The notes under the pieces were generated by a model. That model made no database searches. It was given only the letters and a program-made list of their open reading frames with translations, and was not told the origin of the DNA. A stretch of 64,000 nt of DNA, from positions 7,017 through 71,016 of the IMG/VR virus record IMGVR_UViG_3300037755_000216; one strand, given 5' to 3'. Of the stretch, positions 1 through 64,000 are shown piece by piece. Source of the DNA: a virus. Taxonomy: Duplodnaviria; Caudoviricetes. The position numbers were made by a program, and so were the translations under genes. Within the stretch, counting starts at the first letter, position 1. Each line of letters starts with the position of its first letter.

Positions 1-130
1 CAAAGTTCCGGGGCGACATCGCCTGATCCACCGTCAGCGTAAGCGTCGCGATGTTCGGACCAATGAAGGTGGCCGGCTGGTCCCCGATGGTCCCGAGCAT
101 CCCAAGATTTTGTAGCAGCGGTAGCAGCAT
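1..130 (-). CDS. Virion/tail-associated protein, 5' fragment (runs off the window edge)
   Basis: ATG at 130 overlaps the upstream TGA (ATGA coupling). Reads MLLPLLQNLGMLGTIGDQPATFIGPNIATLTLTVDQ..., open to position 1. Confidence 0.6.
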   Translation of the reverse strand, partial: MLLPLLQNLGMLGTIGDQPATFIGPNIATLTLTVDQAMSPRNF

Positions 131-1071
131 CACCCAACCCCAAGCAGCATGATATTTGGCTGGTCCGCGACAGCCTCATCCGCCACAAACCACGCCATCG
201 TGCGCCACTCGATCGTATCGGCCTCGCCTCGGTACTCGATCGCACCGCTACCATCAGTCGGACAGATGAGGCACTCGAAAATCGAGTTGATGGGAAACGT
301 GAGCCCCGAATCGCCCGCGGCGCGCAGCGCGGCTGAATTGGTAGTAGAAGCTTTGTCTGCGACGACGAACACGAAACTCGCGGCCGCATTCGAGGCTGGA
401 TACGCGCGCCACGTGTCGTCATTGGTGGCTGATTCAGCAGCAGGTACATCAGCGTCGATAAACTCGATGCCACCGGTCATGTAGCCGAGGATAGAATTCG
501 CCTGCGCGGTCCTGAAATTGGCTACCCGTGATCCATCAAGTGGCACGATCGCGGTGCCATTGATCACATTGGTGTATGCGCCGCTTGCCCCTGTAGGCCG
601 CCAGCGGCCCGCGAAGTCATTGAAGATCGCCGCTACGGCGCCGCCGGGAATACTGGCGGACATGTCACGGTCCAAATCGACATTGCCCGTAGAGGTGATG
701 GTAGGCAGCGCGTCGGCATCAAAAAACACCGTTTCTGCGCCGGTGAACCCGAGGATCTGAATCGGCGTACTGGCCGGCGTCTCCGTATAGATATCGATCG
801 TGTTGCCAGCGCCCAGCGGGCAGATGATCGACCGAATCTCGCGAGTGCAGTCAGCCAACAACAACGGCGTTGTCGTACCGGGCACTCTGACGCCCAGCCA
901 GTTGGCCGAGGAGCTGGTGTTCTGCGGCCATAAAATGACGCCCGTCGCGCCCGGCGGCACCGTGACGAAAGAGTCGAGGTCGACGTCTTCGTTCCACGTG
1001 CCGATGTCGTCCGTCGTGCCCGAGGCGGACAATCCGGTGATGGTGGTGCGGGTGACGCTGGACCAACTCAT
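130..1071 (-). CDS. Beta-rich tail/virion protein
   Basis: Track ORF 130..1125; start moved to ATG 1071 (MSWSSVTR), which is ATGA-coupled to the upstream stop. Ser/Thr/Gly-rich; lies in the structural operon. Confidence 0.65.
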   Translation of the reverse strand: MSWSSVTRTTITGLSASGTTDDIGTWNEDVDLDSFVTVPPGATGVILWPQNTSSSANWLGVRVPGTTTPLLLADCTREIRSIICPLGAGNTIDIYTETPASTPIQILGFTGAETVFFDADALPTITSTGNVDLDRDMSASIPGGAVAAIFNDFAGRWRPTGASGAYTNVINGTAIVPLDGSRVANFRTAQANSILGYMTGGIEFIDADVPAAESATNDDTWRAYPASNAAASFVFVVADKASTTNSAALRAAGDSGLTFPINSIFECLICPTDGSGAIEYRGEADTIEWRTMAWFVADEAVADQPNIMLLGVG

Positions 1072-2090
1072 GTGATGGTCGCCACTTTGGACACCGCGCC
1101 CGAAGAGGCTCGCATGTAGAGGCATTTACCAGAGAGCGCGGCGCCGAAAATACCAGCCCTGAATTCGAGCGTCGCTACGTTGCCGGACCATGTGAGTGGG
1201 ATCTGCACCTCCTGATTGTGCTGATCATCTGTCTCCCACGAGGTAGTGTCAGTGAGCCAGAATGACATCCACTCGTCATCAACGTAAACCGCGTCGATGT
1301 TCAACCTAAAAGAAGTTAGCGCCCACGCGGATTGCTCTTGTGGGAAGAAAAATCGCCGGTATTTACTCGGTGACGCGCCATCGTACGCAACGAATGGATT
1401 GTTCACGTTGGCCAACTCAAAGCCCTGATCACCAATAGTCACCGAAGTATCGGCGTTGTTCACCGTCCCGTGCAGCAAGCGACCGTGCTTGGTCCGCCAC
1501 TCATTTTTATGCAGTCCAAAATTACCGCCGACATTCCAGGTGCCGCTACCCGGAGCCTCAGAGTTCGATCGTGGATTGCCGTCGGGGCCGGTATCTCCGC
1601 CGACAGCCTCGAAGATATAGTCAGAGACCCCGAAGCCCGAAAATCCCGACCAGATGCGCCAGAATTTGTTATTGAATAACGAGCCGGCGGCAAACGCCTC
1701 ATCGCCCGCAAAATTAAATCGCTGGCGCGACCAGTACTGCATCCGATCTTCGGTATCCACGACGAACGGGCCGGCCATCGCGCTCTGGCTCGTACCTTGA
1801 TACGCATACTCCAGCGAGTGCTGGCGGTTGGGTGCAACTTGTGATTCGACGATCGTCGAGTGCTCGAAGCCGCCGCTGTACGTGCCACGGCTCGCAGCGT
1901 GCAACGTGGTCGTGCCACTTTTGCCGAAATCGTAAAAGTACAGTGGGCCAGCGCCGCCGGGTTTAGTACCAACGCTGGCGCCGCTGACGGTGATGATTTC
2001 TCCATCGATCGCATCGCCCGTCACCGAAAAGCCACTAGCGGGAATGAAGTCGCCGGCTGTAGCCGAGCGTTTCACTATCAACACGCTCAT
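1068..2090 (-). CDS. Tail-associated protein, possible lectin/polysaccharide-lyase-like beta-sandwich
   Basis: 340-aa ORF, aromatic-rich (YWSRQRFNF...NNKFWRIW), directly after the fibre gene. The fold call is weak inference. Confidence 0.5.
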   Translation of the reverse strand: MSVLIVKRSATAGDFIPASGFSVTGDAIDGEIITVSGASVGTKPGGAGPLYFYDFGKSGTTTLHAASRGTYSGGFEHSTIVESQVAPNRQHSLEYAYQGTSQSAMAGPFVVDTEDRMQYWSRQRFNFAGDEAFAAGSLFNNKFWRIWSGFSGFGVSDYIFEAVGGDTGPDGNPRSNSEAPGSGTWNVGGNFGLHKNEWRTKHGRLLHGTVNNADTSVTIGDQGFELANVNNPFVAYDGASPSKYRRFFFPQEQSAWALTSFRLNIDAVYVDDEWMSFWLTDTTSWETDDQHNQEVQIPLTWSGNVATLEFRAGIFGAALSGKCLYMRASSGAVSKVATIT

Positions 2091-5000
2091 TTAGGTGTAA
2101 TCGACGTTGAAGAATAGCTCGTTTGCTGCCAATACCGTGGCGTCGTTGTCAGCCACTGCGGCGCTCGCACGAATGCCAATGCCGGTGGGGAAGTCCTTAC
2201 CTTTTGGAAACTGCACCACGAAGCCAGCGCCAGCTGCGTTGCCGGGGATGATGCCGCGCCACAGGATGTTCGCGGTATCGCCCGTGCCAGGTGCGCCGGT
2301 CTGGTTGTACAAGCGCACGAAACGCGCGGCTGCATTCACGTTAAAGACCTGCAACGAATGTACTTTGCCAGCGCTCGCCTTGATCACGGCGCTCAAAACT
2401 GCGGCCGCGGAGATGGATTGGTAGCTCGAAGCGCCGCCCGCAGCGTGTGCGTACTCGGTGACGATCTGTTTGCGATCCAGCGTCATCCGCGCGGCGCCGA
2501 TATCTCCCTCATCGACCGAGTCAGGGGATGTCTCATCAGCAAAGAAGCCAGCCGGATTGACGCGCGAAGTCGCGGGCGTGAAAGCCGCGTCGTCAGCGAT
2601 CTCATTGGTGTTGTGGACCCACAGGCCACCATCGCCCGCCATGTTCAGCGAGCTGTAGTCGCCATCCGTGGTGTTGCCAACGATATTGGCGTCACGTCGC
2701 ACCGCAAGACTCAGCACGCCAGTGTCGCCGGAGGTGTGCGGGGAATCCTCGTTCTTGCCCAGCGCTGTCGCGCCACTGCCTGGGATGAGCGAATCAACCT
2801 GCACCGCAAACGTGCCAGCGTTATCGACCGTCAGCGATCCTGAGTTGTCGGTGATCGGCACCGCGACGCCAGAGGCGTTCACGTACACCCGGCCGGCGCT
2901 GTCGGCCTTCACCATGCCGTAGTCGCCATCGGCTGAGGTGGAGCCGGTGATCGAGTCCTGACGCACCACCAGGATGGCCACCCCAGTGTCCCCGCTCGCC
3001 GCCGCCGCATCCTCAGCCTTACCTAGATTGGTGGCCGCCGTGCCAGGAACGATGGAGGTCGTGATGCTGGCGATCGAGCCGATGGTGGCCGAGCCAGCCG
3101 CTAGAGCGGGCAGGGTAGCGACATCCACATCCCCGATGTTCTGGGTACCCGCCGGCAATTCGCCGGTCTGAGCGACCAGGAGCGCGCTGGAGGCGTTCAC
3201 GTTGGCCCCGCGCTCATTGCCCGCCGCGTCGCGCAACGTCGAATGCAGGCTACGGTTGGCGGACATCCGCACCACCCCACCGTCTCCCTCGTTCACGCTG
3301 TCAGGCGTCACATCATCGAACAGGGCGCCCATCGGGGTGATGCTGGTCGTACCGACGGTGAAGGCCGCATCGTCAGCCATCGCCGTACCACCCGAGCCGG
3401 CGCCTGAGATGATCGCCACCTTGAGCGAACCGTCCGCATCGATCGCGAAGGGCGAATAATCCCCGTCCGCGGAGACGAATGTGGTGTTGGCATCGCGGCG
3501 TACCCCCATCACGAAGTAGCCGGTTGCACCAGAGGAGTGCGCCGCATCCTCCGCGAACGTGCCTGGCGCGGTCAGGACATCGACATCCCCGATATTGTTG
3601 GTCCCGGCCGGCAGCGCCGCGTCGATGGTGGTCGACGTATAGAGCCTTCCGGAGGCGTTGACGTTGAGGGTGGAGTAATCCCCATCCGTACCCGATCCCA
3701 CCGCTGCCGTGTCGCGGCGGACCGCCAGGGCCATGGTTCCGGTGTCTCCGCTGGCAGCCGCGGCGTCCTCCGCGTACTGAGTGCCCGCTGTCCCACCCGT
3801 CACCCGCAGGGCGCCAGTGGAGTCCACCGACAAGTTGGCGAAGTCCCCATCGGCCGATACGCCAGAGCTCGCGCTGTCCCGGCGCACGGCTAGGACCGCG
3901 ATGCCATCCTCACCACCGGAGGAGGCAGAGTCTTCCGCAATCGAGTTCAGGCCATTGGAGACTTCCACCCACAGAGCGCCGGTGGAGGTGGTCCGTAGGG
4001 GCACGTAATCCCCCTCCACTGGCGTCAGCGTGGACAGGGCATCGTCTCGCACCGCCAGGATGGCCACGCCGGTATCAGTGGCGCCTGCCGCAGAATCAAT
4101 TGCCTTGCCCGAGTTGGTGGCGCCCGTACCTGGCACGACGGACAGCACGTCCACGTCGCCAATGTTGTTGGTGCCGGCAGGAATCGCCGTGTCCAGTGTC
4201 GCGGAGGTGTACAGCCTGCCGCCAGAGGACAGGTTCAGCGTCGCGTAATCCCCGTCCGCACCCGCGCCGGAGGCTGGGGTATCCCGGCGCACGCCCAGCG
4301 CCATGACGCCGGTGTCGCCGGACGCATGGACCGCGTCTTCTGCTTTGCCCAAGTTCGTCGCCGCAGTACCCGGCACCACAGCCGTCGTGATCGAGCTGAC
4401 CGCGACCGTCCCGTCAATCGTGAGGCTACCGGCCCCATCATCGATCGAGATAGTCGTACCGCCGTCCGTGACCGCCAGGAAGCCAGAGGCATCGATGTTC
4501 AGGCCCCGCTCGTTCCCCGCGGCGTCGCGAATCTGCACGTACAGGTTGCGGTTGGCCGACATTCGGACAACACCGCCATCCCCCTCATTGACCGAATCGG
4601 GGGTGACGTCATCGAAAAAGCCAGCAATTGGGGTGACGCTGGTGCTCGCAGGCGTGAACGCTGCGTCATCAGTCATTGCCGTGCCGCCGGATCCTCCGCC
4701 GGCCACGATGTTGACGCGCAGTGCATCGTTCGTGTCATCCATCGCTGAGTCGCCCAGCGGCGTGCGCATGGAGGTATACAGCGAGCGCGTGGCCGTCATG
4801 CCCACGACACCGACATCACCGGAATCCACCGCATCCGTGGTGACGAAGCCCATGATCGGCGTGCCTGAGCCGACCGCGGCCGTGAAGGCGCCATCGTCAG
4901 TCGAAGCCGTGCCCCCGGAGCCCGCTCCGGAGATGATGGCGACCTTCAGGTTACCGTTCGCATCTACCTGGAACGGGGCGTAATCCCCATCGGTGCCCAC

Positions 5001-5726
5001 CAGTGTGGTGTTCGCGTCGCGACGCACGGCCAGCACCTGTACGCCCGCGTCCGCAGAGACGTGCGCTGAGTCTTCCGCGAACGTCGCCGGCATCGTGACG
5101 ATATCGACGTTGCCTATGTTGTTGTCGCCCGCAGCAATCGACAGCACGTCGATGTCACCGATGTTGTTGGTGCCAGCCGGCAGCGCAGCGTCAATGGTGG
5201 CGCTGGTGTACAGGCGGCCCGAAGCATTCACGTTCAGCGTCGAATAGTCGCCGTCGGTCCCAGATCCTACTGCGGCGGTATCGCGCCGGACCGCGAGCGC
5301 TGCCACTCCTGTGTCGCCCGAGGCATGCGCCGCATCCTCAGCCTTGCCCAAGTGGGCGGCCGAGGTGCCAGGCGTCATGGAAGTCGTGATCGAGGATACC
5401 GCCAAGGTGCCGCTCACCGGCTGCGTGACGCCCGAGCCATCCACCGTGACCGTGTTCGAGACCGTGACCGCGCCATCGATGGTGATCGAGCCACCGCCGT
5501 CCTGGATCGTCAGCGTGCCGTCGACCGTGATCGAGCCGCCACCATCATCGACCGTGATCGCGCCGCCGGCATCGGACATCGGCAAAGGCGCTGCGTTGCT
5601 CAGTGGCGTCATCACGCCATCGGCACCGGTTGCGAGTTTTACGATCTGGTACTTGACGCCGCCGACATCATCTGTGCCGATCGTGTCGCCGCCAGTCCCG
5701 CTATTGAGAACCGTATTGTCTGCGAT
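2091..5726 (-). CDS. Long repetitive Asp/Gly/Ala-rich fibre-like virion protein (~1211 aa if started at ATC 5726)
   Basis: About 9 AEDxxHxSGDTG...AVRRD...DGDY repeats and 4 DDAAFT repeats. The frame is open 37 codons upstream of the track start (5615), back to ATC-GCA-GAC-AAT, with GGAGG 10 nt upstream. Confidence 0.8.
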   Translation of the reverse strand: MADNTVLNSGTGGDTIGTDDVGGVKYQIVKLATGADGVMTPLSNAAPLPMSDAGGAITVDDGGGSITVDGTLTIQDGGGSITIDGAVTVSNTVTVDGSGVTQPVSGTLAVSSITTSMTPGTSAAHLGKAEDAAHASGDTGVAALAVRRDTAAVGSGTDGDYSTLNVNASGRLYTSATIDAALPAGTNNIGDIDVLSIAAGDNNIGNVDIVTMPATFAEDSAHVSADAGVQVLAVRRDANTTLVGTDGDYAPFQVDANGNLKVAIISGAGSGGTASTDDGAFTAAVGSGTPIMGFVTTDAVDSGDVGVVGMTATRSLYTSMRTPLGDSAMDDTNDALRVNIVAGGGSGGTAMTDDAAFTPASTSVTPIAGFFDDVTPDSVNEGDGGVVRMSANRNLYVQIRDAAGNERGLNIDASGFLAVTDGGTTISIDDGAGSLTIDGTVAVSSITTAVVPGTAATNLGKAEDAVHASGDTGVMALGVRRDTPASGAGADGDYATLNLSSGGRLYTSATLDTAIPAGTNNIGDVDVLSVVPGTGATNSGKAIDSAAGATDTGVAILAVRDDALSTLTPVEGDYVPLRTTSTGALWVEVSNGLNSIAEDSASSGGEDGIAVLAVRRDSASSGVSADGDFANLSVDSTGALRVTGGTAGTQYAEDAAAASGDTGTMALAVRRDTAAVGSGTDGDYSTLNVNASGRLYTSTTIDAALPAGTNNIGDVDVLTAPGTFAEDAAHSSGATGYFVMGVRRDANTTFVSADGDYSPFAIDADGSLKVAIISGAGSGGTAMADDAAFTVGTTSITPMGALFDDVTPDSVNEGDGGVVRMSANRSLHSTLRDAAGNERGANVNASSALLVAQTGELPAGTQNIGDVDVATLPALAAGSATIGSIASITTSIVPGTAATNLGKAEDAAAASGDTGVAILVVRQDSITGSTSADGDYGMVKADSAGRVYVNASGVAVPITDNSGSLTVDNAGTFAVQVDSLIPGSGATALGKNEDSPHTSGDTGVLSLAVRRDANIVGNTTDGDYSSLNMAGDGGLWVHNTNEIADDAAFTPATSRVNPAGFFADETSPDSVDEGDIGAARMTLDRKQIVTEYAHAAGGASSYQSISAAAVLSAVIKASAGKVHSLQVFNVNAAARFVRLYNQTGAPGTGDTANILWRGIIPGNAAGAGFVVQFPKGKDFPTGIGIRASAAVADNDATVLAANELFFNVDYT
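2500..5350 (-). repeat. Internal protein-level tandem repeats of the fibre gene
   Basis: DTAAVGSGTDGDYSTLNVNASGRLYTS at 5202-5282 and 3633-3713; DVTPDSVNEGDGGVVRMS at 4557-4610 and 3261-3314. Confidence 0.9.
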
Positions 5727-5744
5727 GGCTGCAAATCCTCCGCG

Positions 5745-6071
5745 TTATGCGCCGCGATGGCCGGCCTGAATCAACTTCAGGGTCGCGGTCCCGGTCCCCG
5801 CAGAGGTGTGCAGGCGGATCGCACGCACGGGAAAGGCGTAGTTGCCGTCTTCGTTGGCCGATAGATCTGCGACCGATGGGTGATCAAACCAATCGGCCGT
5901 TCCAGCATCGAAGTCATCGGCCCATATGTCATCGAAGGTGTGTTGGACGGTGTACGTGATCGTGCCGTCGACGATGACGCCAAAGCCCACCTGGAAGGGA
6001 TTGCGGATGGTGTCCATGGGCTGCGGGAGACTGTCCCCCACGCCCGTCACGGATACGGTAATCGGTCTCAC
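5745..6071 (-). CDS. Small virion structural protein
   Basis: 108 aa, beta-strand pattern (TYTVQHTFDD), SD GAGG upstream, inside the capsid-fibre operon. Confidence 0.7.
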   Translation of the reverse strand: MRPITVSVTGVGDSLPQPMDTIRNPFQVGFGVIVDGTITYTVQHTFDDIWADDFDAGTADWFDHPSVADLSANEDGNYAFPVRAIRLHTSAGTGTATLKLIQAGHRGA

Positions 6072-6092
6072 GCTGCACGCTCCTCAAAAAGC

Positions 6093-6169
6093 TGGAAGCG
6101 GGGGCCGGACTCGAACCGGCGAAAACCAGCTTATGAGACTGGTGGCATAGACCGCTCGCCCACCCCGCT
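6093..6169 (-). tRNA. tRNA-Met (CAT); Ile2 not excluded
   Basis: Cloverleaf: AGCGGGG/CCCCGCT acceptor, CCAGT-CTCATAA-GCTGG anticodon arm, GCCGG-TTCGAGT-CCGGC T arm, encoded CCA; 77 nt. Confidence 0.9.
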
Positions 6170-6174
6170 ACCAA

Positions 6175-6858
6175 TTAACCGTCGTACTGGTCGACCCCGT
6201 AGGCCAGCAACTTCGTCGCCGAGCCTGCGATCTTGTACATCACCGCATAGGTGCGCGTGTCATCCGGCGCCGAGCCGAATGAGATGGTGCCGCGCACATC
6301 GCCCGTCGTAGCCGTGGCAGGATCCGTGGTCACCGCGGGCACGAACGTCCCGGTGGTAATCGCGTTGTCCATGTTCTTGATGATCAACGCGTTCACGTCC
6401 ACCCGATGCGGCAGGCCGATCACGACGCCAGAACCCACCGTCAATCCAGTCACGTCCGCTGACACGGCAACCGCAGTCACCGTCTTGAAGGCTTTCTTGC
6501 CGGTTAGCGAAGTGCCTGATGCAGATGACTCCTTGAGCACGGCGCCGTACAAATCAGTGCCCGTCACCGTGATGACGGCTGCACCGGTCCATGCTGCCAC
6601 CACGTTGCGTGGCGTATCGAAGGTCGCCACCCCGCCAGCGGCCAAGGCACCGGCGATGCCAGCGCCCGAGTACACGCCCAGCGCGGTGAGATCCTGCGTC
6701 TCTATCGCGCCATTGGCATCGGCCAGGACGATGACACCGTAGTTGTGGAAGTTGAACTCGATGTCCACCGCCACGCCGGGCTTGTTCGATTCAACCGGCG
6801 GATAGGTCACCTTCCCTACGAAGAAGCTATCCGCCAGCGTGAGATGTTCGCGACTCAT
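6175..6858 (-). CDS. Minor capsid/head decoration-like protein
   Basis: 227 aa directly after the major capsid gene; TPRNV...TVTGTDLYG...GKKAFKTVT motif recalled from phage virion proteins; SD AGGAG. Confidence 0.6.
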   Translation of the reverse strand: MSREHLTLADSFFVGKVTYPPVESNKPGVAVDIEFNFHNYGVIVLADANGAIETQDLTALGVYSGAGIAGALAAGGVATFDTPRNVVAAWTGAAVITVTGTDLYGAVLKESSASGTSLTGKKAFKTVTAVAVSADVTGLTVGSGVVIGLPHRVDVNALIIKNMDNAITTGTFVPAVTTDPATATTGDVRGTISFGSAPDDTRTYAVMYKIAGSATKLLAYGVDQYDG

Positions 6859-6897
6859 GAGGATCTCCTGAAAGTTGAGTGATTCGTCCTCAGACGA

Positions 6898-7794
6898 TCA
6901 GGAGCCCGCGATGCCGCGCCAGTTGCTCCAGCCCTGCGAGTAGCGCTCGCGCAGCTTGTAGCGCAGCGTGCCGGTCTCGAACGCACCCTCCAATCCCTTC
7001 TTCAGGCCGACACGCTTGAACGCACGCAAGCCTTTCTCAACGTCCGTAATGAGGAACCACTTAGCAGGGTCCGACAGGTAGACGTTGATCGAGAAGCCTG
7101 GCACCACGTTCAGGTGCTTCAGCGCGTTCACGTTGTTGGACTGCGTATCGACCTGGTAGGGCGAGGCGAAGATGCGAGTCGCCACGTACTGCAGCGCCGT
7201 CGGCAGGATCGCGCGCTTGATCTTGGCCTTCACCGGCAGACCGCGCTCATCGTCCCAGTCCGCGATCTGAATGGTCAGCTGCTCAAGCGCGGCTTCGGAC
7301 AACTGCGCAGGCGTAGCCAGCGTGTTCGACAGCACGCCCCCGCCACCCAACGGATGCGCGGTCGATAGCAACTGCACGTCATCGCCGCCGGGGAAGTTGG
7401 AGTCGAAGGCGTAGTTCAGGATGTTGGCCCGGCGCAGTTCCTTGCTGTACAGCGTGGACAACGTCATGGCCTTGGAGATCTCTGCACCCATCGACAGGTA
7501 CAGGTTGTCCTCGACCGCTTCCTCCGAGATCGACACCGCCTTCACGATCGTCGCGTGGTGGTAGCGCGAGACATAGGTCTCGAACATGTCGTCGTAGGTG
7601 ATGGCCGCGCCTTCGCCTTTTTCGTTCGCCGCGCCGAGGCCCGTGTGCATCACGTCCTCTTCGTAGGCTTTGTTGGAACTCTCTTCGGTGAAGATGTCCG
7701 TCCACTGCGTATCCCACCGCTTGTAGGTGAGACCGACAACAGAGTTCAGCCCTTCTTGGAGCTGCTTGCGCTGATGCGCTCGTAAGATCGTCAT
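6898..7794 (-). CDS. Major capsid protein (HK97 fold)
   Basis: 298 aa; LQEGLNSVVGLTY, EEDV..TGLG, RERYSQGWSNWRGI typical of this capsid family; follows scaffold and decoration genes. Confidence 0.88.
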   Translation of the reverse strand: MTILRAHQRKQLQEGLNSVVGLTYKRWDTQWTDIFTEESSNKAYEEDVMHTGLGAANEKGEGAAITYDDMFETYVSRYHHATIVKAVSISEEAVEDNLYLSMGAEISKAMTLSTLYSKELRRANILNYAFDSNFPGGDDVQLLSTAHPLGGGGVLSNTLATPAQLSEAALEQLTIQIADWDDERGLPVKAKIKRAILPTALQYVATRIFASPYQVDTQSNNVNALKHLNVVPGFSINVYLSDPAKWFLITDVEKGLRAFKRVGLKKGLEGAFETGTLRYKLRERYSQGWSNWRGIAGS

Positions 7795-7806
7795 GGTCGC
7801 AGCTCC

Positions 7807-8367
7807 TTAAATGGCCGTCAGTGCGGCGGCTTTGTAGTGGTCGGAGATCTGCACAACGATCTTCGCGAAGTCGCCATACGCGTTGTCGTCCTCCTTGAGC
7901 AGTTCCTCGATGCGCAGCTGGTCGCCCGAGCCGACCGTGCTTGAATCAAGTTCGGTCGTGGAGTTGCCCAGCGCATTGGGGGCGCCAATGAGCACGTCCG
8001 CGAGCGCGCCAATGTCGGCTGCCACAATGTCCTCATCCCCCTGGATGCCGAACAGCAGGGCTGGATCGTCAGCGACGGCGGCTTCAGCGACCGTGCCGGT
8101 CGTAAGCGTCGTGCCAGTAGCCCAGTTGGGTTTGTACTGCACGCCGTCGGAGTTGAAGTACACGACACCGAAGAACACGCCTATCAGGCGCGCACCAGCG
8201 GTCGCGATGTTGATGTTCTTGGAGGTGTTGACCGGAATGACCGGATCACCCTTCCCGATGTTCGAGGCAAGGCCCGAGGCGATCAGGTGGGTGTTCAGTC
8301 GATTGGGGTCGCCACCGGTCGCATGCCGAACGACTCGAAAGCCGGCCGGCGCGTCTCTGTTGGCCAT
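7807..8367 (-). CDS. Capsid decoration/cement protein
   Basis: MANRDAPAGF start, IGKGDPV, GVFFGVVY, DDPALLF motifs; immediately before the capsid gene. Confidence 0.7.
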   Translation of the reverse strand: MANRDAPAGFRVVRHATGGDPNRLNTHLIASGLASNIGKGDPVIPVNTSKNINIATAGARLIGVFFGVVYFNSDGVQYKPNWATGTTLTTGTVAEAAVADDPALLFGIQGDEDIVAADIGALADVLIGAPNALGNSTTELDSSTVGSGDQLRIEELLKEDDNAYGDFAKIVVQISDHYKAAALTAI

Positions 8368-8397
8368 GTGCGCATTCCTCTGGCTGCCTGAATATGG

Positions 8398-9030
8398 TTA
8401 GTCATCGGCAACGCTGGCTTGCTGCTTCCGCACGGGCACGCGATCTCGGTAGATACCGGAGGTTTCCTTGTTCACGTCTTCGACGATGGGCATCGCCGGA
8501 TGCGTGATGGAATTGGGACGGGGCTTGTTCACTTCCCGCGTCGCCTTGTCGCGCCGTGTGTTGTAGTAGTCATTGCGTTGAGCCAGCAAATCATCCGGGA
8601 TTTTCATCAGGATGCTGCTGTCATTCCCGATCACATTCCCATAATCGGACAGGTGCTGAGTCGGGAGAACTTTTTGCGGGTAGTCTTCCTTCCTCGCAAA
8701 TTCCCAGCCTTCCTGTAAATGCGCGATCATGTTTTCGTGGTCACCGCGGTTGCGGTTATCGCGGCGTACCCACTCACTGTGGTAGCCGGGTATTACAGGC
8801 ATGCCAGGCAGGCCATAGGCGCGCTGCCATCGACGTGCCGGGGGTCGCTCAGGCTCCTTGCGCTCCGCTGTCGCGTTGGTACGCGAGGAGTGGACCGTAT
8901 GCCGGACGGCTTTGAGATCGCCTCCAGTCTTCCGAGTGCGGCGTTGGCTTGCCTGGCGGGCCAACTCCGGTTTCGCCTGCTCTTTACGCAGGTTCGCGGC
9001 CAGCAATTCTTTCTCACTGGCCTTCATCAA
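8398..9030 (-). CDS. Conserved head-module protein
   Basis: 210 aa, GYHSEWVR...LQEGWEF motif; ATGA-coupled to the scaffold gene. Confidence 0.7.
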   Translation of the reverse strand: MMKASEKELLAANLRKEQAKPELARQASQRRTRKTGGDLKAVRHTVHSSRTNATAERKEPERPPARRWQRAYGLPGMPVIPGYHSEWVRRDNRNRGDHENMIAHLQEGWEFARKEDYPQKVLPTQHLSDYGNVIGNDSSILMKIPDDLLAQRNDYYNTRRDKATREVNKPRPNSITHPAMPIVEDVNKETSGIYRDRVPVRKQQASVADD

Positions 9031-10106
9031 TCTTGCTCCTCACCGGCCAAGGCTTGTGACTCTTCCCAGAAGGTCATCACATCCTCGTTGTTGTCCGGGT
9101 CCATCTTCATCGCCCGCATGGTCGCGATTTGCTCCTTGGAGAGCGACGCGCGGCGGGTGCGCTGACGGGCCGGCGGGGCGCCGCGGTCTTCGTGGGACAT
9201 CACAGGCGCTCGGCGATTGGCGGGCGTGAAGTCACGATCCTCGTCCTCGACGTCATCCTGCGCGTCTCGACCCTTGCCGTTGCCGTTATTGCCGCTGCCA
9301 TTTTTATTGGCTGGCAAGCCTGCGATCTCCAAGGTGGGGAACTTCGCGTGCAGACGCTTGGAGACTTCCTCGAAGTACTCCGGTGTGGCGCGGTCGAACC
9401 CATCCTCCTCGACCTCCTCATCGATGACCAGTGCACCCTGCACCTCGACACGGTAGTCGGGATCATCCCACCAATCGGAATTGGCACGGATCCACTTCTT
9501 CGCTTCCTTGGTGAGCCGTGGGTTTTCCGCAGTCTCCGCAGCTTCGCGACGCTCCTGCTGGAGCGGCTGCGCGCGGGCCTGCAAGGTGCTGACCTTTCCG
9601 GCCTTCATCGCCCAGTACTGGCCTTCCTTCCTCGCGATCACGGCCTGCAGGCGCGCGGCCTCCTTGCTGTCGCCCTTCTCGTTCGCGAGCTCGAGCTGGG
9701 TCTGCAGCGCGGCCATCTCGGTCTCGTGCGCTGCGTCGCTCGTATCCGCTCGGTCGATGTTCAGGCCCGAGACGCGGCCGTTGAGAGCGGCGATCTCGCG
9801 CTGATGTACAGCCTGGATCTCAGCTATCTTCTGGTCGTACTGGCGGGTGATGTTCTTCGCAACGCTGCGGGTGCGGCGCTGGATCTCCCGTGACATGCGC
9901 TGGTTGCGACGCTTGTCGTCAGGGCTTTCCTGACTGTCACCATCCTCCCCTGACAGTGACAGCGCATCCTCGTTCGATTCCCTTACGCGCGAAACGGCTT
10001 TGGACGGATCCTTCTCGTCCAAGTCGATCTCGATTCGCTCGTTCGCCTCATCGCGCGGCGGCGTCCATTTGCGCTGTGCTTGAGGGGATGACTGTGCTTC
10101 TGGCAC
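9027..10106 (-). CDS. Capsid scaffolding protein
   Basis: Highly charged coiled-coil protein, 359 aa, placed between portal and capsid genes. Confidence 0.75.
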   Translation of the reverse strand: MPEAQSSPQAQRKWTPPRDEANERIEIDLDEKDPSKAVSRVRESNEDALSLSGEDGDSQESPDDKRRNQRMSREIQRRTRSVAKNITRQYDQKIAEIQAVHQREIAALNGRVSGLNIDRADTSDAAHETEMAALQTQLELANEKGDSKEAARLQAVIARKEGQYWAMKAGKVSTLQARAQPLQQERREAAETAENPRLTKEAKKWIRANSDWWDDPDYRVEVQGALVIDEEVEEDGFDRATPEYFEEVSKRLHAKFPTLEIAGLPANKNGSGNNGNGKGRDAQDDVEDEDRDFTPANRRAPVMSHEDRGAPPARQRTRRASLSKEQIATMRAMKMDPDNNEDVMTFWEESQALAGEEQD

Positions 10107-10199
10107 GTAGACTCTCGTCGTTTCTCGCCCCGTTGTGGGGCGGCGACGCGGAATCTAGCGTAGTGGATCAATGGGTGAATAGGATGCGGAGGCCGCACC

Positions 10200-10502
10200 C
10201 TAGCGCAGTAAGCGACTGGAATGACTCGCATCGCGTCGCTTCTGCAGCTCGGTAAGCGTCACGGATTGACGTCGTTTTCTGGCGTACCAGTACAGCGGAT
10301 GAACTATCGCTTTCGAAGGGATCTCAGCAATCGGCCAGCGCAGGCAGACCAAGTGCTTACGGTACGCACGAACCTTGTTCTGGCGCATCGACTGAATGCG
10401 GTAAGCTGACCCGCCGGGTGTCTTCAGGTAATGGCCAACGTCAATGGAGGCTGCGCCGTCGTAGTACAGGCGACATTCGCTGTACGCGGGACGGCGCAGC
10501 AT
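10200..10502 (-). CDS. Hypothetical protein
   Basis: 100-aa ORF tightly packed after groES, same strand. Confidence 0.55.
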   Translation of the reverse strand: MLRRPAYSECRLYYDGAASIDVGHYLKTPGGSAYRIQSMRQNKVRAYRKHLVCLRWPIAEIPSKAIVHPLYWYARKRRQSVTLTELQKRRDASHSSRLLR

Positions 10503-10504
10503 GG

Positions 10505-10951
10505 TCAGTCGTAATAGAACACGAAGTCGCTGGGATCATCCACGTCGCAGATTATGGCGTCATCGTCCAGCAGCAGGAACTTCGCGCGATCGCCATTGGG
10601 TTCCTTCAGCACCAGGTTCATGCCCGTGTGGCGTTTGTACATGACGAAGCGGCCAATCAGGTCCGCCGGCTTTTCGATCTCGTGGGAGAACCGGCGCATG
10701 TCCAGTCCGCCCTTGGTGCTGTTCTGGTAGGCCAGCGGTCCCACCTGCAGCACCTGGCCTATCGTGATGTTGATCTCCTCGATCGTCTGCGCGGACTCGG
10801 GGATCTCAATCAGCCCACCCCTGGACTTGGCCTTCGGCTTCAGCGGCTCGATCAGCACGTACCACAGGTGTGCGCGCAGCAACTGACGCGACTTGAGGCG
10901 CTCTGCGGCGCTGATGTCTTCGGGAAACGGGGCCACTGCGGCTTTACTCAT
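10505..10951 (-). CDS. groES: GroES/Cpn10-like co-chaperonin
   Basis: VLIEPL...KSRGGLIEIP...GQVLQVGPLAY...VMYKRHTG...FLLLDDDAI matches the Cpn10 pattern. Confidence 0.85.
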   Translation of the reverse strand: MSKAAVAPFPEDISAAERLKSRQLLRAHLWYVLIEPLKPKAKSRGGLIEIPESAQTIEEINITIGQVLQVGPLAYQNSTKGGLDMRRFSHEIEKPADLIGRFVMYKRHTGMNLVLKEPNGDRAKFLLLDDDAIICDVDDPSDFVFYYD

Positions 10952-11135
10952 CGTCTTTGGTCTCCGGTTGTTTCAGGTGGTCATCGATTTGGCCGATCAG
11001 GTAATCCAACTCGCGCTCGACGCCGACGCAGATCAGGTAATCACGCTGGTCAAGCGCCTTGGCATAGCGGTTGCGAACTTCCTCGCGGCGTGCAGCCAGA
11101 TCCTTCTTCAGCTTGGCGAGGGCAGGGTGATACAT
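10944..11135 (-). CDS. Small helical head-module protein
   Basis: Start moved to ATG 11135 (MYHPALAKLK), TGATG-coupled to the upstream small ORF. Confidence 0.6.
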   Translation of the reverse strand: MYHPALAKLKKDLAARREEVRNRYAKALDQRDYLICVGVERELDYLIGQIDDHLKQPETKDDE

Positions 11136-11275
11136 CAGCGAATGCAGGGCTGCGGATTGTCCACGCATTGCTCTGCGGTGCGCCCGCACTGCACACACAC
11201 GTCAGACTTAAAACCGAAGTGATGGCCGTAGGCATCGTCCAGGGGCATCTGCTTCATCGCTACTGAATCAGTCAT
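11135..11275 (-). CDS. 46-aa His/Cys peptide (absent from the ORF track)
   Basis: MTDSVAMKQMPLDDAYGHHFGFKSDVCVQCGRTAEQCVDNPQPCIR; overlaps both neighbours at start and stop. Confidence 0.5.
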   Translation of the reverse strand: MTDSVAMKQMPLDDAYGHHFGFKSDVCVQCGRTAEQCVDNPQPCIR

Positions 11276-11492
11276 AGGCGTGCCCGACGGTGTTCTTGCA
11301 GTGATCCGAAGGCGTGCTGGCGCCGGACTCCATCGTGTTCTTCGTCATGGGGTCCGCATCGGAGCCACTGCCCAGCATGCCCTTCATCGAAGGCTCGGCG
11401 CCGCTCACATCGTCATCGCGGTCAGTGCGCACCTTGCGGGCCGGACCATCGCCCATGCCGGGTTCGTACATCTTGCCGGATCGCTTCATCAT
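11268..11492 (-). CDS. Small low-complexity hypothetical protein
   Basis: MMKRSGKMYEPG start, GGGAG SD 8 nt upstream. Confidence 0.6.
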   Translation of the reverse strand: MMKRSGKMYEPGMGDGPARKVRTDRDDDVSGAEPSMKGMLGSGSDADPMTKNTMESGASTPSDHCKNTVGHAYD

Positions 11493-11857
11493 GATCGCTG
11501 CTCCCGTAGTTGCAATTTCATCACCGAAATAACATCGGCGACATCTACCACACAATCGTATAGCCGCGGTGGTGTTGCCTGCAGGTCTCCCAGCAGCTTC
11601 GCCGATTCAATTCGAAAGCCTACGCTGAACGGTAGGTACGTAAAGCCGTCAAGCGCTTCGAGCAGGCCACCACAATAGCGCTCTCTAACCGTGAATCTGT
11701 ACCGAGATAAATAGGTCGCATTGTCATCTGCTAACTTATTCCGCAGAGCTGCAGCTGCTTTCTGAGAATCAGATGTGTCTTCTTCATACGCAGGTTTCTG
11801 CGCAAGCCTATCCCACAAGGAACTCGCGGGCGGCTGGTATGTATGATTACTTGCCAC
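11489..11857 (-). CDS. Hypothetical protein (lower GC)
   Basis: 122-aa ORF filling the gap with coupled stop/start; start codon uncertain. Confidence 0.45.
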   Translation of the reverse strand: MASNHTYQPPASSLWDRLAQKPAYEEDTSDSQKAAAALRNKLADDNATYLSRYRFTVRERYCGGLLEALDGFTYLPFSVGFRIESAKLLGDLQATPPRLYDCVVDVADVISVMKLQLREQRS

Positions 11858-12074
11858 TTTTCACCGCCTCCAGGATGGCCCCTTCCCGACGCTGGCTCGC
11901 GCCCTGCCCGCCGGATTGTAGGCGCGCGATCAGGGATAGCAACTCACGAAACCCCACGCCCATTTCCTTCGCAGCTGCAGCGAATCGACGCGGCGGGATG
12001 TCCTTGCTGCCAGCCTTGGCGTGGCCTCGAAGGTAGGCGCGAGCTTGACGCAGTTCAGCGGCTGAGGTGCTCAC
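11847..12074 (-). CDS. Conserved small phage protein
   Basis: 75 aa, ELRQARAYLR...IPPRRFAAAAKE...GGQG; ATGA coupling. Confidence 0.65.
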   Translation of the reverse strand: MSTSAAELRQARAYLRGHAKAGSKDIPPRRFAAAAKEMGVGFRELLSLIARLQSGGQGASQRREGAILEAVKSGK

Positions 12075-12421
12075 TGGTTTGGATCTTTCGATGAGAAGTT
12101 GTGGCGATAGTCCAGATGCTTCTGCTCCATCTCAGCGCGGCTCATGGGTCCGATCCAATGTTTCTTTCCGCCTTGGTAAGCACCCCACCAACCAATTTCC
12201 AATTTGTTCCTCATCGTCCTGATGATGGTGGCCAGCAACGACAGGTAGATCACGTTCACGTTCGAATCGAGCCCATAAGGATTCGGGCCAAGATGCTGGC
12301 GCACATGGCTGTGCATCGCGCTTACCGCCAGTTCCTCGATCACTCTCCTATGATCGTTTTCAATGCCGACAACGCTGCCATGGTCTCGGATGTAGACCTC
12401 GCAGTACTCGGTGACTGTCAC
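12071..12421 (-). CDS. Hypothetical protein
   Basis: 116 aa, 4-nt overlaps at both ends. Confidence 0.6.
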   Translation of the reverse strand: MTVTEYCEVYIRDHGSVVGIENDHRRVIEELAVSAMHSHVRQHLGPNPYGLDSNVNVIYLSLLATIIRTMRNKLEIGWWGAYQGGKKHWIGPMSRAEMEQKHLDYRHNFSSKDPNQ

Positions 12422-12627
12422 GCCGCATCCCCTCCGCGCTTGCCGATGAAGGATACCGGAGCACGCAGCCGATTCGCGCTCACTGGCCGCGATTTCGCCT
12501 CACCGTCGTGCGTCACCATGTACAGCCCGCGCTCAGGCCCGCGATCCACGACACCGCGAAAGAGGTGATCGCCAGTCATCGACTGAAACTCGACTCGATC
12601 ACCGGGGCTGAAGATGCGCTCTCTCAC
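12418..12627 (-). CDS. Hypothetical SH3/Tudor-like small protein
   Basis: FSPGDRVEF...GVV...LYMVTHDG pattern; coupled overlaps. Confidence 0.55.
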   Translation of the reverse strand: MRERIFSPGDRVEFQSMTGDHLFRGVVDRGPERGLYMVTHDGEAKSRPVSANRLRAPVSFIGKRGGDAA

Positions 12628-12860
12628 AGCGCTTCCAACTCAGCGCGAGCCTTTGCTAACTGCGGCTCTATGTGCGCAGCCAATTCAGCACGCCATCGGG
12701 CTTGCATGTCTTTCGGAATCAGATCAACGAAATCCTCGAATAGCACCACGAAGTCTCGCGGTTCAACGATGCGCGAGCCACTCACAGCCTCTAACCGAGA
12801 TTCAAGCGCTTCAACTCGGCGTATGAGGTCAGGACCACGCTTTACTTGTTCCGGTGTCAT
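12624..12860 (-). CDS. Hypothetical protein
   Basis: 78 aa, coupled overlaps. Confidence 0.6.
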   Translation of the reverse strand: MTPEQVKRGPDLIRRVEALESRLEAVSGSRIVEPRDFVVLFEDFVDLIPKDMQARWRAELAAHIEPQLAKARAELEAL

Positions 12861-13294
12861 GTGAATCTCTCGATGCGCTCGCCCAACACATCGGAATACG
12901 CAGCCATGAGCGCGAGTTGGCGCAGCAACAGTGGTTGCTCATCGTATGGCAAGCCTGCGAATACTTTGCCATCTTTCACAAAGGCGCGAAGCTTCTCAGT
13001 CTTCACGTCCAGTTCGGACTTCTCATCGACGACACGCTGCTGATGTGGCTCGATCACTTCTTCCTTCTTCGCGCTCCCGTTCGGCAGCGGCAATGCCAGA
13101 TAGGTCGTTGAACCGCATGATTGCTTCTCACACCACGCGAACTGTGTCTTGCGCCCATGAAGATCGACCTTCGTGTGCGCATCGACGCGTGTGCAGTATT
13201 CACCATCGCAGAAGTTGGCGCACTGCACGCCGGTGCGAACGACGTCACCACCACCATACAAACCCTGCTTCTGATGATCTTCGTGGCTGATCAC
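12857..13294 (-). CDS. Cys-rich domain fused to a crAss001_48-like domain
   Basis: C-terminal PHQQRVVDEKSELDVKTEKLRAF...LLLRQLALMAAYSDVLGERI recalled as crAss001_48-related; N-terminal Cys pairs. Confidence 0.6.
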   Translation of the reverse strand: MISHEDHQKQGLYGGGDVVRTGVQCANFCDGEYCTRVDAHTKVDLHGRKTQFAWCEKQSCGSTTYLALPLPNGSAKKEEVIEPHQQRVVDEKSELDVKTEKLRAFVKDGKVFAGLPYDEQPLLLRQLALMAAYSDVLGERIERFT

Positions 13295-15936
13295 TTGTCT
13301 TTCCCGTTGCCCTTCTTCTTGGCCGCTGCCTTCGCCGCTTCTGCTTTCTGCTTGGCGCCGTCCGCGGTGAGCTTGTTCTTCAGCTCACCCTGCGATACCG
13401 CGATCCGATCCTTGGTGTCCGCCTGCGCGCGCGTTATCTCATCCTGCGCCTTGTCCTTCGCCCCTTGGCGGATGATGTCGGCTGCCGCACGCTGATCTTC
13501 TGTCATCATAGCACGGTCGTGCAGTTCGTCATCCCGCTGCAACTGGCGGGCATGCGTCTCAGCCTTGCGGGCCTCATCAGCTTCGAACGCGGCCGTCTTG
13601 CGCTCGATGTCGGCGCCGGCCGCGGCATCCTTGCGCTCGATCTCAGCGGCTGCCTCATCAGGCCCGGCTTCAGCCTCCGGTGGCGGGGGAGGGGGTGGCA
13701 GCGCCAGAACCACAGCCGCCGTGATCATGGCCTCAGTTTCAGCGTCCAATTCAGGCGGCAGCCCATCCGGCCCCAGCGGCGGCATCTCAATTCCCGCAGC
13801 CTGAGCGACCATCTGCCGGTACGCCAGCGCCTGGTGCTCGCGCTGGTGCGCTAGCGAGACCATGGCGTACTGCTCGAAGGACTTGGGGTCCATGCTCGAC
13901 TGAGCCCACGCCAGCCCGTTCTGGTGCACCGCAAGATGGGCCGTGTGGTCCTGGGTCTCATACGCCCGAACCCCCTTGCCCACCAGCATCAGGCCATTCT
14001 CAGCCACCGGGTCGATGTACTTGGGTGCCTCGACCTCAGGCCCGATCTCATCGATGTCCGGCACGCGGGCTGCCTCGAAGATGCGCCGGCAGCCAGCCGC
14101 GCGCTTGGCGGGGGGGAATAGATCCGGGTTCGCGGCCTGGACCTCGAGCACCAGCTGGCCCGTGGCGAGCCGCTGGGTGGAGCTGGAGATGTTCGGGTTC
14201 GTCACCGGGATGATGTCCACCCGGCCGTCGAAGTCCTCCTTGAGCAGAAACCGTTCCTCATCGTCGGTCTCATAGTCGTACCGGTTCGGCATGACGTCGT
14301 AGACCATCTCAGCCCACGCCTTGAGCTCCTGGCCAAGGGAGATGTGCAGCCGCTTGTGGATCGCATTGGGGATGCGCTGGCTCTCCTCGATCAGCGCGAT
14401 CGTCGTGCCCACCGGCCCGCGGTTATCCGCATCCCCCACCGCCGCCTGGGTCGTGGACATGAACCGCTGGCCGGATTCGATCAGCCCGCCCATCAGGTTG
14501 AACAGCGCGGCGGATGGCTCCTTGAACTGCGGGGTGTAGAACGCCTTGGAGATCTCCTCGTAGGTAGCGTTGACGTCTTTCCATACGCCATGGGAGATCG
14601 AACATTCCCCGGCAATTCCAGCGTCCCTTCCCTCCTTAGTGCGGAATCCGCCTTGAAATGTGGCAGCGTAGGAAGCGTCCAGCAACGCGTTCACTGAACC
14701 GGATACAGCGCGCAGCAGCGAGCCAATGACATGCAGGTATCCCCATCCATAAAAGCCCAATCCCTGCAGGAACTTGTGATGCGCGAACCAGATGCGCTTG
14801 CGGAACTTCTTGTCGCTCTTCTTCCAGTTGCGCCGGACCATTGTCACTTTCTGGGAGTCGCGCTCCACGCAGATGATGTACGGCGCCACGCGGGCTTCAG
14901 CTTTGGGCTGGTGTGAGTACTTCACGCGCAGGTTGACGTGGTACTCGTAGATCGTGTGGATCCAGTCATCCTCGTGCTTGGAGACGGTCCGACCGTCCGA
15001 CTTGTCTTCGGTCTTGGGATTCTCGGTATCGTAGATCGATGGCTCCCCCAGATCGGTCTCGCGCCACAGACCCAGATCCACCGCCTGGTCGATGTCCTGC
15101 GCCATCATGGTGTAGACGTGGCAGTACCTGGAGAGCTTCTTGAGCGTGGAGCCGCTGTATGGAGCGATGAAGTTGCTGGCCTTGACGTAGCGCAGCTCGG
15201 GGATACCAGTGGTCCAGTCCAGTCCAACCTTCCTGAAGGCACTGCCGAACAGCGGCAGGTACTTCAGCATCTGGTCGGTGTCGTTGAAGTAGCCGTCATC
15301 GACCTCGGTGAAGTAGTAATTGCCGAAGGTCTCTATCCGATGTGACTGGGCGACGCGCTCCTTGGTCTGCTTGCCGATGATTTTGGTCTTTACCGGGCCG
15401 GCATCGGGGAAGACTTCCACGATCGCGCGGCTGGCGAATTGCTCCACGGCTTCGGCCAGCAGCGGGTGGACCACCTTGTGGATGCCAGGGAACTCATCCT
15501 CGTCCCCGGATGGGATCTTCACTATCCCCATCATCTCCATGGCGCGCTTCTCGGTGCGCTCCCAATCTTCCCGGCTGGCCTTGTCTGCGTCGTGATACTC
15601 GATCAGGCGCTGGGCAAGAGCTGTCAACTCACTCTCATCCATCAAATCGGCCAAGTTCTCGTCGTGGTCGCCGGTCTTGGGTATCCGTGGCTTAGCGTTC
15701 ATCCCCTCGATAACGATCTCGCCGTTCTCGCGGGTGATCTTGTGGCCCTTGTATTCGGACTCACGAGGGGCGCCGGGCCGCTCGATCTGGTCGACCATGT
15801 CGGATCGGTACACGTTTTTCCCCACGCTGGATACTGGTGGGGCTGGAGTGTAGCGCCAGGGTGAGGCGAGAGGCGAATGAGAGGTTGCTGGCGCGACCTT
15901 CGCTTCGGTTGTCGCCGGGTCGAACGGCGATGCCAC
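13291..15936 (-). CDS. Portal protein
   Basis: 881 aa after terL; HPLLAEAVEQF, WFAHHKFLQGLGFYGWG, PVGTTIALIE, PVTNPN motifs of podoviral portals; GTG start with GAGG SD. Confidence 0.9.
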   Translation of the reverse strand: MASPFDPATTEAKVAPATSHSPLASPWRYTPAPPVSSVGKNVYRSDMVDQIERPGAPRESEYKGHKITRENGEIVIEGMNAKPRIPKTGDHDENLADLMDESELTALAQRLIEYHDADKASREDWERTEKRAMEMMGIVKIPSGDEDEFPGIHKVVHPLLAEAVEQFASRAIVEVFPDAGPVKTKIIGKQTKERVAQSHRIETFGNYYFTEVDDGYFNDTDQMLKYLPLFGSAFRKVGLDWTTGIPELRYVKASNFIAPYSGSTLKKLSRYCHVYTMMAQDIDQAVDLGLWRETDLGEPSIYDTENPKTEDKSDGRTVSKHEDDWIHTIYEYHVNLRVKYSHQPKAEARVAPYIICVERDSQKVTMVRRNWKKSDKKFRKRIWFAHHKFLQGLGFYGWGYLHVIGSLLRAVSGSVNALLDASYAATFQGGFRTKEGRDAGIAGECSISHGVWKDVNATYEEISKAFYTPQFKEPSAALFNLMGGLIESGQRFMSTTQAAVGDADNRGPVGTTIALIEESQRIPNAIHKRLHISLGQELKAWAEMVYDVMPNRYDYETDDEERFLLKEDFDGRVDIIPVTNPNISSSTQRLATGQLVLEVQAANPDLFPPAKRAAGCRRIFEAARVPDIDEIGPEVEAPKYIDPVAENGLMLVGKGVRAYETQDHTAHLAVHQNGLAWAQSSMDPKSFEQYAMVSLAHQREHQALAYRQMVAQAAGIEMPPLGPDGLPPELDAETEAMITAAVVLALPPPPPPPEAEAGPDEAAAEIERKDAAAGADIERKTAAFEADEARKAETHARQLQRDDELHDRAMMTEDQRAAADIIRQGAKDKAQDEITRAQADTKDRIAVSQGELKNKLTADGAKQKAEAAKAAAKKKGNGKDK

Positions 15937-16129
15937 TCAAACCTCAAGCCATCGGATGTCTAGCCACCCGGCAGCCTCTCTGCAGAGATAGCAGCAGGTC
16001 CGCTAAGACCTGCCAGCCGCGCCAGCGTGACGATCATACAAGATTGATGGAGCGGGCAGCGAGAGTCGCGCGTGCGCGAGTTCTCATCCTCGGCCTTCAT
16101 CGACGTCAGGTCGCTGTTTTGATTGGAGC

Positions 16130-16366
16130 TCATACGGCGTGCCACGGCAGTGCGTTCTCGGCCAAGTAATACACGGCCCGCACGCGCCCGAGTAACTGGC
16201 TGACCCGCTCTCCTGACAGTTCCTTGGCGCGCGCCAATTCCAGCAACGCCTCGTCCATGATCTGACTGCGATGCGCGCGCTGCTGGGTGATCCAACCGAC
16301 TCTGGCGATCTCGATCAAGCGTTGATCAGGCTGCGGCGTTATTTCTCCTGGAAGTTCCCCGTACAT
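16130..16366 (-). CDS. Hypothetical protein
   Basis: 78 aa with SD GGAG upstream. Confidence 0.55.
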   Translation of the reverse strand: MYGELPGEITPQPDQRLIEIARVGWITQQRAHRSQIMDEALLELARAKELSGERVSQLLGRVRAVYYLAENALPWHAV

Positions 16367-16375
16367 GACTTGCTC

Positions 16376-16744
16376 CTACAGTCGGCCGTTGTCGATGACG
16401 CATTTGCCAGCGCGTCCCTGCAATTGTTCCCACGCCTGCTGCTGACTCTCATCTCGCAGATCAATCCCCGCTGGAGGCCTGTGGATAGAGTTGTTCGGCA
16501 TCACCTCGGACCACGTCTCGCGACACAATCTTCTGACACCGCTCGCGCCGATCCTCCAAAGCGACTTGATCCATTTCCCGCCACCACACGGGGGCAGAAA
16601 CCTCTGTCCCGTTGATTCGGTAAGCCATGACACCCTCCGCCGTCGTTGTTGTAACTGACGCCATATCGATCGCCACAGCCGGTATATCACTGCTACCAGA
16701 ATCAGCAAGCATCCCCACGCCAATATCAGAGCGGCCCAAATCAT
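16376..16744 (-). CDS. Hypothetical membrane protein (overlapping alternative ORF 16461-16628 possible)
   Basis: MIWAALILAWGCLLILVAVIYRLWR transmembrane segment with basic tail, ATGA-coupled; internal frame ambiguous. Confidence 0.35.
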   Translation of the reverse strand: MIWAALILAWGCLLILVAVIYRLWRSIWRQLQQRRRRVSWLTESTGQRFLPPCGGGKWIKSLWRIGASGVRRLCRETWSEVMPNNSIHRPPAGIDLRDESQQQAWEQLQGRAGKCVIDNGRL

Positions 16745-16944
16745 CTGGTGAGCGCCAGTGACGCTATGACACCCAAGCAGATCATCATGACTGCGGAGAA
16801 TGAGTAAACGCCAACCATGATCCATGTGTCGTAGCGATCGAGGAAGTCGCCGACCTCGTCGTTCGCGATACTGCGCATCCCAAGCAGCCAGGATACGGCC
16901 AAGCACACTGCGGAAATGATCAACATGATGCAGGCGATTTTCAC
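16741..16944 (-). CDS. Small two-TM membrane protein
   Basis: Two hydrophobic segments; coupled overlaps. Confidence 0.6.
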   Translation of the reverse strand: MKIACIMLIISAVCLAVSWLLGMRSIANDEVGDFLDRYDTWIMVGVYSFSAVMMICLGVIASLALTR

Positions 16945-17204
16945 CGGTCACATCGACCGCAAACGCCGTCGATCTTTCGGTTGCCGCACACGCACACTGC
17001 CGTCATTACGGCCTTGTCGGCAGCGCGCTTCTCATGTTTCGCCAGCGCCGCGCGTAGCGAAGTAACCTCACCAGCCTGCGTGTTGATATTCGCCGCCAGC
17101 ACCATACATGCGCAGATAGAGCAATCAGACGCGTTGCAGTGCGTGCCCTCACCGTGCCGACGCCGCAACGTGTGAGCCACTTCTAGGGCGCGTTCGAGCC
17201 TCAT
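16941..17204 (-). CDS. Cys-rich hypothetical protein
   Basis: Start moved to ATG 17204 (ATGA overlap); CxxxxCxxC and CxC...CGRC motifs. Confidence 0.55.
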   Translation of the reverse strand: MRLERALEVAHTLRRRHGEGTHCNASDCSICACMVLAANINTQAGEVTSLRAALAKHEKRAADKAVMTAVCVCGNRKIDGVCGRCDR

Positions 17205-17419
17205 TCTGTCACCACCGGCACGTCGCGCCATTCCTCGCGAACACCTGTTGGCACTGGCCAGTTGGCGCCAGATCCATGGGGATGCTCTTCGTACTCCATG
17301 ATCTTCCATTTCTGCTGCAGAACCTGTGTCTCGAATGTGTTGATGCCGCTAGCGCTATTGGCATAATGGCGTGATCTCTTCAGCCACCGCACTTGCGGCA
17401 TGCATTCTTCAGTGTTCAT
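17201..17419 (-). CDS. Hypothetical protein
   Basis: 72 aa; VLQQKW...EEWRDVP motif common in small phage proteins. Confidence 0.6.
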   Translation of the reverse strand: MNTEECMPQVRWLKRSRHYANSASGINTFETQVLQQKWKIMEYEEHPHGSGANWPVPTGVREEWRDVPVVTE

Positions 17420-17666
17420 AGGTCACGCATAGAGACTTCAGAAATCCTGCAAGGCTTTGCGCCATGTCCAGATAGTCATCCGGCCCCTGGCGCGTGTATC
17501 GCATGTGCCCCATGGCTTCGTAGAGTTGGTGCGCATTCAGTGAGGCTGTACTGATTCCGTTTTCCACGCACCAATCCAAAACAAGTTGGGCGCGGCCAAC
17601 GCCATCGAACTGCGTCCAGCGCTCTATGTCATGGTTGATCTTTTGCGCCTGTTCGACGGTGCTCAT
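17409..17666 (-). CDS. Hypothetical protein
   Basis: Start moved to ATG 17666 (MSTVEQAQK), coupled to the upstream stop. Confidence 0.55.
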   Translation of the reverse strand: MSTVEQAQKINHDIERWTQFDGVGRAQLVLDWCVENGISTASLNAHQLYEAMGHMRYTRQGPDDYLDMAQSLAGFLKSLCVTYEH

Positions 17667-17863
17667 AGCCACACCAGCACAGCAACTGCGGCGGTGACCG
17701 CAAGAGCCACTACGTACCACACGAACCATGCAGCACCTCGCCCAATGAGGCGTGGCTCTGGCTTGACTGGTTCTGGCATCTTGATCGAGCCGTCCTTCAA
17801 TCCCTGCGCATGGGACTCGCGCAGCTTGCGGCGGACGGCTTGCTCGAGGATTGGATTGGCCAT
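17663..17863 (-). CDS. Small protein with C-terminal TM helix
   Basis: MANPILEQ...AAWFVWYVVALAVTAAVAVLVWL. Confidence 0.6.
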   Translation of the reverse strand: MANPILEQAVRRKLRESHAQGLKDGSIKMPEPVKPEPRLIGRGAAWFVWYVVALAVTAAVAVLVWL

Positions 17864-17865
17864 GA

Positions 17866-18747
17866 TCAAAGCCCCCACTTACGCCGGCAGATCGGTCCGA
17901 TGCCAAGCGCGACAGATTCCGCATTCTCCAACTCACGACCGCAGCACGAGCACGATCCAGTTTGCCTGCCATGCATCACAGCCGCACCGAGCGGATCGGC
18001 GCCAACACGCGTCACCTCGGCCTTGTCATCGGCATTGCAATCGCGTCCAGCAAAGAACCCGCCAGCAGCGGTGATCTTGCCGATGTACACCCCATCAGAT
18101 TTCACATACAGGCAGCCAGCATTCGCACTGTCTTCCTTCGCAAGACTAAACACCAACTTGGCCACGTGAAACTTGGGGCGCTTGAGTCCAGATGACTTGG
18201 CCGCCACGAACGCCTTGAGCATCCGGTCGAAACCAGCACCAGCGACATCAACGTCTGGTTTGCGCTCGGCACATGCAACAGCGCGATCCTTATCCTGCTG
18301 TATGAAGCGCTGGACCGCCGCCATGCGTCCATCAGAGAGACTGCCGTACTGCGCAAGATCAGCCTTCATGCTCGCCGCGACGCCGAAGGTAGGCGCCTTG
18401 GCATTGATCCAAGCGACCTCTGCAGAATGCGCCTCGCGCCATGCCAATGCCTCACGCGAGCGTTGAGCTGCGCGTTCCTTGGCGATGCGTGGATCCGTCT
18501 TCTGCTTGCCAGAGCCTTTGCATTGGTTGCAAGGTCCGCAATCGCGATGCGCGTAGGAGATAAAGCGCCCAGAGCCTTTGCACTTGCTGCAAGGGAACCG
18601 AGCGATGGTGGCCACGGACTTAGCCACCCCCATCCCCAGTTGAGCCGCTGGCGCGATCTTGGCCTGCGCGGCAGCAAGCACAGCCGGTCGTTTCAACTCT
18701 GTGTCTAGGTCATCCAGATCATCAAAGTTGACGGGCTGTGCGTTCAT
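17866..18747 (-). CDS. DUF6011-domain zinc-finger protein with DnaJ-type CxxCxGxG repeats
   Basis: CSKCKGSG and CNQCKGSG; C-terminal CSCCGRELENAESVALGIGPIC. Confidence 0.75.
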   Translation of the reverse strand: MNAQPVNFDDLDDLDTELKRPAVLAAAQAKIAPAAQLGMGVAKSVATIARFPCSKCKGSGRFISYAHRDCGPCNQCKGSGKQKTDPRIAKERAAQRSREALAWREAHSAEVAWINAKAPTFGVAASMKADLAQYGSLSDGRMAAVQRFIQQDKDRAVACAERKPDVDVAGAGFDRMLKAFVAAKSSGLKRPKFHVAKLVFSLAKEDSANAGCLYVKSDGVYIGKITAAGGFFAGRDCNADDKAEVTRVGADPLGAAVMHGRQTGSCSCCGRELENAESVALGIGPICRRKWGL

Positions 18748-18753
18748 GGCCGA

Positions 18754-18783
18754 AGTATCACCATATCACGGTATTCGTGTCAA
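18754..18783 (-). promoter_or_regulatory. Sigma70-like promoter giving an apparently leaderless mRNA
   Basis: TTGACA (18783-18778), 18-nt spacer, GATACT (18759-18754); predicted +1 is the A of ATG 18747; no SD. Confidence 0.65.
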
Positions 18784-20411
18784 GCGTAGGTTCTGCGCTT
18801 CCACGAAAACGGGCTGATTTCCTCGACAGGTTCGTCATCCGGCAGCGTCAGATCGTAGTAGCGCCGCATGTACTGCCACGCCATGCTGACCGTGCTCTCG
18901 ATGTCATCGTGATCGCCGTTCGGGAACTTGCCGCAGCTATCGATCACGCGATTCGACCACACTTTCGGCACGTACCAGATGCAGCCTTTCTCCAGCATCA
19001 AACTCGACGCCTTCACTCGTGACATCAGATCAGCGCCGCTGGGTATTTTTATGGCCTTGATCGGCAAGCCTTTGCGACGTCCTTCCTGAATGAGCGAGTG
19101 GCCAGATGCTTTTTTCTCAATCAGAATCCACGTCGGTCCGCGCGCCTTGTCGCGTGCAATCATCTCATCGCGCAGCTCCGGAAACTCCAAGCGCTCGCAC
19201 AGCATGTCCAACAACATCGCACAGGTTCGCGTCTTTCCCTCTCGAACCCGGCCCGTCTTCGGATCGCGCTCGGACTCCATGAATTCGAACAGGCCCCACT
19301 CGGTCATTGCCGTGTAGTCGGCTTCCTCGTGTTCTTCGAATGCGGTATCCCATACCTGGATCACCTCGAAGAAGTTTGGCATCGGGCGAACCTTGCCGGC
19401 GCTTGGATGGCCTTCCGGATACACCCACTGGCGCCACCAGTCTTTCTTCAGGATCAGACCGCCCTCGCCCTCTGGCTGCTGCTGGTACTGCGCGGCCCAC
19501 GCGCGCTTGCTGATGATGACCTTCTCGGTCTCAGCCGTTTCCGCGGAGAAATGCTGCGGGTGAAGCAACTCGCCTTCCACCTTGCGCGGATCCTCGAAGA
19601 TCGGCTTGGCGCCCTTCTTCACGCCGCGACCATCGTTCACGTAGGTGATGCATTTGCGCTTCGGGTCGAACTCCAGCGGCAGTGACAGGACCACCCATCG
19701 ATCGCGCTCGCGCTCCAGCACATGCCCGTACACATCACGGCTGTGCGTGCGCTGGCCAATCAGGATTCGCTTGGCTGAGTTCGGGTTGTTGACGCGATTG
19801 CGAAACGCGTTGTCGTACCATGCGTTCGTGTTCTGACGCACTTGATCCGACTCCACCTTATTCGGATCGCTGAAGTCATCCCCGATCTGCACCGTGCCAC
19901 CGTCACCCACGACACGACCATGTGTGGACATGACCATGCGAAAGCCATTCTCGGAATTGCGATACATGCGCGCCTGGTTCTCATCAGGCAGCAGGTAGTA
20001 CCGACCCCCGTAGAGCGATTGATACCAGCCCGATTCGATCAGGCGCCGCGAGGCGATCGAGTCGCGCAGCGCCAAGCGTTCATCCACCGATGCCGTGATG
20101 TACTGATCGTTCGGCAGCCACAACCAATTCCACACCGGCCACATGACGCTACAGGTCGAACTTTTCGTGTGTCTAGGGGGATACGAAATCATGAGATTGC
20201 GAATCTCACCCATCGTCACATACGAAAGGTGATCGCACAGGGCATCCAAGTGCCAGTTCCACATAAGCACTAGCGGATAGATCTGCGACCACGCGCGCTG
20301 GCAGAACAAGCGCATAGATCGACGCATGCGTTCGGCCGCGACGATCGTCAGCAACTGCGATGGATTCGCTCGCGCGGCCGGTTCGCGCAGAAGGTTCTCG
20401 GTCTCAGACAT
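18780..20411 (-). CDS. terL: Terminase large subunit
   Basis: PPRHTKS Walker A, IGDDF Walker B region, IQVWDTAF...ADYTA, IEKKASG and FPNGDHDD nuclease motifs. Confidence 0.95.
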   Translation of the reverse strand: MSETENLLREPAARANPSQLLTIVAAERMRRSMRLFCQRAWSQIYPLVLMWNWHLDALCDHLSYVTMGEIRNLMISYPPRHTKSSTCSVMWPVWNWLWLPNDQYITASVDERLALRDSIASRRLIESGWYQSLYGGRYYLLPDENQARMYRNSENGFRMVMSTHGRVVGDGGTVQIGDDFSDPNKVESDQVRQNTNAWYDNAFRNRVNNPNSAKRILIGQRTHSRDVYGHVLERERDRWVVLSLPLEFDPKRKCITYVNDGRGVKKGAKPIFEDPRKVEGELLHPQHFSAETAETEKVIISKRAWAAQYQQQPEGEGGLILKKDWWRQWVYPEGHPSAGKVRPMPNFFEVIQVWDTAFEEHEEADYTAMTEWGLFEFMESERDPKTGRVREGKTRTCAMLLDMLCERLEFPELRDEMIARDKARGPTWILIEKKASGHSLIQEGRRKGLPIKAIKIPSGADLMSRVKASSLMLEKGCIWYVPKVWSNRVIDSCGKFPNGDHDDIESTVSMAWQYMRRYYDLTLPDDEPVEEISPFSWKRRTYA

Positions 20412-20437
20412 AGGCTCGGGCTACCCGCCCGGAAGGT

Positions 20438-20743
20438 TTACTCGATCGTGATCGTGATTTTGGCCCCGAGTTGGTCAGCGAACCGGATCAGCCATGGCAG
20501 AGAGAACTCTCCGACGTATCCCCACTTCAGCAACTTGAGCCGATGATAGGGCACATTGGTGGCGATCACCGCCTGATAGAAATTCCCGTAATTGGCGATG
20601 ATTCGCTGAGAGATGCCAACCATCAGCGCCATCTTGACCTGGTCGATGGCGTCCAGCGTAGGACTGATGGCCTCAGTCGCCGGCATCGTAGGCTTGCTTG
20701 TTGCGCTGCCGGATCTTCCGTGCAGTGCCTTCGGCTGAGACAT
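20438..20743 (-). CDS. XRE/HigA2-like helix-turn-helix protein
   Basis: C-terminal LKLLKWGYVGEFSLPWLIRFADQLGAKITITI resembles the HTH_37 pattern. Confidence 0.6.
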   Translation of the reverse strand: MSQPKALHGRSGSATSKPTMPATEAISPTLDAIDQVKMALMVGISQRIIANYGNFYQAVIATNVPYHRLKLLKWGYVGEFSLPWLIRFADQLGAKITITIE

Positions 20744-20906
20744 CCTTGGTCGGGTTCTTCGTCGGCGCCGGTGCCGGCCTCACGGGCGCGGCGTACTGAC
20801 CTGCTGGCTCAGTTTCTGCCAGCCGTTCCTTCAGCATCCGCCGCCGCGTCTCTGGGTCCGCTGGCCCCACCTTGTTGCGTTCGTCCTTCTGCGCTCGACC
20901 TGGCAT
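20673..20906 (-). CDS. Small hypothetical protein
   Basis: 77 aa, charged; SD GGAGG upstream. Confidence 0.55.
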   Translation of the reverse strand: MPGRAQKDERNKVGPADPETRRRMLKERLAETEPAGQYAAPVRPAPAPTKNPTKDVSAEGTARKIRQRNKQAYDAGD

Positions 20907-21097
20907 CAGTACATCCTCCCACGCACACGAGGTGTCTTCACGGACGGGGAGGCCGGACCTAGGCGCGTGCTAGGACTGGCCACCGCGGAAGCCATGGGGC
21001 CGGCCATACCGCGCTGTACGACCGGCGAGGTAGTGAGCAGGGTGTTTCTGGGAGCCATCCCTAGATGGCGCAGGTCGCGTATGGATCGTGAGGCCAT
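20906..21097 (-). CDS. Small basic hypothetical protein
   Basis: Start moved to ATG 21097 with GGGGA SD. Confidence 0.5.
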   Translation of the reverse strand: MASRSIRDLRHLGMAPRNTLLTTSPVVQRGMAGPMASAVASPSTRLGPASPSVKTPRVRGRMY

Positions 21098-21650
21098 GGT
21101 CAGTCCCCGCTGTTGTTGCACGGGAATCTACCACAAGTTGAAAAGTGGCGGCAGGAATGACCAGGCTACACGTCTTTGGGCGCGTGCTACCACTGATGGA
21201 CCTCGTTACCTGGATCGTTCACACCCGGACGAGGCGCGCCGGGCTCAGATACTTCCACCCCACCGATCTGCCCTGGCCTTAGCCTTAAGTTGAGCCTAGC
21301 CGTACCAGTCATCCACCTTTTGCGCCAGCCAGCGCTGGTCGCGACAGATCAATTCAAACCTCGACCATTGCCGCACCCGCCAACGGAGCACCGAAGGCGG
21401 GGCGGACTTCTTTAGGGCGGCAGGCCAGTCGTTGCTGATTTCCCCTGTAGCTTACGGGATCAATCCGAAGCCTTCAAAACAGGACCGCCCTTTTCAAGTA
21501 TCAAAATACGGGGGCAACTCCACGAGTCGGTTCCGGTGTCCGGCATCCTTCGCCGGGTCGGCATGGCACTGTGCGTCATGCACTTGGCTACCCTATCACT
21601 AGCTTCGTTCCGCGCTTAAGACTCGCGGTTAGCCCCCTTCTCTTGGGTTG

Positions 21651-21824
21651 TCAGTTACTCAATTCTGCCAGTTGCTGCTTCAACTCGGCCAGCCTTTTTT
21701 CGGCCTTCTCAACATTGAGCGGCGCATCGGCCTGCCCATGCTTGAAGTCTACGATCTTGCATTCGAGTTGATAGATCTCGCTGCGCGAGGCCACTATTCG
21801 ATCATAGGTTTCTTGGTTGCTCAT
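21651..21824 (-). CDS. 57-aa coiled-coil protein (absent from the track)
   Basis: MSNQETYDRIVASRSEIYQLECK...LAELSN; ATGA-coupled to the terS stop. Confidence 0.6.
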   Translation of the reverse strand: MSNQETYDRIVASRSEIYQLECKIVDFKHGQADAPLNVEKAEKRLAELKQQLAELSN

Positions 21825-22525
21825 TTCTCGGTCACATCCTCGTACTCACCCTCGATCGTGACCCCGAGCAACTGCCGCGCTTTCTGCGGACCCACCGCCA
21901 GCAGCAGCTTCGCCTCGACTTCCTCCAAGAGTGCATTGCCGACGTCGGTCAAGTCAACACTCTGGCGCATGTGCAAGTGCCGGTGCTCCTGGATCAACTT
22001 GTCGTGGAACATGCCGAAGTGCCGGCCGGCGGCGATCAGAGCTGGGATCTTCTCGTCACGATTCGGTATCCGGTATGTGGCTGTACCGTTCTTCTGGAAC
22101 CTGATGCCGGAGATCGCGGCGGCCTGCAAGCGCGTGAGCTCAGTGATCGGCTTCTGCCGCACCTTTTTCTTGCCGCCTTCCTCGTACACCTCGATGTAGT
22201 CGTGCGGATTCGCAAACCCCATCGACATCAGTTCTTCCAGAATCTCTTTCTGGCCGCGGACCGCAGTCTGGGTCAGCACCTTTTCTTTTTCTGTCTGCCG
22301 CTTCGCAAGGTAGGTGGCGAACTTACGATAGAGCTTGTGCCCTTGTGCCACATTTTTATAACCCGCTTTGCGGCGGGCCTGCTCTTGGTTGTAGCACTTC
22401 AGCCATGATTCGCAGAATGCGTGCTCCATCGCCGTCTTCGGCATCACCATGTTCGCCGTGCCGATGGCTGGCTTCGCGCGGTGATGACTTGGTTTAGGTG
22501 CTACCTTCGCTGCTGCTCCACCCAT
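21821..22525 (-). CDS. terS: Terminase small subunit
   Basis: AFCESWLKCYNQEQARRKAGY N-terminus, ILEELMSMGFAN..DY, KIPALIAAGRHFGMF; upstream of terL. Confidence 0.82.
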   Translation of the reverse strand: MGGAAAKVAPKPSHHRAKPAIGTANMVMPKTAMEHAFCESWLKCYNQEQARRKAGYKNVAQGHKLYRKFATYLAKRQTEKEKVLTQTAVRGQKEILEELMSMGFANPHDYIEVYEEGGKKKVRQKPITELTRLQAAAISGIRFQKNGTATYRIPNRDEKIPALIAAGRHFGMFHDKLIQEHRHLHMRQSVDLTDVGNALLEEVEAKLLLAVGPQKARQLLGVTIEGEYEDVTEK

Positions 22526-22728
22526 CGGCGCCCTCGTAGCTGTACGATCACGTTGTCACCCACCGGAATCAGTCGAAGCGTATCGTATTCCAACAGCTCG
22601 ATGCCAATGTGAGCACACAGCGCCTTCGCGGCTTCCTCCAAACTCTGATACTTCTGCGTGCTCGCGGCGGCGCGCGGCAGGGTGAAGTCCAACGTGTCGC
22701 ACATCATTACGTCGAAAACTAGGTCCAT
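22501..22728 (-). CDS. Hypothetical protein
   Basis: Start moved to ATG 22728; fills the gap on the operon strand. Confidence 0.45.
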   Translation of the reverse strand: MDLVFDVMMCDTLDFTLPRAAASTQKYQSLEEAAKALCAHIGIELLEYDTLRLIPVGDNVIVQLRGRRWVEQQRR

Positions 22729-22735
22729 GGACTTG

Positions 22736-22960
22736 CTACCGAACGACCCAGACATCCGATTCTTCAACCAGCACCTGAGCACCGTCAGGCAAGGCAAAGA
22801 GTACCGCTTGGCCTGGGCGCGCTTGGCGGTAGTCCAACAACTCGTAACCGCCGCCGATCCGCTTCCACACGGTCAGCACCGTGAAGTCATCCGACGTGCC
22901 TACATCAACGCTTGCAATGAGTGCAGCCGGCGGCTCACGGTGTTGGAAGAACGATTTCAT
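22736..22960 (-). CDS. Hypothetical protein
   Basis: Start moved to ATG 22960 (MKSFFQH). Confidence 0.5.
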   Translation of the reverse strand: MKSFFQHREPPAALIASVDVGTSDDFTVLTVWKRIGGGYELLDYRQARPGQAVLFALPDGAQVLVEESDVWVVR

Positions 22961-22974
22961 TGGCCACCTTGAGT

Positions 22975-23514
22975 TTAACCCCAAGCCTCTTTCAGAACCG
23001 CATCCCTATCCGGCTCGATTTCCCACAGGCTGATCACCATCCGGCCTTCTTTGATCACTGGCCCGAGGCGCACGCGCAGATCAACTACTTGGTCATCGTC
23101 TTCGTATACGCCAACCTGCTCGAATACGTCCAGCAGCACCTTCGTGTAGTTATGCGGATCCAAGGAGCGCTTGCTGAACGGGCACACCACAACATCCATG
23201 CGCAGCGGCTTGCTGGTGTGGAACATGATGCGCTTGATCAGCGCCAGTTCCTTCATCGTCTCGAGGTACTCCTTGGACTGATCGCTCGTGACATTCATCG
23301 AGCGAAAGCGCTTGTACACCTCGCGCATGCTGGTGAGCGTCAACGGGAACTTCGTGCCCTTCACGCACATCAAGACGATCCGCCAGTAGCGATTGGATGA
23401 CGGACACAACGGCACCATCAAACCGCGCAGCAATTGCGATCCGCCATCACGAGGGACAGCGTTCGGCCGCTGCGGCGTCTCAAGCAGCGACTGTTGTAAG
23501 ACCGGCTCGTTCAT
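22975..23514 (-). CDS. rusA: RusA-family Holliday junction resolvase
   Basis: PSSNRYWR, DPHNYTKVLLDVF..VGVYEDDDQVVDL; start moved to ATG 23514. Confidence 0.82.
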   Translation of the reverse strand: MNEPVLQQSLLETPQRPNAVPRDGGSQLLRGLMVPLCPSSNRYWRIVLMCVKGTKFPLTLTSMREVYKRFRSMNVTSDQSKEYLETMKELALIKRIMFHTSKPLRMDVVVCPFSKRSLDPHNYTKVLLDVFEQVGVYEDDDQVVDLRVRLGPVIKEGRMVISLWEIEPDRDAVLKEAWG

Positions 23515-23896
23515 AGATGCAGTACCCGAATTGCTGCCAGATGATGACCCTGATTGCTTCAAGCCACTGCGCTTGCGTGCCAAAAGCCACTTCCCACTCC
23601 GCCACGCCCTTGTATTCGCCCTGGCCATTGTCGATCCCCATGTGACCCGTGTGGTATTCCGGCGCCAACGGGATAACAAGCCAATCGTTCTGCTTCTGGC
23701 CCATGCCTGGAGACCAACGCTTGCCGAAGGTTTCGATGATAGAACCGCCGTGCACATGGTGAATCGTGGCTGGCGTTTTGCCACTGATGCAGCATCCCAA
23801 TTTGGATACGCGTCCCCAATGGTCGCGGATCTCATTTGGCACGGTCTTGCGGCGCGACGGCTTCATGCGGCTACGTTTTAGCGGTGAGCGCTTCAC
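23480..23896 (-). CDS. Ref/DUF968-like HNH-type nuclease
   Basis: LGCCISG...TIHHV...GMGQK..DWLVIPLAPEYH.G; GTG 23896 coupled to the upstream stop. Confidence 0.72.
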   Translation of the reverse strand: MKRSPLKRSRMKPSRRKTVPNEIRDHWGRVSKLGCCISGKTPATIHHVHGGSIIETFGKRWSPGMGQKQNDWLVIPLAPEYHTGHMGIDNGQGEYKGVAEWEVAFGTQAQWLEAIRVIIWQQFGYCIYERAGLTTVAA

Positions 23897-24171
23897 TTCG
23901 ATACCGCATTGGCTGGATTGGCGGGATGCTCGGCCCATATCTTCGCATGCCGTGGACACAGATCCTTCCCCGGCGCTGGCGAATGCGTGCAGCCATCGCA
24001 TAACCCAGCGTCGCAAGTGTGGTAGCTATCTATCTTCCAATCGCACGCCTTCGACACAGATTTGCCAGATCCGCATTTGCAGCTCTTCGCTCGCCTGCCT
24101 CTGGTACAGACGATCGCGTTGATCTCGTCGACCTTAACGTGCGTGCACTTCACTTCGACTCCATCGGGCAA
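23893..24171 (-). CDS. Cys-rich zinc-binding protein
   Basis: CKC, CD...TCDAGLCDGC...DLCPRH. Confidence 0.65.
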   Translation of the reverse strand: MPDGVEVKCTHVKVDEINAIVCTRGRRAKSCKCGSGKSVSKACDWKIDSYHTCDAGLCDGCTHSPAPGKDLCPRHAKIWAEHPANPANAVSK

Positions 24172-24303
24172 TGCCGATTATTTCTCGTGTGCTTGCAGAA
24201 GTACTGCCGTGCGTTGCAACCACGCAGAAGACACGGATAAAAGTGTTCCTTCCCATCGCACCATAATTCGGTGTGCCATATGTGTAGACAAGGACGCGTG
24301 GGA

Positions 24304-24378
24304 TGGCGAACCGTGCGGGAATCGAACCCGCGTCTTCTGGTTGAAGGCCAGAGATTCTGACCACTGAAATAACGGTTC
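24304..24378 (-). tRNA. tRNA-Glu (TTC) with C at position 33
   Basis: GAACCGT/ACGGTTC acceptor, G73, CCA; TCTGG-CCTTCAA-CCAGA anticodon arm; GCGGG-TTCGATT-CCCGC T arm; 75 nt. Confidence 0.85.
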
Positions 24379-24631
24379 ATCGTAACTCGTCGATCTTGTA
24401 CCCGAATCTATTCTGCAGCACCGAGCGTTCCGTCAAGTGCAGATCCCGGCCAACGTACTCGTTCAATACCCGCATCAAATGATCCTGCTTCACGATGTTG
24501 AACTTATCGCCGTGATGCGCCATGTAGGCGTCGTAGACGGTCTTCGCCAATTTGTCACCCTGCTTCACGAGATGGCCCACGTAGTGTCCATGGCCGCGCA
24601 GATAGTGGATGCACTGGGGGAAGGTCATCAA
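24377..24631 (-). CDS. Hypothetical protein
   Basis: 84-aa ORF ending at the tRNA 5' end. Confidence 0.6.
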   Translation of the reverse strand: MMTFPQCIHYLRGHGHYVGHLVKQGDKLAKTVYDAYMAHHGDKFNIVKQDHLMRVLNEYVGRDLHLTERSVLQNRFGYKIDELR

Positions 24632-24737
24632 GATTCAGGTCTCTTCTGCGGGATGAGATGACAACCGGCCTGCGTGACCCGAGAGACTCCACGGAGCGAA
24701 TCCCAAGGAAACGGCTGTCACGCAAGCCGGCGGCCAA

Positions 24738-25499
24738 TTACTTAGACTGTGATTTCTTGAAGGCCCGATCCAGTTCTTCTTTCGTCGCGAACTTGCTCAT
24801 GTCGGCGGGCGGCTGATCAGGCGGCGAGATGAGGTTGCTGTGGATCGTGATTTGCTCAATGTAGATGCAGTCGCCCATGTCGATGTCAGCGACGGCAGCC
24901 ACCAACGGATCCGCGCACATCAACTTGAGTGCCAACTGCGGATTCAGTGCGGTCAGAACGCGCGCTGCCTCGCGCCTGTTGCAGTCGATATCAATCTTGG
25001 ACTTGCCACCAGACAGGCCAGCACCAGGCACAGCCAGTCCAGCTGACCAACCGTAGGCACAGACTGTCGAGGCGTACACGGCGGGCGCAGAGACCGACGG
25101 TGCCTGAAGCCGTTGCCGATAGTTGGAACTCACTGAGAGGCTTTGCGCGTTGCCTGCGTTCGTCGCACTGCCTCCTTGCGCGGACTGGCTCTGAGTTGCG
25201 CTAGCGTCAGCAGCACCGCCAGCTCCTCCCGTTCCAACTGCGTGAGCCTTTCCCCCTTCACCGCCTTTACCACCAATTGCAACGGCGTTCGCGTTTGCGT
25301 TTGCATCTGCATCTCCTCCGCGGCCGATCCCGACACCGACCGCTTCGGCGCCGGCAATAGCTGCACTGTTTGATTGACTGGTTACATCCGGATCACTCGG
25401 CTTCGGCGGCGATCCGGTCGCATGTGCTGCTGAAAGAATGATTGAAGCTATCGACGCGATCACTATCGCCAGAAAACCCGCTGTTTTTACTTTGCTCAC
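24738..25499 (-). CDS. Exported/membrane-anchored Gly/Ala-rich protein with Cys-containing C-terminal domain
   Basis: Signal-peptide-like N-terminus, low-complexity linker, SAPAV...C...G..GG...DCNRREAAR motif; SD GAGG. Confidence 0.7.
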   Translation of the reverse strand: MSKVKTAGFLAIVIASIASIILSAAHATGSPPKPSDPDVTSQSNSAAIAGAEAVGVGIGRGGDADANANANAVAIGGKGGEGGKAHAVGTGGAGGAADASATQSQSAQGGSATNAGNAQSLSVSSNYRQRLQAPSVSAPAVYASTVCAYGWSAGLAVPGAGLSGGKSKIDIDCNRREAARVLTALNPQLALKLMCADPLVAAVADIDMGDCIYIEQITIHSNLISPPDQPPADMSKFATKEELDRAFKKSQSK

Positions 25500-25555
25500 A
25501 AATTTTCCTCTGGTTACTAACTTCCAACGCCATGGTCTGCGCCGATTTCCGCGCC

Positions 25556-25584
25556 GACACTATCATCTGTCACTATGTCACGCA
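25556..25584 (-). promoter_or_regulatory. Sigma70-like promoter with the repeated motif in its spacer
   Basis: TTGCGT, 17-nt spacer, TAGTGT preceded by TGn; CGTGACATAGTGACAG occupies the spacer. Confidence 0.45.
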
Positions 25585-25585
25585 A

Positions 25586-26317
25586 CTATTCCTGTCCGTT
25601 GTATCGAGCGAACGGCTTGCGAACTGACGTATGGAAGCGCTCTGCCGCAGATGTATCCCAATCGATATCAGACAGACTGCTCACCCCGATCAGCCACTTG
25701 ACGTAGGCCCTGGCACTGTCAGGCGTCCAATCCCGTCCCTTCGCCCGCAGCGTCTTGGTGTACTCGCAGCGCTCGCGCAGGTAGTTGCAGAACAACGTGG
25801 AGGTGATCATCAGGTGCGCCTGCGCGGAGAGCTTGCGCTGCTTCGGCTGCTTCGTCATTTCCTCTTGAACGCGGTCGACGGCGCCAGTCTCATCGATGAC
25901 CACGAATACCGCGGCAAACAGTGAGCCTGGCGCGGTCTTGCTGCGGCGCGTATATCCGGAGAACGGATGCCGCTCTGCTTCCTCATCCAGCCAGAACTTG
26001 ACCGACTTGCCCTCGTGATTGTTCGTCCACCCGGCCAACATCAACTCGCCGTCGTAAGCAGGCGTCGTGTGCTCATCCGGTACGATCGAGACACCGAAGC
26101 GCTGGCCCACCTTCCCGTTGCGGCGTTTCTGGTATTCAGCGAAGGCATGGGTCGGCCCGTCGTCGGGTTTCTCGATCAGCCTGAATTCGGCCATTCTGCC
26201 GCTATCCAAGCTCCAGGATGCGTTCAGCAACTCCACCTCACCGCTCCAGGCAATCATGCGCTCCACCTCAGCGCTGATCTCGCCGTCGGCGGGCGCTTGC
26301 GAGTGTTCTTGCAGCAT
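25586..26317 (-). CDS. Hypothetical protein
   Basis: 243-aa ORF on the operon strand, GAGG SD. Confidence 0.7.
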   Translation of the reverse strand: MLQEHSQAPADGEISAEVERMIAWSGEVELLNASWSLDSGRMAEFRLIEKPDDGPTHAFAEYQKRRNGKVGQRFGVSIVPDEHTTPAYDGELMLAGWTNNHEGKSVKFWLDEEAERHPFSGYTRRSKTAPGSLFAAVFVVIDETGAVDRVQEEMTKQPKQRKLSAQAHLMITSTLFCNYLRERCEYTKTLRAKGRDWTPDSARAYVKWLIGVSSLSDIDWDTSAAERFHTSVRKPFARYNGQE

Positions 26318-26542
26318 TTAATCCTCTTCTTCTTTTTTGCAATCGCATGTGCTCCACGAAGGCAGCAGCAGCAAAGCCCAAAGACACCACGCCGAGTGAG
26401 TCACCCATACGGCGACGCCATAGTCACGCAGATTCCAATATGGTGGCGAAGTGACTACGGTCTGAACACGCACGCCATCAGCGATCATGGCTTTCATCAA
26501 CTCACGGCAATCCCCGACGTGTGTCTTGTTAAGCCACTGCAT
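26318..26542 (-). pseudogene. Truncated N4/N6 DNA methyltransferase remnant
   Basis: LNKTHVGDCRELM...QTVVTSPPYWNLRDYG (catalytic motif IV) then unrelated sequence and a stop at 74 aa; no SAM-binding motif I. Confidence 0.72.
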
Positions 26543-26711
26543 TCGTCACCGCTGGAAGCCGCTGCCACCGGATCAGCTTGCCGTACTTCGACTGCGTCTC
26601 GACCTCCCGCTTGCCGCAGTGGACGCAGGTCAGCGTGATGATGCGGTTCTCGCCGCTTCGTTGTTCGGCGCGACGTTGGTCGGCGCCGCAGCCGCAGGTA
26701 TTGCTGTTCAT
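26529..26711 (-). CDS. Small zinc-ribbon-like protein
   Basis: CGC...CVHCG; ATGA-coupled. Confidence 0.5.
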   Translation of the reverse strand: MNSNTCGCGADQRRAEQRSGENRIITLTCVHCGKREVETQSKYGKLIRWQRLPAVTNAVA

Positions 26712-27487
26712 GCTGGAAACTCCCGTATTCTGATTTCTTCTGGCCACTCGGCCGGATCGTCGCCCTTGCCGGTGTACGCGATGGACTGGCCACGATCAAC
26801 CGCTCTGGAACCCAGTTGCTTCATGAAGAATGGTTGTTCCCATGAATGCGTGTCGTACATCAACTCGCGAGCCCAGTCCACGTCGAACTTGCGGCACTTG
26901 CCGAACTGCGCAGACTCGCCGCCGCACACGACCCAGTTGATGTGCTGCATCAGTGCGCCCATGAAAATCCTTTCTAATTGCGGCTCGATGGACAACCACC
27001 TCACCCTAGCCGGGATGTGCTCCAGCTTGCGAATGTCGCGCTCGGCTTCTTCTTGCGTGACGACGGTAATGCCAAGCCACACGTTCGGATAACCGATGCC
27101 CCAGTCTGGCGGCAGCATCGCCTTCACGTTGCCGACGCGCTTCGTCAACAGCAGCCACGTCAGGTTCGGCGTGAGCTTGATCAACTCGAACAGCGAGGCG
27201 CGTACAGCAGTATCCGCTTCGTTGTCGAAGACGTCGGCCTGCGATGCGCAGAACACGCGCCACGGCACGCCGGCTACGTTCGCCTTCTTGTCCCACTGCA
27301 ACGGCTTGCGCCAGTACGCTTCGCTGGTCACCCGCCGCGGTGCGCTAGCGCCCCAATGTGCCCCGCCAGTGAATCGGTGATCACCGGCCGCCGCATAACA
27401 GTTGTCGCAGCCTGGGCCGATCTTGGTACATCCGATCCATGGTGAGAACGTCGAGTCGCACCATGCGATTTTTGTTTCTTCGGCCAT
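26708..27487 (-). CDS. DUF5131 (phage Gp37/Gp68) family protein
   Basis: TKIAWCDSTFSPWIGCTKIGPGCDNCYA, VFCASQADVF, WLLLTKR, WLSIEP, WVVCGGESA, PFFMKQLG. Confidence 0.92.
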   Translation of the reverse strand: MAEETKIAWCDSTFSPWIGCTKIGPGCDNCYAAAGDHRFTGGAHWGASAPRRVTSEAYWRKPLQWDKKANVAGVPWRVFCASQADVFDNEADTAVRASLFELIKLTPNLTWLLLTKRVGNVKAMLPPDWGIGYPNVWLGITVVTQEEAERDIRKLEHIPARVRWLSIEPQLERIFMGALMQHINWVVCGGESAQFGKCRKFDVDWARELMYDTHSWEQPFFMKQLGSRAVDRGQSIAYTGKGDDPAEWPEEIRIREFPA

Positions 27488-28137
27488 TAGAGCAACCTCT
27501 GGTTCAGTCTCGCCAACGCATCCACCGAGAAGCCAGGCAGGCGTCCGGTGCGCGCAAAGCACTCATCCGCTCGCTGCACTTCCTCCTGCGGCATCGGCTG
27601 CCAGCGCTGCGCAAACGCCTCCATCAACATCTCGCGAAAGTCCTGCTGATTGTCCGCGAAGACCGCATACGGTTGCGTCTCGTGGCGCGGATCGCGGGCG
27701 GCGATCTCATGGAAATCAGCCACGAGTTTGTTCTTGATCAGGACAAGTTCGACCAAGCTATCCTCGCTCGCTGGCGTGCCCAACCGATGATTACCGTGCG
27801 TCAGGAACTCCAGCAGCCGCACGTTGGCGAACTGGACGTAGGGATCGATCTTGATGGGCGGGCCGCCCGGCCGGCTGCTCGAGGCGCCAGCACTGCGCAA
27901 GTCTCGATAGATGCCCCACATCTGCCGAGGATTGGGAATCTTCTCCGGTCCCTCGGGTCCGAGTGCGTGATCCACCACGCGCTCCAGCGTGCCCAGCGGC
28001 ATCTTGATCAGCCCGCGCCAATACGCCTCGTTGCGCTCGTTCGTCACTGGGATGTTGTACCCAGCGCAGAGCACGGCGATCTGCGCCTCGAACTGCTTGC
28101 GCTCTGCTTGTTGGCGTTTTTGGTTCCCTGCGCCCAT
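27487..28137 (-). CDS. Putative helicase loader/replication accessory protein
   Basis: Follows the replication protein; AYWRGL...KIPNPRQM resembles loader-type phage proteins. Weak. Confidence 0.45.
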   Translation of the reverse strand: MGAGNQKRQQAERKQFEAQIAVLCAGYNIPVTNERNEAYWRGLIKMPLGTLERVVDHALGPEGPEKIPNPRQMWGIYRDLRSAGASSSRPGGPPIKIDPYVQFANVRLLEFLTHGNHRLGTPASEDSLVELVLIKNKLVADFHEIAARDPRHETQPYAVFADNQQDFREMLMEAFAQRWQPMPQEEVQRADECFARTGRLPGFSVDALARLNQRLL

Positions 28138-28605
28138 TCAATGCTCCGTCGGCTGCAGCTCGCGCCGCTTGGCTGTGATCCTGGCACGTAGGTTCGGTGC
28201 GATCGCCAGATCCTCGATCGCTACGATCTGCGCGTCATCCATCCCCGTGCGTATAGCGCGCTCGATGATGGCGTTCTCAAGTTCGTCTGCAGATTGGTAA
28301 CGGCGCTCTGGGTGCGCGACTTTCTGGTTGCGTGGTTTGAACCTGGCTTCCCTCTTTTGCTGTTCCCTCATCCAATTGCGCCACACTGCCGGCCAATCCT
28401 TGTGCGGCATCTTAAACTCGTGATCCTTGAGCGCTTCTGTCTCATCCTCGATGTTCACATCCGGCGCCTTATGCGTAGCCCACGTACGTAGATCTGGCGT
28501 GATCTGGAAATCCGGCGGGCATCTCTTTGTCGGTCTCGGCTCTGGCTTGATCTCTTCATCATCTCCGAACATCGCAAGCTGAGTCTTCGCCATCTTTTTC
28601 TCCAT
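28138..28605 (-). CDS. Replication initiator-like protein with DnaT-like ssDNA-binding domain
   Basis: CPPDF..TPDLRTWA...DETEALKDH...DWPAVWRNWM; start 28605 or 28593. Confidence 0.6.
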   Translation of the reverse strand: MEKKMAKTQLAMFGDDEEIKPEPRPTKRCPPDFQITPDLRTWATHKAPDVNIEDETEALKDHEFKMPHKDWPAVWRNWMREQQKREARFKPRNQKVAHPERRYQSADELENAIIERAIRTGMDDAQIVAIEDLAIAPNLRARITAKRRELQPTEH

Positions 28606-28893
28606 TCTGTTTCTATTGGCCACCCCCACGACTGGAGAGGCTCAAACTCCAAAATACCTTTGCGGTGCCGTATCGGGATGAGTCCCTGTCCTGCGTCGGC
28701 CGCAAACCGATCGAAAGGGGGCGTAGCGAGCGTTTACCTCGTATCACCAGAATGATTCCTGGTGCACCGGCCCCGGCATCAGCATCGCCCAATCACGGCT
28801 AGCTGTCTCAGCTCTTACGCGACCGAGAGTTTTACGCGGGCAGCAATTGCTAACGCCTGACCGAGCGGTAGGCGGCTTTCTTTAGGCGCAGGT

Positions 28894-28921
28894 TTGATCG
28901 TGACACGGATGGTGATACAAT
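28894..28921 (+). promoter_or_regulatory. Sigma70 promoter, antisense to the replication operon
   Basis: TTGATC (28894-28899), 16-nt spacer, extended -10 TGaTACAAT (28913-28921). Confidence 0.7.
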
Positions 28922-28927
28922 CCGGTC

Positions 28928-29023
28928 GCGACGTTATTCGCCAACGTCAGCCGCCACGGGAGTGCTTCTACACACTGCCCTGACGCGCCCCGGAGGAGTA
29001 ATCCTTGCGGGGCGTGTCTTTTT
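28928..29023 (+). ncRNA. Candidate ~96-nt structured antisense small RNA
   Basis: Bounded by the promoter and an intrinsic terminator; three hairpins, no ORF. Confidence 0.55.
28982..29023 (+). terminator. Rho-independent terminator
   Basis: GACGCGCCCCG-GAGGA-GTAA-TCCTT-G-CGGGGCGTGTC stem followed by TTTTT. Confidence 0.75.
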
Positions 29024-29057
29024 ACACCTTCCGATATTCCTACTGCAAGTCGATTCG

Positions 29058-29258
29058 TTACTGGCCAGCGCGTTCAACGAAGTGATCCGCAGCCTGGCGC
29101 CGGTTCCATGCGCGAACTGCGCTGGCATTCGTGTATCGCCGCGGACCCAATGTGCCGCATCGCAAGCACTGAACTTGGAACTGCCGCCCCTTCTGGCTGT
29201 ACTCGTGGACGCGCAGCTTCAGCGAGGCACAGAATGGGCAGGCGCGGATCTGCGTCAC
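29058..29258 (-). CDS. lar: Lar-family restriction alleviation protein
   Basis: ACPFCAS...VQCLRCG..GP...AVRAWNRR. Confidence 0.75.
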   Translation of the reverse strand: MTQIRACPFCASLKLRVHEYSQKGRQFQVQCLRCGTLGPRRYTNASAVRAWNRRQAADHFVERAGQ

Positions 29259-29980
29259 ATGAAGGCTTCGAAGTAGGAACTATCGGTCAGCACATGCAAC
29301 GAAACAGATAGCCTGAAGATCGCTTCGGAAGTCATTTCGATCCGATGAACCTTGCCGTCGACATCCTGCAGCTTCAAGACATGATTGATATCGAAAATGC
29401 CGATATCGTTCTCGACCTCCGATTCGGCTGGCGCCGGCAACGCAGGTGGCTGTGCATTGGTTTCAGCCAGCGCCGCAACAGCGGCTGACGCAGCTCGCAA
29501 CCTGGCTACCTCGGCCTGAAGCTCCGCGCACTCGCTGCTCTTGTCCTGGCACCACTGTCGAATATCCGCCGCCGCCTTGATCATGGCCTCGCGCTTGAAG
29601 TCGCCCTCCAGACCCAGGTAAGCGCCCAACTCCGACATGAACGCGGCTACAGCCTGCGTATGCTCGGTAAAGCGGTCCGCGTCGGTCTTCGGCGGCCGGC
29701 CGCGTTTGCGCACCGTCATGGTCTCGGATCGATGGACGGTCTGCTCGGTCTCCATTTCCACGGCGCCGTCGTTGGTCTGATCGTCGTCATCCTCGAGCGG
29801 ATGCAGCGAGTACAGGTTGTCGACTTTCTGAATGGTCCTGGCTGCCACCAACGAGGTGAGTTGCATCGCCACGACGCTGTCGGAGATGCGATCAATGTGC
29901 AGCACGTCCATCAGCGCCGACTCGCTCATTGGTCCGTCGCGCAGTGCATCCACGACGCGCACAGAGATGGGTTTAGTCAT
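29255..29980 (-). CDS. Putative DNA-binding protein (winged-helix-like N-terminus, AT-hook-like RGRPPK)
   Basis: VVDALRDGPMSESAL...LTSLVAARTIQKVDNLYSL; KRGRPPK. Confidence 0.6.
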   Translation of the reverse strand: MTKPISVRVVDALRDGPMSESALMDVLHIDRISDSVVAMQLTSLVAARTIQKVDNLYSLHPLEDDDDQTNDGAVEMETEQTVHRSETMTVRKRGRPPKTDADRFTEHTQAVAAFMSELGAYLGLEGDFKREAMIKAAADIRQWCQDKSSECAELQAEVARLRAASAAVAALAETNAQPPALPAPAESEVENDIGIFDINHVLKLQDVDGKVHRIEMTSEAIFRLSVSLHVLTDSSYFEAFM

Positions 29981-30001
29981 AGGTTAGTTCCCGCAGCCCT
30001 T

Positions 30002-30172
30002 TCAAGTGCCGCCGGATTGCACGATCTCGTGGGCCGCCTTTACCTTAGTCTCGCTCACTGCCCCAGCCGCGACCATGACTCGCTCGGCGCGGATGTATTC
30101 TTGAACTTCCTTGCTGAGCATGCTCACCTGGTCTTCCAGTTCTTTAATTCTCTTTTCGTAGTCAAATTCCAT
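30002..30172 (-). CDS. 56-aa coiled-coil protein (absent from the track)
   Basis: MEFDYEKRIKELEDQVSMLSKEV...; GGGAG SD. Confidence 0.55.
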   Translation of the reverse strand: MEFDYEKRIKELEDQVSMLSKEVQEYIRAERVMVAAGAVSETKVKAAHEIVQSGGT

Positions 30173-30187
30173 GGTCATCTCCCCGGT

Positions 30188-30511
30188 TCAGACCGGATCT
30201 GGTGGCGAGCACGGAACATCACCGAGCCACTTCTTTCCGCCGCATTGGGTGCAGATCTGCTGCGCAAGATCCTCGCAGCGATGCTCTGCCAGCAGGATGC
30301 TCGCACCGCAAGCAATGCAAATACCATCGTCATACACGTGAGGCACAGCGCTTGGTTCTGCAGCAGGAACCGGCAGCGGCACCTCACACCATCCATGTGC
30401 GTCATCTAACTCCCAAATGCGGCCCTCATCGTCTAGCGCATGCAAAACCCAGTTGCACTGAGTCGTGTGGTTATTGGCGACACCGGCGGATGTGATCTGA
30501 ATGAATTTCAT
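30188..30511 (-). CDS. Cys-rich hypothetical protein
   Basis: Start moved to ATG 30511 (ATGA overlap); CIACG and CTQCGG. Confidence 0.55.
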   Translation of the reverse strand: MKFIQITSAGVANNHTTQCNWVLHALDDEGRIWELDDAHGWCEVPLPVPAAEPSAVPHVYDDGICIACGASILLAEHRCEDLAQQICTQCGGKKWLGDVPCSPPDPV

Positions 30512-30846
30512 TGGCCCGATTCCTTCGCTTCCCCAGCGCTCCTTGTTTCCTCCAAGCGTCTCGGCGACTGCTCGAACACCTTTGAGAATGACCGTTCCTC
30601 GCTTGGCGACAGAGTCACTGGCGTTTCCGGAGATGCTATAGCCGTCAGCTCTTCGATTCGCTTTGCCGCGCGATGAGCCAGAATGCCGATCATCACGAAC
30701 GTGTCTTTTTCTACTTCCATCCGCTTGCGATGCGGGATGTCGCGTAGGGCCTCGACCAGCCAAGCATCTGAGTGAGCGGAAATCGCTCGTCGCAAATCTT
30801 CGAAGTGCTGATCGGCAAGCCGACGCTGAATGTCTCGGTTACTCAT
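30508..30846 (-). CDS. Hypothetical protein
   Basis: 112 aa with coupled overlaps. Confidence 0.6.
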   Translation of the reverse strand: MSNRDIQRRLADQHFEDLRRAISAHSDAWLVEALRDIPHRKRMEVEKDTFVMIGILAHRAAKRIEELTAIASPETPVTLSPSEERSFSKVFEQSPRRLEETRSAGEAKESGQ

Positions 30847-31114
30847 CCGCGCTCTCTCCCTGCGCTGGGCATCCAGCGACGTGATTCCCGACCCTGCCTT
30901 GGTAGTACGGGCATGTGCAGCCAGCGCGGGCTAACTGGTCTATCTTCTTCGCCTCGCACTCTGGCCGCTCCAGCGCTTCCTGATACTCGGAGTCACTTAC
31001 AGGGTGATCGTGTCGCAGAGGAATCCCCATGCGGATCAGCGCAAGCCGCGTCCTGAATCGACCCATTGCGCGCTTGAGGATCGCTTCTTCCTTCGAACTA
31101 AGCTGGTCACTCAT
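30839..31114 (-). CDS. Hypothetical protein starting inside repeat A
   Basis: MSDQLSSKEEAILKRA..., C-terminal CTCP...H...C; ATG 31114. Confidence 0.6.
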   Translation of the reverse strand: MSDQLSSKEEAILKRAMGRFRTRLALIRMGIPLRHDHPVSDSEYQEALERPECEAKKIDQLARAGCTCPYYQGRVGNHVAGCPAQGESADE

Positions 31115-31898
31115 GTTCTGCTCGCTTCGTTTGCGATGAGCTACGCAGCTCCGCCCGGATCTCCATCCACAGCTTGCCGAGCATGTTCTGCCCGTCGCGC
31201 TTCTCGCCCCATCCCCAGTAATCGTCGCGCCACGAGTTCTCAATCAGCTCGCGGCCGCCGGTCGCCAGCAGTTTGCGGCGCACGTAGTCGTGTTGTTCAA
31301 CCTTCGCGCGTAGGATTCGTCGCATGATCTCAACCTTCACCGCGTCCCAATCCTTACGCCGCAGTCCCTTATTCCGTTCAGCAATCTTGAATGCGACGTG
31401 AGCGGATTCCGAGAAACGGACGCGCTCTGCAACTTCCGGCGCGCACCGGATGAACTTTTCCCAGTGATACGCATGCTCAGACGTCGGAAAGTCAATGTTG
31501 TGCCACTTCATCTGGAAGGATGAGAAGTTCGACAGGACGTAGCAATCCTGCTCATAGAAAAAAACCTGCGTGTCAGTGTCGAGCATGAGCGGACCAGCGT
31601 CCGGCGGTTGCGATGGCCTGCCAGCGATGTATTTCCGGGCTGCAATGACCGCTCGCTCCCAGTCGGTCTCACCGTCCGATGTAACGTCGCAGTGTCGTAG
31701 CAGGTCACGCAGCAATGCATCCGCTCGCGGTTCGAGCGCAACTCTATCGCGGTCCCGTAGTTCAATCAGCTTTTCCGCCTGCTGCTGGAGAGACGCCGAA
31801 ACAAGCCGCTCTTCTTCCCGATCCTGCAGCGCCGCGCGCTTGAGGATCGCTTCTTCCTTCGGGCAAGGCTCGTCACTCATGTTCTGCTCGCTTCGTTT
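31068..31898. repeat. Direct repeat A (65 bp): 31068-31132 and 31834-31898
   Basis: 28 bp identical, 10 bp variable, 27 bp identical; spans gene stop/start junctions. Confidence 0.92.
31107..31880 (-). CDS. NADAR (YbiA-like) family protein with chimeric N-terminal extension
   Basis: FFY...LSNF...FPTSEHAYHWEKF...DW...MRRILRAK..QH...KLLATG.RELIE...DDYWG...GQNMLGKLWMEIR. Confidence 0.9.
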   Translation of the reverse strand: MSDEPCPKEEAILKRAALQDREEERLVSASLQQQAEKLIELRDRDRVALEPRADALLRDLLRHCDVTSDGETDWERAVIAARKYIAGRPSQPPDAGPLMLDTDTQVFFYEQDCYVLSNFSSFQMKWHNIDFPTSEHAYHWEKFIRCAPEVAERVRFSESAHVAFKIAERNKGLRRKDWDAVKVEIMRRILRAKVEQHDYVRRKLLATGGRELIENSWRDDYWGWGEKRDGQNMLGKLWMEIRAELRSSSQTKRAEHE

Positions 31899-32132
31899 TA
31901 CCTGAACACCGATATAGCAACCGGCGCTGATCGCCTGGCTCATCGACATCGCTTATCATTATTTCCAGCTCTCCAGAGCGGACGAGATTGGAAAAGCGGG
32001 CCATCAGTGCGCCAACATCGCTAGGTTCGCGCGCAACTCTATCGCGGTCCCGTAGTTCAATCAGCTTTTCCGCCTGCTGCTGGAGAGACGCCGAAACAAG
32101 TCGTTCTTCTTCCCGATCCTGCAGCGCCGCGC
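31736..32132. repeat. Direct repeat B (102 bp): 31736-31837 and 32031-32132
   Basis: 100 of 102 bp identical; encodes ALQDREEERLVSASLQQQAEKLIELRDRDRVA in two adjacent genes. Confidence 0.92.
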
Positions 32133-32433
32133 TGAGCTTCTTTTCGGCGGCGGCCAGCTTTCTTTCCAGATCAGGTAACTGCGGTTGCGGCGTTCCCCAT
32201 CCGATCCTAGCCAGCAGACTCTCGATCTCGCCAGTCAGCACCACGCGGCCAGATTCGTAGCGGGCGACGTCTTGCTGTAGGCGCTCGATCTCAGCACGCT
32301 GCCACGCAATGACGTCGGTCGCGTATTCTTCCCTGGCTTGTCGCTCTTGCTCATGAGCCACTAAATTGATCTTTGACCATCGCGCCAGATAGTCGGCAAA
32401 GACTGGTTCTTTCGATGAACTCATGTCTGTCAT
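31873..32433 (-). CDS. Coiled-coil hypothetical protein
   Basis: 186 aa, contains repeat B and ends in repeat A (KRAEHE). Confidence 0.65.
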   Translation of the reverse strand: MTDMSSSKEPVFADYLARWSKINLVAHEQERQAREEYATDVIAWQRAEIERLQQDVARYESGRVVLTGEIESLLARIGWGTPQPQLPDLERKLAAAEKKLSAALQDREEERLVSASLQQQAEKLIELRDRDRVAREPSDVGALMARFSNLVRSGELEIMISDVDEPGDQRRLLYRCSGKTKRAEHE

Positions 32434-32651
32434 GCTCGCTGCTTCCTCAGTTCGTTGCCCTGCCTGACCGCCAACTGCTGCGCCTCCAGCAGCTGCAGCT
32501 TGTACTGGTCGCGCTCGGCGGTAAGCGTTTCAATCTCTGCAATCGCCATCGCACGCACGCTGCGGCAAGGCGCGCATTTCTCCAGCAACTCGCAGGTGTC
32601 GTGCTTGAGAGAGATTAGGGCGAGGCTTTCTTCAGCTGGCTCATTTGTCAT
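32430..32651 (-). CDS. Hypothetical protein
   Basis: 73 aa, coupled overlaps. Confidence 0.6.
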   Translation of the reverse strand: MTNEPAEESLALISLKHDTCELLEKCAPCRSVRAMAIAEIETLTAERDQYKLQLLEAQQLAVRQGNELRKQRA

Positions 32652-32883
32652 TTTTTATCTCCTTCAGCGTGCGCGACTCAATCCAATTCATCGCGCAGTT
32701 CCACGCGATTTCGAATGTCAGACGGATGCGGTTCTCCAAGTACTTCGGGTCTGAACCAATGTCAGCGGTGTCAAACAACGATCCATGGACCTCTTTTAGC
32801 CGGCGCCACTGTTCGTTGTAGGCGGCAACCTCAAGGGAGACCTGGAGCTTATTCTCGGGTGTCCGCGTAGCATCGGCGCTCAT
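32641..32883 (-). CDS. Hypothetical protein
   Basis: 80 aa, coupled overlaps. Confidence 0.6.
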   Translation of the reverse strand: MSADATRTPENKLQVSLEVAAYNEQWRRLKEVHGSLFDTADIGSDPKYLENRIRLTFEIAWNCAMNWIESRTLKEIKNDK

Positions 32884-33218
32884 ATCGATAGCCCCGCGAT
32901 GCCGTCCAGTGCCCGTTTCAGTGCCATGAAATCGCCGTTGACAAATTCGCCGCCCATCGGCACGTCGTCAGGCATGCGATCCCATTTGTCGTAGCAATTG
33001 CGCGCGGCAGTTATCAGATCTGCCAGCGACGGTGATGCGAGCCGCGCCCTGGCCTGAGCCGGGTACCGATCAGCGGACTGCTGGTCGCTCAGGCGAGTGC
33101 CATCGGTGAGTAAAAAACGGCGCTCTGGCAACACACGCGTGCCGTTGCCCAGGTCGAGCAGAACGGTGTCCGTGGGCGGCTGTTGCTTGGCCCATTCGAT
33201 TAGGTCAGCGATGATCAC
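32880..33218 (-). CDS. Hypothetical protein
   Basis: 112 aa, coupled overlaps. Confidence 0.6.
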   Translation of the reverse strand: MIIADLIEWAKQQPPTDTVLLDLGNGTRVLPERRFLLTDGTRLSDQQSADRYPAQARARLASPSLADLITAARNCYDKWDRMPDDVPMGGEFVNGDFMALKRALDGIAGLSI

Positions 33219-33562
33219 GGCAGGCTCCTGATGTATTCCAGCGCGGCGGATCTGATGGCGAGTGGGCCTGTACTCGCATCAGCGTCGAAAAGGCCAATCC
33301 TTGACGATTCAGAATCTCTCGCGAATGTCTCAACGTGAAATTTGTTCATCTCAGAGAAAAAATGCACCACCATCCCTTTGCCGCGCAACGCATCTAGGAT
33401 CAGCCCTGCGTCGGCCCAGGTGGTGAAGATTGGCGTCGTATTCGGCATGTCGTAGAACCTATCGGGATGAATCTGCCATTTTCCACGGCATTCAGCCGGG
33501 TCGCGCCGCCGCCACCCGAGCAGCTTCAAGCAGATCAATTCATTTTCTTCATCGGTCGTCAT
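33215..33562 (-). CDS. Phage ABA-sandwich-like domain protein
   Basis: ENELICLKLLGW...PIFTTWADAGLILDAL...GPLAIRSAAL; ATG 33562 coupled to the sigma stop. Confidence 0.6.
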   Translation of the reverse strand: MTTDEENELICLKLLGWRRRDPAECRGKWQIHPDRFYDMPNTTPIFTTWADAGLILDALRGKGMVVHFFSEMNKFHVETFARDSESSRIGLFDADASTGPLAIRSAALEYIRSLP

Positions 33563-34083
33563 GTTCTGTCCCAACTCATCGTCCTCAGGCGGGCCTTGCC
33601 TTGCGTCACATACTTCTCTACTGTGAACTCACTTAACCCTAGTTTTTTAGCGGTTTCCGCATACGACAGCCCGTCCCTCTTGTGACACAGCAACACTGCC
33701 GCATGCGTTGGAGGCAGTTGCGCAAGCGCCTTGTCGATCTGCTGCTGCAGATTCAATCGATCAGCCAGATCGTCGGGCAGTACGCAAGAGGGCTGGTCGG
33801 ACCATTCATCGACGGTGTCGCTATCGACAGTAATATGTTCACGTTCCTGTTCTACTTCGATGCGGAAATCCGCCAGCACATGCGAGGCTATGCCATATAA
33901 GTAAGCGAGGGGTTTATGGACTACCTTCTCATTGTCGAGCCTGAGCAATCGGCAGTACACCTCCTGTGCCAGGTCATCGACGTCCTGTGGCTGGCGCAGG
34001 CGCCGCATCAGGTAGCGATGCAGCTCGCGGCGGTAGCGGCCGAAGGTGGTGGCGAATGAAGAAACACGTCCGTTGATATCCAT
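33559..34083 (-). CDS. ECF (FecI-like) RNA polymerase sigma factor
   Basis: Region 2 YLMRRL...DVDDLAQEVYCRL...PLAYLYGIA; region 4 LAQLP...LLCHKRDGLSYAETAKKLGLSEFTVEKY. Confidence 0.9.
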   Translation of the reverse strand: MDINGRVSSFATTFGRYRRELHRYLMRRLRQPQDVDDLAQEVYCRLLRLDNEKVVHKPLAYLYGIASHVLADFRIEVEQEREHITVDSDTVDEWSDQPSCVLPDDLADRLNLQQQIDKALAQLPPTHAAVLLCHKRDGLSYAETAKKLGLSEFTVEKYVTQGKARLRTMSWDRT

Positions 34084-34123
34084 ATGAAACTCCGGGTGCT
34101 GCGAGCTAAGGAGTGGTGGTGGT

Positions 34124-34300
34124 TCAAGTAATCCGTTCCCAAATGCTGGTCAGTTTCTCATCCTGCTTTACGGTCAGTGGCCGGTTGCAGCCGAGTTGGA
34201 CCGTGATGCTATCGATGAAGCCGCGCTCCCAATCGGTCAGCGCCGACTCGCGCTGCTCCACATCAGCGAGCATCTGCGTTATTTCGTCTGGCGTGCTCAT
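34124..34300 (-). CDS. 58-aa conserved small phage protein (absent from the track)
   Basis: MSTPDEITQMLADVEQRESALTDWERGFIDS...LTVKQDEKLTSIWERIT; ATGA-coupled. Confidence 0.65.
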   Translation of the reverse strand: MSTPDEITQMLADVEQRESALTDWERGFIDSITVQLGCNRPLTVKQDEKLTSIWERIT

Positions 34301-34554
34301 GGCTTCGCCGTGCGCTCCAGTTCAGCTAACAAGTCATCGGCCAACATCACGCACGTCTGAACGATGTCACGACGTTCTTCCCAGCTTGGCATTCCGCGAG
34401 CCGTGAGCGTCGCCGCTTGCGCCTGCAACACTGCCTTGGCGAATTCCTCGCGCTTCGAGAGCCCTCTCGACCACACACGGTTTCCGCCTCCAAGATCAAT
34501 GACAATTGGCCGCGCTGCCGCTTCTAGGTGCTGCACTAAATCCGGTGACATCAT
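34297..34554 (-). CDS. Hypothetical protein, first gene of the leftward arm
   Basis: GLSKREEFAKAVLQA motif; GGGGAAG SD. Confidence 0.65.
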   Translation of the reverse strand: MMSPDLVQHLEAAARPIVIDLGGGNRVWSRGLSKREEFAKAVLQAQAATLTARGMPSWEERRDIVQTCVMLADDLLAELERTAKP

Positions 34555-34626
34555 CTTCCCCTTGCTTTCCGTCCCGAGTCTGATTAACGTGCTGCCACGT
34601 TGTCACCATGTCACGAGGAAGTCAAG
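34555..34626. promoter_or_regulatory. Divergent control region
   Basis: 72-bp gap at the strand switch; palindrome AACGTG-CTGC-CACGTT (34586-34601) abuts motif CGTGACATGGTGACAA (34615-34600). Confidence 0.6.
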
Positions 34627-35520
34627 ATGTCCTTCACGCAAGCGGAATTGAACGAGCGACGCCGGTTTCTGGGCGGATCGGAAAGTGCGGCCGCGCTTGG
34701 ATTATGCAATTTCTTCAGTCGCTTGGAGTTGTACAAGGACAAGATCGGTGAGGGTGAGCCGATCGAGGAAACCCTGCCGATGATGGTGGGCACGGCCTTG
34801 GAGCCAGTCGTGTTGCGCTGGTTCGAGAAGGAAACCGGACTGAAGGTCGAGCACCAGCAGGTTCGTGTTGTGGACCAGAACAATCCCTGGCGCCGCGCGA
34901 CGCTGGACGGCATCGCCTCCGATGGTGCCAATGTGCAGGCCAAGTGTTCTGGAATGTACGGATGGTGGGGCAAGGAAGAAGACGCGATCCCCGAAAGCAT
35001 CGTGTACCAGGTGCAGCATGAAATGGCCTGCGGGGACTTCAAGTACACGTGGGTGCCCGTCATCCTTGGCCAGCGTACCTTCCGCGTGTATCGCATCGAG
35101 CGCGACGAGGAATTGATCGAATTGGCGACGTACGGTGAGCGCGAATTCATGCAGATGGTGGCCAACCATACGCCGCCGCCAGCTCGCGATTCCGAGGATC
35201 TGAAAATCCTCTATCCGATTGATCATGGAATAACCGTCGTGGCCAGCGTCGAGATCGAGCCGGTTGCTTATCACTGGTCGACGGTAAAAGCGCAGATCAA
35301 AAAACTGGAGGCTGAAGAAGAACAAGCCGCCTTCCTGCTCAAAGACTTCATGAAGGAAGCTGCCACACTCAAAGGCAATGACGGGAAGGTGCTGGCCACA
35401 TGGAAGTCCAATGTTGAGAAGCGGATGAAAGTCACGGACTTCCGCAAGGATCATCCGGGCCTCGCCGAGCAGTACAGCCAAGAGACAGTGGTGCGCAAGC
35501 TGCTCAACAAGATCAAGTAA
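34627..35520 (+). CDS. YqaJ/lambda-exonuclease-family recombination nuclease
   Basis: RRRFLGGSESAAALG, GTALEP, ATLDG, QAKC, YQVQHEM; start moved to ATG 34627 with GAGG SD. Confidence 0.9.
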   Translation: MSFTQAELNERRRFLGGSESAAALGLCNFFSRLELYKDKIGEGEPIEETLPMMVGTALEPVVLRWFEKETGLKVEHQQVRVVDQNNPWRRATLDGIASDGANVQAKCSGMYGWWGKEEDAIPESIVYQVQHEMACGDFKYTWVPVILGQRTFRVYRIERDEELIELATYGEREFMQMVANHTPPPARDSEDLKILYPIDHGITVVASVEIEPVAYHWSTVKAQIKKLEAEEEQAAFLLKDFMKEAATLKGNDGKVLATWKSNVEKRMKVTDFRKDHPGLAEQYSQETVVRKLLNKIK

Positions 35521-35778
35521 CAACTGAGTCCCGCCCGCCGGCTTCGCCCCGCCACGACGGAAGTGAGCTTTCCGCACGTTTGGAGCTCAGACGAGGCCGG
35601 CGGGAGATGGGCGAGTAAGGCACATGACGCGATTGGTTCTCCAAATCATGCTCGTTGTATTCGCCGCGATTGGCTGCTGGCTTATATGGGCAGATCTTGG
35701 GTGGAACGCGGTACTTGGAATTTTTCTTCTACTGTGGGCCAACAACATCGAATTGAGGCTTAACCCTCCGAGGAAGCT

Positions 35779-37008
35779 ATGACAGATCAACGACAAGTGG
35801 GCGGACCGAGCCGCAACCGCAATAAGACAGAGCCGCAACAGCAGGCGCGCACCGCAACTGTCGATTCGAAACCGCTGCCGCAGCAGGACATGCCGCCGCC
35901 GGCCGGCGCTGGCGATCAGGCACCGGCGCTCTATCAGTTGCCACCGCAGGCCAAGGCCCGCGGCATCAGTGAGGAGCAATGGTTCACGCTGCGCAACAGC
36001 CTATATCCAGGCGCGCTGCCCGAGTCGTGCGTCATGGTTTGGGACTACTGCAAGGCGCGCAAACTGGATCCGATGAAGAAGCCCTGCCACATCGTTCCGA
36101 TGGAGGTCGAGGTCAAGAAGCGCGATCCGCAGACGCGCGAGGTGACGAAGCACAAGGAATGGCGCGATGTCGTGATGCCAGGCATCTACGAGTACCGCAC
36201 GACCGCGATGCGCACCGGTTTATATCTCGGGCACAGCGAGCCCGAATACGGCGACGACATTGAATCCTTCGGTGTAACAGCCCCGTACTGGTGCTCGATG
36301 ACCATGTACAGGTGGAACGAGAAGGCGACGCGCGTCACCGAATTCCCCGTCAAGGTGTTCTTCGAGGAAATCTGCGGAACGAAGTGGGGCACCCAGAAAG
36401 GCGAACTCGTGGCCAACAGAAAATGGAGTCAGTCGCCGATCCAGATGCTGACGAAATGTACCGAGGCCGCCGGCCTGCGCGAAGCCTTCCCCGATGAGTT
36501 GGGCGGGGAGCACACGATCGAGGAGATGGAGGGGCGCGTGATCAGCGATGGCGATGACAGCGTGGTGCTGAATGTCCCGCCAGGCCAGTCCCGCAACGAC
36601 ACTGCCAAGGAGGCGCTGCGCGCGCGCCAAGGTCAACAGAGCGCACAACAGCCTCGCCAGGAAGCGCAGCGCCAGCCTGAACAGCAGCGCACCGCCCAGA
36701 CGCAACCAACGCAGCAACAAGCGCGCGCTGCGGCGGATGCCACTTCTGAAGCGACCGCTGCGCCGGCCGAGGATGAGGAAATCCCGTGGGAGAGTAAGCA
36801 GGGCAGCAGCACTCAGCAGCAGAAACCCTCCCAGCCGAAGACGCCGCAGACCGATGAGGAGTGGGCACAGGCCATGAAGGATGGCGCCAAGAAGTCGCGC
36901 GCGGACCTAGATGCTATCTGGGATGCCCATCTGGCCGCATGCGATGCCGCCGGCAAGGAAGTCTCGGTCGACATCGAAGCGGTCTATCAACTCCTTGCAG
37001 GAAAATGA
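35779..37008 (+). CDS. bet: Bet/RecT-family ssDNA-annealing protein
   Basis: YCKARKLDPMKK.CHIVP, MPGIYEYRTTA.RTG.Y.G, QMLTKCTEAAGLREAFP; long Gln-rich tail. Confidence 0.9.
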   Translation: MTDQRQVGGPSRNRNKTEPQQQARTATVDSKPLPQQDMPPPAGAGDQAPALYQLPPQAKARGISEEQWFTLRNSLYPGALPESCVMVWDYCKARKLDPMKKPCHIVPMEVEVKKRDPQTREVTKHKEWRDVVMPGIYEYRTTAMRTGLYLGHSEPEYGDDIESFGVTAPYWCSMTMYRWNEKATRVTEFPVKVFFEEICGTKWGTQKGELVANRKWSQSPIQMLTKCTEAAGLREAFPDELGGEHTIEEMEGRVISDGDDSVVLNVPPGQSRNDTAKEALRARQGQQSAQQPRQEAQRQPEQQRTAQTQPTQQQARAAADATSEATAAPAEDEEIPWESKQGSSTQQQKPSQPKTPQTDEEWAQAMKDGAKKSRADLDAIWDAHLAACDAAGKEVSVDIEAVYQLLAGK

Positions 37009-38126
37009 TCATGGCGAAAGATAAGAAATCCCCTCCTCCGCAGCAGATGACCGTGCTGCGCGAAACTGGCGTGACGGTTCAGGAGGAATCCTTCCTGCCG
37101 GCCGATGTGCTTGCCAGCAATAGTGTGTTTGGCAACGCCAACAGTGCTAAGAATCAGCCACCACCCACCGGTCAGGGGCCGGCGCTGGTGGACATCCGGA
37201 TCCCGCAGCCGGCGCCGATCACCGACGGTACAACGATGCTCAATCGCATCAAGGAACTGGCGGTGACCGACGCGGGTAGCTACGAGATGTGCGCCCAGAT
37301 CCGCGCCAGCTGCCGCAACCGTTGGTCGGCGATCGAGCAAGAGCGCGTGAAGATGAAGGAACCCGCCCTGGAGTCCGGCCGGCGGGTGGATGCGTTTTTC
37401 AAGCCGGTCCTGACCGCGTTCCAGCAGGCTGGCGAGATGGCGACCACCAAGCTGAATGCCTACGACGAGGAGCAACGCCGCATCGCCGCCGAGAAGCAGC
37501 GCGTCGCGGATGAGGTGGCCCGCAATGTGCGCGAGCGGATCGAAAGGCAGGCGCGGGAGGAGCGGGAGCGCCAAGCGGAGGCACAACGTGTCCAGGAGCG
37601 CGCTGAGGCCGCCAGGAAGACCGAGGAGCAGCGCATCGCTCGGGAGGCAGCGGAGGCCAAGGCCAACGAGGAACGCGCCAGGCGCGAAGCCGCAGAGGCC
37701 GCCGCCGCCGGGGATCGGGTCAAGGCTGAACAGGCCCAGCTCGAAGCCGCAAACGAGCGCCAAAAGGCCATTGAGGCGAAAAAGGAACAACTGCGTGCCG
37801 AGGAAGCCCGCGAGATCGCCGAGACCGAGAACCGCCGGCTGCAGCAGGCATCCGAAGCGCGCGCCAGACAACTCGAGCAGCAGGCCAGCGCCGTCGTCGC
37901 CACGAAGGTAGAAACCGAGACGGTCGAGGTCGCCGGACTGTCGCGAGCGAAGGTCTGGAAGTGGAAGCTGAAGGACAGGGACAAACTCGCCGATCAGTTC
38001 CTATTGGTGGACGAAAAGAGCATCAGCCGTATCGTCACTGCGATGAAGGAACGCGCGCACGAAGTGGTCGGCGTCGGCGCCATCGAGATCTACCAGGACA
38101 CCAACCTTCGACAAGAGAGGATTTGA
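37005..38126 (+). CDS. Coiled-coil recombination-module protein (Gam/Gp157-like, uncertain)
   Basis: Long EAER-rich helix; C-terminal GLSRAKVWKWK...LVDEK.I...GAIEIYQ; ATG 37005 coupled to the bet stop. Confidence 0.6.
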   Translation: MIMAKDKKSPPPQQMTVLRETGVTVQEESFLPADVLASNSVFGNANSAKNQPPPTGQGPALVDIRIPQPAPITDGTTMLNRIKELAVTDAGSYEMCAQIRASCRNRWSAIEQERVKMKEPALESGRRVDAFFKPVLTAFQQAGEMATTKLNAYDEEQRRIAAEKQRVADEVARNVRERIERQAREERERQAEAQRVQERAEAARKTEEQRIAREAAEAKANEERARREAAEAAAAGDRVKAEQAQLEAANERQKAIEAKKEQLRAEEAREIAETENRRLQQASEARARQLEQQASAVVATKVETETVEVAGLSRAKVWKWKLKDRDKLADQFLLVDEKSISRIVTAMKERAHEVVGVGAIEIYQDTNLRQERI

Positions 38127-38128
38127 TC

Positions 38129-38728
38129 ATGAATGTGATCTTCTACGATACAGAAACGCAGGGCTTGCCACTTTTTAATGAGCCCAGTGAAGATCCACGC
38201 CAGCCACACATCGTGCAACTGGCCGCATGCTTGGTGGATCTAGAAACACGCAAGACCATTGCCAGCATGGATGTGATCGTGCGACCGAACGGCTGGAGCA
38301 TCCCGGAGGATGTTGCAAAGATCCATGGCATCACCACCGAGCGTGCAGCGGATGTCGGCATCCCTGAAGCCATCGCGCTGGACATGTTTATGGAGTTGTA
38401 CGGGGGGCGCCTTCGCGTCGCACACAACGAATCTTTCGATGCCAGAATTATGCGCATCGCTTTGCTGCGCCACGGCCGCAATGCCCTGACCGCAGATGCG
38501 TGGAAGGATGGCAAGGCTGAATGCACTCAGCAACTCTCAACTCCAATCCTCAAACTTCCGCCCACCGAGAAGATGCTTGCCGCAGGGCGCACCCACTTCA
38601 AGAGCGCTAATCTAGGCGAGGCATATCGGCACTTCACCGGCAAGGAGCTTATCGGCGCGCACAGCGCTCTGGCCGACGTGCAGGCATGCATGGCCGTGTA
38701 TTTCGCGGCCAAGCACCTAGCGTTATGA
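38129..38728 (+). CDS. DEDDh 3'-5' exonuclease (DnaQ-like)
   Basis: FYDTETQG, VAHNESFD, AHSALADV. Confidence 0.9.
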   Translation: MNVIFYDTETQGLPLFNEPSEDPRQPHIVQLAACLVDLETRKTIASMDVIVRPNGWSIPEDVAKIHGITTERAADVGIPEAIALDMFMELYGGRLRVAHNESFDARIMRIALLRHGRNALTADAWKDGKAECTQQLSTPILKLPPTEKMLAAGRTHFKSANLGEAYRHFTGKELIGAHSALADVQACMAVYFAAKHLAL

Positions 38729-39084
38729 ACATCTTCATCGGCGCCGTGCCGCGGTTCGACATCGAGATCACGCCTGAGCTGGTGGCGCTGATCATGCGGC
38801 TGGGCGGCATGCACTACGATGGCTACTGCCGCAAGGCGACACAACTAGGCGGCTTCGTCTATGGATGGCACAACAGGGTGACGCTTGCGCCCGATGCGAT
38901 CGAGACTGCCATCGCCACCTTCTCGCAACTGGACATGGTCGCCAAGATCGTGGAGTTCCCACCACCGCTCACGCCCGAGGAAACAGCTATCCGCAAGGAT
39001 CTGGTGAAAAGCATCCACGCCGCCATCCAACAGTACCGCGTGGACTCTCGGTTCGGTACGTCTATTCCAGTGATCATCACATGA
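38725..39084 (+). CDS. Hypothetical protein
   Basis: Start moved to ATG 38725; coupled overlaps. Confidence 0.6.
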   Translation: MNIFIGAVPRFDIEITPELVALIMRLGGMHYDGYCRKATQLGGFVYGWHNRVTLAPDAIETAIATFSQLDMVAKIVEFPPPLTPEETAIRKDLVKSIHAAIQQYRVDSRFGTSIPVIIT

Positions 39085-39746
39085 ACGAAGAAAAACAAGC
39101 GTACCCGCTGCAATGGCCGGTCGGTTGGCGCCGCACGTCCACCGAACTGCGTGAACGTGCGCACTTCAACAAGAAGGTGCCGCAGTATCGTGATGTGATC
39201 GAGAACGGCCTTTCGAAGCGCGTGCGCTCATATGACCGCAAGACCGATCTGACCGTGCGCGACGCGACGAAGCGGCTGCTCGAGGAACTCGAGCGCATGG
39301 GCATGGAGCGCGAGGATGTCGTTATCTCGACGAATATCGAACTGCGCGTGGATGGCCTGCCGAAGTCGAACCGTCGCGCGCCGGACGATCCCGGTGTGGC
39401 CATCTATTGGCGCGTGGACAAAAACACGCGCTGCATGGCGATCGACCGGTATGACCGGGTCGAGGACAACCTCGCGGCCGTCGCTGCAACGCTCGACGCC
39501 ATGCGCGCGATCGACCGCCACGGCGGCGCCACGATCCTTGACCGTGCGTTCATGGGCTTTGCCGCGCTGCCAGCGCCGGAAAGTTGGTGGCAGGTGCTAG
39601 GGCTGAAGGGACCGAACGCCACCGAGACCGAGATCAAGACCGCCCATCGGCGCCTGATCAGCGAACACCATCCGGATACCGGCGGCGATACGGATAAGGC
39701 CGCTCGCATCAACCGCGCCCGAGATCAGGGCCTGCAGTCCATCTAA
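39081..39746 (+). CDS. Phage protein with C-terminal J-domain (HPD intact)
   Basis: AYPLQWPVGWRRT, DPGVAIYW, DRYDRVEDN; WWQVLG...AHRRLISEHHPDTGG. Confidence 0.85.
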   Translation: MNEEKQAYPLQWPVGWRRTSTELRERAHFNKKVPQYRDVIENGLSKRVRSYDRKTDLTVRDATKRLLEELERMGMEREDVVISTNIELRVDGLPKSNRRAPDDPGVAIYWRVDKNTRCMAIDRYDRVEDNLAAVAATLDAMRAIDRHGGATILDRAFMGFAALPAPESWWQVLGLKGPNATETEIKTAHRRLISEHHPDTGGDTDKAARINRARDQGLQSI

Positions 39747-39774
39747 CAATTTCCCTCACCCATCAGGAGCATCT

Positions 39775-39975
39775 ATGTCCACCCGCATCTACCTCGTCAC
39801 CAACACCCAAACCGGCGAGGAATCCCTGATCACCGCGACCAATCCAGCACCGGCGATCCGCCATGCCGCGAAGAAAGCCTTCAAGGCGAGCGTCGCCAAG
39901 CAGGATGATCTGGTGCGCCTGCTGCCGATGACGGTTGTTGAGAAGGCTGGCGAGGAAGAGGCTGGCCCTGCCTAA
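39775..39975 (+). CDS. Small hypothetical protein
   Basis: 66 aa, AGGAG SD. Confidence 0.65.
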   Translation: MSTRIYLVTNTQTGEESLITATNPAPAIRHAAKKAFKASVAKQDDLVRLLPMTVVEKAGEEEAGPA

Positions 39976-40019
39976 TCATCATGCCGGACAACGTTAACTC
40001 AATCACAGGTCGGTCAGAA

Positions 40020-40658
40020 ATGGATCTCTACGAAATCCTCAACGTCTTGCGCGATGCTGATCAGGTCGCCATTAAGAAAGCGTACCGCAAACTTGCCTCC
40101 AAACATCACACTGACAAAGGCGGGGATGACGCGAAGATGGCGCAGGTCAACGTCGCCTACGAGACCCTGAGCGATCCGAATAAGCGCGAGCGCTACGACC
40201 GTACAGGTGAGATTGGCAATGGTCCTGGCATCTATACCGAAGCGGAGAACATGATCTGCTCGGCCTTTGATGGCGCGATCGAGCGCTGCGATGACTACAC
40301 CGATGCAGTCAAGGTGATCGTGGATACCCTCGCCAACAAAACGGAGGAAGTGCAGAAGGCGATCAATGCCGGTGAGCGAAAGATCGGTGAGATCGAAAAG
40401 AGGCGCACTCGCGTGCGCAGGAAAGGCGGCGGCACCGACCTGTACGAACGCGTCATTTCACACAAATTGCGCATGGCCCAACAGAAGAAGGCGCAGGACG
40501 AACACCATCTGCTGGTCATTCAGGCTGGGCAGAAGATCATCGCGGACTACGAGTGTTCGGTTAAAACCGTTGATCCTAAAATAGCAGATACCTTAGAGAA
40601 GGTACTGCGCGCTGAATACAACAGACATGTAAAGTCCTTCTTTTCTTTCGATCCCTGA
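40020..40658 (+). CDS. N-terminal J-domain protein with HTD in place of HPD
   Basis: MDLYEILNV...AIKKAYRKLASKHHTDKGG...VNVAYETLSDPNKRERYD. Confidence 0.85.
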   Translation: MDLYEILNVLRDADQVAIKKAYRKLASKHHTDKGGDDAKMAQVNVAYETLSDPNKRERYDRTGEIGNGPGIYTEAENMICSAFDGAIERCDDYTDAVKVIVDTLANKTEEVQKAINAGERKIGEIEKRRTRVRRKGGGTDLYERVISHKLRMAQQKKAQDEHHLLVIQAGQKIIADYECSVKTVDPKIADTLEKVLRAEYNRHVKSFFSFDP

Positions 40659-40702
40659 TCTATCATCACGTCACCTTGTCACCTTTTGAGCCACATTCGA
40701 AC

Positions 40703-40972
40703 ATGACGCCACCCGAAGATACACCCGAGACTGTCGAGGTCGGCTCTGGCCACCAGGCCAAGAATCGCAACCAGTATCCCTTCGACAAGTTGAAGAAGAA
40801 GGGTGACTTCTTCCTGTGGCCCAACCGCGCTGATGATCATGCGCTGCGACAGCAGGCGTATCGCCGGAAGAAGTCCACTGGCATCGACTTTCGCGTCACC
40901 CGCGATCCAAAAGGTGTCCGCGTGTTCCATAACGGTCTCGTCCCCAAAGCGACTCGAAAACCCAAGAAGTAG
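40703..40972 (+). CDS. Small basic phage protein
   Basis: NQYPFDKL..GDFFLWP motif; start moved to ATG 40703. Confidence 0.6.
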   Translation: MTPPEDTPETVEVGSGHQAKNRNQYPFDKLKKKGDFFLWPNRADDHALRQQAYRRKKSTGIDFRVTRDPKGVRVFHNGLVPKATRKPKK

Positions 40973-40981
40973 GAAACCAGC

Positions 40982-41563
40982 ATGGCCAAGTTCAAACTCT
41001 CCCGCCGCGAAGGCAGTTTCGGTGCGTTCAAGAATCGTGTGCCGGAGCACGGCGCCAACGGCAAGACGGAAATCGATCTGCCGGTATCGCTGAAGGGAAC
41101 AAAGCGTGACATGGATGCGCTGTTACTCACGGTTTCTGGTGCCAAAGCATCGGAGATCCTGTACACGGATGGCATTTTCGAGATGCCGTACATCTCCCCG
41201 CTGACGCTGGGCCGGACCATCGAAGGGCTGCTGGTGCAGATATGGGATGAGGCTACACGCAAGGCGCCGCTGAGATTCTCTGGCGTTACGGCCAAAGACA
41301 TCGTGATGGACTTCAGCGCCAAGCACATCATCGAAGTAAAGATGAAGCTGGTGCTCTCACCTGACCCGGACAAGGAGCTGCCGCGGCTCGCACGCCTCCA
41401 GACCCTGGACACAACGCGAGACATCGAGATCGAGGGACAGCAGGGCGACATCTTTGGAGTCGAGGAGGAGGAGGAAGAAGGCGAGCAGACTGACATGGTC
41501 GGCGAGGGCAATGGAGAGGAAAGTGGAGAAGATCCCGAGGACGATGACGAGGAGGAGGAATAA
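40982..41563 (+). CDS. Hypothetical protein with acidic tail
   Basis: 193 aa, AGGA SD, poly-Glu/Asp C-terminus. Confidence 0.7.
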   Translation: MAKFKLSRREGSFGAFKNRVPEHGANGKTEIDLPVSLKGTKRDMDALLLTVSGAKASEILYTDGIFEMPYISPLTLGRTIEGLLVQIWDEATRKAPLRFSGVTAKDIVMDFSAKHIIEVKMKLVLSPDPDKELPRLARLQTLDTTRDIEIEGQQGDIFGVEEEEEEGEQTDMVGEGNGEESGEDPEDDDEEEE

Positions 41564-41674
41564 CCAGCCCGTAAAATTTGTGCGGGATTGCTGGCGCTGC
41601 GGCGTGGCGCTCGACCTTAAGGATCGACCCTGCCGATGCCCACAGTGCGGCGCCAGCGATCCATGTGGAGAACA

Positions 41675-42190
41675 ATGATGGGTTTCATTCTGAAGTTGAT
41701 CGCTGGCCGGCTCGGTCCCTACGTGGTGATCTGGCTGGCGCTCGCCTTGATAGCTGCGCTCGGTACGGCCGCCTATCAGCGCCAATCTGCCAAGCGCTAC
41801 GAGGCCCAGCGGCAGGTGGCCATCGTGGAGCGCGACGCCGCTCGGGCCGATGTGCGCCGGCTGCTGGAATCGATCGCGTCCAAGGACGTGGTGATCGATG
41901 AGCTGGAGATGACACTGCTGGAGTGGCAGACCAAGGCCGCCGCCAGCATCCTGGCCAACCAAGAGGCCGGTGCCCGTGTCGAAGCGTTCCAAAACCAACT
42001 CAACACCGCGCGCACTCGTATCCGCGCGCTCTCGGAGGCTGACCGTGCGCTGCCTGACTGCAATGAGCTCATGTCGCTGGATCTCGCTGTTGCTTGCCCT
42101 GGCTTTTCTCGCGGGCTGCGTATCTGGTCCCACGGTGATCACGAAGGAACGCGTGATACGCGTGCCAACCCCGGTGGTCCAGCCGATTGA
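41675..42190 (+). CDS. Inner-membrane spanin (Rz-like)
   Basis: N-terminal TM helix then coiled coil; overlaps the lipoprotein gene. Confidence 0.75.
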   Translation: MMGFILKLIAGRLGPYVVIWLALALIAALGTAAYQRQSAKRYEAQRQVAIVERDAARADVRRLLESIASKDVVIDELEMTLLEWQTKAAASILANQEAGARVEAFQNQLNTARTRIRALSEADRALPDCNELMSLDLAVACPGFSRGLRIWSHGDHEGTRDTRANPGGPAD

Positions 42191-42344
42191 TCCACGCCTG
42201 ACCGCAGACTGCGCGCCAGCCACGAGCGTGCCAGCTGAAGGTGCGCTGACAGTCGGGGACGCGCTTGAGCGTTTGGAGGCTGTCGAGTTCAGCTTGGCAG
42301 CATGCAGGTCGCAGATTGAGCAGATCAGAAAGGTCCAGCCATGA
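42063..42344 (+). CDS. Outer-membrane spanin lipoprotein (Rz1-like)
   Basis: Signal peptide with lipobox LAGC, Pro-rich linker, helical C-terminus; starts inside the i-spanin gene in another frame. Confidence 0.82.
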   Translation: MSSCRWISLLLALAFLAGCVSGPTVITKERVIRVPTPVVQPIDPRLTADCAPATSVPAEGALTVGDALERLEAVEFSLAACRSQIEQIRKVQP

Positions 42345-42979
42345 CCGTGTACGGCAAACTTCCGGTGTTTCTCGGGCAATGGGATCAGGATCTCGAGGAA
42401 GTGATGCACTACCTATATTTGCCAGTGCAGATGCCTGACACGGATGTCCGCTTGCCTGACAATCTGCGCGTCTTGTGGCAAATGATTCAGCGGACGAAGC
42501 GTTACGCGGAGTACTTCGGCCGCAACTACCGTTATATCTACGTGAGCGCACGCAAAGGCTTCGCCACCCCAGACAATCCGCTCAATCGTCCAGGCTGGCA
42601 CTGCGATGGATTCGGGACTGAGGACTGGAACTTTGTGTGGTGGGTCGGTCCAGGCACGCGCTTTGCGCACCAGCCCTTCGAAGGGATCGTCTCCGACCAC
42701 AATCGGTCAATGACCCAGTTCGATGAGCAGGTTCGAGCCGATCGCATCGTGCAGTACCCAGAACGCAGGCTGTACCTGCTTGATCCGACCGTGGTCCACG
42801 CCACACCGATTATCGAAGCACCAGGATGCTGGCGGCAGTACGTGAAAATCTCGATGTCTGATCACCAGTACAACCTGAAGAACAATTCTCACAACTATCT
42901 ATTCGACTACAAGTGGCCAATGCACGCGCGCGACGTCATTCGCAATGATCCGCATCGCGCACAGCGTGACTACGTGTGA
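42341..42979 (+). CDS. Putative 2OG-Fe(II) dioxygenase-fold protein
   Basis: RPGWHCDG (HxD), distal VVHATP His, and R.YVKISMS final strand. Confidence 0.6.
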   Translation: MTVYGKLPVFLGQWDQDLEEVMHYLYLPVQMPDTDVRLPDNLRVLWQMIQRTKRYAEYFGRNYRYIYVSARKGFATPDNPLNRPGWHCDGFGTEDWNFVWWVGPGTRFAHQPFEGIVSDHNRSMTQFDEQVRADRIVQYPERRLYLLDPTVVHATPIIEAPGCWRQYVKISMSDHQYNLKNNSHNYLFDYKWPMHARDVIRNDPHRAQRDYV

Positions 42980-43134
42980 CCGCTGATCAAGCCATGGCTG
43001 TCGCCGCTCGCCGCAACGTACCGAAGTGTGCGTCGGCTTCGTGCCTTGAGTGCGCGCTGCAAGCGTTGGCGAATGAAGTGCGTAGGCTGCGGCAACCTGT
43101 CGAAGAAACACCAAAGAGGAAACCAAAGCCATGA
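42976..43134 (+). CDS. 52-aa hypothetical protein (absent from the track)
   Basis: GTGA and ATGA overlaps with both neighbours. Confidence 0.45.
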   Translation: MTADQAMAVAARRNVPKCASASCLECALQALANEVRRLRQPVEETPKRKPKP

Positions 43135-43433
43135 GCGATCTTGAAACCGGAACCCTGACCCCGCGCAGCGCTGATATTGTCGAAGAAATCCGTTTCTCTG
43201 GTGGGTTCGGTCAGCCAGACGGGTTTGCGTCGGTGCTCATTGCATCAGTTCGTACTGATGGATCGCTGTGCTTGAGATTGGATTACCGCGGTATTGATCA
43301 TATTCAGGTGTGGGCTGTTGAACTGACCAACGAACAACGCGAAGCCATTGCTGGCTTGACGAATCGCTACAGACCGCGCGTTTATGAATGGACCGTGCAA
43401 AACGGTAAACCTGTTTTTACTCCACCAGCCTAG
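43131..43433 (+). CDS. Hypothetical protein (lower GC)
   Basis: 100 aa; last gene of the rightward arm, overlaps the holin 3' end. Confidence 0.55.
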   Translation: MSDLETGTLTPRSADIVEEIRFSGGFGQPDGFASVLIASVRTDGSLCLRLDYRGIDHIQVWAVELTNEQREAIAGLTNRYRPRVYEWTVQNGKPVFTPPA

Positions 43434-43824
43434 TCAGTCGCTTGCCAGCGTAGTCAGCGATCATCGATCCGAACGCGCCCCACAGAAAGGCGCTCAACAT
43501 GTTCAGGCCAACCAGCGTCCCATCCTCTGCGACAACCCCGAGCGCGCCCCCGATGGTGGGCCAGACCCTGCCGATCTCAGGGATCATGAAGTAGCCGGCG
43601 AATACGGTGATCAACGCCGTGACCGTGGAAGGCCAGTCCCCTGACCAATACAGCCACACGCTCGGCGGCGGCGTGCCCATCTTCTTCGAAGCAGAGAACG
43701 ACCGACCGTAGGCACTCAGCCAGTGAACGATCTGTCCGACCGCGCACATGATGAGCGTGGACCACGACCACATGAATGTGTCGGTGATATAGGTGATGTC
43801 TTGAGCTACGGCTTCGGGGATCAT
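43417..43824 (-). CDS. Putative holin
   Basis: About three hydrophobic segments and a basic C-terminus; adjacent to the endolysin; GGAG SD. Confidence 0.62.
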   Translation of the reverse strand: MIPEAVAQDITYITDTFMWSWSTLIMCAVGQIVHWLSAYGRSFSASKKMGTPPPSVWLYWSGDWPSTVTALITVFAGYFMIPEIGRVWPTIGGALGVVAEDGTLVGLNMLSAFLWGAFGSMIADYAGKRLTRLVE

Positions 43825-43842
43825 GATTGGCTCCGGTTGTTT

Positions 43843-44364
43843 TTAGAGTCCCAGCACTTTTCTGATTCTCAGCCAATGACCGATCCTGTCATCCAATCCG
43901 TTGTAGCCACCGTTGATTTTTTTCGTGATGGCACCGAAGGCATCCTTGTCAGCTAATGCGTTCAGTCCCTTGGTTTTCCAAAACCACCCAGATGCACGGC
44001 ACGCCGCTTCAGTACCTTGAAGAAGCTCTGGGCTTCCGATGAGGTCAAGTGATAGAGCGGCTCCGCAGGATTCGTAATTGGCCCGTCCGGTAATTTGGAT
44101 GAGCGCGCGCCCCTTGAATCGCTTTCCGTCACCTGGCTTGGTGTTGCCAAGATCAAGCCGACCTTCGTAGGCTGATCCATCAGCGATCTCCTGTGTGTAC
44201 CGAAACGATCCAGATTCATGGGCAAGTTGCGCAATGAATGCGGCTTGGCGCATCGAGGAATGGATCTCGAACTCCTCCATAGCATCGGTGAGCGCTACGG
44301 CAAACAGCGCAGCGCGCTGGCCGGCGAAGGGAATCATTGCGAGTAGTGTTTCTGGGCTCATCAT
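43843..44364 (-). CDS. Endolysin, glycoside hydrolase family 19
   Basis: [20 protein letters not shown]...[30 protein letters not shown]. Confidence 0.93.
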
Positions 44365-47300
44365 GCTCTCATCTGTTGTTCTTGCATGGCCTTGGCTACG
44401 ACGGGCCGCGGCTTCGCCGGCATCGCATCCCACAGTGCAGCGAATTCTGGATAGCCCGCTTCGCGGATCGCAGCGACCGCCGCGGCTTTGTTCTTGCCGG
44501 CGATAAGTGGCGCTAGTTCGCTGGTCAGTTCGTCGGCTGTCTTGCGCTTGAGCGTATCTGGCACCTCGGACTCGTCCTTGTATCGTTTCAGTGCTTCGAC
44601 CTTTCGATCGATTTCTTTCTGGAAAACCTTGCGCACTTCCTCGATCCCTTCCTCGTTGAGGTTTCGGTCGCGGATTTTCTCGCCCAAACGCCGACGGGTT
44701 TCGTCGATCTCAAAGCTCATGCTGCGGATGTTGCGATCGCGGGTGACTTCCGGGTCGATTGGATAGACGCTCACACCGAATAGGCGCAGCCATGCTTGCG
44801 TCTTCGTCAGTCCCGGCTCACCGGAGCGCGGATCGACCTTGCCGGTGTAGGCGTCCTTCACCTTGCCCATCGCGCCCTTTTCGGTCAGAAAGCCCGGCGC
44901 GGCCATGCCCCACGCATAGGACAGGTACGACATCGCTTTCATCCCTGGCGTGTCCCCTGGCGCCGCGATCTCGCGGCCTGTGAATGGGTCGATGCCGGTC
45001 TGCCATGCAGCGACCGCGTCAGGTATGGGGCCTGAGAGCAAGCCCAAGGTCTCTGCGGACTGCCGAAACTCACCCTGACTCACCTGTGCCATCGTATCGG
45101 CGAGCATTCCCCACGGCACCGTGTAGCCCAAATCGATGACCTGCAGCCGCCCCTCCTGGTCGCGCTTAGGCATCAGGTACATGCCGCCCTTGGACTTCAT
45201 CCACTCAGGGAACGCTTTCGCCAGCCGGCGCAGTTCATCCTCCCCGGCGCCGAACGCAGCCATGACACTTTCCTGCAGCGCGTAGCCAGCGGCGATGTAC
45301 GGCAGGTACACCCATGGACGCTTGATCGCAGCCTCAGCCATGCGCGGCAGCGCGAAGTAGGTGTACGACAGGAAGGGAATTCCGAACGGTGCATTGCGCA
45401 GATACCGAACCGCGCGCGGTACCAACGAGTAATCGAATACCCACTTGTGCGACTCGATCATGGCATCCGCTTCCGACAGTCCCTGCCGCTCCATGCCATC
45501 GATCAGCTTGGCGATCTTGAAGATGGCCTCTTCGAACTGGTAGACGTCGCCCACTGCATTGACGAACTTCGCCCCCATCGCGTGGATGACGTTCGCCGTC
45601 GGCTGTTTGGACTTCTGCAGCAGAATCCACTCATCGCGGATGCGCGACAGCTCGCGGTTGGCGAAGGTCGCTTCCTTCAGTCCGAACCGCACAGCGATCC
45701 GATAGAAGTTGTCCTTGCGGATCACGCTGTCGAGCGCCTGCACCAGCCGCTGAGGGACTCGATGCATGGGCATGCCTGACAGGTGCAGCATGATCGTGTT
45801 GCCCATCATGTTGCGAAAGTGCGAGGGGACGTTCATCGCCACCTTGGACGTCTTCCACGCCTGCCCCAGCTTCGTCAGCGCGCCGCCCTGGCCGAAGATG
45901 TTCTCCAGCAGCGAATCGGTCTGGATCATGTTGTAGGCGCCGACCAAGTCTTCGTGAATCTCCTTGCGCACGTACAAGCCGCGCAGCGCGCCATAGCGCG
46001 GTGAGTTAGGGATCTGCTCGAAGTCGGCTAGATCAACGCCCTGCATCGCCTCGATCGCGCGATTGGCCAGGGTATCCATCTGGTCTGCGATGCGGCGTGC
46101 CTTCTCCGCGATCGCTGGCTTGGACCGCAAATGATCGGCCTGCCGGCGCAGGTGCGCGGCCTCCTCAGCCATCCAGAACGGTGAGACCTTCCTACCATCC
46201 CACTCCACCATCATCACCTCTGGCGTCCACGCCTTGTTCTGCGAGATGGTGTTCAGGAAGTTCATGATGGCCAGATCCCGCATGGTGCGCGACAGCCCGA
46301 ACGCTGACAGGAAGGCTGGATCCGTGATCTCGCCCAGAATGACCTTGCGCACCTCCTCCGGAATGTCCTTGCGCTGTTTCAGGTAGCCCATGTCGGAGAG
46401 CTTCTTGCCCGTGCCCATCGCCTTGCGACCCTTACCGTCATCCAGAATGTGACGCAGGTACAGCCGCGGCAGGTACTGATCCTTGTACGTCTCGTATGAC
46501 TCCTCATTTAGCAGCCCAGCATCGACCAGCGCACGGCCCTGCGCGTCGATCGCTTCCTTCACATGGATCGCCGCGTCGCGGATCTTCTGGTTCTCGACGC
46601 TGTCGGCCGTGGCGCCGGCTGTGGTCAGGTACGCATAAACGCGCTCGCTATCCTCGGTGCTGGCCTGTGAGAGCGTTGAGAAGATGTCGCGCGCGATCTC
46701 TCGCACCTGCGTGAGCGCACCGAGCGTCTTGTACCGCTCCACCAGATATTCCTTCGCACCAGGCAGCCGGCCAAGCGCGCCGTAGCGCCAGCCGAACTTG
46801 TTGTTGAAGCCGTCGATGATGCGGTTCGCCACGCCTGCGTAGCCGCGCGCCTCGCCTGACTTCTTCGGGATCACGCGCTGCAACACATCCACCTCGACAG
46901 TGCGGGTGTCCTTGCGCTGGAACATCGGCAAGCCTTCCAGCGCAGCGGCGCGCATGGAGTCGGTCACGTCAACAGAATGAATTTTTTCGTACTCCGCACC
47001 ATGTACTGGTGTCCCGCCGCCGTCTGCAGGGTTTGTGAGGATCGCTGTTTGCCCAACCCGCGCGCCCCACTTCTTCACCATCTTGTTGACTGCCGCCGGC
47101 AGGATCTGGTCGTAGAAGCCGATCATGCCTTCGCCACCAACCTGCATATCTAACCCTTCAACTACTCGCACCTCTCTACCACGCGGACTGGTGTACACGG
47201 GCGCGGAGCTAAGAAGCCTTTCCGCCAGCTCGATGCCGACAATATCCGGCAGTTCTTGCGGGGTGATCAACCGCTCCATCGCTATGCTGCCATCTGGCCG

Positions 47301-50300
47301 CCATGCGCGTAGCGACCCCGATAAGTCAGCCTCGATCGTTACCCATTCGAGCTTACTGATGTGCTTTCGCAAGCTGTACCGATCCGCCTGCGCCTTGCCA
47401 GGCAACCACGCAATGCGCTCGAACCCATTCTCCGCCGCCCATCGGATCATTCGCTTGAAGGCGAGTTCGGGCCATGTGGTTTTGAATGGGGCGTCAGGAA
47501 CGCCAGTTCGACTCTCTATTGTTCTCACTGCCTCGATGCGTTCGCCTGGCCGCAAGAGTTCTTCTGCAAGTGCTAGCGATGGAACTGTGCGCACAAATTC
47601 TTCATCACGGAAAATATTGAACGCGGTTCCATCTATCTCCTTGACCTTATAGCCGCCCTTGCGCCCAGCCTGATGCCAGTCGCTCTGGATCTCCTCAATG
47701 AACAGCACTCTCTTTCCATCTGCATCCACGCGCTCATTGAAGCGGACGTGGGCGAGGATGTTGGGCTCAGACCAGTGGCTGGAGCGATATACATCGGGAT
47801 TGTTGTGCGAGTACTTCGTATCCGAGTCGAATGCGTTGCCGCGGCGCTCGGCATCCGCCCTGGCTTCCTCGTTCGTGTCGAAAGACGCGACTACCTTGCC
47901 GGTCTTGGTATCGAACACTTGATGCGTCTTCGTATTGATCGGCAGCGTCAGCAGCAGCTCGCGGTAGTTCTCGCCGCCGGGCGTGGTGTATTGGGCGTAT
48001 TGCGTATGTTCTGCATCACCTTCCCAACTGGAATTGATCATTTCTTGACGAGTGGCACGCAACTGATCAGCAAGTTCCGCCGCTTCCTTTGGAAGCCACT
48101 TCCCAGTCTGGTGATCTTTCCATCGCGCGGCATCGTCCGCGACATGGTGATATCGCTCGCGCCCGTCGTGAGTCTCCACAGCAGTCATTGGCGTGCCATC
48201 GTAAACATCCGGCACGTAGCCAAGCGCGGTCAGGCGCACCACCAGGGCGCCATGCCGCTGCTGTAGCTCATCCGCCGGGCCGCCATGTGCCGGAGCGCCG
48301 TGTACCACATCCTGCACCTGGATCTGATTGGCATAGAGGAAGTCCACCACTTCCTGCTTGGTGGCGCGGTGATCCAGTGCGTTGATCCACTCCTCCAACC
48401 CGCTCCATTCGATCTCTTCCTGCTTGGTGCCCGGCATGTTGCGCAGCGTGGCGAGCCATTCATGCGCCGTACCCTTCTCGCGCTTGGCTGTCTCTGCGTT
48501 GCGCGTCAACTGTGAATAGAACGTCGGCGCTTTGGTCTGCGCCATCGGCTGCGCATCTGGCATCACCTCCGACGTGCGCCCTGCCTTCAGGAACGTCTGC
48601 ATGTCATCAATCAGCCGGCCCATCGCCTCCTTGCTGTATTTCTCCGGCAGCTTCATCTCGACCGGCACGTTGAACACGCGACGCAGGAACGCTTCGATCT
48701 TCGCTATCAAGTCCTGCACCCACTTGCGCATGTTGCCTGGAACGGGCTTGCCGGCCAGATACTGCGGGGCGTAATAGGCCAGCACCTCTTCGGCAGCGAT
48801 GCGGCGCTGATTCAGGTTGTTCCAGTCGAAGGCGTCGCCGAACTCCACGCGCCCCTGACGGCGCACAGCCATCGGCTGGTCGCGCGCGATGCCATCTAGG
48901 ATTGCTTCGTGGGCTTCTTGGCCGATGACCGAGCGCAGCCCGAAGTGCACAACCGTCTCATGCAGCACCGAGTTGCGCACGTCATCGATCGTGGTGTACT
49001 CGTTTGCGATGAAGTAGATGCCGCCGCGCCACTGAATCGCGCGCACGTCGCCGGCTTTGATGCCGCGTTCGGCGTTCGCTTCGAGCAGATCCGCCGGCAA
49101 CTGGTCGTAGCTTTGCACCACCATCAGCCGCGGCCGCGTTTGGAACTCCCGCAGGATGCGGTTAACTTCGGCGCGCACCTCGCGCTCACCGAGCTTGCCG
49201 GCCTGCTTGCCATCGGTGCGGCGGAACATCGGATCAACAACATTGTTGCGTTCCTGCTCTGTGACAGGACTGCCATCCACATGAGTGATCTTGATTATCG
49301 AATCATCGAACACCACTAGGTTGCGCGTCCCGCCGCTCTTGCCACGCGATCCTTCATCCTTGTAACGCAGCCCGTGAATTCCAAGCGACGATAGATACTT
49401 GGATGCCGCATGATCATCTGAGTACCTGATTGGGTACGTTTTATCTCCACTGCCACCCTGGCGAGTGCCGCCTAATTCGTAGGCAAGGAAGGCATAGATA
49501 CCCGAACCGCGCATCTCACTGTTGCGCGTTTCCATCGGCGCCGCGAAGTCGTTCAGATTGTCCTTGTACCGTTTGAACACGCCGGCATTCTTCAGAATCT
49601 GCTTTACATGATCCGGCTGCTTGGACCATTCGGCATCCCAGTCGAGCATGGCAGCCACAGCCATGTCATCGATATCCACTGCGTAAAGCGATCCACGTTC
49701 AACCTTGATGTCTTTCTTCTTATGGTTCCGCACGAAACCATTCAGTCGCGTCCAATACTCGGATGCAGAAAGTCCAACTTTCTGGGCGGTCTCCTCCATA
49801 CCTGGATTGCCTTCGTACTCTGACAACCATCGGCGCGTAGCGGCTCGGATCTCTCGAAGATCATTGAACGCCACCAAGTTGGCGCCATGCCGCTCTGGAC
49901 CATCCGGCAATTCCTTGCCATTCACGCTTAACCGAACGTGACTGGATGAGTCAGACAATCGTCGCTGATAATCTTCGGCAACCGCCTTGTTCTCTGCGAA
50001 GTACAGCCCCCACCCATAAGCAGCAGCGCCTTCACCGGTGCCAAAAGTGCCTTCATCGAGTTTGAATTTCCCGAAACGATGCGGCGAGCCGTGATATGCG
50101 CGATGCAGCATGAGATCGTTGCTGCGCGGATCGAAGGTGCCGCGGTTGCCGGTGGCGCTTTTGATCTGGGATGGCTCGAAAACCACGTAATGATCAGAGC
50201 GGATTGCCGCCAGCACGGGAGAATCCTCTATTTCCTTGAGGATCAAACCATCATGACCATCCCGACGCGCCGCATCTATGTGGTCCTGCACCTCACCGGT

Positions 50301-53300
50301 GGAGATCAGCCCACCAACCTTCACCACCAAAGGATTCTGCATGGACAGGAACACTGGGACCACGTTGGCGCCAGTCACGTCGTCTCGAACGGCGTCCATC
50401 TCAATGGTTTCCCACTGCTCCATAAGCCTTTCGTAGCGATCCCAGTTTCTCGCGGCCTCGGATTTTTTGATGTCGGCTTGCAGCTTCGCGATCTTTTTCT
50501 CGTGATTTGAGAGATCAGCAACTTGCTTGCGAGCGGCTGAATCCGCATACAGGGAAGCTTCCTTGTTGTCGCTGGTGAAATAGAACGCCGTGGCGCTATG
50601 CGCCTTGGTCATTGATCCAAGACGTTCTTTATCGAAGCTCTCGAAAGACTGGTTCGTGCCGTGATACACGCGCAGCGGTTCGCCGTTCGCATCTACCACC
50701 TTGGACTTGCCGAACCACTTTTTGAAGGCGGGCGTGGCAGTCTGGTCGGCGCGCTCGAACATCGGCTTCTGTCCTTGCGGCGCTGCCTCTTCTTCTGGGA
50801 TCTCGTCCGGCACCTCCTCGCGCGCCATCCTGGCGGCTTCCATCTCGGAAACTCCTTGATCGCGCTCAAACTTCTTTATGAGCTTCAGATGTTCCTGCGC
50901 CAGCAACGACGTCACATCATAAAAGCTGGTTGGATTCTCGTACTGCTCCAGCTTCAACGCCTTGTGGCGCTCGGCTCCAGCAATGGCTTCGCGCTTGGTT
51001 GGAAATGACTGGCCCGCAGTGCCGTAGTAGGTGTCGTAGATCCAGTCACGACCGCTCTTTCGAACAGCCGCAACCGGGTCATACGCGATGATCTTGGCCT
51101 TATCGAGACCCATCAGCTTTCTAATGCGGTCAGCCGCCGACATCATCCGCTTCGCCGGTTTCGGCTTGTCCTCGACATCGGCCTGCTTGCGCGACTCGCT
51201 GAACATATCGTCTGGCTTGCCGGTCTCCACAGACTCCTGGCCGCTGTTGCGGCGCCGATCCTTCTCCGCCTCGATGCGCTTCAGCGCGGTCTTCACTGAG
51301 TTGGCGTCCCCGAACATGTCGCCCTGGCCCTTGCCAGTTCGCTCGGCCATGGGAGCATCGGACTTGAACACGTAGTCCTTGCTGCCGCGCTTATGCGCCA
51401 GCCCGCGCTGCACGAACGAATCCCATAACGCAATCGCATCCTCCGACAGCTCGTGAACCGTCTCACCAGTAGATAGCTTTCGCGGCTGCGTCGAACGCAA
51501 CGGCTTGCCTGTCTTCTTCAGGCTTTCGCGATTCATGTCTTCGTAGAATCTGGATGCAATCCCCTGCCTGCGTAGTTCATCAGGGATCAGCGCATTGCGA
51601 ACGATGTAGCCGCCCTTGTCCTTGAGCACCGTGAACATGTTGGCGCGTCGAACCTTATGCGGATCGCGCACAACGTCATACACCGAGAAGCTGCCCTCTT
51701 CGGTCTTAAAATCGCGCTGCTTATGAATCTTTGGGCCGCCGGTGCGCTCGAACATCGGCTCATCGGAGCGCACGCCGCGGCCGGTTGGGATCGCCGGCTC
51801 ATTCGCATCCTGCTGCTGCTGGCTCTCCATCTGCAGCGCCATGCGCTCCAAGCGCCGCTCGAAGGCGTCCAGTTCGGCGTCCGTCATGCCGCCTGGATCG
51901 TCGTTCAACTGGGCACCGAGCCGCGCGACCTCTGCGTCATCGGCGTCCATGCGGTCCAACATGCTCTTCACATGCCGCGTCTCAGCCGCGTTCAGCTTCT
52001 CCCCGGCGATCGCCTTGGTGACAGCGACCGTGGTTGCCTTGCCTGCGGAGTTGCCAGGCAGCGGCGCTTCACGCTGCACCGAGGCGAACCACTCCTCATG
52101 CGGTAACCATTTGGTGCGGTTGAGCACTTGTGGATTCACCGAATCCTCATCCGTGATCGCACGCCCACCGATTTCCTGCCAACCAGCGCGCGTCGCCATG
52201 CTGCGCAACTGGTCGGCGCGCTTCGGAATTCTCTCGTCGTGTTGGACTTCTGCAGGTCGCGCAACTTCCGGTTTTGTCACCGCACTTGCGGTGCCTCTTA
52301 CCGCAGTTGCGGTGGCCGGCTCCGATGCAAGAGGCTTCTTCCATGCAACTGGCTTCTTCGTGGCACCGGTGCGGACCCACTGCTTGAACTTATCCACAGG
52401 CATTGGGGTGACGGCACCCATGCCCCGCCAGCCCTTGGGATAGTGGGCGAGGTACAGTTTCTCGGCCGCCTGCTGGGATGGTGCGGCCAGAACGATCTTG
52501 GCTTCGTCATAGCGCCGTCCGTCGGGCGTCAACTGGTCAATCACGTAGACGGTATCGGAGTCCGGCTGATCGCCCATGTAGACGTCGACCGCATCCCCGT
52601 CCTTCGCCTCGGTGCGTGAGATGTAGCCATAGTCGCTGGCCATCGTTCTGGTCCAAGACTTGCCGCTGGCGTCGGTCCCGGATCGCCGCGAGCCCTTCAG
52701 GTTCTCGATGCGGATCGGCAGGCCCTGCCATGTGATGGCGGGCTTCTTGTAGTTCCCGGCTTCCTTCTGCCCATCGGTCGGCTGGGCCGGCGCTTCCACC
52801 GGTTGACCCAGAACCATGGCTGCTGGCTTGACCGTCGATGCTGCTGCTGAGATTGGCTTCTGGCCTGCCATTGGTGAAGGCTTCTGCGTGCGCGTCTCTG
52901 GCGGCTTCTGCGTGGCTCTGGATGCCACATCCGCCCGCACGTTCCTAACTTCCTCTCGCGCCATGTCAGCGCTGCCGTACCAAGCCACCGGGCTATCGTT
53001 GATCGCCACCCCGTGCAGGCCATCGGGACTTTGGACGTAGGTGATGTCGCGCGGCTTGGTATCCTGGCGAACATTCACCTCGATCGCGTGGTGCTTGGCC
53101 TTTATCAGCTCACGGCGCTGCGCCATGGTCGGTTTCTCGGGCTCGGTGCCAGGCGAACCGATGACGGCGGCCGGCGGCCCTGCACCAGGTTCCTCGATCT
53201 CAACGTCGGCGAGTTCCTCATCCACGGCGAGCTCATCATCCTGACGCCGGAACTCCTCCATTGGATCGGTCTGTAGGGTGATCTCTTCCGGTGGGGTCTC

Positions 53301-54869
53301 ATCCACCCGGATCTCACCAGGTAGCATCTCGCCATCACCCTCGATCGTGATGTCCTCGCCGGCAGGTTCTTCATCCACCTGCATGGCGACGTCCGTCAGC
53401 ACCGGCGGCTCAACGTCGATCTGCGGCTGCTCAATGGCGGGCTCGCGGGCCTGAGCGCGGGCGTTGGCTTGGTCGATCACCAATCCCATCAGCCCCGATG
53501 CGGTGAGCTGGGCGCCAGCGCCAACGATCGTCGCAGCCGTTGTGTCCTTCAGCGCCTGCTTGATGTCCGCCATGGTGACGTCATCGCGCAGCTGCAGCCG
53601 GTAGTCATCGGCGATTTGCGCCGCGGTGGAGACGTTCTCCCCGAGCACGTCCTGCACTAAAAACTCGGCAGCACGCTTCGCGAAAGGCGATCGCTTGGCC
53701 AGCGTGCCCAGCGGAATCGCTTCCGTCAGGCCCTGAAGTCCTCCAAGATACGCGGCGCTCAGCGCTGACTCGCCCTCGCTCTTGCCGATTGCCCGCAGCT
53801 CTCCATAGCGCTGCGCGCCCGACATCCCGCCCAGGGCGACCAGCGCTGGCACCTGCCCGCCGGGGATCATGGACCCAGCCGTCACGATCGGAATCGTCAC
53901 CGCGGCGCTGGTGAGCCCTGACTGCACTGCCCGCTCCACCGGGCCGGCATCGACAGGAAGTGCTGCCTGTGCCTCGGCGCTGGCGCGGCGCGTGGTTCGC
54001 GCAGCCCGTCCTTGCTCCATCTCCCCAGCGAAGGCGCGGTCAGAGGCGCCCTGAATCGCAGCCTGCTGCTGCGCGCCGAACCGCGAGGCTTGTGCTTGCG
54101 AGTCGTGCAGACGCTCTGCGTAGCGCGTAGCGGCTTGCGGTGAGTCGAACTTGCCCAGGTGCTGGCCGGTGCGCCGGTACTGCTCGATCGCCTCATCGTT
54201 GCTCAGGATGCGTCCATCATCCGAAACGGTCGGCACAAGGATCTCACCGTCATCGGTACCAAAGGACATCGACCGCACCGTGCTCACGGATCCATCAGCG
54301 TTTCGAACCTGCGGACGGTGTGCCAAATCGATGTTGCCCGCCTCGATCAGTCCTGGTGCCGATCCGGATGGCGCACCGTCGGGTGTAAACGCTGGATCCT
54401 GATATGACTGTTCGGCCGCCAGCGCCATACGCGTGTTGGTGTCTGCGAACCCACGGCGGATGCCCGCACCGGTCCCTTTCAATATCGCCAGCGCGCCGCG
54501 GCCCACGACGCCAGGGGTGCGCTGGATGGCGCGCATTGTGGTGTCATCCGTGCCTTGAATCGATGACGGCAGGCCGCCCTCCTTGCCCATGCGCGCCATG
54601 GATCCAGTCTCAGGCACGGCTTGCGCGAGCGCCGCGCCCATCGCCATCTGGGTGCGGTTGAGCTTCGGATCGGTCGCCGCCCGCGTCATTGGCCCGCGCT
54701 GGCGGAAGTCCCCGGGCAATCCCACCTTGGTGGCGAAGTCCTGGAACGGGACGTCGGCGTAGTGGGTCTGGTGCAGCTTCGCGGCGAAGTCCTGGTCCGG
54801 CAGGTCAGCGTAGGGGTCGACGCCACCGTTCTGTGCCGCGAGCGACTGCCGGTATTCGCCGATATTCAT
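44361..54869 (-). CDS. Giant (3502 aa) polyvalent internal virion/ejection protein
   Basis: InPase-like (~52380-52790), GNAT-like (~51400-51720), ART-PolyVal-like (~50130-50740), second ART-like (~49290-50105), HExxxH zincin-like (~48600-49200), EEIQSDW domain (~46930-48530), helical C-terminus. Confidence 0.85.
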
Positions 54870-55174
54870 CAGCAGGATTCCATGCGCCCGGAGCGAAAGA
54901 ACCCATGCCAGTGACCGTGGGTATGCACTGACGGATTCAGTGTCGGCTTATCCTCATTTCCATCCCAGCCCCATGATGGCTGCGGCAAGACTCCCTCGGG
55001 TAAAGGCCGAATAGAGATGTCGATGAAGCATCCATCTGGCAATCGACACGCAAGCCAAGTGCCGCCATCCTCAAGGCGAATGCAAAACGATCCCGGGCCG
55101 TCAGCCAGTACGGCATCTTCATCGGCCACGCGGACCATGTCGCAACTAGCTTTGTTGTAGTTTTCCTCGCTCAT
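54869..55174 (-). CDS. DUF6527-like protein
   Basis: [17 protein letters not shown]...HWHGFFRSG. Confidence 0.65.
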
Positions 55175-56541
55175 CGGATGCCCAACGGATCGTCCTGCTT
55201 GGGCAGCATCGGCTGATCGCGCTGGTCAAGCTCGGTGTCTGCGCCGTAGGTAAATTCTATGTATGCATCGGCGATCTTCCGTGCCCGCTTCTCGTCGCCG
55301 AAGTTGCTGGTCATCGCCGTCTTGAACACGGCCAGATGGTCCTTCCGGGGATCACCAGAAGCCTGCTTGTAGGCGATGCGCATGGCGAGTTCTTGCGGCA
55401 GACCCAGCTTGATCAGGTGCTCGAAGCGCTTCTCCTCAACCGGCCGGCTGTCACGGATCGCGCCGCCGCGGGCACCCATGGTCGGGTCCTGCCGCAGCGT
55501 CTTGCCGGTCTCAGGCGATTTAAGCGCCGACAGCGCGCCGCCGCGCGTGCGTCCCATCTTGCCCTCCGTCGTGTCCATGACATCAACGATCTCACCCGGC
55601 CGGGCCTGCAGGTCTGTCGTGCGTGCATCAACCTGTTGAATATCTGCTGCTTCTTTGAGCGCGGCGCCACGGTTGCCAAGCTCTTTCAGCTCAGCCGCCC
55701 GGCCGGCATCAGCGCCAGCCAGCGCCTGGTTGTAGGCGACCTGTTCCCCATAGCGGTTCGCCTGCTGGCCGCGTACCGTGTCGTGGAAGGCGCTCGCAAG
55801 CGCTTGGGTCGTATCACCCCCTGATTCTTGCGGAGAGGAAGCGCGCATCAGGTTCAGTCCGAACTCCATCAACATGTCGAACTTGTCGCGCCGGGAGAGC
55901 TTGCGCCGCGGATCGGGCCGGTCCCCGATGTCCTCCTGCACCTTGTTCCACTTCGCGTTGATCGAGCCGTACTGCTTCTCCCACCAGTCCATGTACTCGG
56001 TCTGGCTGGAGCGGTCCATGGCATCCATGACTTCCGGAAAGCTCTTGGCATTCGTCAACTTTTCCTCATCGACCTTCGGCTGCCAATCAGCCGGGCCGGT
56101 GGGGATCTTCTGCTTTTGCTGCGACTGTGGCAGACCCTGCTGGCCGAAGGGTCCACCGAACGCTGGCTGCTGATCCTGACGCGGTGCACGGCGCGCCGCT
56201 GGTTGCAGAGCAGCTCCACGCACTGGCTGGCCGAACTGCTGGCCCACAACGCCCCTCGTATCCGTCGCCGAATTGGGCACTCCGCCACCTGTCGGCGGCG
56301 CAGCAGGCTCACCCTCATCATCCACCCATGGACCTTCCCCAGACTCCGTGAACGGCGGGGGCATCTGGCCCGGTACCTTCATCAAGGCCCGTCCGTTGGA
56401 CAATTGGGGTACCCCAGACATTTCCTGAGCGCGCCGTACGTAAGATCCATCATCTGGCGCAGGTAAAAGCCCACGTGCGCTCACCGTCTGCCGCAGTCGC
56501 TCCCGGTACTCGTCCGGATTCCAATAGTCGTTGATCGGCAT
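55171..56541 (-). CDS. Internal virion (ejection) protein
   Basis: Start moved to ATG 56541; low-complexity helical protein ahead of the giant gene. Confidence 0.65.
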   Translation of the reverse strand: MPINDYWNPDEYRERLRQTVSARGLLPAPDDGSYVRRAQEMSGVPQLSNGRALMKVPGQMPPPFTESGEGPWVDDEGEPAAPPTGGGVPNSATDTRGVVGQQFGQPVRGAALQPAARRAPRQDQQPAFGGPFGQQGLPQSQQKQKIPTGPADWQPKVDEEKLTNAKSFPEVMDAMDRSSQTEYMDWWEKQYGSINAKWNKVQEDIGDRPDPRRKLSRRDKFDMLMEFGLNLMRASSPQESGGDTTQALASAFHDTVRGQQANRYGEQVAYNQALAGADAGRAAELKELGNRGAALKEAADIQQVDARTTDLQARPGEIVDVMDTTEGKMGRTRGGALSALKSPETGKTLRQDPTMGARGGAIRDSRPVEEKRFEHLIKLGLPQELAMRIAYKQASGDPRKDHLAVFKTAMTSNFGDEKRARKIADAYIEFTYGADTELDQRDQPMLPKQDDPLGIR

Positions 56542-56543
56542 GA

Positions 56544-57518
56544 CTAGCTCACTCCCGCAGCGCTGGCAGCGTCCGCTGATGGCGATGGTGTTGGTGTATA
56601 GCCGGTGTCGGCTTGCTGCCCGCCGTAGTACCCCACGATGGTCGACAGAGCGCCCAGCATGGCCGCCGTCTTGCTGCCGCCAGCTGGGTTGTAGGTTTGC
56701 GTGCCCCCCTGGCTCCCGGCGCCCATCGCTGCGAGCAGCGGTTGCAGGTTGTTCACGCTCCAATCCCGGTTTTCGATGAACTGCTGGTAGTCGAAGTCGA
56801 GGTCGGCTTGCTCGAGCAGTCGGCCGGTCTGCCCGGTCCTGAGCAAATCGGTGATCTGGGACGAGTTCAGGTTGGCGATGTCACCGCCGACGGCCCGGTA
56901 CGCGTCTGCTGACTGCAGCCGGCGCTGATTGTCCGACATCCATGTGTTGACAGCCTGGCCATAGGCTTGGGAGTAGCCCTTCGAGGTGATGTCACCGACG
57001 GTGTCCAGATGCCGGCCCGTCTCCGCGGACTCCAACAGCGTCGCCCGATCCCCGCCGAACGCCCCGACCTTGGCGGAATTTGCCTTCAGCGCCGCCTGCC
57101 GGCCTGAGTACGCTTCGTTTTCCTTCTTCAGTGCCTGGTCAACCACCCCGCCGATGTACGGGTCCATGTACTTCTTGGCGGTCTCCGAGTTCCACGTGGA
57201 ACCAGCCGCCTCATCCGTCAGCGCACCGGCCTTGTCCAGATACCGGCGTGAGTCACCGGACAGTGCGGCGCCGGTGGCCATCTGGGTGCCTAGTTGCTCG
57301 TTCGGGGATAGGCCAGCCACCCGCGTGCCTTCGAATGGCGTGTACGGACGGTTGGCGATCTCCTTGCCGCGACCGACAGCGAACTGCCCGGCATCGCTGA
57401 TGTAGCCAGGCGGGGCGTAGGAGGTGGATGCCCCCTTCGGCCCCTTGCCTTGGTTGTAGGCGCTGTATGCGGAGGTCGCCAGCGCGCCGGCCGCTATAAC
57501 TGTGGTTGCGGCTGACAT
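56544..57518 (-). CDS. Internal virion/DNA transfer (pilot-like) protein
   Basis: Start moved to ATG 57518; AAGALATSAY N-terminus, YMDPYI..V, AFGGDRA, Gln/Ala-rich. Confidence 0.72.
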   Translation of the reverse strand: MSAATTVIAAGALATSAYSAYNQGKGPKGASTSYAPPGYISDAGQFAVGRGKEIANRPYTPFEGTRVAGLSPNEQLGTQMATGAALSGDSRRYLDKAGALTDEAAGSTWNSETAKKYMDPYIGGVVDQALKKENEAYSGRQAALKANSAKVGAFGGDRATLLESAETGRHLDTVGDITSKGYSQAYGQAVNTWMSDNQRRLQSADAYRAVGGDIANLNSSQITDLLRTGQTGRLLEQADLDFDYQQFIENRDWSVNNLQPLLAAMGAGSQGGTQTYNPAGGSKTAAMLGALSTIVGYYGGQQADTGYTPTPSPSADAASAAGVS

Positions 57519-57964
57519 GACATCACCTTGGTAAAGGCCCGTTCGGACGGGCGATAGCCATCGCAGAGGTAGAACTTCTCGATACGTTCGGCGTTCTCGC
57601 CTTCCAGCAGCAGCATGCTCAACCAAGAGCATCCGGCTTGAGAGACGCCCAGCTCAATCGCACGCAGCAGGCGAATGGCGGCGCGTGTGGTTCGATAATC
57701 CGGCTCGACCCACCAAAACATCTCCTGGGCGATGCGGTGCGAATCGTTGAAATACAGCGGTGCGAAGAGTCCGCCGATTCCACCCACGATCCGACCCGCA
57801 TCATCGGCCACGTACAGCAAGCGCTGCTGACGCATGATCGGCAGCCAGCGCAGCATCGATTCAGGCGAGTACGGAATATCGCGATATGCCGTTGTCTCGT
57901 AGAAGTGCTGGCCCACCGCAGCGATGGCATGGAAGTCAGCAGCGGTGGCCTCGCGAATAATCAT
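57494..57964 (-). CDS. GNAT-fold acetyltransferase-like protein
   Basis: MIIREATAADF..., QEMFWWVEPDYR, KFYLCDGY; ATG 57964 coupled. Confidence 0.82.
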   Translation of the reverse strand: MIIREATAADFHAIAAVGQHFYETTAYRDIPYSPESMLRWLPIMRQQRLLYVADDAGRIVGGIGGLFAPLYFNDSHRIAQEMFWWVEPDYRTTRAAIRLLRAIELGVSQAGCSWLSMLLLEGENAERIEKFYLCDGYRPSERAFTKVMSCQPQPQL

Positions 57965-58542
57965 GGAACGCCGACCACGTTGGCGACGCATACCAGCCGG
58001 CCGTCAACGGCATCCTTACCAAAGCCCCCCACAGGTTCGGCGTTATGCATCAGGAACGAGTCGTAGATGAAGGCCCGGTTCTTCTTCATCGGGCAGTGCA
58101 TCACGGTTTCCCATGCGCCCTGGTCGTTGCCATCGCGCTGCCACAGTGCTTCCTCTTCCTTGGTCGTGGGCGTGCGCGCCAGCCCAGTGGCTTTGTGGCG
58201 TCGCAGGCTGGTGCCACCGCGGCAATCCTTCTCTTCGTTGAGGTACAGCACCATCGTCCACTGCCCGATGTTCGAATCGGTGTGGACGCTGTGATAGACA
58301 GGGGTGCCTTCGATCGACAAGCGCAGGTAGATGAACTCACCAGTCACCTTGACGCCCAGCACCTGCGAGAGCTTGAAGAAGACTTCGCCCACGAGCTGCG
58401 GTGGCAGCGGGTGATTGATCAGCGGATACATGACCCCTTCGACGGGGTTCAAATGGTCTTTGAATTCGGCCGTCCTGGCGTACTCGCGGACCGCATCCGG
58501 GTAATCCAGGAAATCATCGATCACTAGAGCATATGGCACCAT
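57961..58542 (-). CDS. DUF6445-like 2OG-Fe(II) oxygenase
   Basis: VIDDFL..PD.VR, VHTD, VLYLN...GGTSL, KNRAFIYDSFLMH, RLV. Confidence 0.75.
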   Translation of the reverse strand: MVPYALVIDDFLDYPDAVREYARTAEFKDHLNPVEGVMYPLINHPLPPQLVGEVFFKLSQVLGVKVTGEFIYLRLSIEGTPVYHSVHTDSNIGQWTMVLYLNEEKDCRGGTSLRRHKATGLARTPTTKEEEALWQRDGNDQGAWETVMHCPMKKNRAFIYDSFLMHNAEPVGGFGKDAVDGRLVCVANVVGVP

Positions 58543-58679
58543 GAAGTCACCTGTTTGGTATGAGTGAACGGAACGCTGGTATCCGTCACATCATCACCGA
58601 TCATCGGCGAGCTTCACAGCTATCACGGGTGTCACATCTAACTGAAGCCTGCGTCCCGGCGCGCAGGCTCAGTGGGGCA

Positions 58680-58970
58680 TCAGGCGAGTGCTGCGCGCGC
58701 GAGTTCCTGGTTAGCCAATTCAGCTTCCACGGCCTTCGCTCTTTCGACGACTGCGGCTTCCGCTTCCTTTACCTTCGCAGCCTGCGCGGCGGCTTCGATC
58801 TCTGCGGGCGACGGGGCTGCCAACTTCGGCTGGGTCGTCTCACGCTTCACCAGTTCCACGGCGCGTTGATAGTTGATCGCCTCGCGCACGGCCTGTTCCA
58901 TGTTGACGGCCTGCGGCTTGGCGTTCTTCAGGAAGGCGTGCAGCAACTGTGCTTCGGTGGGCGTGAACAT
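58680..58970 (-). CDS. Helical hypothetical protein
   Basis: 96 aa, AAGGAG SD. Confidence 0.65.
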   Translation of the reverse strand: MFTPTEAQLLHAFLKNAKPQAVNMEQAVREAINYQRAVELVKRETTQPKLAAPSPAEIEAAAQAAKVKEAEAAVVERAKAVEAELANQELARAALA

Positions 58971-59043
58971 CGAATCTCCTTGGAAGGTGGATCACTGGTC
59001 CGGCCGAGTGTAGCCGCAGGCTGACGCGCCGTCACCATCTCAC

Positions 59044-60288
59044 TCAGTCGATGACCGTGGTGTCATCCCCGGTTCGACGCCAAGCAACCCCGTCATCGTA
59101 TACCAGCGTTCCCGTGCCATTGCCGGTGGTCTCCCCGACCTTCACCCCATCGATGGCGAAGGCGAGGATAAGCGCGCTGGCGCCTGGCGTGGGCAGATCG
59201 GCCACTGCATAGCTCGGAACCGCGGTAGAGCCGACCAACACCTGCTCGCCGTTGTGTAGCAACGCTGGCGTCTGGAAGTCCACCCCAGTGTCCTCATGCG
59301 CCACCAGCCCGCCTTCCCAATCGACATAGAACTGCCCGTAGCAGTGCAGCCGGCCGTAGTCAGCATTGTGGGTCAGGTAGAGCGTGTTCGATGGTCCCAG
59401 TACCAGCCGGCGCTCGTAGTCTGGCAGCACTACCGAGCCGCGGAACGTAGACACCTGCTGTGCATCGTTGCCGTAGATGGTCTCTTCTATCACCGCATCA
59501 TCGGTGCGGATCACCCGGCGCGCATCGGTCAGTGTCGCCTCGTCATCGCTCACTAGGGACTCGACCAAGTCGCCCTCGCTGGATAGGCGCCACTGCTTGA
59601 GCCCTGCAGCTTGTGAGGTGTCGCGCAGATCCAGGTACGCCGCACTGCCCATCTCCACCCGCAGACGCGCGCTGAACGTCCATGGCCCACTGATGGTCTC
59701 GGTACCAGCGTGTAACGGATATTGGGAGTGCGGATCCCCGTTCGTCAGCCCAGCTAGTTCGTTATGTGTGATCTGCGCTTCGACAATCTCGATAGAGCCT
59801 GGGGTGAAGGCCAAGCCTGGCCCGAGGGTGCGCCACACGTTCGCGTTGATCGATTCGCCCCACGTGAAAAGCGCATCGGCACCAGGATCGCCCAAGCCGC
59901 CCAAGCTGATCGCACGCATCGAGTAATAGCCATTCCAGAACTGCAGCACCTGTCCGTGGGCTGGAGATACGAACGTCGCTGGATCGGTTTGCGCAAGTTC
60001 AGCGAAGGCCAGCAACGCAAACCGCGCGTTGTCGACGGCGAACGCTTTGAGTACTTGGCCAGGTGTCAATCCGCTGGTCGTGTGGCTCTCACCGATGCCC
60101 GTCGTGGTGGCCAGCACATGGTCTGCCAGATCATCAGATCCGCCCGCCGAGACTATGGCATTGACTTGCCCGATCAGCGCATTCACGGCCGCCTGTAAGC
60201 GCCGCAATTCGTCGGCCAAGCGGCGAGCCTTCTCACCGTTGTACTGGTTGTCGAACTGAATATGCGTGAGTGGAATCTGATCGGTCAC
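59044..60288 (-). CDS. Tail fibre/tail protein
   Basis: HNELAGLTNGDPHSQY motif and YAVADLP...GTGTLVYDDGVAWRR C-terminus typical of fibres. Confidence 0.65.
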   Translation of the reverse strand: MTDQIPLTHIQFDNQYNGEKARRLADELRRLQAAVNALIGQVNAIVSAGGSDDLADHVLATTTGIGESHTTSGLTPGQVLKAFAVDNARFALLAFAELAQTDPATFVSPAHGQVLQFWNGYYSMRAISLGGLGDPGADALFTWGESINANVWRTLGPGLAFTPGSIEIVEAQITHNELAGLTNGDPHSQYPLHAGTETISGPWTFSARLRVEMGSAAYLDLRDTSQAAGLKQWRLSSEGDLVESLVSDDEATLTDARRVIRTDDAVIEETIYGNDAQQVSTFRGSVVLPDYERRLVLGPSNTLYLTHNADYGRLHCYGQFYVDWEGGLVAHEDTGVDFQTPALLHNGEQVLVGSTAVPSYAVADLPTPGASALILAFAIDGVKVGETTGNGTGTLVYDDGVAWRRTGDDTTVID

Positions 60289-60857
60289 AACGCATACTCA
60301 AACTCGCCCAAGTGTCGCAACCGCAATGAAAGGGCGTAGTCCATCCACACCTCCATCCCAAGCGATCGAGCGCGATCACAAAAATCGTAGTCCTGTGTCG
60401 TGATGTCCTCGGTTCCGGGAACGAATGGATTGCGATACCACGGCAGATCCAGCTTTTCGTACACGCTGGTGCGCACCAGCAGCATCCCGCCCGGCAGCCG
60501 CGCTACTTGGCGCATCAGTGCGTCCGAAGGATCCGGTAACTCCGTATGTGCCGGTGCGTGCGGATGCCGACGCTGCCGATACGTGGCGCCGACGATATCC
60601 TTGTCATGGCTCAGAAAAGTGCCAAGCACGTCCGATGGAAATCGCATATCGCTATCCAGCCATAGGATGTGCGTTGCATTCGCTTCCAGCGCCGCGCGCA
60701 CGATGCTGTTGCGACCGCGCTCGATCGATGTTGCCCGGATATCGGCAGGCACCAAGCCGATGCGATTGATGAAGCAGTAATACAGCATCTCGCCATAGCA
60801 GATCGTGAATCCCTTGTGGACCATGTCGCCTGAAGGCATCCCAATGATGATCTTCAT
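60285..60857 (-). CDS. GT-A fold (family 2-like) glycosyltransferase
   Basis: IIIGMP, RGRNSIV, THILWLDSDMRFP (DxD), GGMLLV, QDYDFC.RAR.LG..VW.D...H.G. Confidence 0.85.
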   Translation of the reverse strand: MKIIIGMPSGDMVHKGFTICYGEMLYYCFINRIGLVPADIRATSIERGRNSIVRAALEANATHILWLDSDMRFPSDVLGTFLSHDKDIVGATYRQRRHPHAPAHTELPDPSDALMRQVARLPGGMLLVRTSVYEKLDLPWYRNPFVPGTEDITTQDYDFCDRARSLGMEVWMDYALSLRLRHLGEFEYAL

Positions 60858-61528
60858 CCGATCACCGAGACTCGCGTGAAGCGATGGACCAGTTTGCTAT
60901 CTGCAAGTCCTAATCCGTCTACTGTGACGCGAAGCTGCACATCCTGGACAGCAGTCATATCGATAGAGGTCGTGTTGTTTATGAACGGATCTAAGGTTCC
61001 ATCCATGTGCATTCCCGTGCTACCCAAAATCCCACTGCTTTCGTTCGCACGGAATTCGTAATATCGCGCTTCGTTGTACTGAAGATTCGCTGAGTTCAAT
61101 GCCTGTATACGTGACTCAAGTTTGAGCATTCCAGTGAACGGAGCTGCACCGGAACCTTTACTTACTGGTATTGCCATAACACCGATGTTTACTCCACCCA
61201 CGCGGTGTGAAAGCTGCATTGTGGTGAAATCTGAAGCTATGTCAGTGCCTTCTTGGACATAGGAAACATACGATTCAAGCAGCAGCTGCTGAGTAGGTCC
61301 CAGTGAGTTAGCCGGCATGGAAAAAGTTGACAAAACCACAGGGCTGGAAACATTAGATGCGGCCTCAGTCGCAGTGAAGTCGATGTTCAGAACGGTATAG
61401 TCACCGCCGCCACCGAACGCAGAGGCTGGCGCACGCCGGCTTTCTCCTCCTTGCACAACCTCCAATTCTTCCGTGCCAGCCAGCGGCAGCGTCGCTGCAT
61501 CCATCTCAGATATTTTTACGTTTGCCAT
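60854..61528 (-). CDS. Minor tail fibre-like protein (low-GC C-terminus)
   Basis: MANVKISEM..A..LAGTE.LEVVQGG N-terminal anchor typical of fibre proteins. Confidence 0.65.
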   Translation of the reverse strand: MANVKISEMDAATLPLAGTEELEVVQGGESRRAPASAFGGGGDYTVLNIDFTATEAASNVSSPVVLSTFSMPANSLGPTQQLLLESYVSYVQEGTDIASDFTTMQLSHRVGGVNIGVMAIPVSKGSGAAPFTGMLKLESRIQALNSANLQYNEARYYEFRANESSGILGSTGMHMDGTLDPFINNTTSIDMTAVQDVQLRVTVDGLGLADSKLVHRFTRVSVIG

Positions 61529-61848
61529 TACAGTTCCTCAACGATGCGGCGATCAGTGGTTTCTTCTACTTCGCGCGGGCGGCCATCCTCTGAGATGCGA
61601 AAGAACGGCAGCGTCTCGATGTTCGATGTGTCTGAGTCCAGCCCTTGCGTGTCGCGCGTAATGATGTGGTACGCGTAAGTGTTCGCATCTCCATCCACGG
61701 CAACATCAACGTAGGTACGTGGATCTGCCGCGGGCACAGCGATCAGGAATGAACGCGCTCCACCGTTCACGCCGCGAAAGATCCGATACTCCAGCAGCGG
61801 ATTCAACCCAACTGCAGCGGCAGTCCATGTGAGGGTAATAGATTCCAT
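61528..61848 (-). CDS. Fibronectin-III-like virion protein
   Basis: ITLTW, YRIFRG, TYVDVAV, YAYHI; RISEDG tail. Confidence 0.6.
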   Translation of the reverse strand: MESITLTWTAAAVGLNPLLEYRIFRGVNGGARSFLIAVPAADPRTYVDVAVDGDANTYAYHIITRDTQGLDSDTSNIETLPFFRISEDGRPREVEETTDRRIVEEL

Positions 61849-61854
61849 AGATTT

Positions 61855-62310
61855 TCAGCGATCTACGCCTAATGCGCCGCCGAAGTCGGCACCGACACTC
61901 ATCATGCCGGTAATGGCGCAGCCGCGCATATCGGCACCGCGAAAGTTTCCGCAACTGCTATCCGCTTGATCAAGCTTCATCCCTCGCATGTCGGCGCCAC
62001 GGGCGTTTATGTATCGCAAGATGGCGCGACTCGCATCAGCCAACGACAGGTTTATGCCAGCCATATACGCGCCCTCAAAGTTGGCGTCGCACAGCCGAGC
62101 TTTTGAGAAATCCGCCGCGCGCAGATCAGCGTGTCGAAAGACACCCCCGTTGAGATTCGCATTGTGCAGGTTAGCGGCCGGCAAACTGGCGTATGACAGA
62201 TCAACGCCTTCGTGAATCGCACTCGTGACGCACTCGATGAGCGACTGCGCGACGCGCTCATACAGTACTTTCCCTAGCTGGTGGCGATGAAGGATCTGAT
62301 AGTTCTTCAT
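61855..62310 (-). CDS. Pentapeptide-repeat protein
   Basis: Tandem A(D/N)Lxx repeats (ANLHN ANLNG...ADLRA ADFSK ARLCD ANFEG). Confidence 0.92.
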   Translation of the reverse strand: MKNYQILHRHQLGKVLYERVAQSLIECVTSAIHEGVDLSYASLPAANLHNANLNGGVFRHADLRAADFSKARLCDANFEGAYMAGINLSLADASRAILRYINARGADMRGMKLDQADSSCGNFRGADMRGCAITGMMSVGADFGGALGVDR

Positions 62311-64000
62311 GGTGAGAACTCGATCGTATATTCTCCCAGATCATCGAACAGCACAGCGCCCGCATTCCATTCCCAAAACGACTGGTCACCACCGAAGTGC
62401 TGGAAGAAGCTGGCAGCAGATGAGAGGAACGTCCTTGGGACATCGTCCTTGTCGATGAAAGACACGCTGGAGAAAATCGATTGCGCTGGTGCTGGAGAAC
62501 CCGCGATTGAAATCGAAAATACCTGCGACCCGGGCGTCATCGATTGCAGAGCCACCAATGTTAAATTCAAGGTGCCCAGCATGGCGTTGATATCTCCGCT
62601 CCATGTTCCTCTCACATCTGTGCAGTATGTGTAGTAGAGCGATGGCAATGGATTATCAGATACGAATCCTAATGCCGTGGCAGTACATCCGGTAGCTGCA
62701 ATCAGGTTGAACTCTGCTACTGGCGTGTCTGGTCCTTCATATTCTGCGCTCAACACTACAGCTCCCGGCGGTATTTGAATAATCGCTTTACCGGTGCGGC
62801 CGCCATAGGTCGTAACCAATACCTGAAACGTGCCAAGCCTGAAGTCATCGCCAGCAAAGCCCGCACTGTACAGACGTAGCGCGATTTGCGATCCCTTCTG
62901 CCTCACGCCAACATCTGTCGTGGCTGTGGTGATGATGTATGGACCCTTGTCTCTGTACGTGGCCTCGCGCGGATAAGCCTTCGCGCGCAGCAGCATGTTC
63001 ATCCGGCCAGACATCCGGTCGAAGTTCGGCGTGATGGCGTTGATCAGCATTACGGCATCTGAGCCACCGACGTGATTGTCGAAGGACTCCAGGAACCAGT
63101 CCTGCGGCGTCGTGGTCTCGCCCTCAACTTCATCTTTTCCCACCTCGTGCTTGTACAGGTAGCCACCGTTCACGGCATACGGATTGGTCTTGTGGCCGGT
63201 GATCACCTCGGACACGTCATGGTAGGCCGTGCGCGTCATCTGCCCGTGATACCAGCAAGCACCCGTTGGGCTGTAGTTGAACGTCACATAGCGGATCGTG
63301 TCGGCCATGGTCGGGTAGAACCACGTCACCTCGTTCTTCGCCATGTACGAGGCGCAGTAGACGCCTTCGGCTTGCGTGCGATCGAAGTCGCCCTCGACGT
63401 TGCGATCCTCATCTCCGAAGATCCGGGTATGGACATCACATTCCAAGACACGCAGTGTCCCGTCGTAAATCATGAAGTCATCGAACACCATGAAGAACAC
63501 GACGCCATTCACGTCCACCGCAGCGTTAGGCCCAACGATCTTGCATGCTCCCAATGGATTGAACCCGAAGATGTCCGATGGGCCGATGAACGGCATGGCG
63601 TACATCTGCGTGTCTGACCACAGGTAATTCTGCGAGCGGCTTTTCACTGCGGCGATCAGGCGCGAGCCGTAGTCCAGGCGCTTGCCACCAGCGGTGTTCA
63701 GCGCACTGGCAATCCAGACGTCGAAGTTCTCCTGTTCGCACCAGCGCACGCGCATCGGATCGGCAACACCGTCTAGACCAGAGCAGCCGACCGCGATCAG
63801 GTAGCGATTCTCAGGATTGACCAAGATGCGCTGGATGTCCGTGGGCGCGTTCGTCACCAGCGTGGCGCGCGAGTTCGGTCCGTTGGTCTTGTCCCACCAG
63901 TACAACTCGCCGTTGATGTAACTAACCACCAGATCCTCGCCCCAGTTGTCCAGCGACCAAGTACGCATCTTCGCCGGCACGCCAGTTCCGACTGCTCGAG
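62307..64000 (-). CDS. Tail tubular/nozzle-like protein, 5' end outside the window
   Basis: Frame open to the window edge; WSLDNWGEDL, DPMRVRWC, beta-propeller-like pattern; extra C-terminal domain. Confidence 0.65.
   Translation of the reverse strand, partial: RAVGTGVPAKMRTWSLDNWGEDLVVSYINGELYWWDKTNGPNSRATLVTNAPTDIQRILVNPENRYLIAVGCSGLDGVADPMRVRWCEQENFDVWIASALNTAGGKRLDYGSRLIAAVKSRSQNYLWSDTQMYAMPFIGPSDIFGFNPLGACKIVGPNAAVDVNGVVFFMVFDDFMIYDGTLRVLECDVHTRIFGDEDRNVEGDFDRTQAEGVYCASYMAKNEVTWFYPTMADTIRYVTFNYSPTGACWYHGQMTRTAYHDVSEVITGHKTNPYAVNGGYLYKHEVGKDEVEGETTTPQDWFLESFDNHVGGSDAVMLINAITPNFDRMSGRMNMLLRAKAYPREATYRDKGPYIITTATTDVGVRQKGSQIALRLYSAGFAGDDFRLGTFQVLVTTYGGRTGKAIIQIPPGAVVLSAEYEGPDTPVAEFNLIAATGCTATALGFVSDNPLPSLYYTYCTDVRGTWSGDINAMLGTLNLTLVALQSMTPGSQVFSISIAGSPAPAQSIFSSVSFIDKDDVPRTFLSSAASFFQHFGGDQSFWEWNAGAVLFDDLGEYTIEFSP

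Follow-up and report, generated by a model that had tools for sequence, protein, structure and literature searches.

Direct repeats around a phage NADAR gene: the probable scar of an unequal crossover within a modular early gene

Phage NADAR proteins have recently been recognised as a counter to DNA ADP-ribosylating defence toxins, and the locus described here raises the question of how one such gene came to lie between direct repeats while sharing coding sequence with the genes on either side of it. The locus is part of a 64-kb stretch of DNA (hereafter the window) taken from a 71-kb IMG/VR virus record, and its tandem arrangement is known from a single metagenome assembly. An initial annotation had taken the gene to be a recently captured cassette that the phage could excise through the repeats. 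The comparisons presented in this study favour another origin, namely that the repeats are probably the scar of an unequal crossover that placed two versions of one modular early gene in tandem. At this locus the NADAR domain would then be a protein module subject to shuffling, and not a free cassette.

Layout of the early operon and its repeats

On the minus strand the genes follow one another in the order g73, U, NADAR ORF, Dn and g112, chained by stop/start overlaps of 4 or 8 nt, and overlaps of this kind continue along the early operon. The features of the locus, together with an annealing protein encoded elsewhere in the window, are as follows.

32430-32651, minus strand: g73, a small early gene upstream of U that serves as synteny anchor; its stop overlaps the U start (ATGA)
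31873-32433, minus strand: U, 186 aa, a member of a modular family of phage early proteins
32115-32142, minus strand: 28-nt stretch (KKLSAALQD), 100% identical to positions 5121-5148 of the related phage contig L053 (blastn)
32024-32132, minus strand: repeat D1, U copy, encoding ALQDREEERLV...RDRVA(R)EP in the second long helix of U
31899-32023, minus strand: segment X, unique to U, encoding its C-terminal module
31834-31898, minus strand: repeat A, upstream copy, running from the final 7 codons and stop of U, through the 8-nt overlap, into the beginning of the NADAR ORF (MSDEPCPKEEAILKRA)
31834-31837, minus strand: GCGC, 4 nt of microhomology where A meets D1 in the novel joint (seen on aligning U, the NADAR ORF and Dn base by base)
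31729-31837, minus strand: repeat D1, NADAR-ORF copy (codons 17-50)
31107-31880, minus strand: NADAR ORF, chimeric, 257 aa
31133-31728, minus strand: segment N, unique, encoding a helical/disordered linker and the NADAR domain to its native end, SSQTK
31068-31132, minus strand: repeat A, downstream copy, running from the final 7 codons and stop of the NADAR ORF, through the 8-nt overlap, into the beginning of Dn (MSDQLSSKEEAILKRA)
30839-31114, minus strand: Dn, the downstream gene, 91 aa
30508-30846, minus strand: g112, the last gene listed in the chain, after Dn
35779-37008, plus strand: RecT-family single-strand annealing protein (Pfam RecT, 1.7e-14; phrog_2449, 6e-61)

Read along the minus strand, the locus is laid out as U-front, D1, X, A, D1, N, A and Dn-rest, that is, as two head-to-tail units (D1-X-A and D1-N-A) whose ends are common and whose middles are different. 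The initial annotation had correctly placed 65-bp direct repeats, 766 bp apart, on the two sides of the NADAR ORF. These copies of repeat A (31068-31132 and 31834-31898) are identical at 60/65 positions, with exact tracts of 28 and 27 nt, and each holds the 8-nt stop/start overlap ATGAGTGA (...KRAEHE stop / MSD...) that had been seen in both. All five mismatches fall within 10 nt (31096-31105) and all are non-synonymous; set against three mismatches in the remaining 162 repeat positions, five in a 12-nt patch of A form a marked cluster (Fisher p = 3e-5). The copies of repeat D1 (31729-31837 and 32024-32132) are identical at 106/109 positions, with exact tracts of 70 and 28 nt, and two of the three differences between the NADAR-ORF and U copies are synonymous. 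A repeat shared with the upstream gene had previously been described as 102 bp long; its figure of 100/102 identical positions holds, and it is the inner part of D1. The A and D1 copies overlap at the GCGC of 31834-31837, a join that had been proposed earlier and that stood up to comparison base by base. The exact tract observed here is 70 nt long, as against 15-17 nt for the longest exact direct repeat in each of five shuffles of the same 64 kb, and the A and D1 repeats are therefore not a product of chance. Except in the fibre genes, no comparable repeats were found elsewhere in the window, and A is present in two copies.

The NADAR protein and its most likely role

The NADAR ORF, whose start we correct to the ATG at 31880 (257 aa), is a four-part chimera. 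Codons 1-16 (MSDEPCPKEEAILKRA) come from A and agree with the first 16 codons of Dn at 12 positions. D1 supplies codons 17-50, which correspond to U residues 103-136, the sole difference being residue 48 (Leu here, Arg in U). Codons 51-250 (segment N) are unique and encode the linker and the NADAR domain, and A also supplies the final 7 codons and the stop, which are those of the U tail. The stitched 5' end, with ~16 codons common to the downstream gene and the next ~34 to the upstream gene, had been recognised in the initial annotation and is borne out in both parts. The linker spans residues 51 to ~95 and ends in SQPP; a (S/T)(Q/H)(P/E)P linker directly before the NADAR domain is not general, being found in 3 of 55 extended homologues. 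In the AlphaFold model, one helix (residues 8-46) covers the leader and the D1 part and is followed by two short helices, the disordered linker and the domain. An internal methionine, Met99, stands directly before the NADAR domain as a possible alternative start, so the chimeric N-terminus may not matter.

The earlier assignment of the ORF to the NADAR proteins is upheld by Pfam (PF08719, 106.4 bits against a cut-off of 35.1, 2.3e-30, profile positions 1-163 of 163) and by a match to phrog_1017 (3.6e-38). Among solved structures, the best match is E. coli YbiA (2b3w, 2e-24), with a further match to 8bau (6e-6). The catalytic and ligand residues of the P. nicotianae NADAR are E43 (the Glu of SEH), K50 (the Lys of WEKF), E125 (the last-strand Glu), D130 and W133 (PMC11543638). 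In the window protein, E135, K142, E214, D219 and W222 align to catalytic or ligand residues and are invariant in 12 homologues, as judged from an HMMER alignment and not from a structure. The YbiA subfamily is marked by a Glu, rather than an Asp or a His, in the last beta-strand (PMC11125620), and the last-strand motif found here, ELIENSW, carries this Glu. Membership of the AdfN-T4 (gp30.3) clade is ruled out by the Glu that stands in place of His at that position. As far as can be read from its sequence, the product of the NADAR ORF should be an active YbiA-type NADAR ADP-ribosyl glycohydrolase. Its NADAR homologues number in the thousands at 50-78% identity, many of them on viral contigs and with very variable N-terminal extensions. 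A search of cultured-phage proteins returned just NADARs at 41% identity or less, and a DNA search against 50,697 phage records gave no match.

The most likely role of such an enzyme would be to strip guanines in DNA of the ADP-ribose that host toxins of the DarT1 or YarT type attach to them. NADARs hydrolyse guanine ADP-ribosylation (PMC11543638, PMC11125620), and in the assays made to date a diverse set of phage NADARs, from clades other than that of the window protein, have reversed DarTG1 defence (PMC11825919). A YbiA-type NADAR is also the antidote of the ART toxin YarT (PMC11125620), and the YbiA-type branch includes housekeeping N-glycosidases as well (PMC11825919). These last two properties, together with YbiA being the closest solved relative, lend some colour to the idea that the window protein partners the phage's own ART domains, limiting or reversing self-ADP-ribosylation, or acts like YbiA on a small-molecule N-glycoside. 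In addition, the phage encodes a 3502-aa polyvalent protein (44361-54869) with two ART-PolyVal stretches (1.8e-28), and G018/G019 carry a NADAR gene with an ART-PolyVal protein encoded 2.2 kb downstream of it. We nevertheless regard this idea as unlikely. ART-PolyVal is present in only 4 of 28 NADAR-bearing viral records, two of which are seemingly one phage, and it is DarTG1 defence that phage NADARs have so far been found to reverse.

Relatives, joints and the origin of the tandem

The neighbour from which much of the NADAR ORF derives is itself modular. In U, a helical hairpin stands between an N-terminal module (residues 1-55) and a small X module at the C-terminus (residues ~139-177). The AlphaFold model of U (pLDDT 83) shows a two-helix hairpin and a small alpha/beta X domain, and U has no Pfam, PHROG or PDB fold match. 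In a phmmer search of 1.84 billion representative proteins, its first ~55 residues recurred at the N-terminus of more than 20 proteins, 75-364 aa long and otherwise unrelated. The X module (the last ~45 residues of U) also ends P0139, P0141 and P0143, as well as a 295-codon open frame (L031 ORF 3774-4661; related virus record G002). No Pfam families were found in the proteins that share U modules. A similar exchange of parts is seen between P0129, which carries the U N-module, and P0005, which carries NADAR: the two have a common linker module and the tail TKSGDPK, with different domains between. Such patterns, drawn from sequence comparison, point to U being a member of an undescribed modular family of phage early proteins. 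The single known homologue of Dn, P0124, encoded on a 13.4-kb JGI contig, is 87% identical and is headed by MSDEPCP, the variant of A that heads the NADAR ORF in the window; the distant Dn homologues of L053 and L054 have their first residue where Dn has Met17. Scans of genome collections with Dn and the U N-module found no prophage relatives.

The syntenic relatives are of particular interest. In L053 and L054, both phage contigs from JGI metagenomes, the local gene order is that of the window, with an ECF sigma factor and several small genes ahead of one long gene, and in both the NADAR domain is fused within the long gene. In L053 the g73 homologue (4810-5004) has the C-terminus ...NELRKQRA, and an ATGA overlap couples it to P0007, a single 350-aa gene made of N-modules (including KKLSAALQD), an SQPP linker module, NADAR and a tail; the equivalent in L054 is P0006, of 414 aa. 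The NADAR of P0007 is 70% identical to that of the window in amino acids, and the similarity of P0007 to U is limited to patches. By blastn, nucleotide identity between the window and L053 is 72% in the sigma gene, 84% at the end of g73 and the start of the next gene and 75% in NADAR, the last figure holding for L053 and L054 alike over 31608-31118. The 28-nt stretch in which the window and L053 agree at every position runs across the start of D1, in a gene that has otherwise diverged. Since NADAR is fused in this slot in both relatives and the 28 nt are identical, the NADAR unit would be a 5'-truncated U-type gene with a C-terminal NADAR. A g73 homologue also lies upstream of the U-like gene of L031, with one gene between. 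In G001, the closest viral relative by sigma factor (83% identity), U, NADAR and Dn are all absent.

Three joints can be read in the tandem. The A/D1 joint, the only novel one, consists of the 4 nt GCGC and is in frame; the 28-nt stretch holds a 13-nt palindrome, CAGCGC-G-GCGCTG, and the GCGC of the putative crossover lies within its arm. A joint will fall in frame by luck at 1-in-3 odds. At the D1/N joint, identity to U stops after GAACC (Glu-Pro), precisely at the start of the X module of U. At the N/A joint, the SSQTK codons, 17 nt that do not differ between the window, L053 and L054, are followed by three different tails, of which that of the window is the U tail; 8 nt (AAACGAAG) are common to both presumed parents. 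The microhomologies at the three joints thus measure 4, 5 and 8 nt, one of them in a palindrome. Because the novel joint is in frame and copies the stop/start overlap between U and Dn, the NADAR ORF is translationally coupled in the way that Dn is. The arrangement as a whole is that of a tandem duplication, with head-to-tail units, shared ends and a single novel end-to-start joint.

We propose that version 1 of the gene is U, with its N-module, coiled-coil hairpin, X module and tail TKRAEHE, and that version 2 is the NADAR ORF, a U-type gene in which X would have been replaced by linker and NADAR. Version 2 would have lost everything upstream of U codon 103 and would now start with the 16-codon leader that also heads Dn. 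A single illegitimate crossover at GCGC could have fused the end of a U/Dn junction with the beginning of the coiled-coil segment. The likely parents would be diverged relatives, one with U carrying X, the other with a U::NADAR fusion like those of L053 and L054. The five clustered mismatches in A point to two diverged parents, and this cluster, together with the MSDEPCP variant shared with P0124, points to contributions from two lineages. Both the parents and the order of events are ones that we infer; in an alternative order, an intragenomic duplication followed by a module swap would give the same three joints and be indistinguishable here. The exact forms of the postulated parents (U-X directly followed by Dn, and a U N-module fused to NADAR) were not found in the sequence collections searched, and exact-pattern scans for repeat A, for a natural U::NADAR fusion at D1 and for the 28-nt stretch likewise found nothing.

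A tandem of this kind may be metastable, and the locus predicts three interconvertible states (tandem, fused and NADAR-less): crossover between the D1 copies would give a fusion that loses X, and crossover between the A copies would lose NADAR. In silico, a D1 × D1 crossover through the 70-nt exact tract removes 295 bp and yields an in-frame 343-aa U::NADAR gene, comparable in size to P0007 (350 aa). The initial annotation had proposed that one A × A crossover would delete the gene and restore coupling, and as a formal possibility this is sound, the 766-bp deletion in silico leaving U (186 aa) followed by Dn. Red- or RecA-type recombination has a minimum of ~30 bp (PMC2327257), and D1, with its tract of 70 nt, is therefore a better substrate than A, with tracts of 28 and 27 nt. 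The longer repeat had been overlooked in this capacity; crossover there gives a fusion gene, not loss. The phage RecT annealase could act on these repeats. A "Bet/YqaJ" recombinase had been named for this task, and a single-strand annealing recombinase is indeed encoded, but it is of the RecT family (PF03837, 54.3 bits against a cut-off of 24) and not Bet, and no YqaJ partner was detected. The neighbouring ORF matches a PHROG "exonuclease" family only (3e-7), and a RusA is also encoded.

These observations bear on the view that NADAR is a cassette captured recently from outside, which would excise as a circle at the 65-nt repeats and re-insert or amplify under the action of the phage recombinase. 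Direct repeats do bound the gene, each with a complete stop/start junction, a RecT-type annealase is available, and T4-type phages have documented repeat-bounded cassettes of early genes that form mini-circles (PMC2839356). In a scan of 28 other NADAR loci, shorter junction duplications were found at two. At L024, the exact boundaries of the NADAR gene are marked by a 33-nt repeat (30/33) that comprises tail codons, a ribosome-binding site and TGATG (repeat score 23 against a null maximum of 16), and L009 has a weaker junction repeat (18/20); a search for an empty-site relative of L024 returned only N-module relatives. The other 26 of the 28 loci, however, are without flanking repeats, and the window has just two repeat copies in 64 kb. 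The unit here includes 109 nt from the interior of the upstream gene as well as its tail, which would not be expected of a foreign cassette, and the unique NADAR segment is joined at both ends to U-gene sequence, with no foreign flanks. In the syntenic relatives L053 and L054, NADAR is a built-in module of the resident gene at the same position. The repeats, moreover, are 92-97% and not 100% identical, with clustered mismatches in A, and the exact tracts of A are at the lower limit for recombination (~30 bp, PMC2327257). Composition is unchanged across the unit, with a GC of 0.56-0.61 over the NADAR gene as compared with 0.53-0.62 in the flanks. Nothing resembling a promoter or terminator was found at the NADAR gene or the repeats, the only exception being a 5-bp hairpin (32122-32134) on the opposite strand. 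The claim of recent capture does not survive these comparisons well, and we consider it improbable.

Other kinds of mobile element were also considered. A moron is rejected, as the gene is without promoter or terminator of its own, has a GC like that of its flanks and is translationally coupled to its neighbours. A transposon-derived cassette (of MITE or MIC type) is rejected as well, since the ends of the NADAR unit have no terminal inverted repeats and the direct repeats, of 65 and 109 nt, are coding. So is a mobile cassette of the PeSL type, the repeats being without promoter/terminator units and present in two copies in the window. On a wider scale, in a tree of 115 NADAR domains (FastTree, weak support), the state of the N-terminal extension changes ~34 times against a shuffled mean of 38, and branches with good support require 7 or more of these changes; the closeness of ~34 to the shuffled figure suggests that the NADAR domain moves in and out of fusions often.

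It is very improbable that the tandem is an artefact in which co-existing U-X and U::NADAR strain variants were mis-chained into one contig: the locus does come from one metagenome assembly, its proteins occur on one contig only and its units share both ends like two alleles of one bubble, but the end of A and the start of D1 share just 4 nt, so that the joint sequence must exist in reads, the A/D1 joint is in frame, and the copies of A and of D1 differ from each other as real paralogous copies do.

Wider meaning and comparison with known systems

It can be imagined, with rather low confidence, that in this group of phages the slot after g73 houses a hypervariable gene system for "module display", comparable on the counter-defence side to polymorphic toxin loci. 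Behind conserved N-terminal domains (e.g. SKEPVFADYLA-WSKVN-VAHEQERSAREE), the C-terminal effector modules would then be interchangeable, with X, NADAR, zinc ribbons and a WQPIETAP domain among them, and the swaps would take place in very short linkers that are conserved (SSQTK, SQPP or HEP, and the palindrome at KKLSAALQD). The window would show such a system with two versions in tandem, which could interconvert via RecT, and their products might pair through the shared 34-residue helix.

The NADAR of the window resembles the phage NADARs known in counter-defence, AdfN of T4 among them (PMC11825919, PMC11543638, PMC11125620), in having the same Pfam domain and catalytic positions that are conserved in alignment, and in being encoded by a phage, here in an early accessory region. 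It differs from them in its last strand, with Glu in place of the His of the T4 gp30.3 type or the Asp of the DarG1 type, and in its chimeric N-terminal extension of ~100 aa. The PeSL cassettes of T4-type phages (Arbiol et al. 2010, PMC2839356) are likewise small early genes between direct repeats of gene-start elements, and phage machinery has been proposed to excise and shuffle genes via those repeats. Whereas PeSLs consist of promoter and terminator, the window repeat is coding (gene tail, stop/start overlap and first 16 codons); it is also present in two copies in the window instead of many, and is accompanied by a nested second repeat from the interior of a neighbouring gene.

In the Hendrix-type model and related views, the mosaicism of temperate phages arises by illegitimate and homeologous recombination. 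The window locus shares with such mosaics (Martinsohn et al. 2008, PMC2327257) its joints of a few bases of microhomology, with survivors joined at gene or domain boundaries, and an annealase of the Red/RecT type, a class active on short or diverged homology. Unlike those mosaics, the window keeps both parental versions in tandem. Since the two versions stand side by side, a single locus reveals the probable parental states and, to the base, all three joints.

The N-terminal region of U and its mosaics

The modular early protein U (186 aa, minus strand, 31873-32433) begins with a stretch of about 55 residues (SKEPVFADYLA-WSKVN-VAHEQERSAREE) that is also found at the N-terminus of more than 20 early proteins of phages, whose C-terminal parts are unrelated. 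These residues form a previously undescribed domain, for which Pfam, PHROG and a fold search gave no match. A 189-aa protein from a Logan contig, P0003, is identical to U over 22 consecutive residues (ERLQQDVARYESGRVVLTGEIE) and also carries the KKLSA-LQ motif, beyond which it departs from U; it is a further mosaic of the family.

Window positions 32115-32142, which encode KKLSAALQD, are identical over all 28 nt (100%) to L053:5121-5148, in a syntenic metagenome phage contig, although the two genes have otherwise diverged. The stretch contains a 13-nt GC palindrome, and a scan of IMG/VR returned no further occurrence of it. Recombination may be concentrated there, or the stretch may serve to bind a protein.

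The Dn leader and junctions of early genes

Repeat A, the direct repeat at 31068-31132 and 31834-31898, ends 1 nt ahead of the Met17 ATG of the downstream gene Dn (leader and Met17, 31064-31114). Since distant homologues of Dn (L053:6046-6345 and, in a second syntenic contig, L054:6238-6495) begin with GTG at the position of Met17, the 16-codon leader of Dn is an add-on. The leader resembles the N-termini of the U family (MS[DE]Q..SSKE), so either of Dn and the NADAR ORF may have borrowed it from the other.

Many unrelated small early genes (window 30188-34083; L053, L054 and another phage locus, L040) share an M-S/T-D/E-Q-x-(S/T)-S-x-E start, which is due only in part to ATGA / ATGAGTGA overlaps. 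A further conserved junction element is the ribosome-binding tail GGGAGAGAGCG (Gly-Glu-Ser), at which Dn meets the following gene, g112 (30839-30860), in the window, and the NADAR-fusion gene meets the Dn-like gene in L053 (6030-6050) and L054.

Repeats at other phage loci

Repeats at loci of other phages
L024:4956-4988 and 5477-5509, direct, 33 nt (30/33), comprising tail codons, ribosome-binding site and TGATG
L009:4952-4971 and 5446-5465, weaker (18/20)
L028:~4410-4451 and ~4646-4687, perfect in-frame 42 nt, PITDGNVIDINDP
L008:~3431-3495 and ~3866-3930, near-perfect 65 nt with a GC hairpin

The NADAR gene of L024 is bounded exactly by its repeat, and L009 is a weaker case of this kind. The L028 repeat is common to two adjacent genes immediately upstream of the NADAR gene. 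The L008 repeat lies at the start of two successive ORFs, 435 nt apart, and may represent an intergenic element with a mobile or regulatory role.

ART-PolyVal and NADAR genes

The window encodes a 3502-aa polyvalent protein (44361-54869) with an InPase domain (3.5e-51) and two ART-PolyVal stretches (1.8e-28). In phage G018/G019 (L017), a stand-alone NADAR gene (4986-5468) lies 2.2 kb upstream of an ART-PolyVal gene:
L017:7700-9289, same strand as the NADAR gene, ART-PolyVal protein of 529 aa
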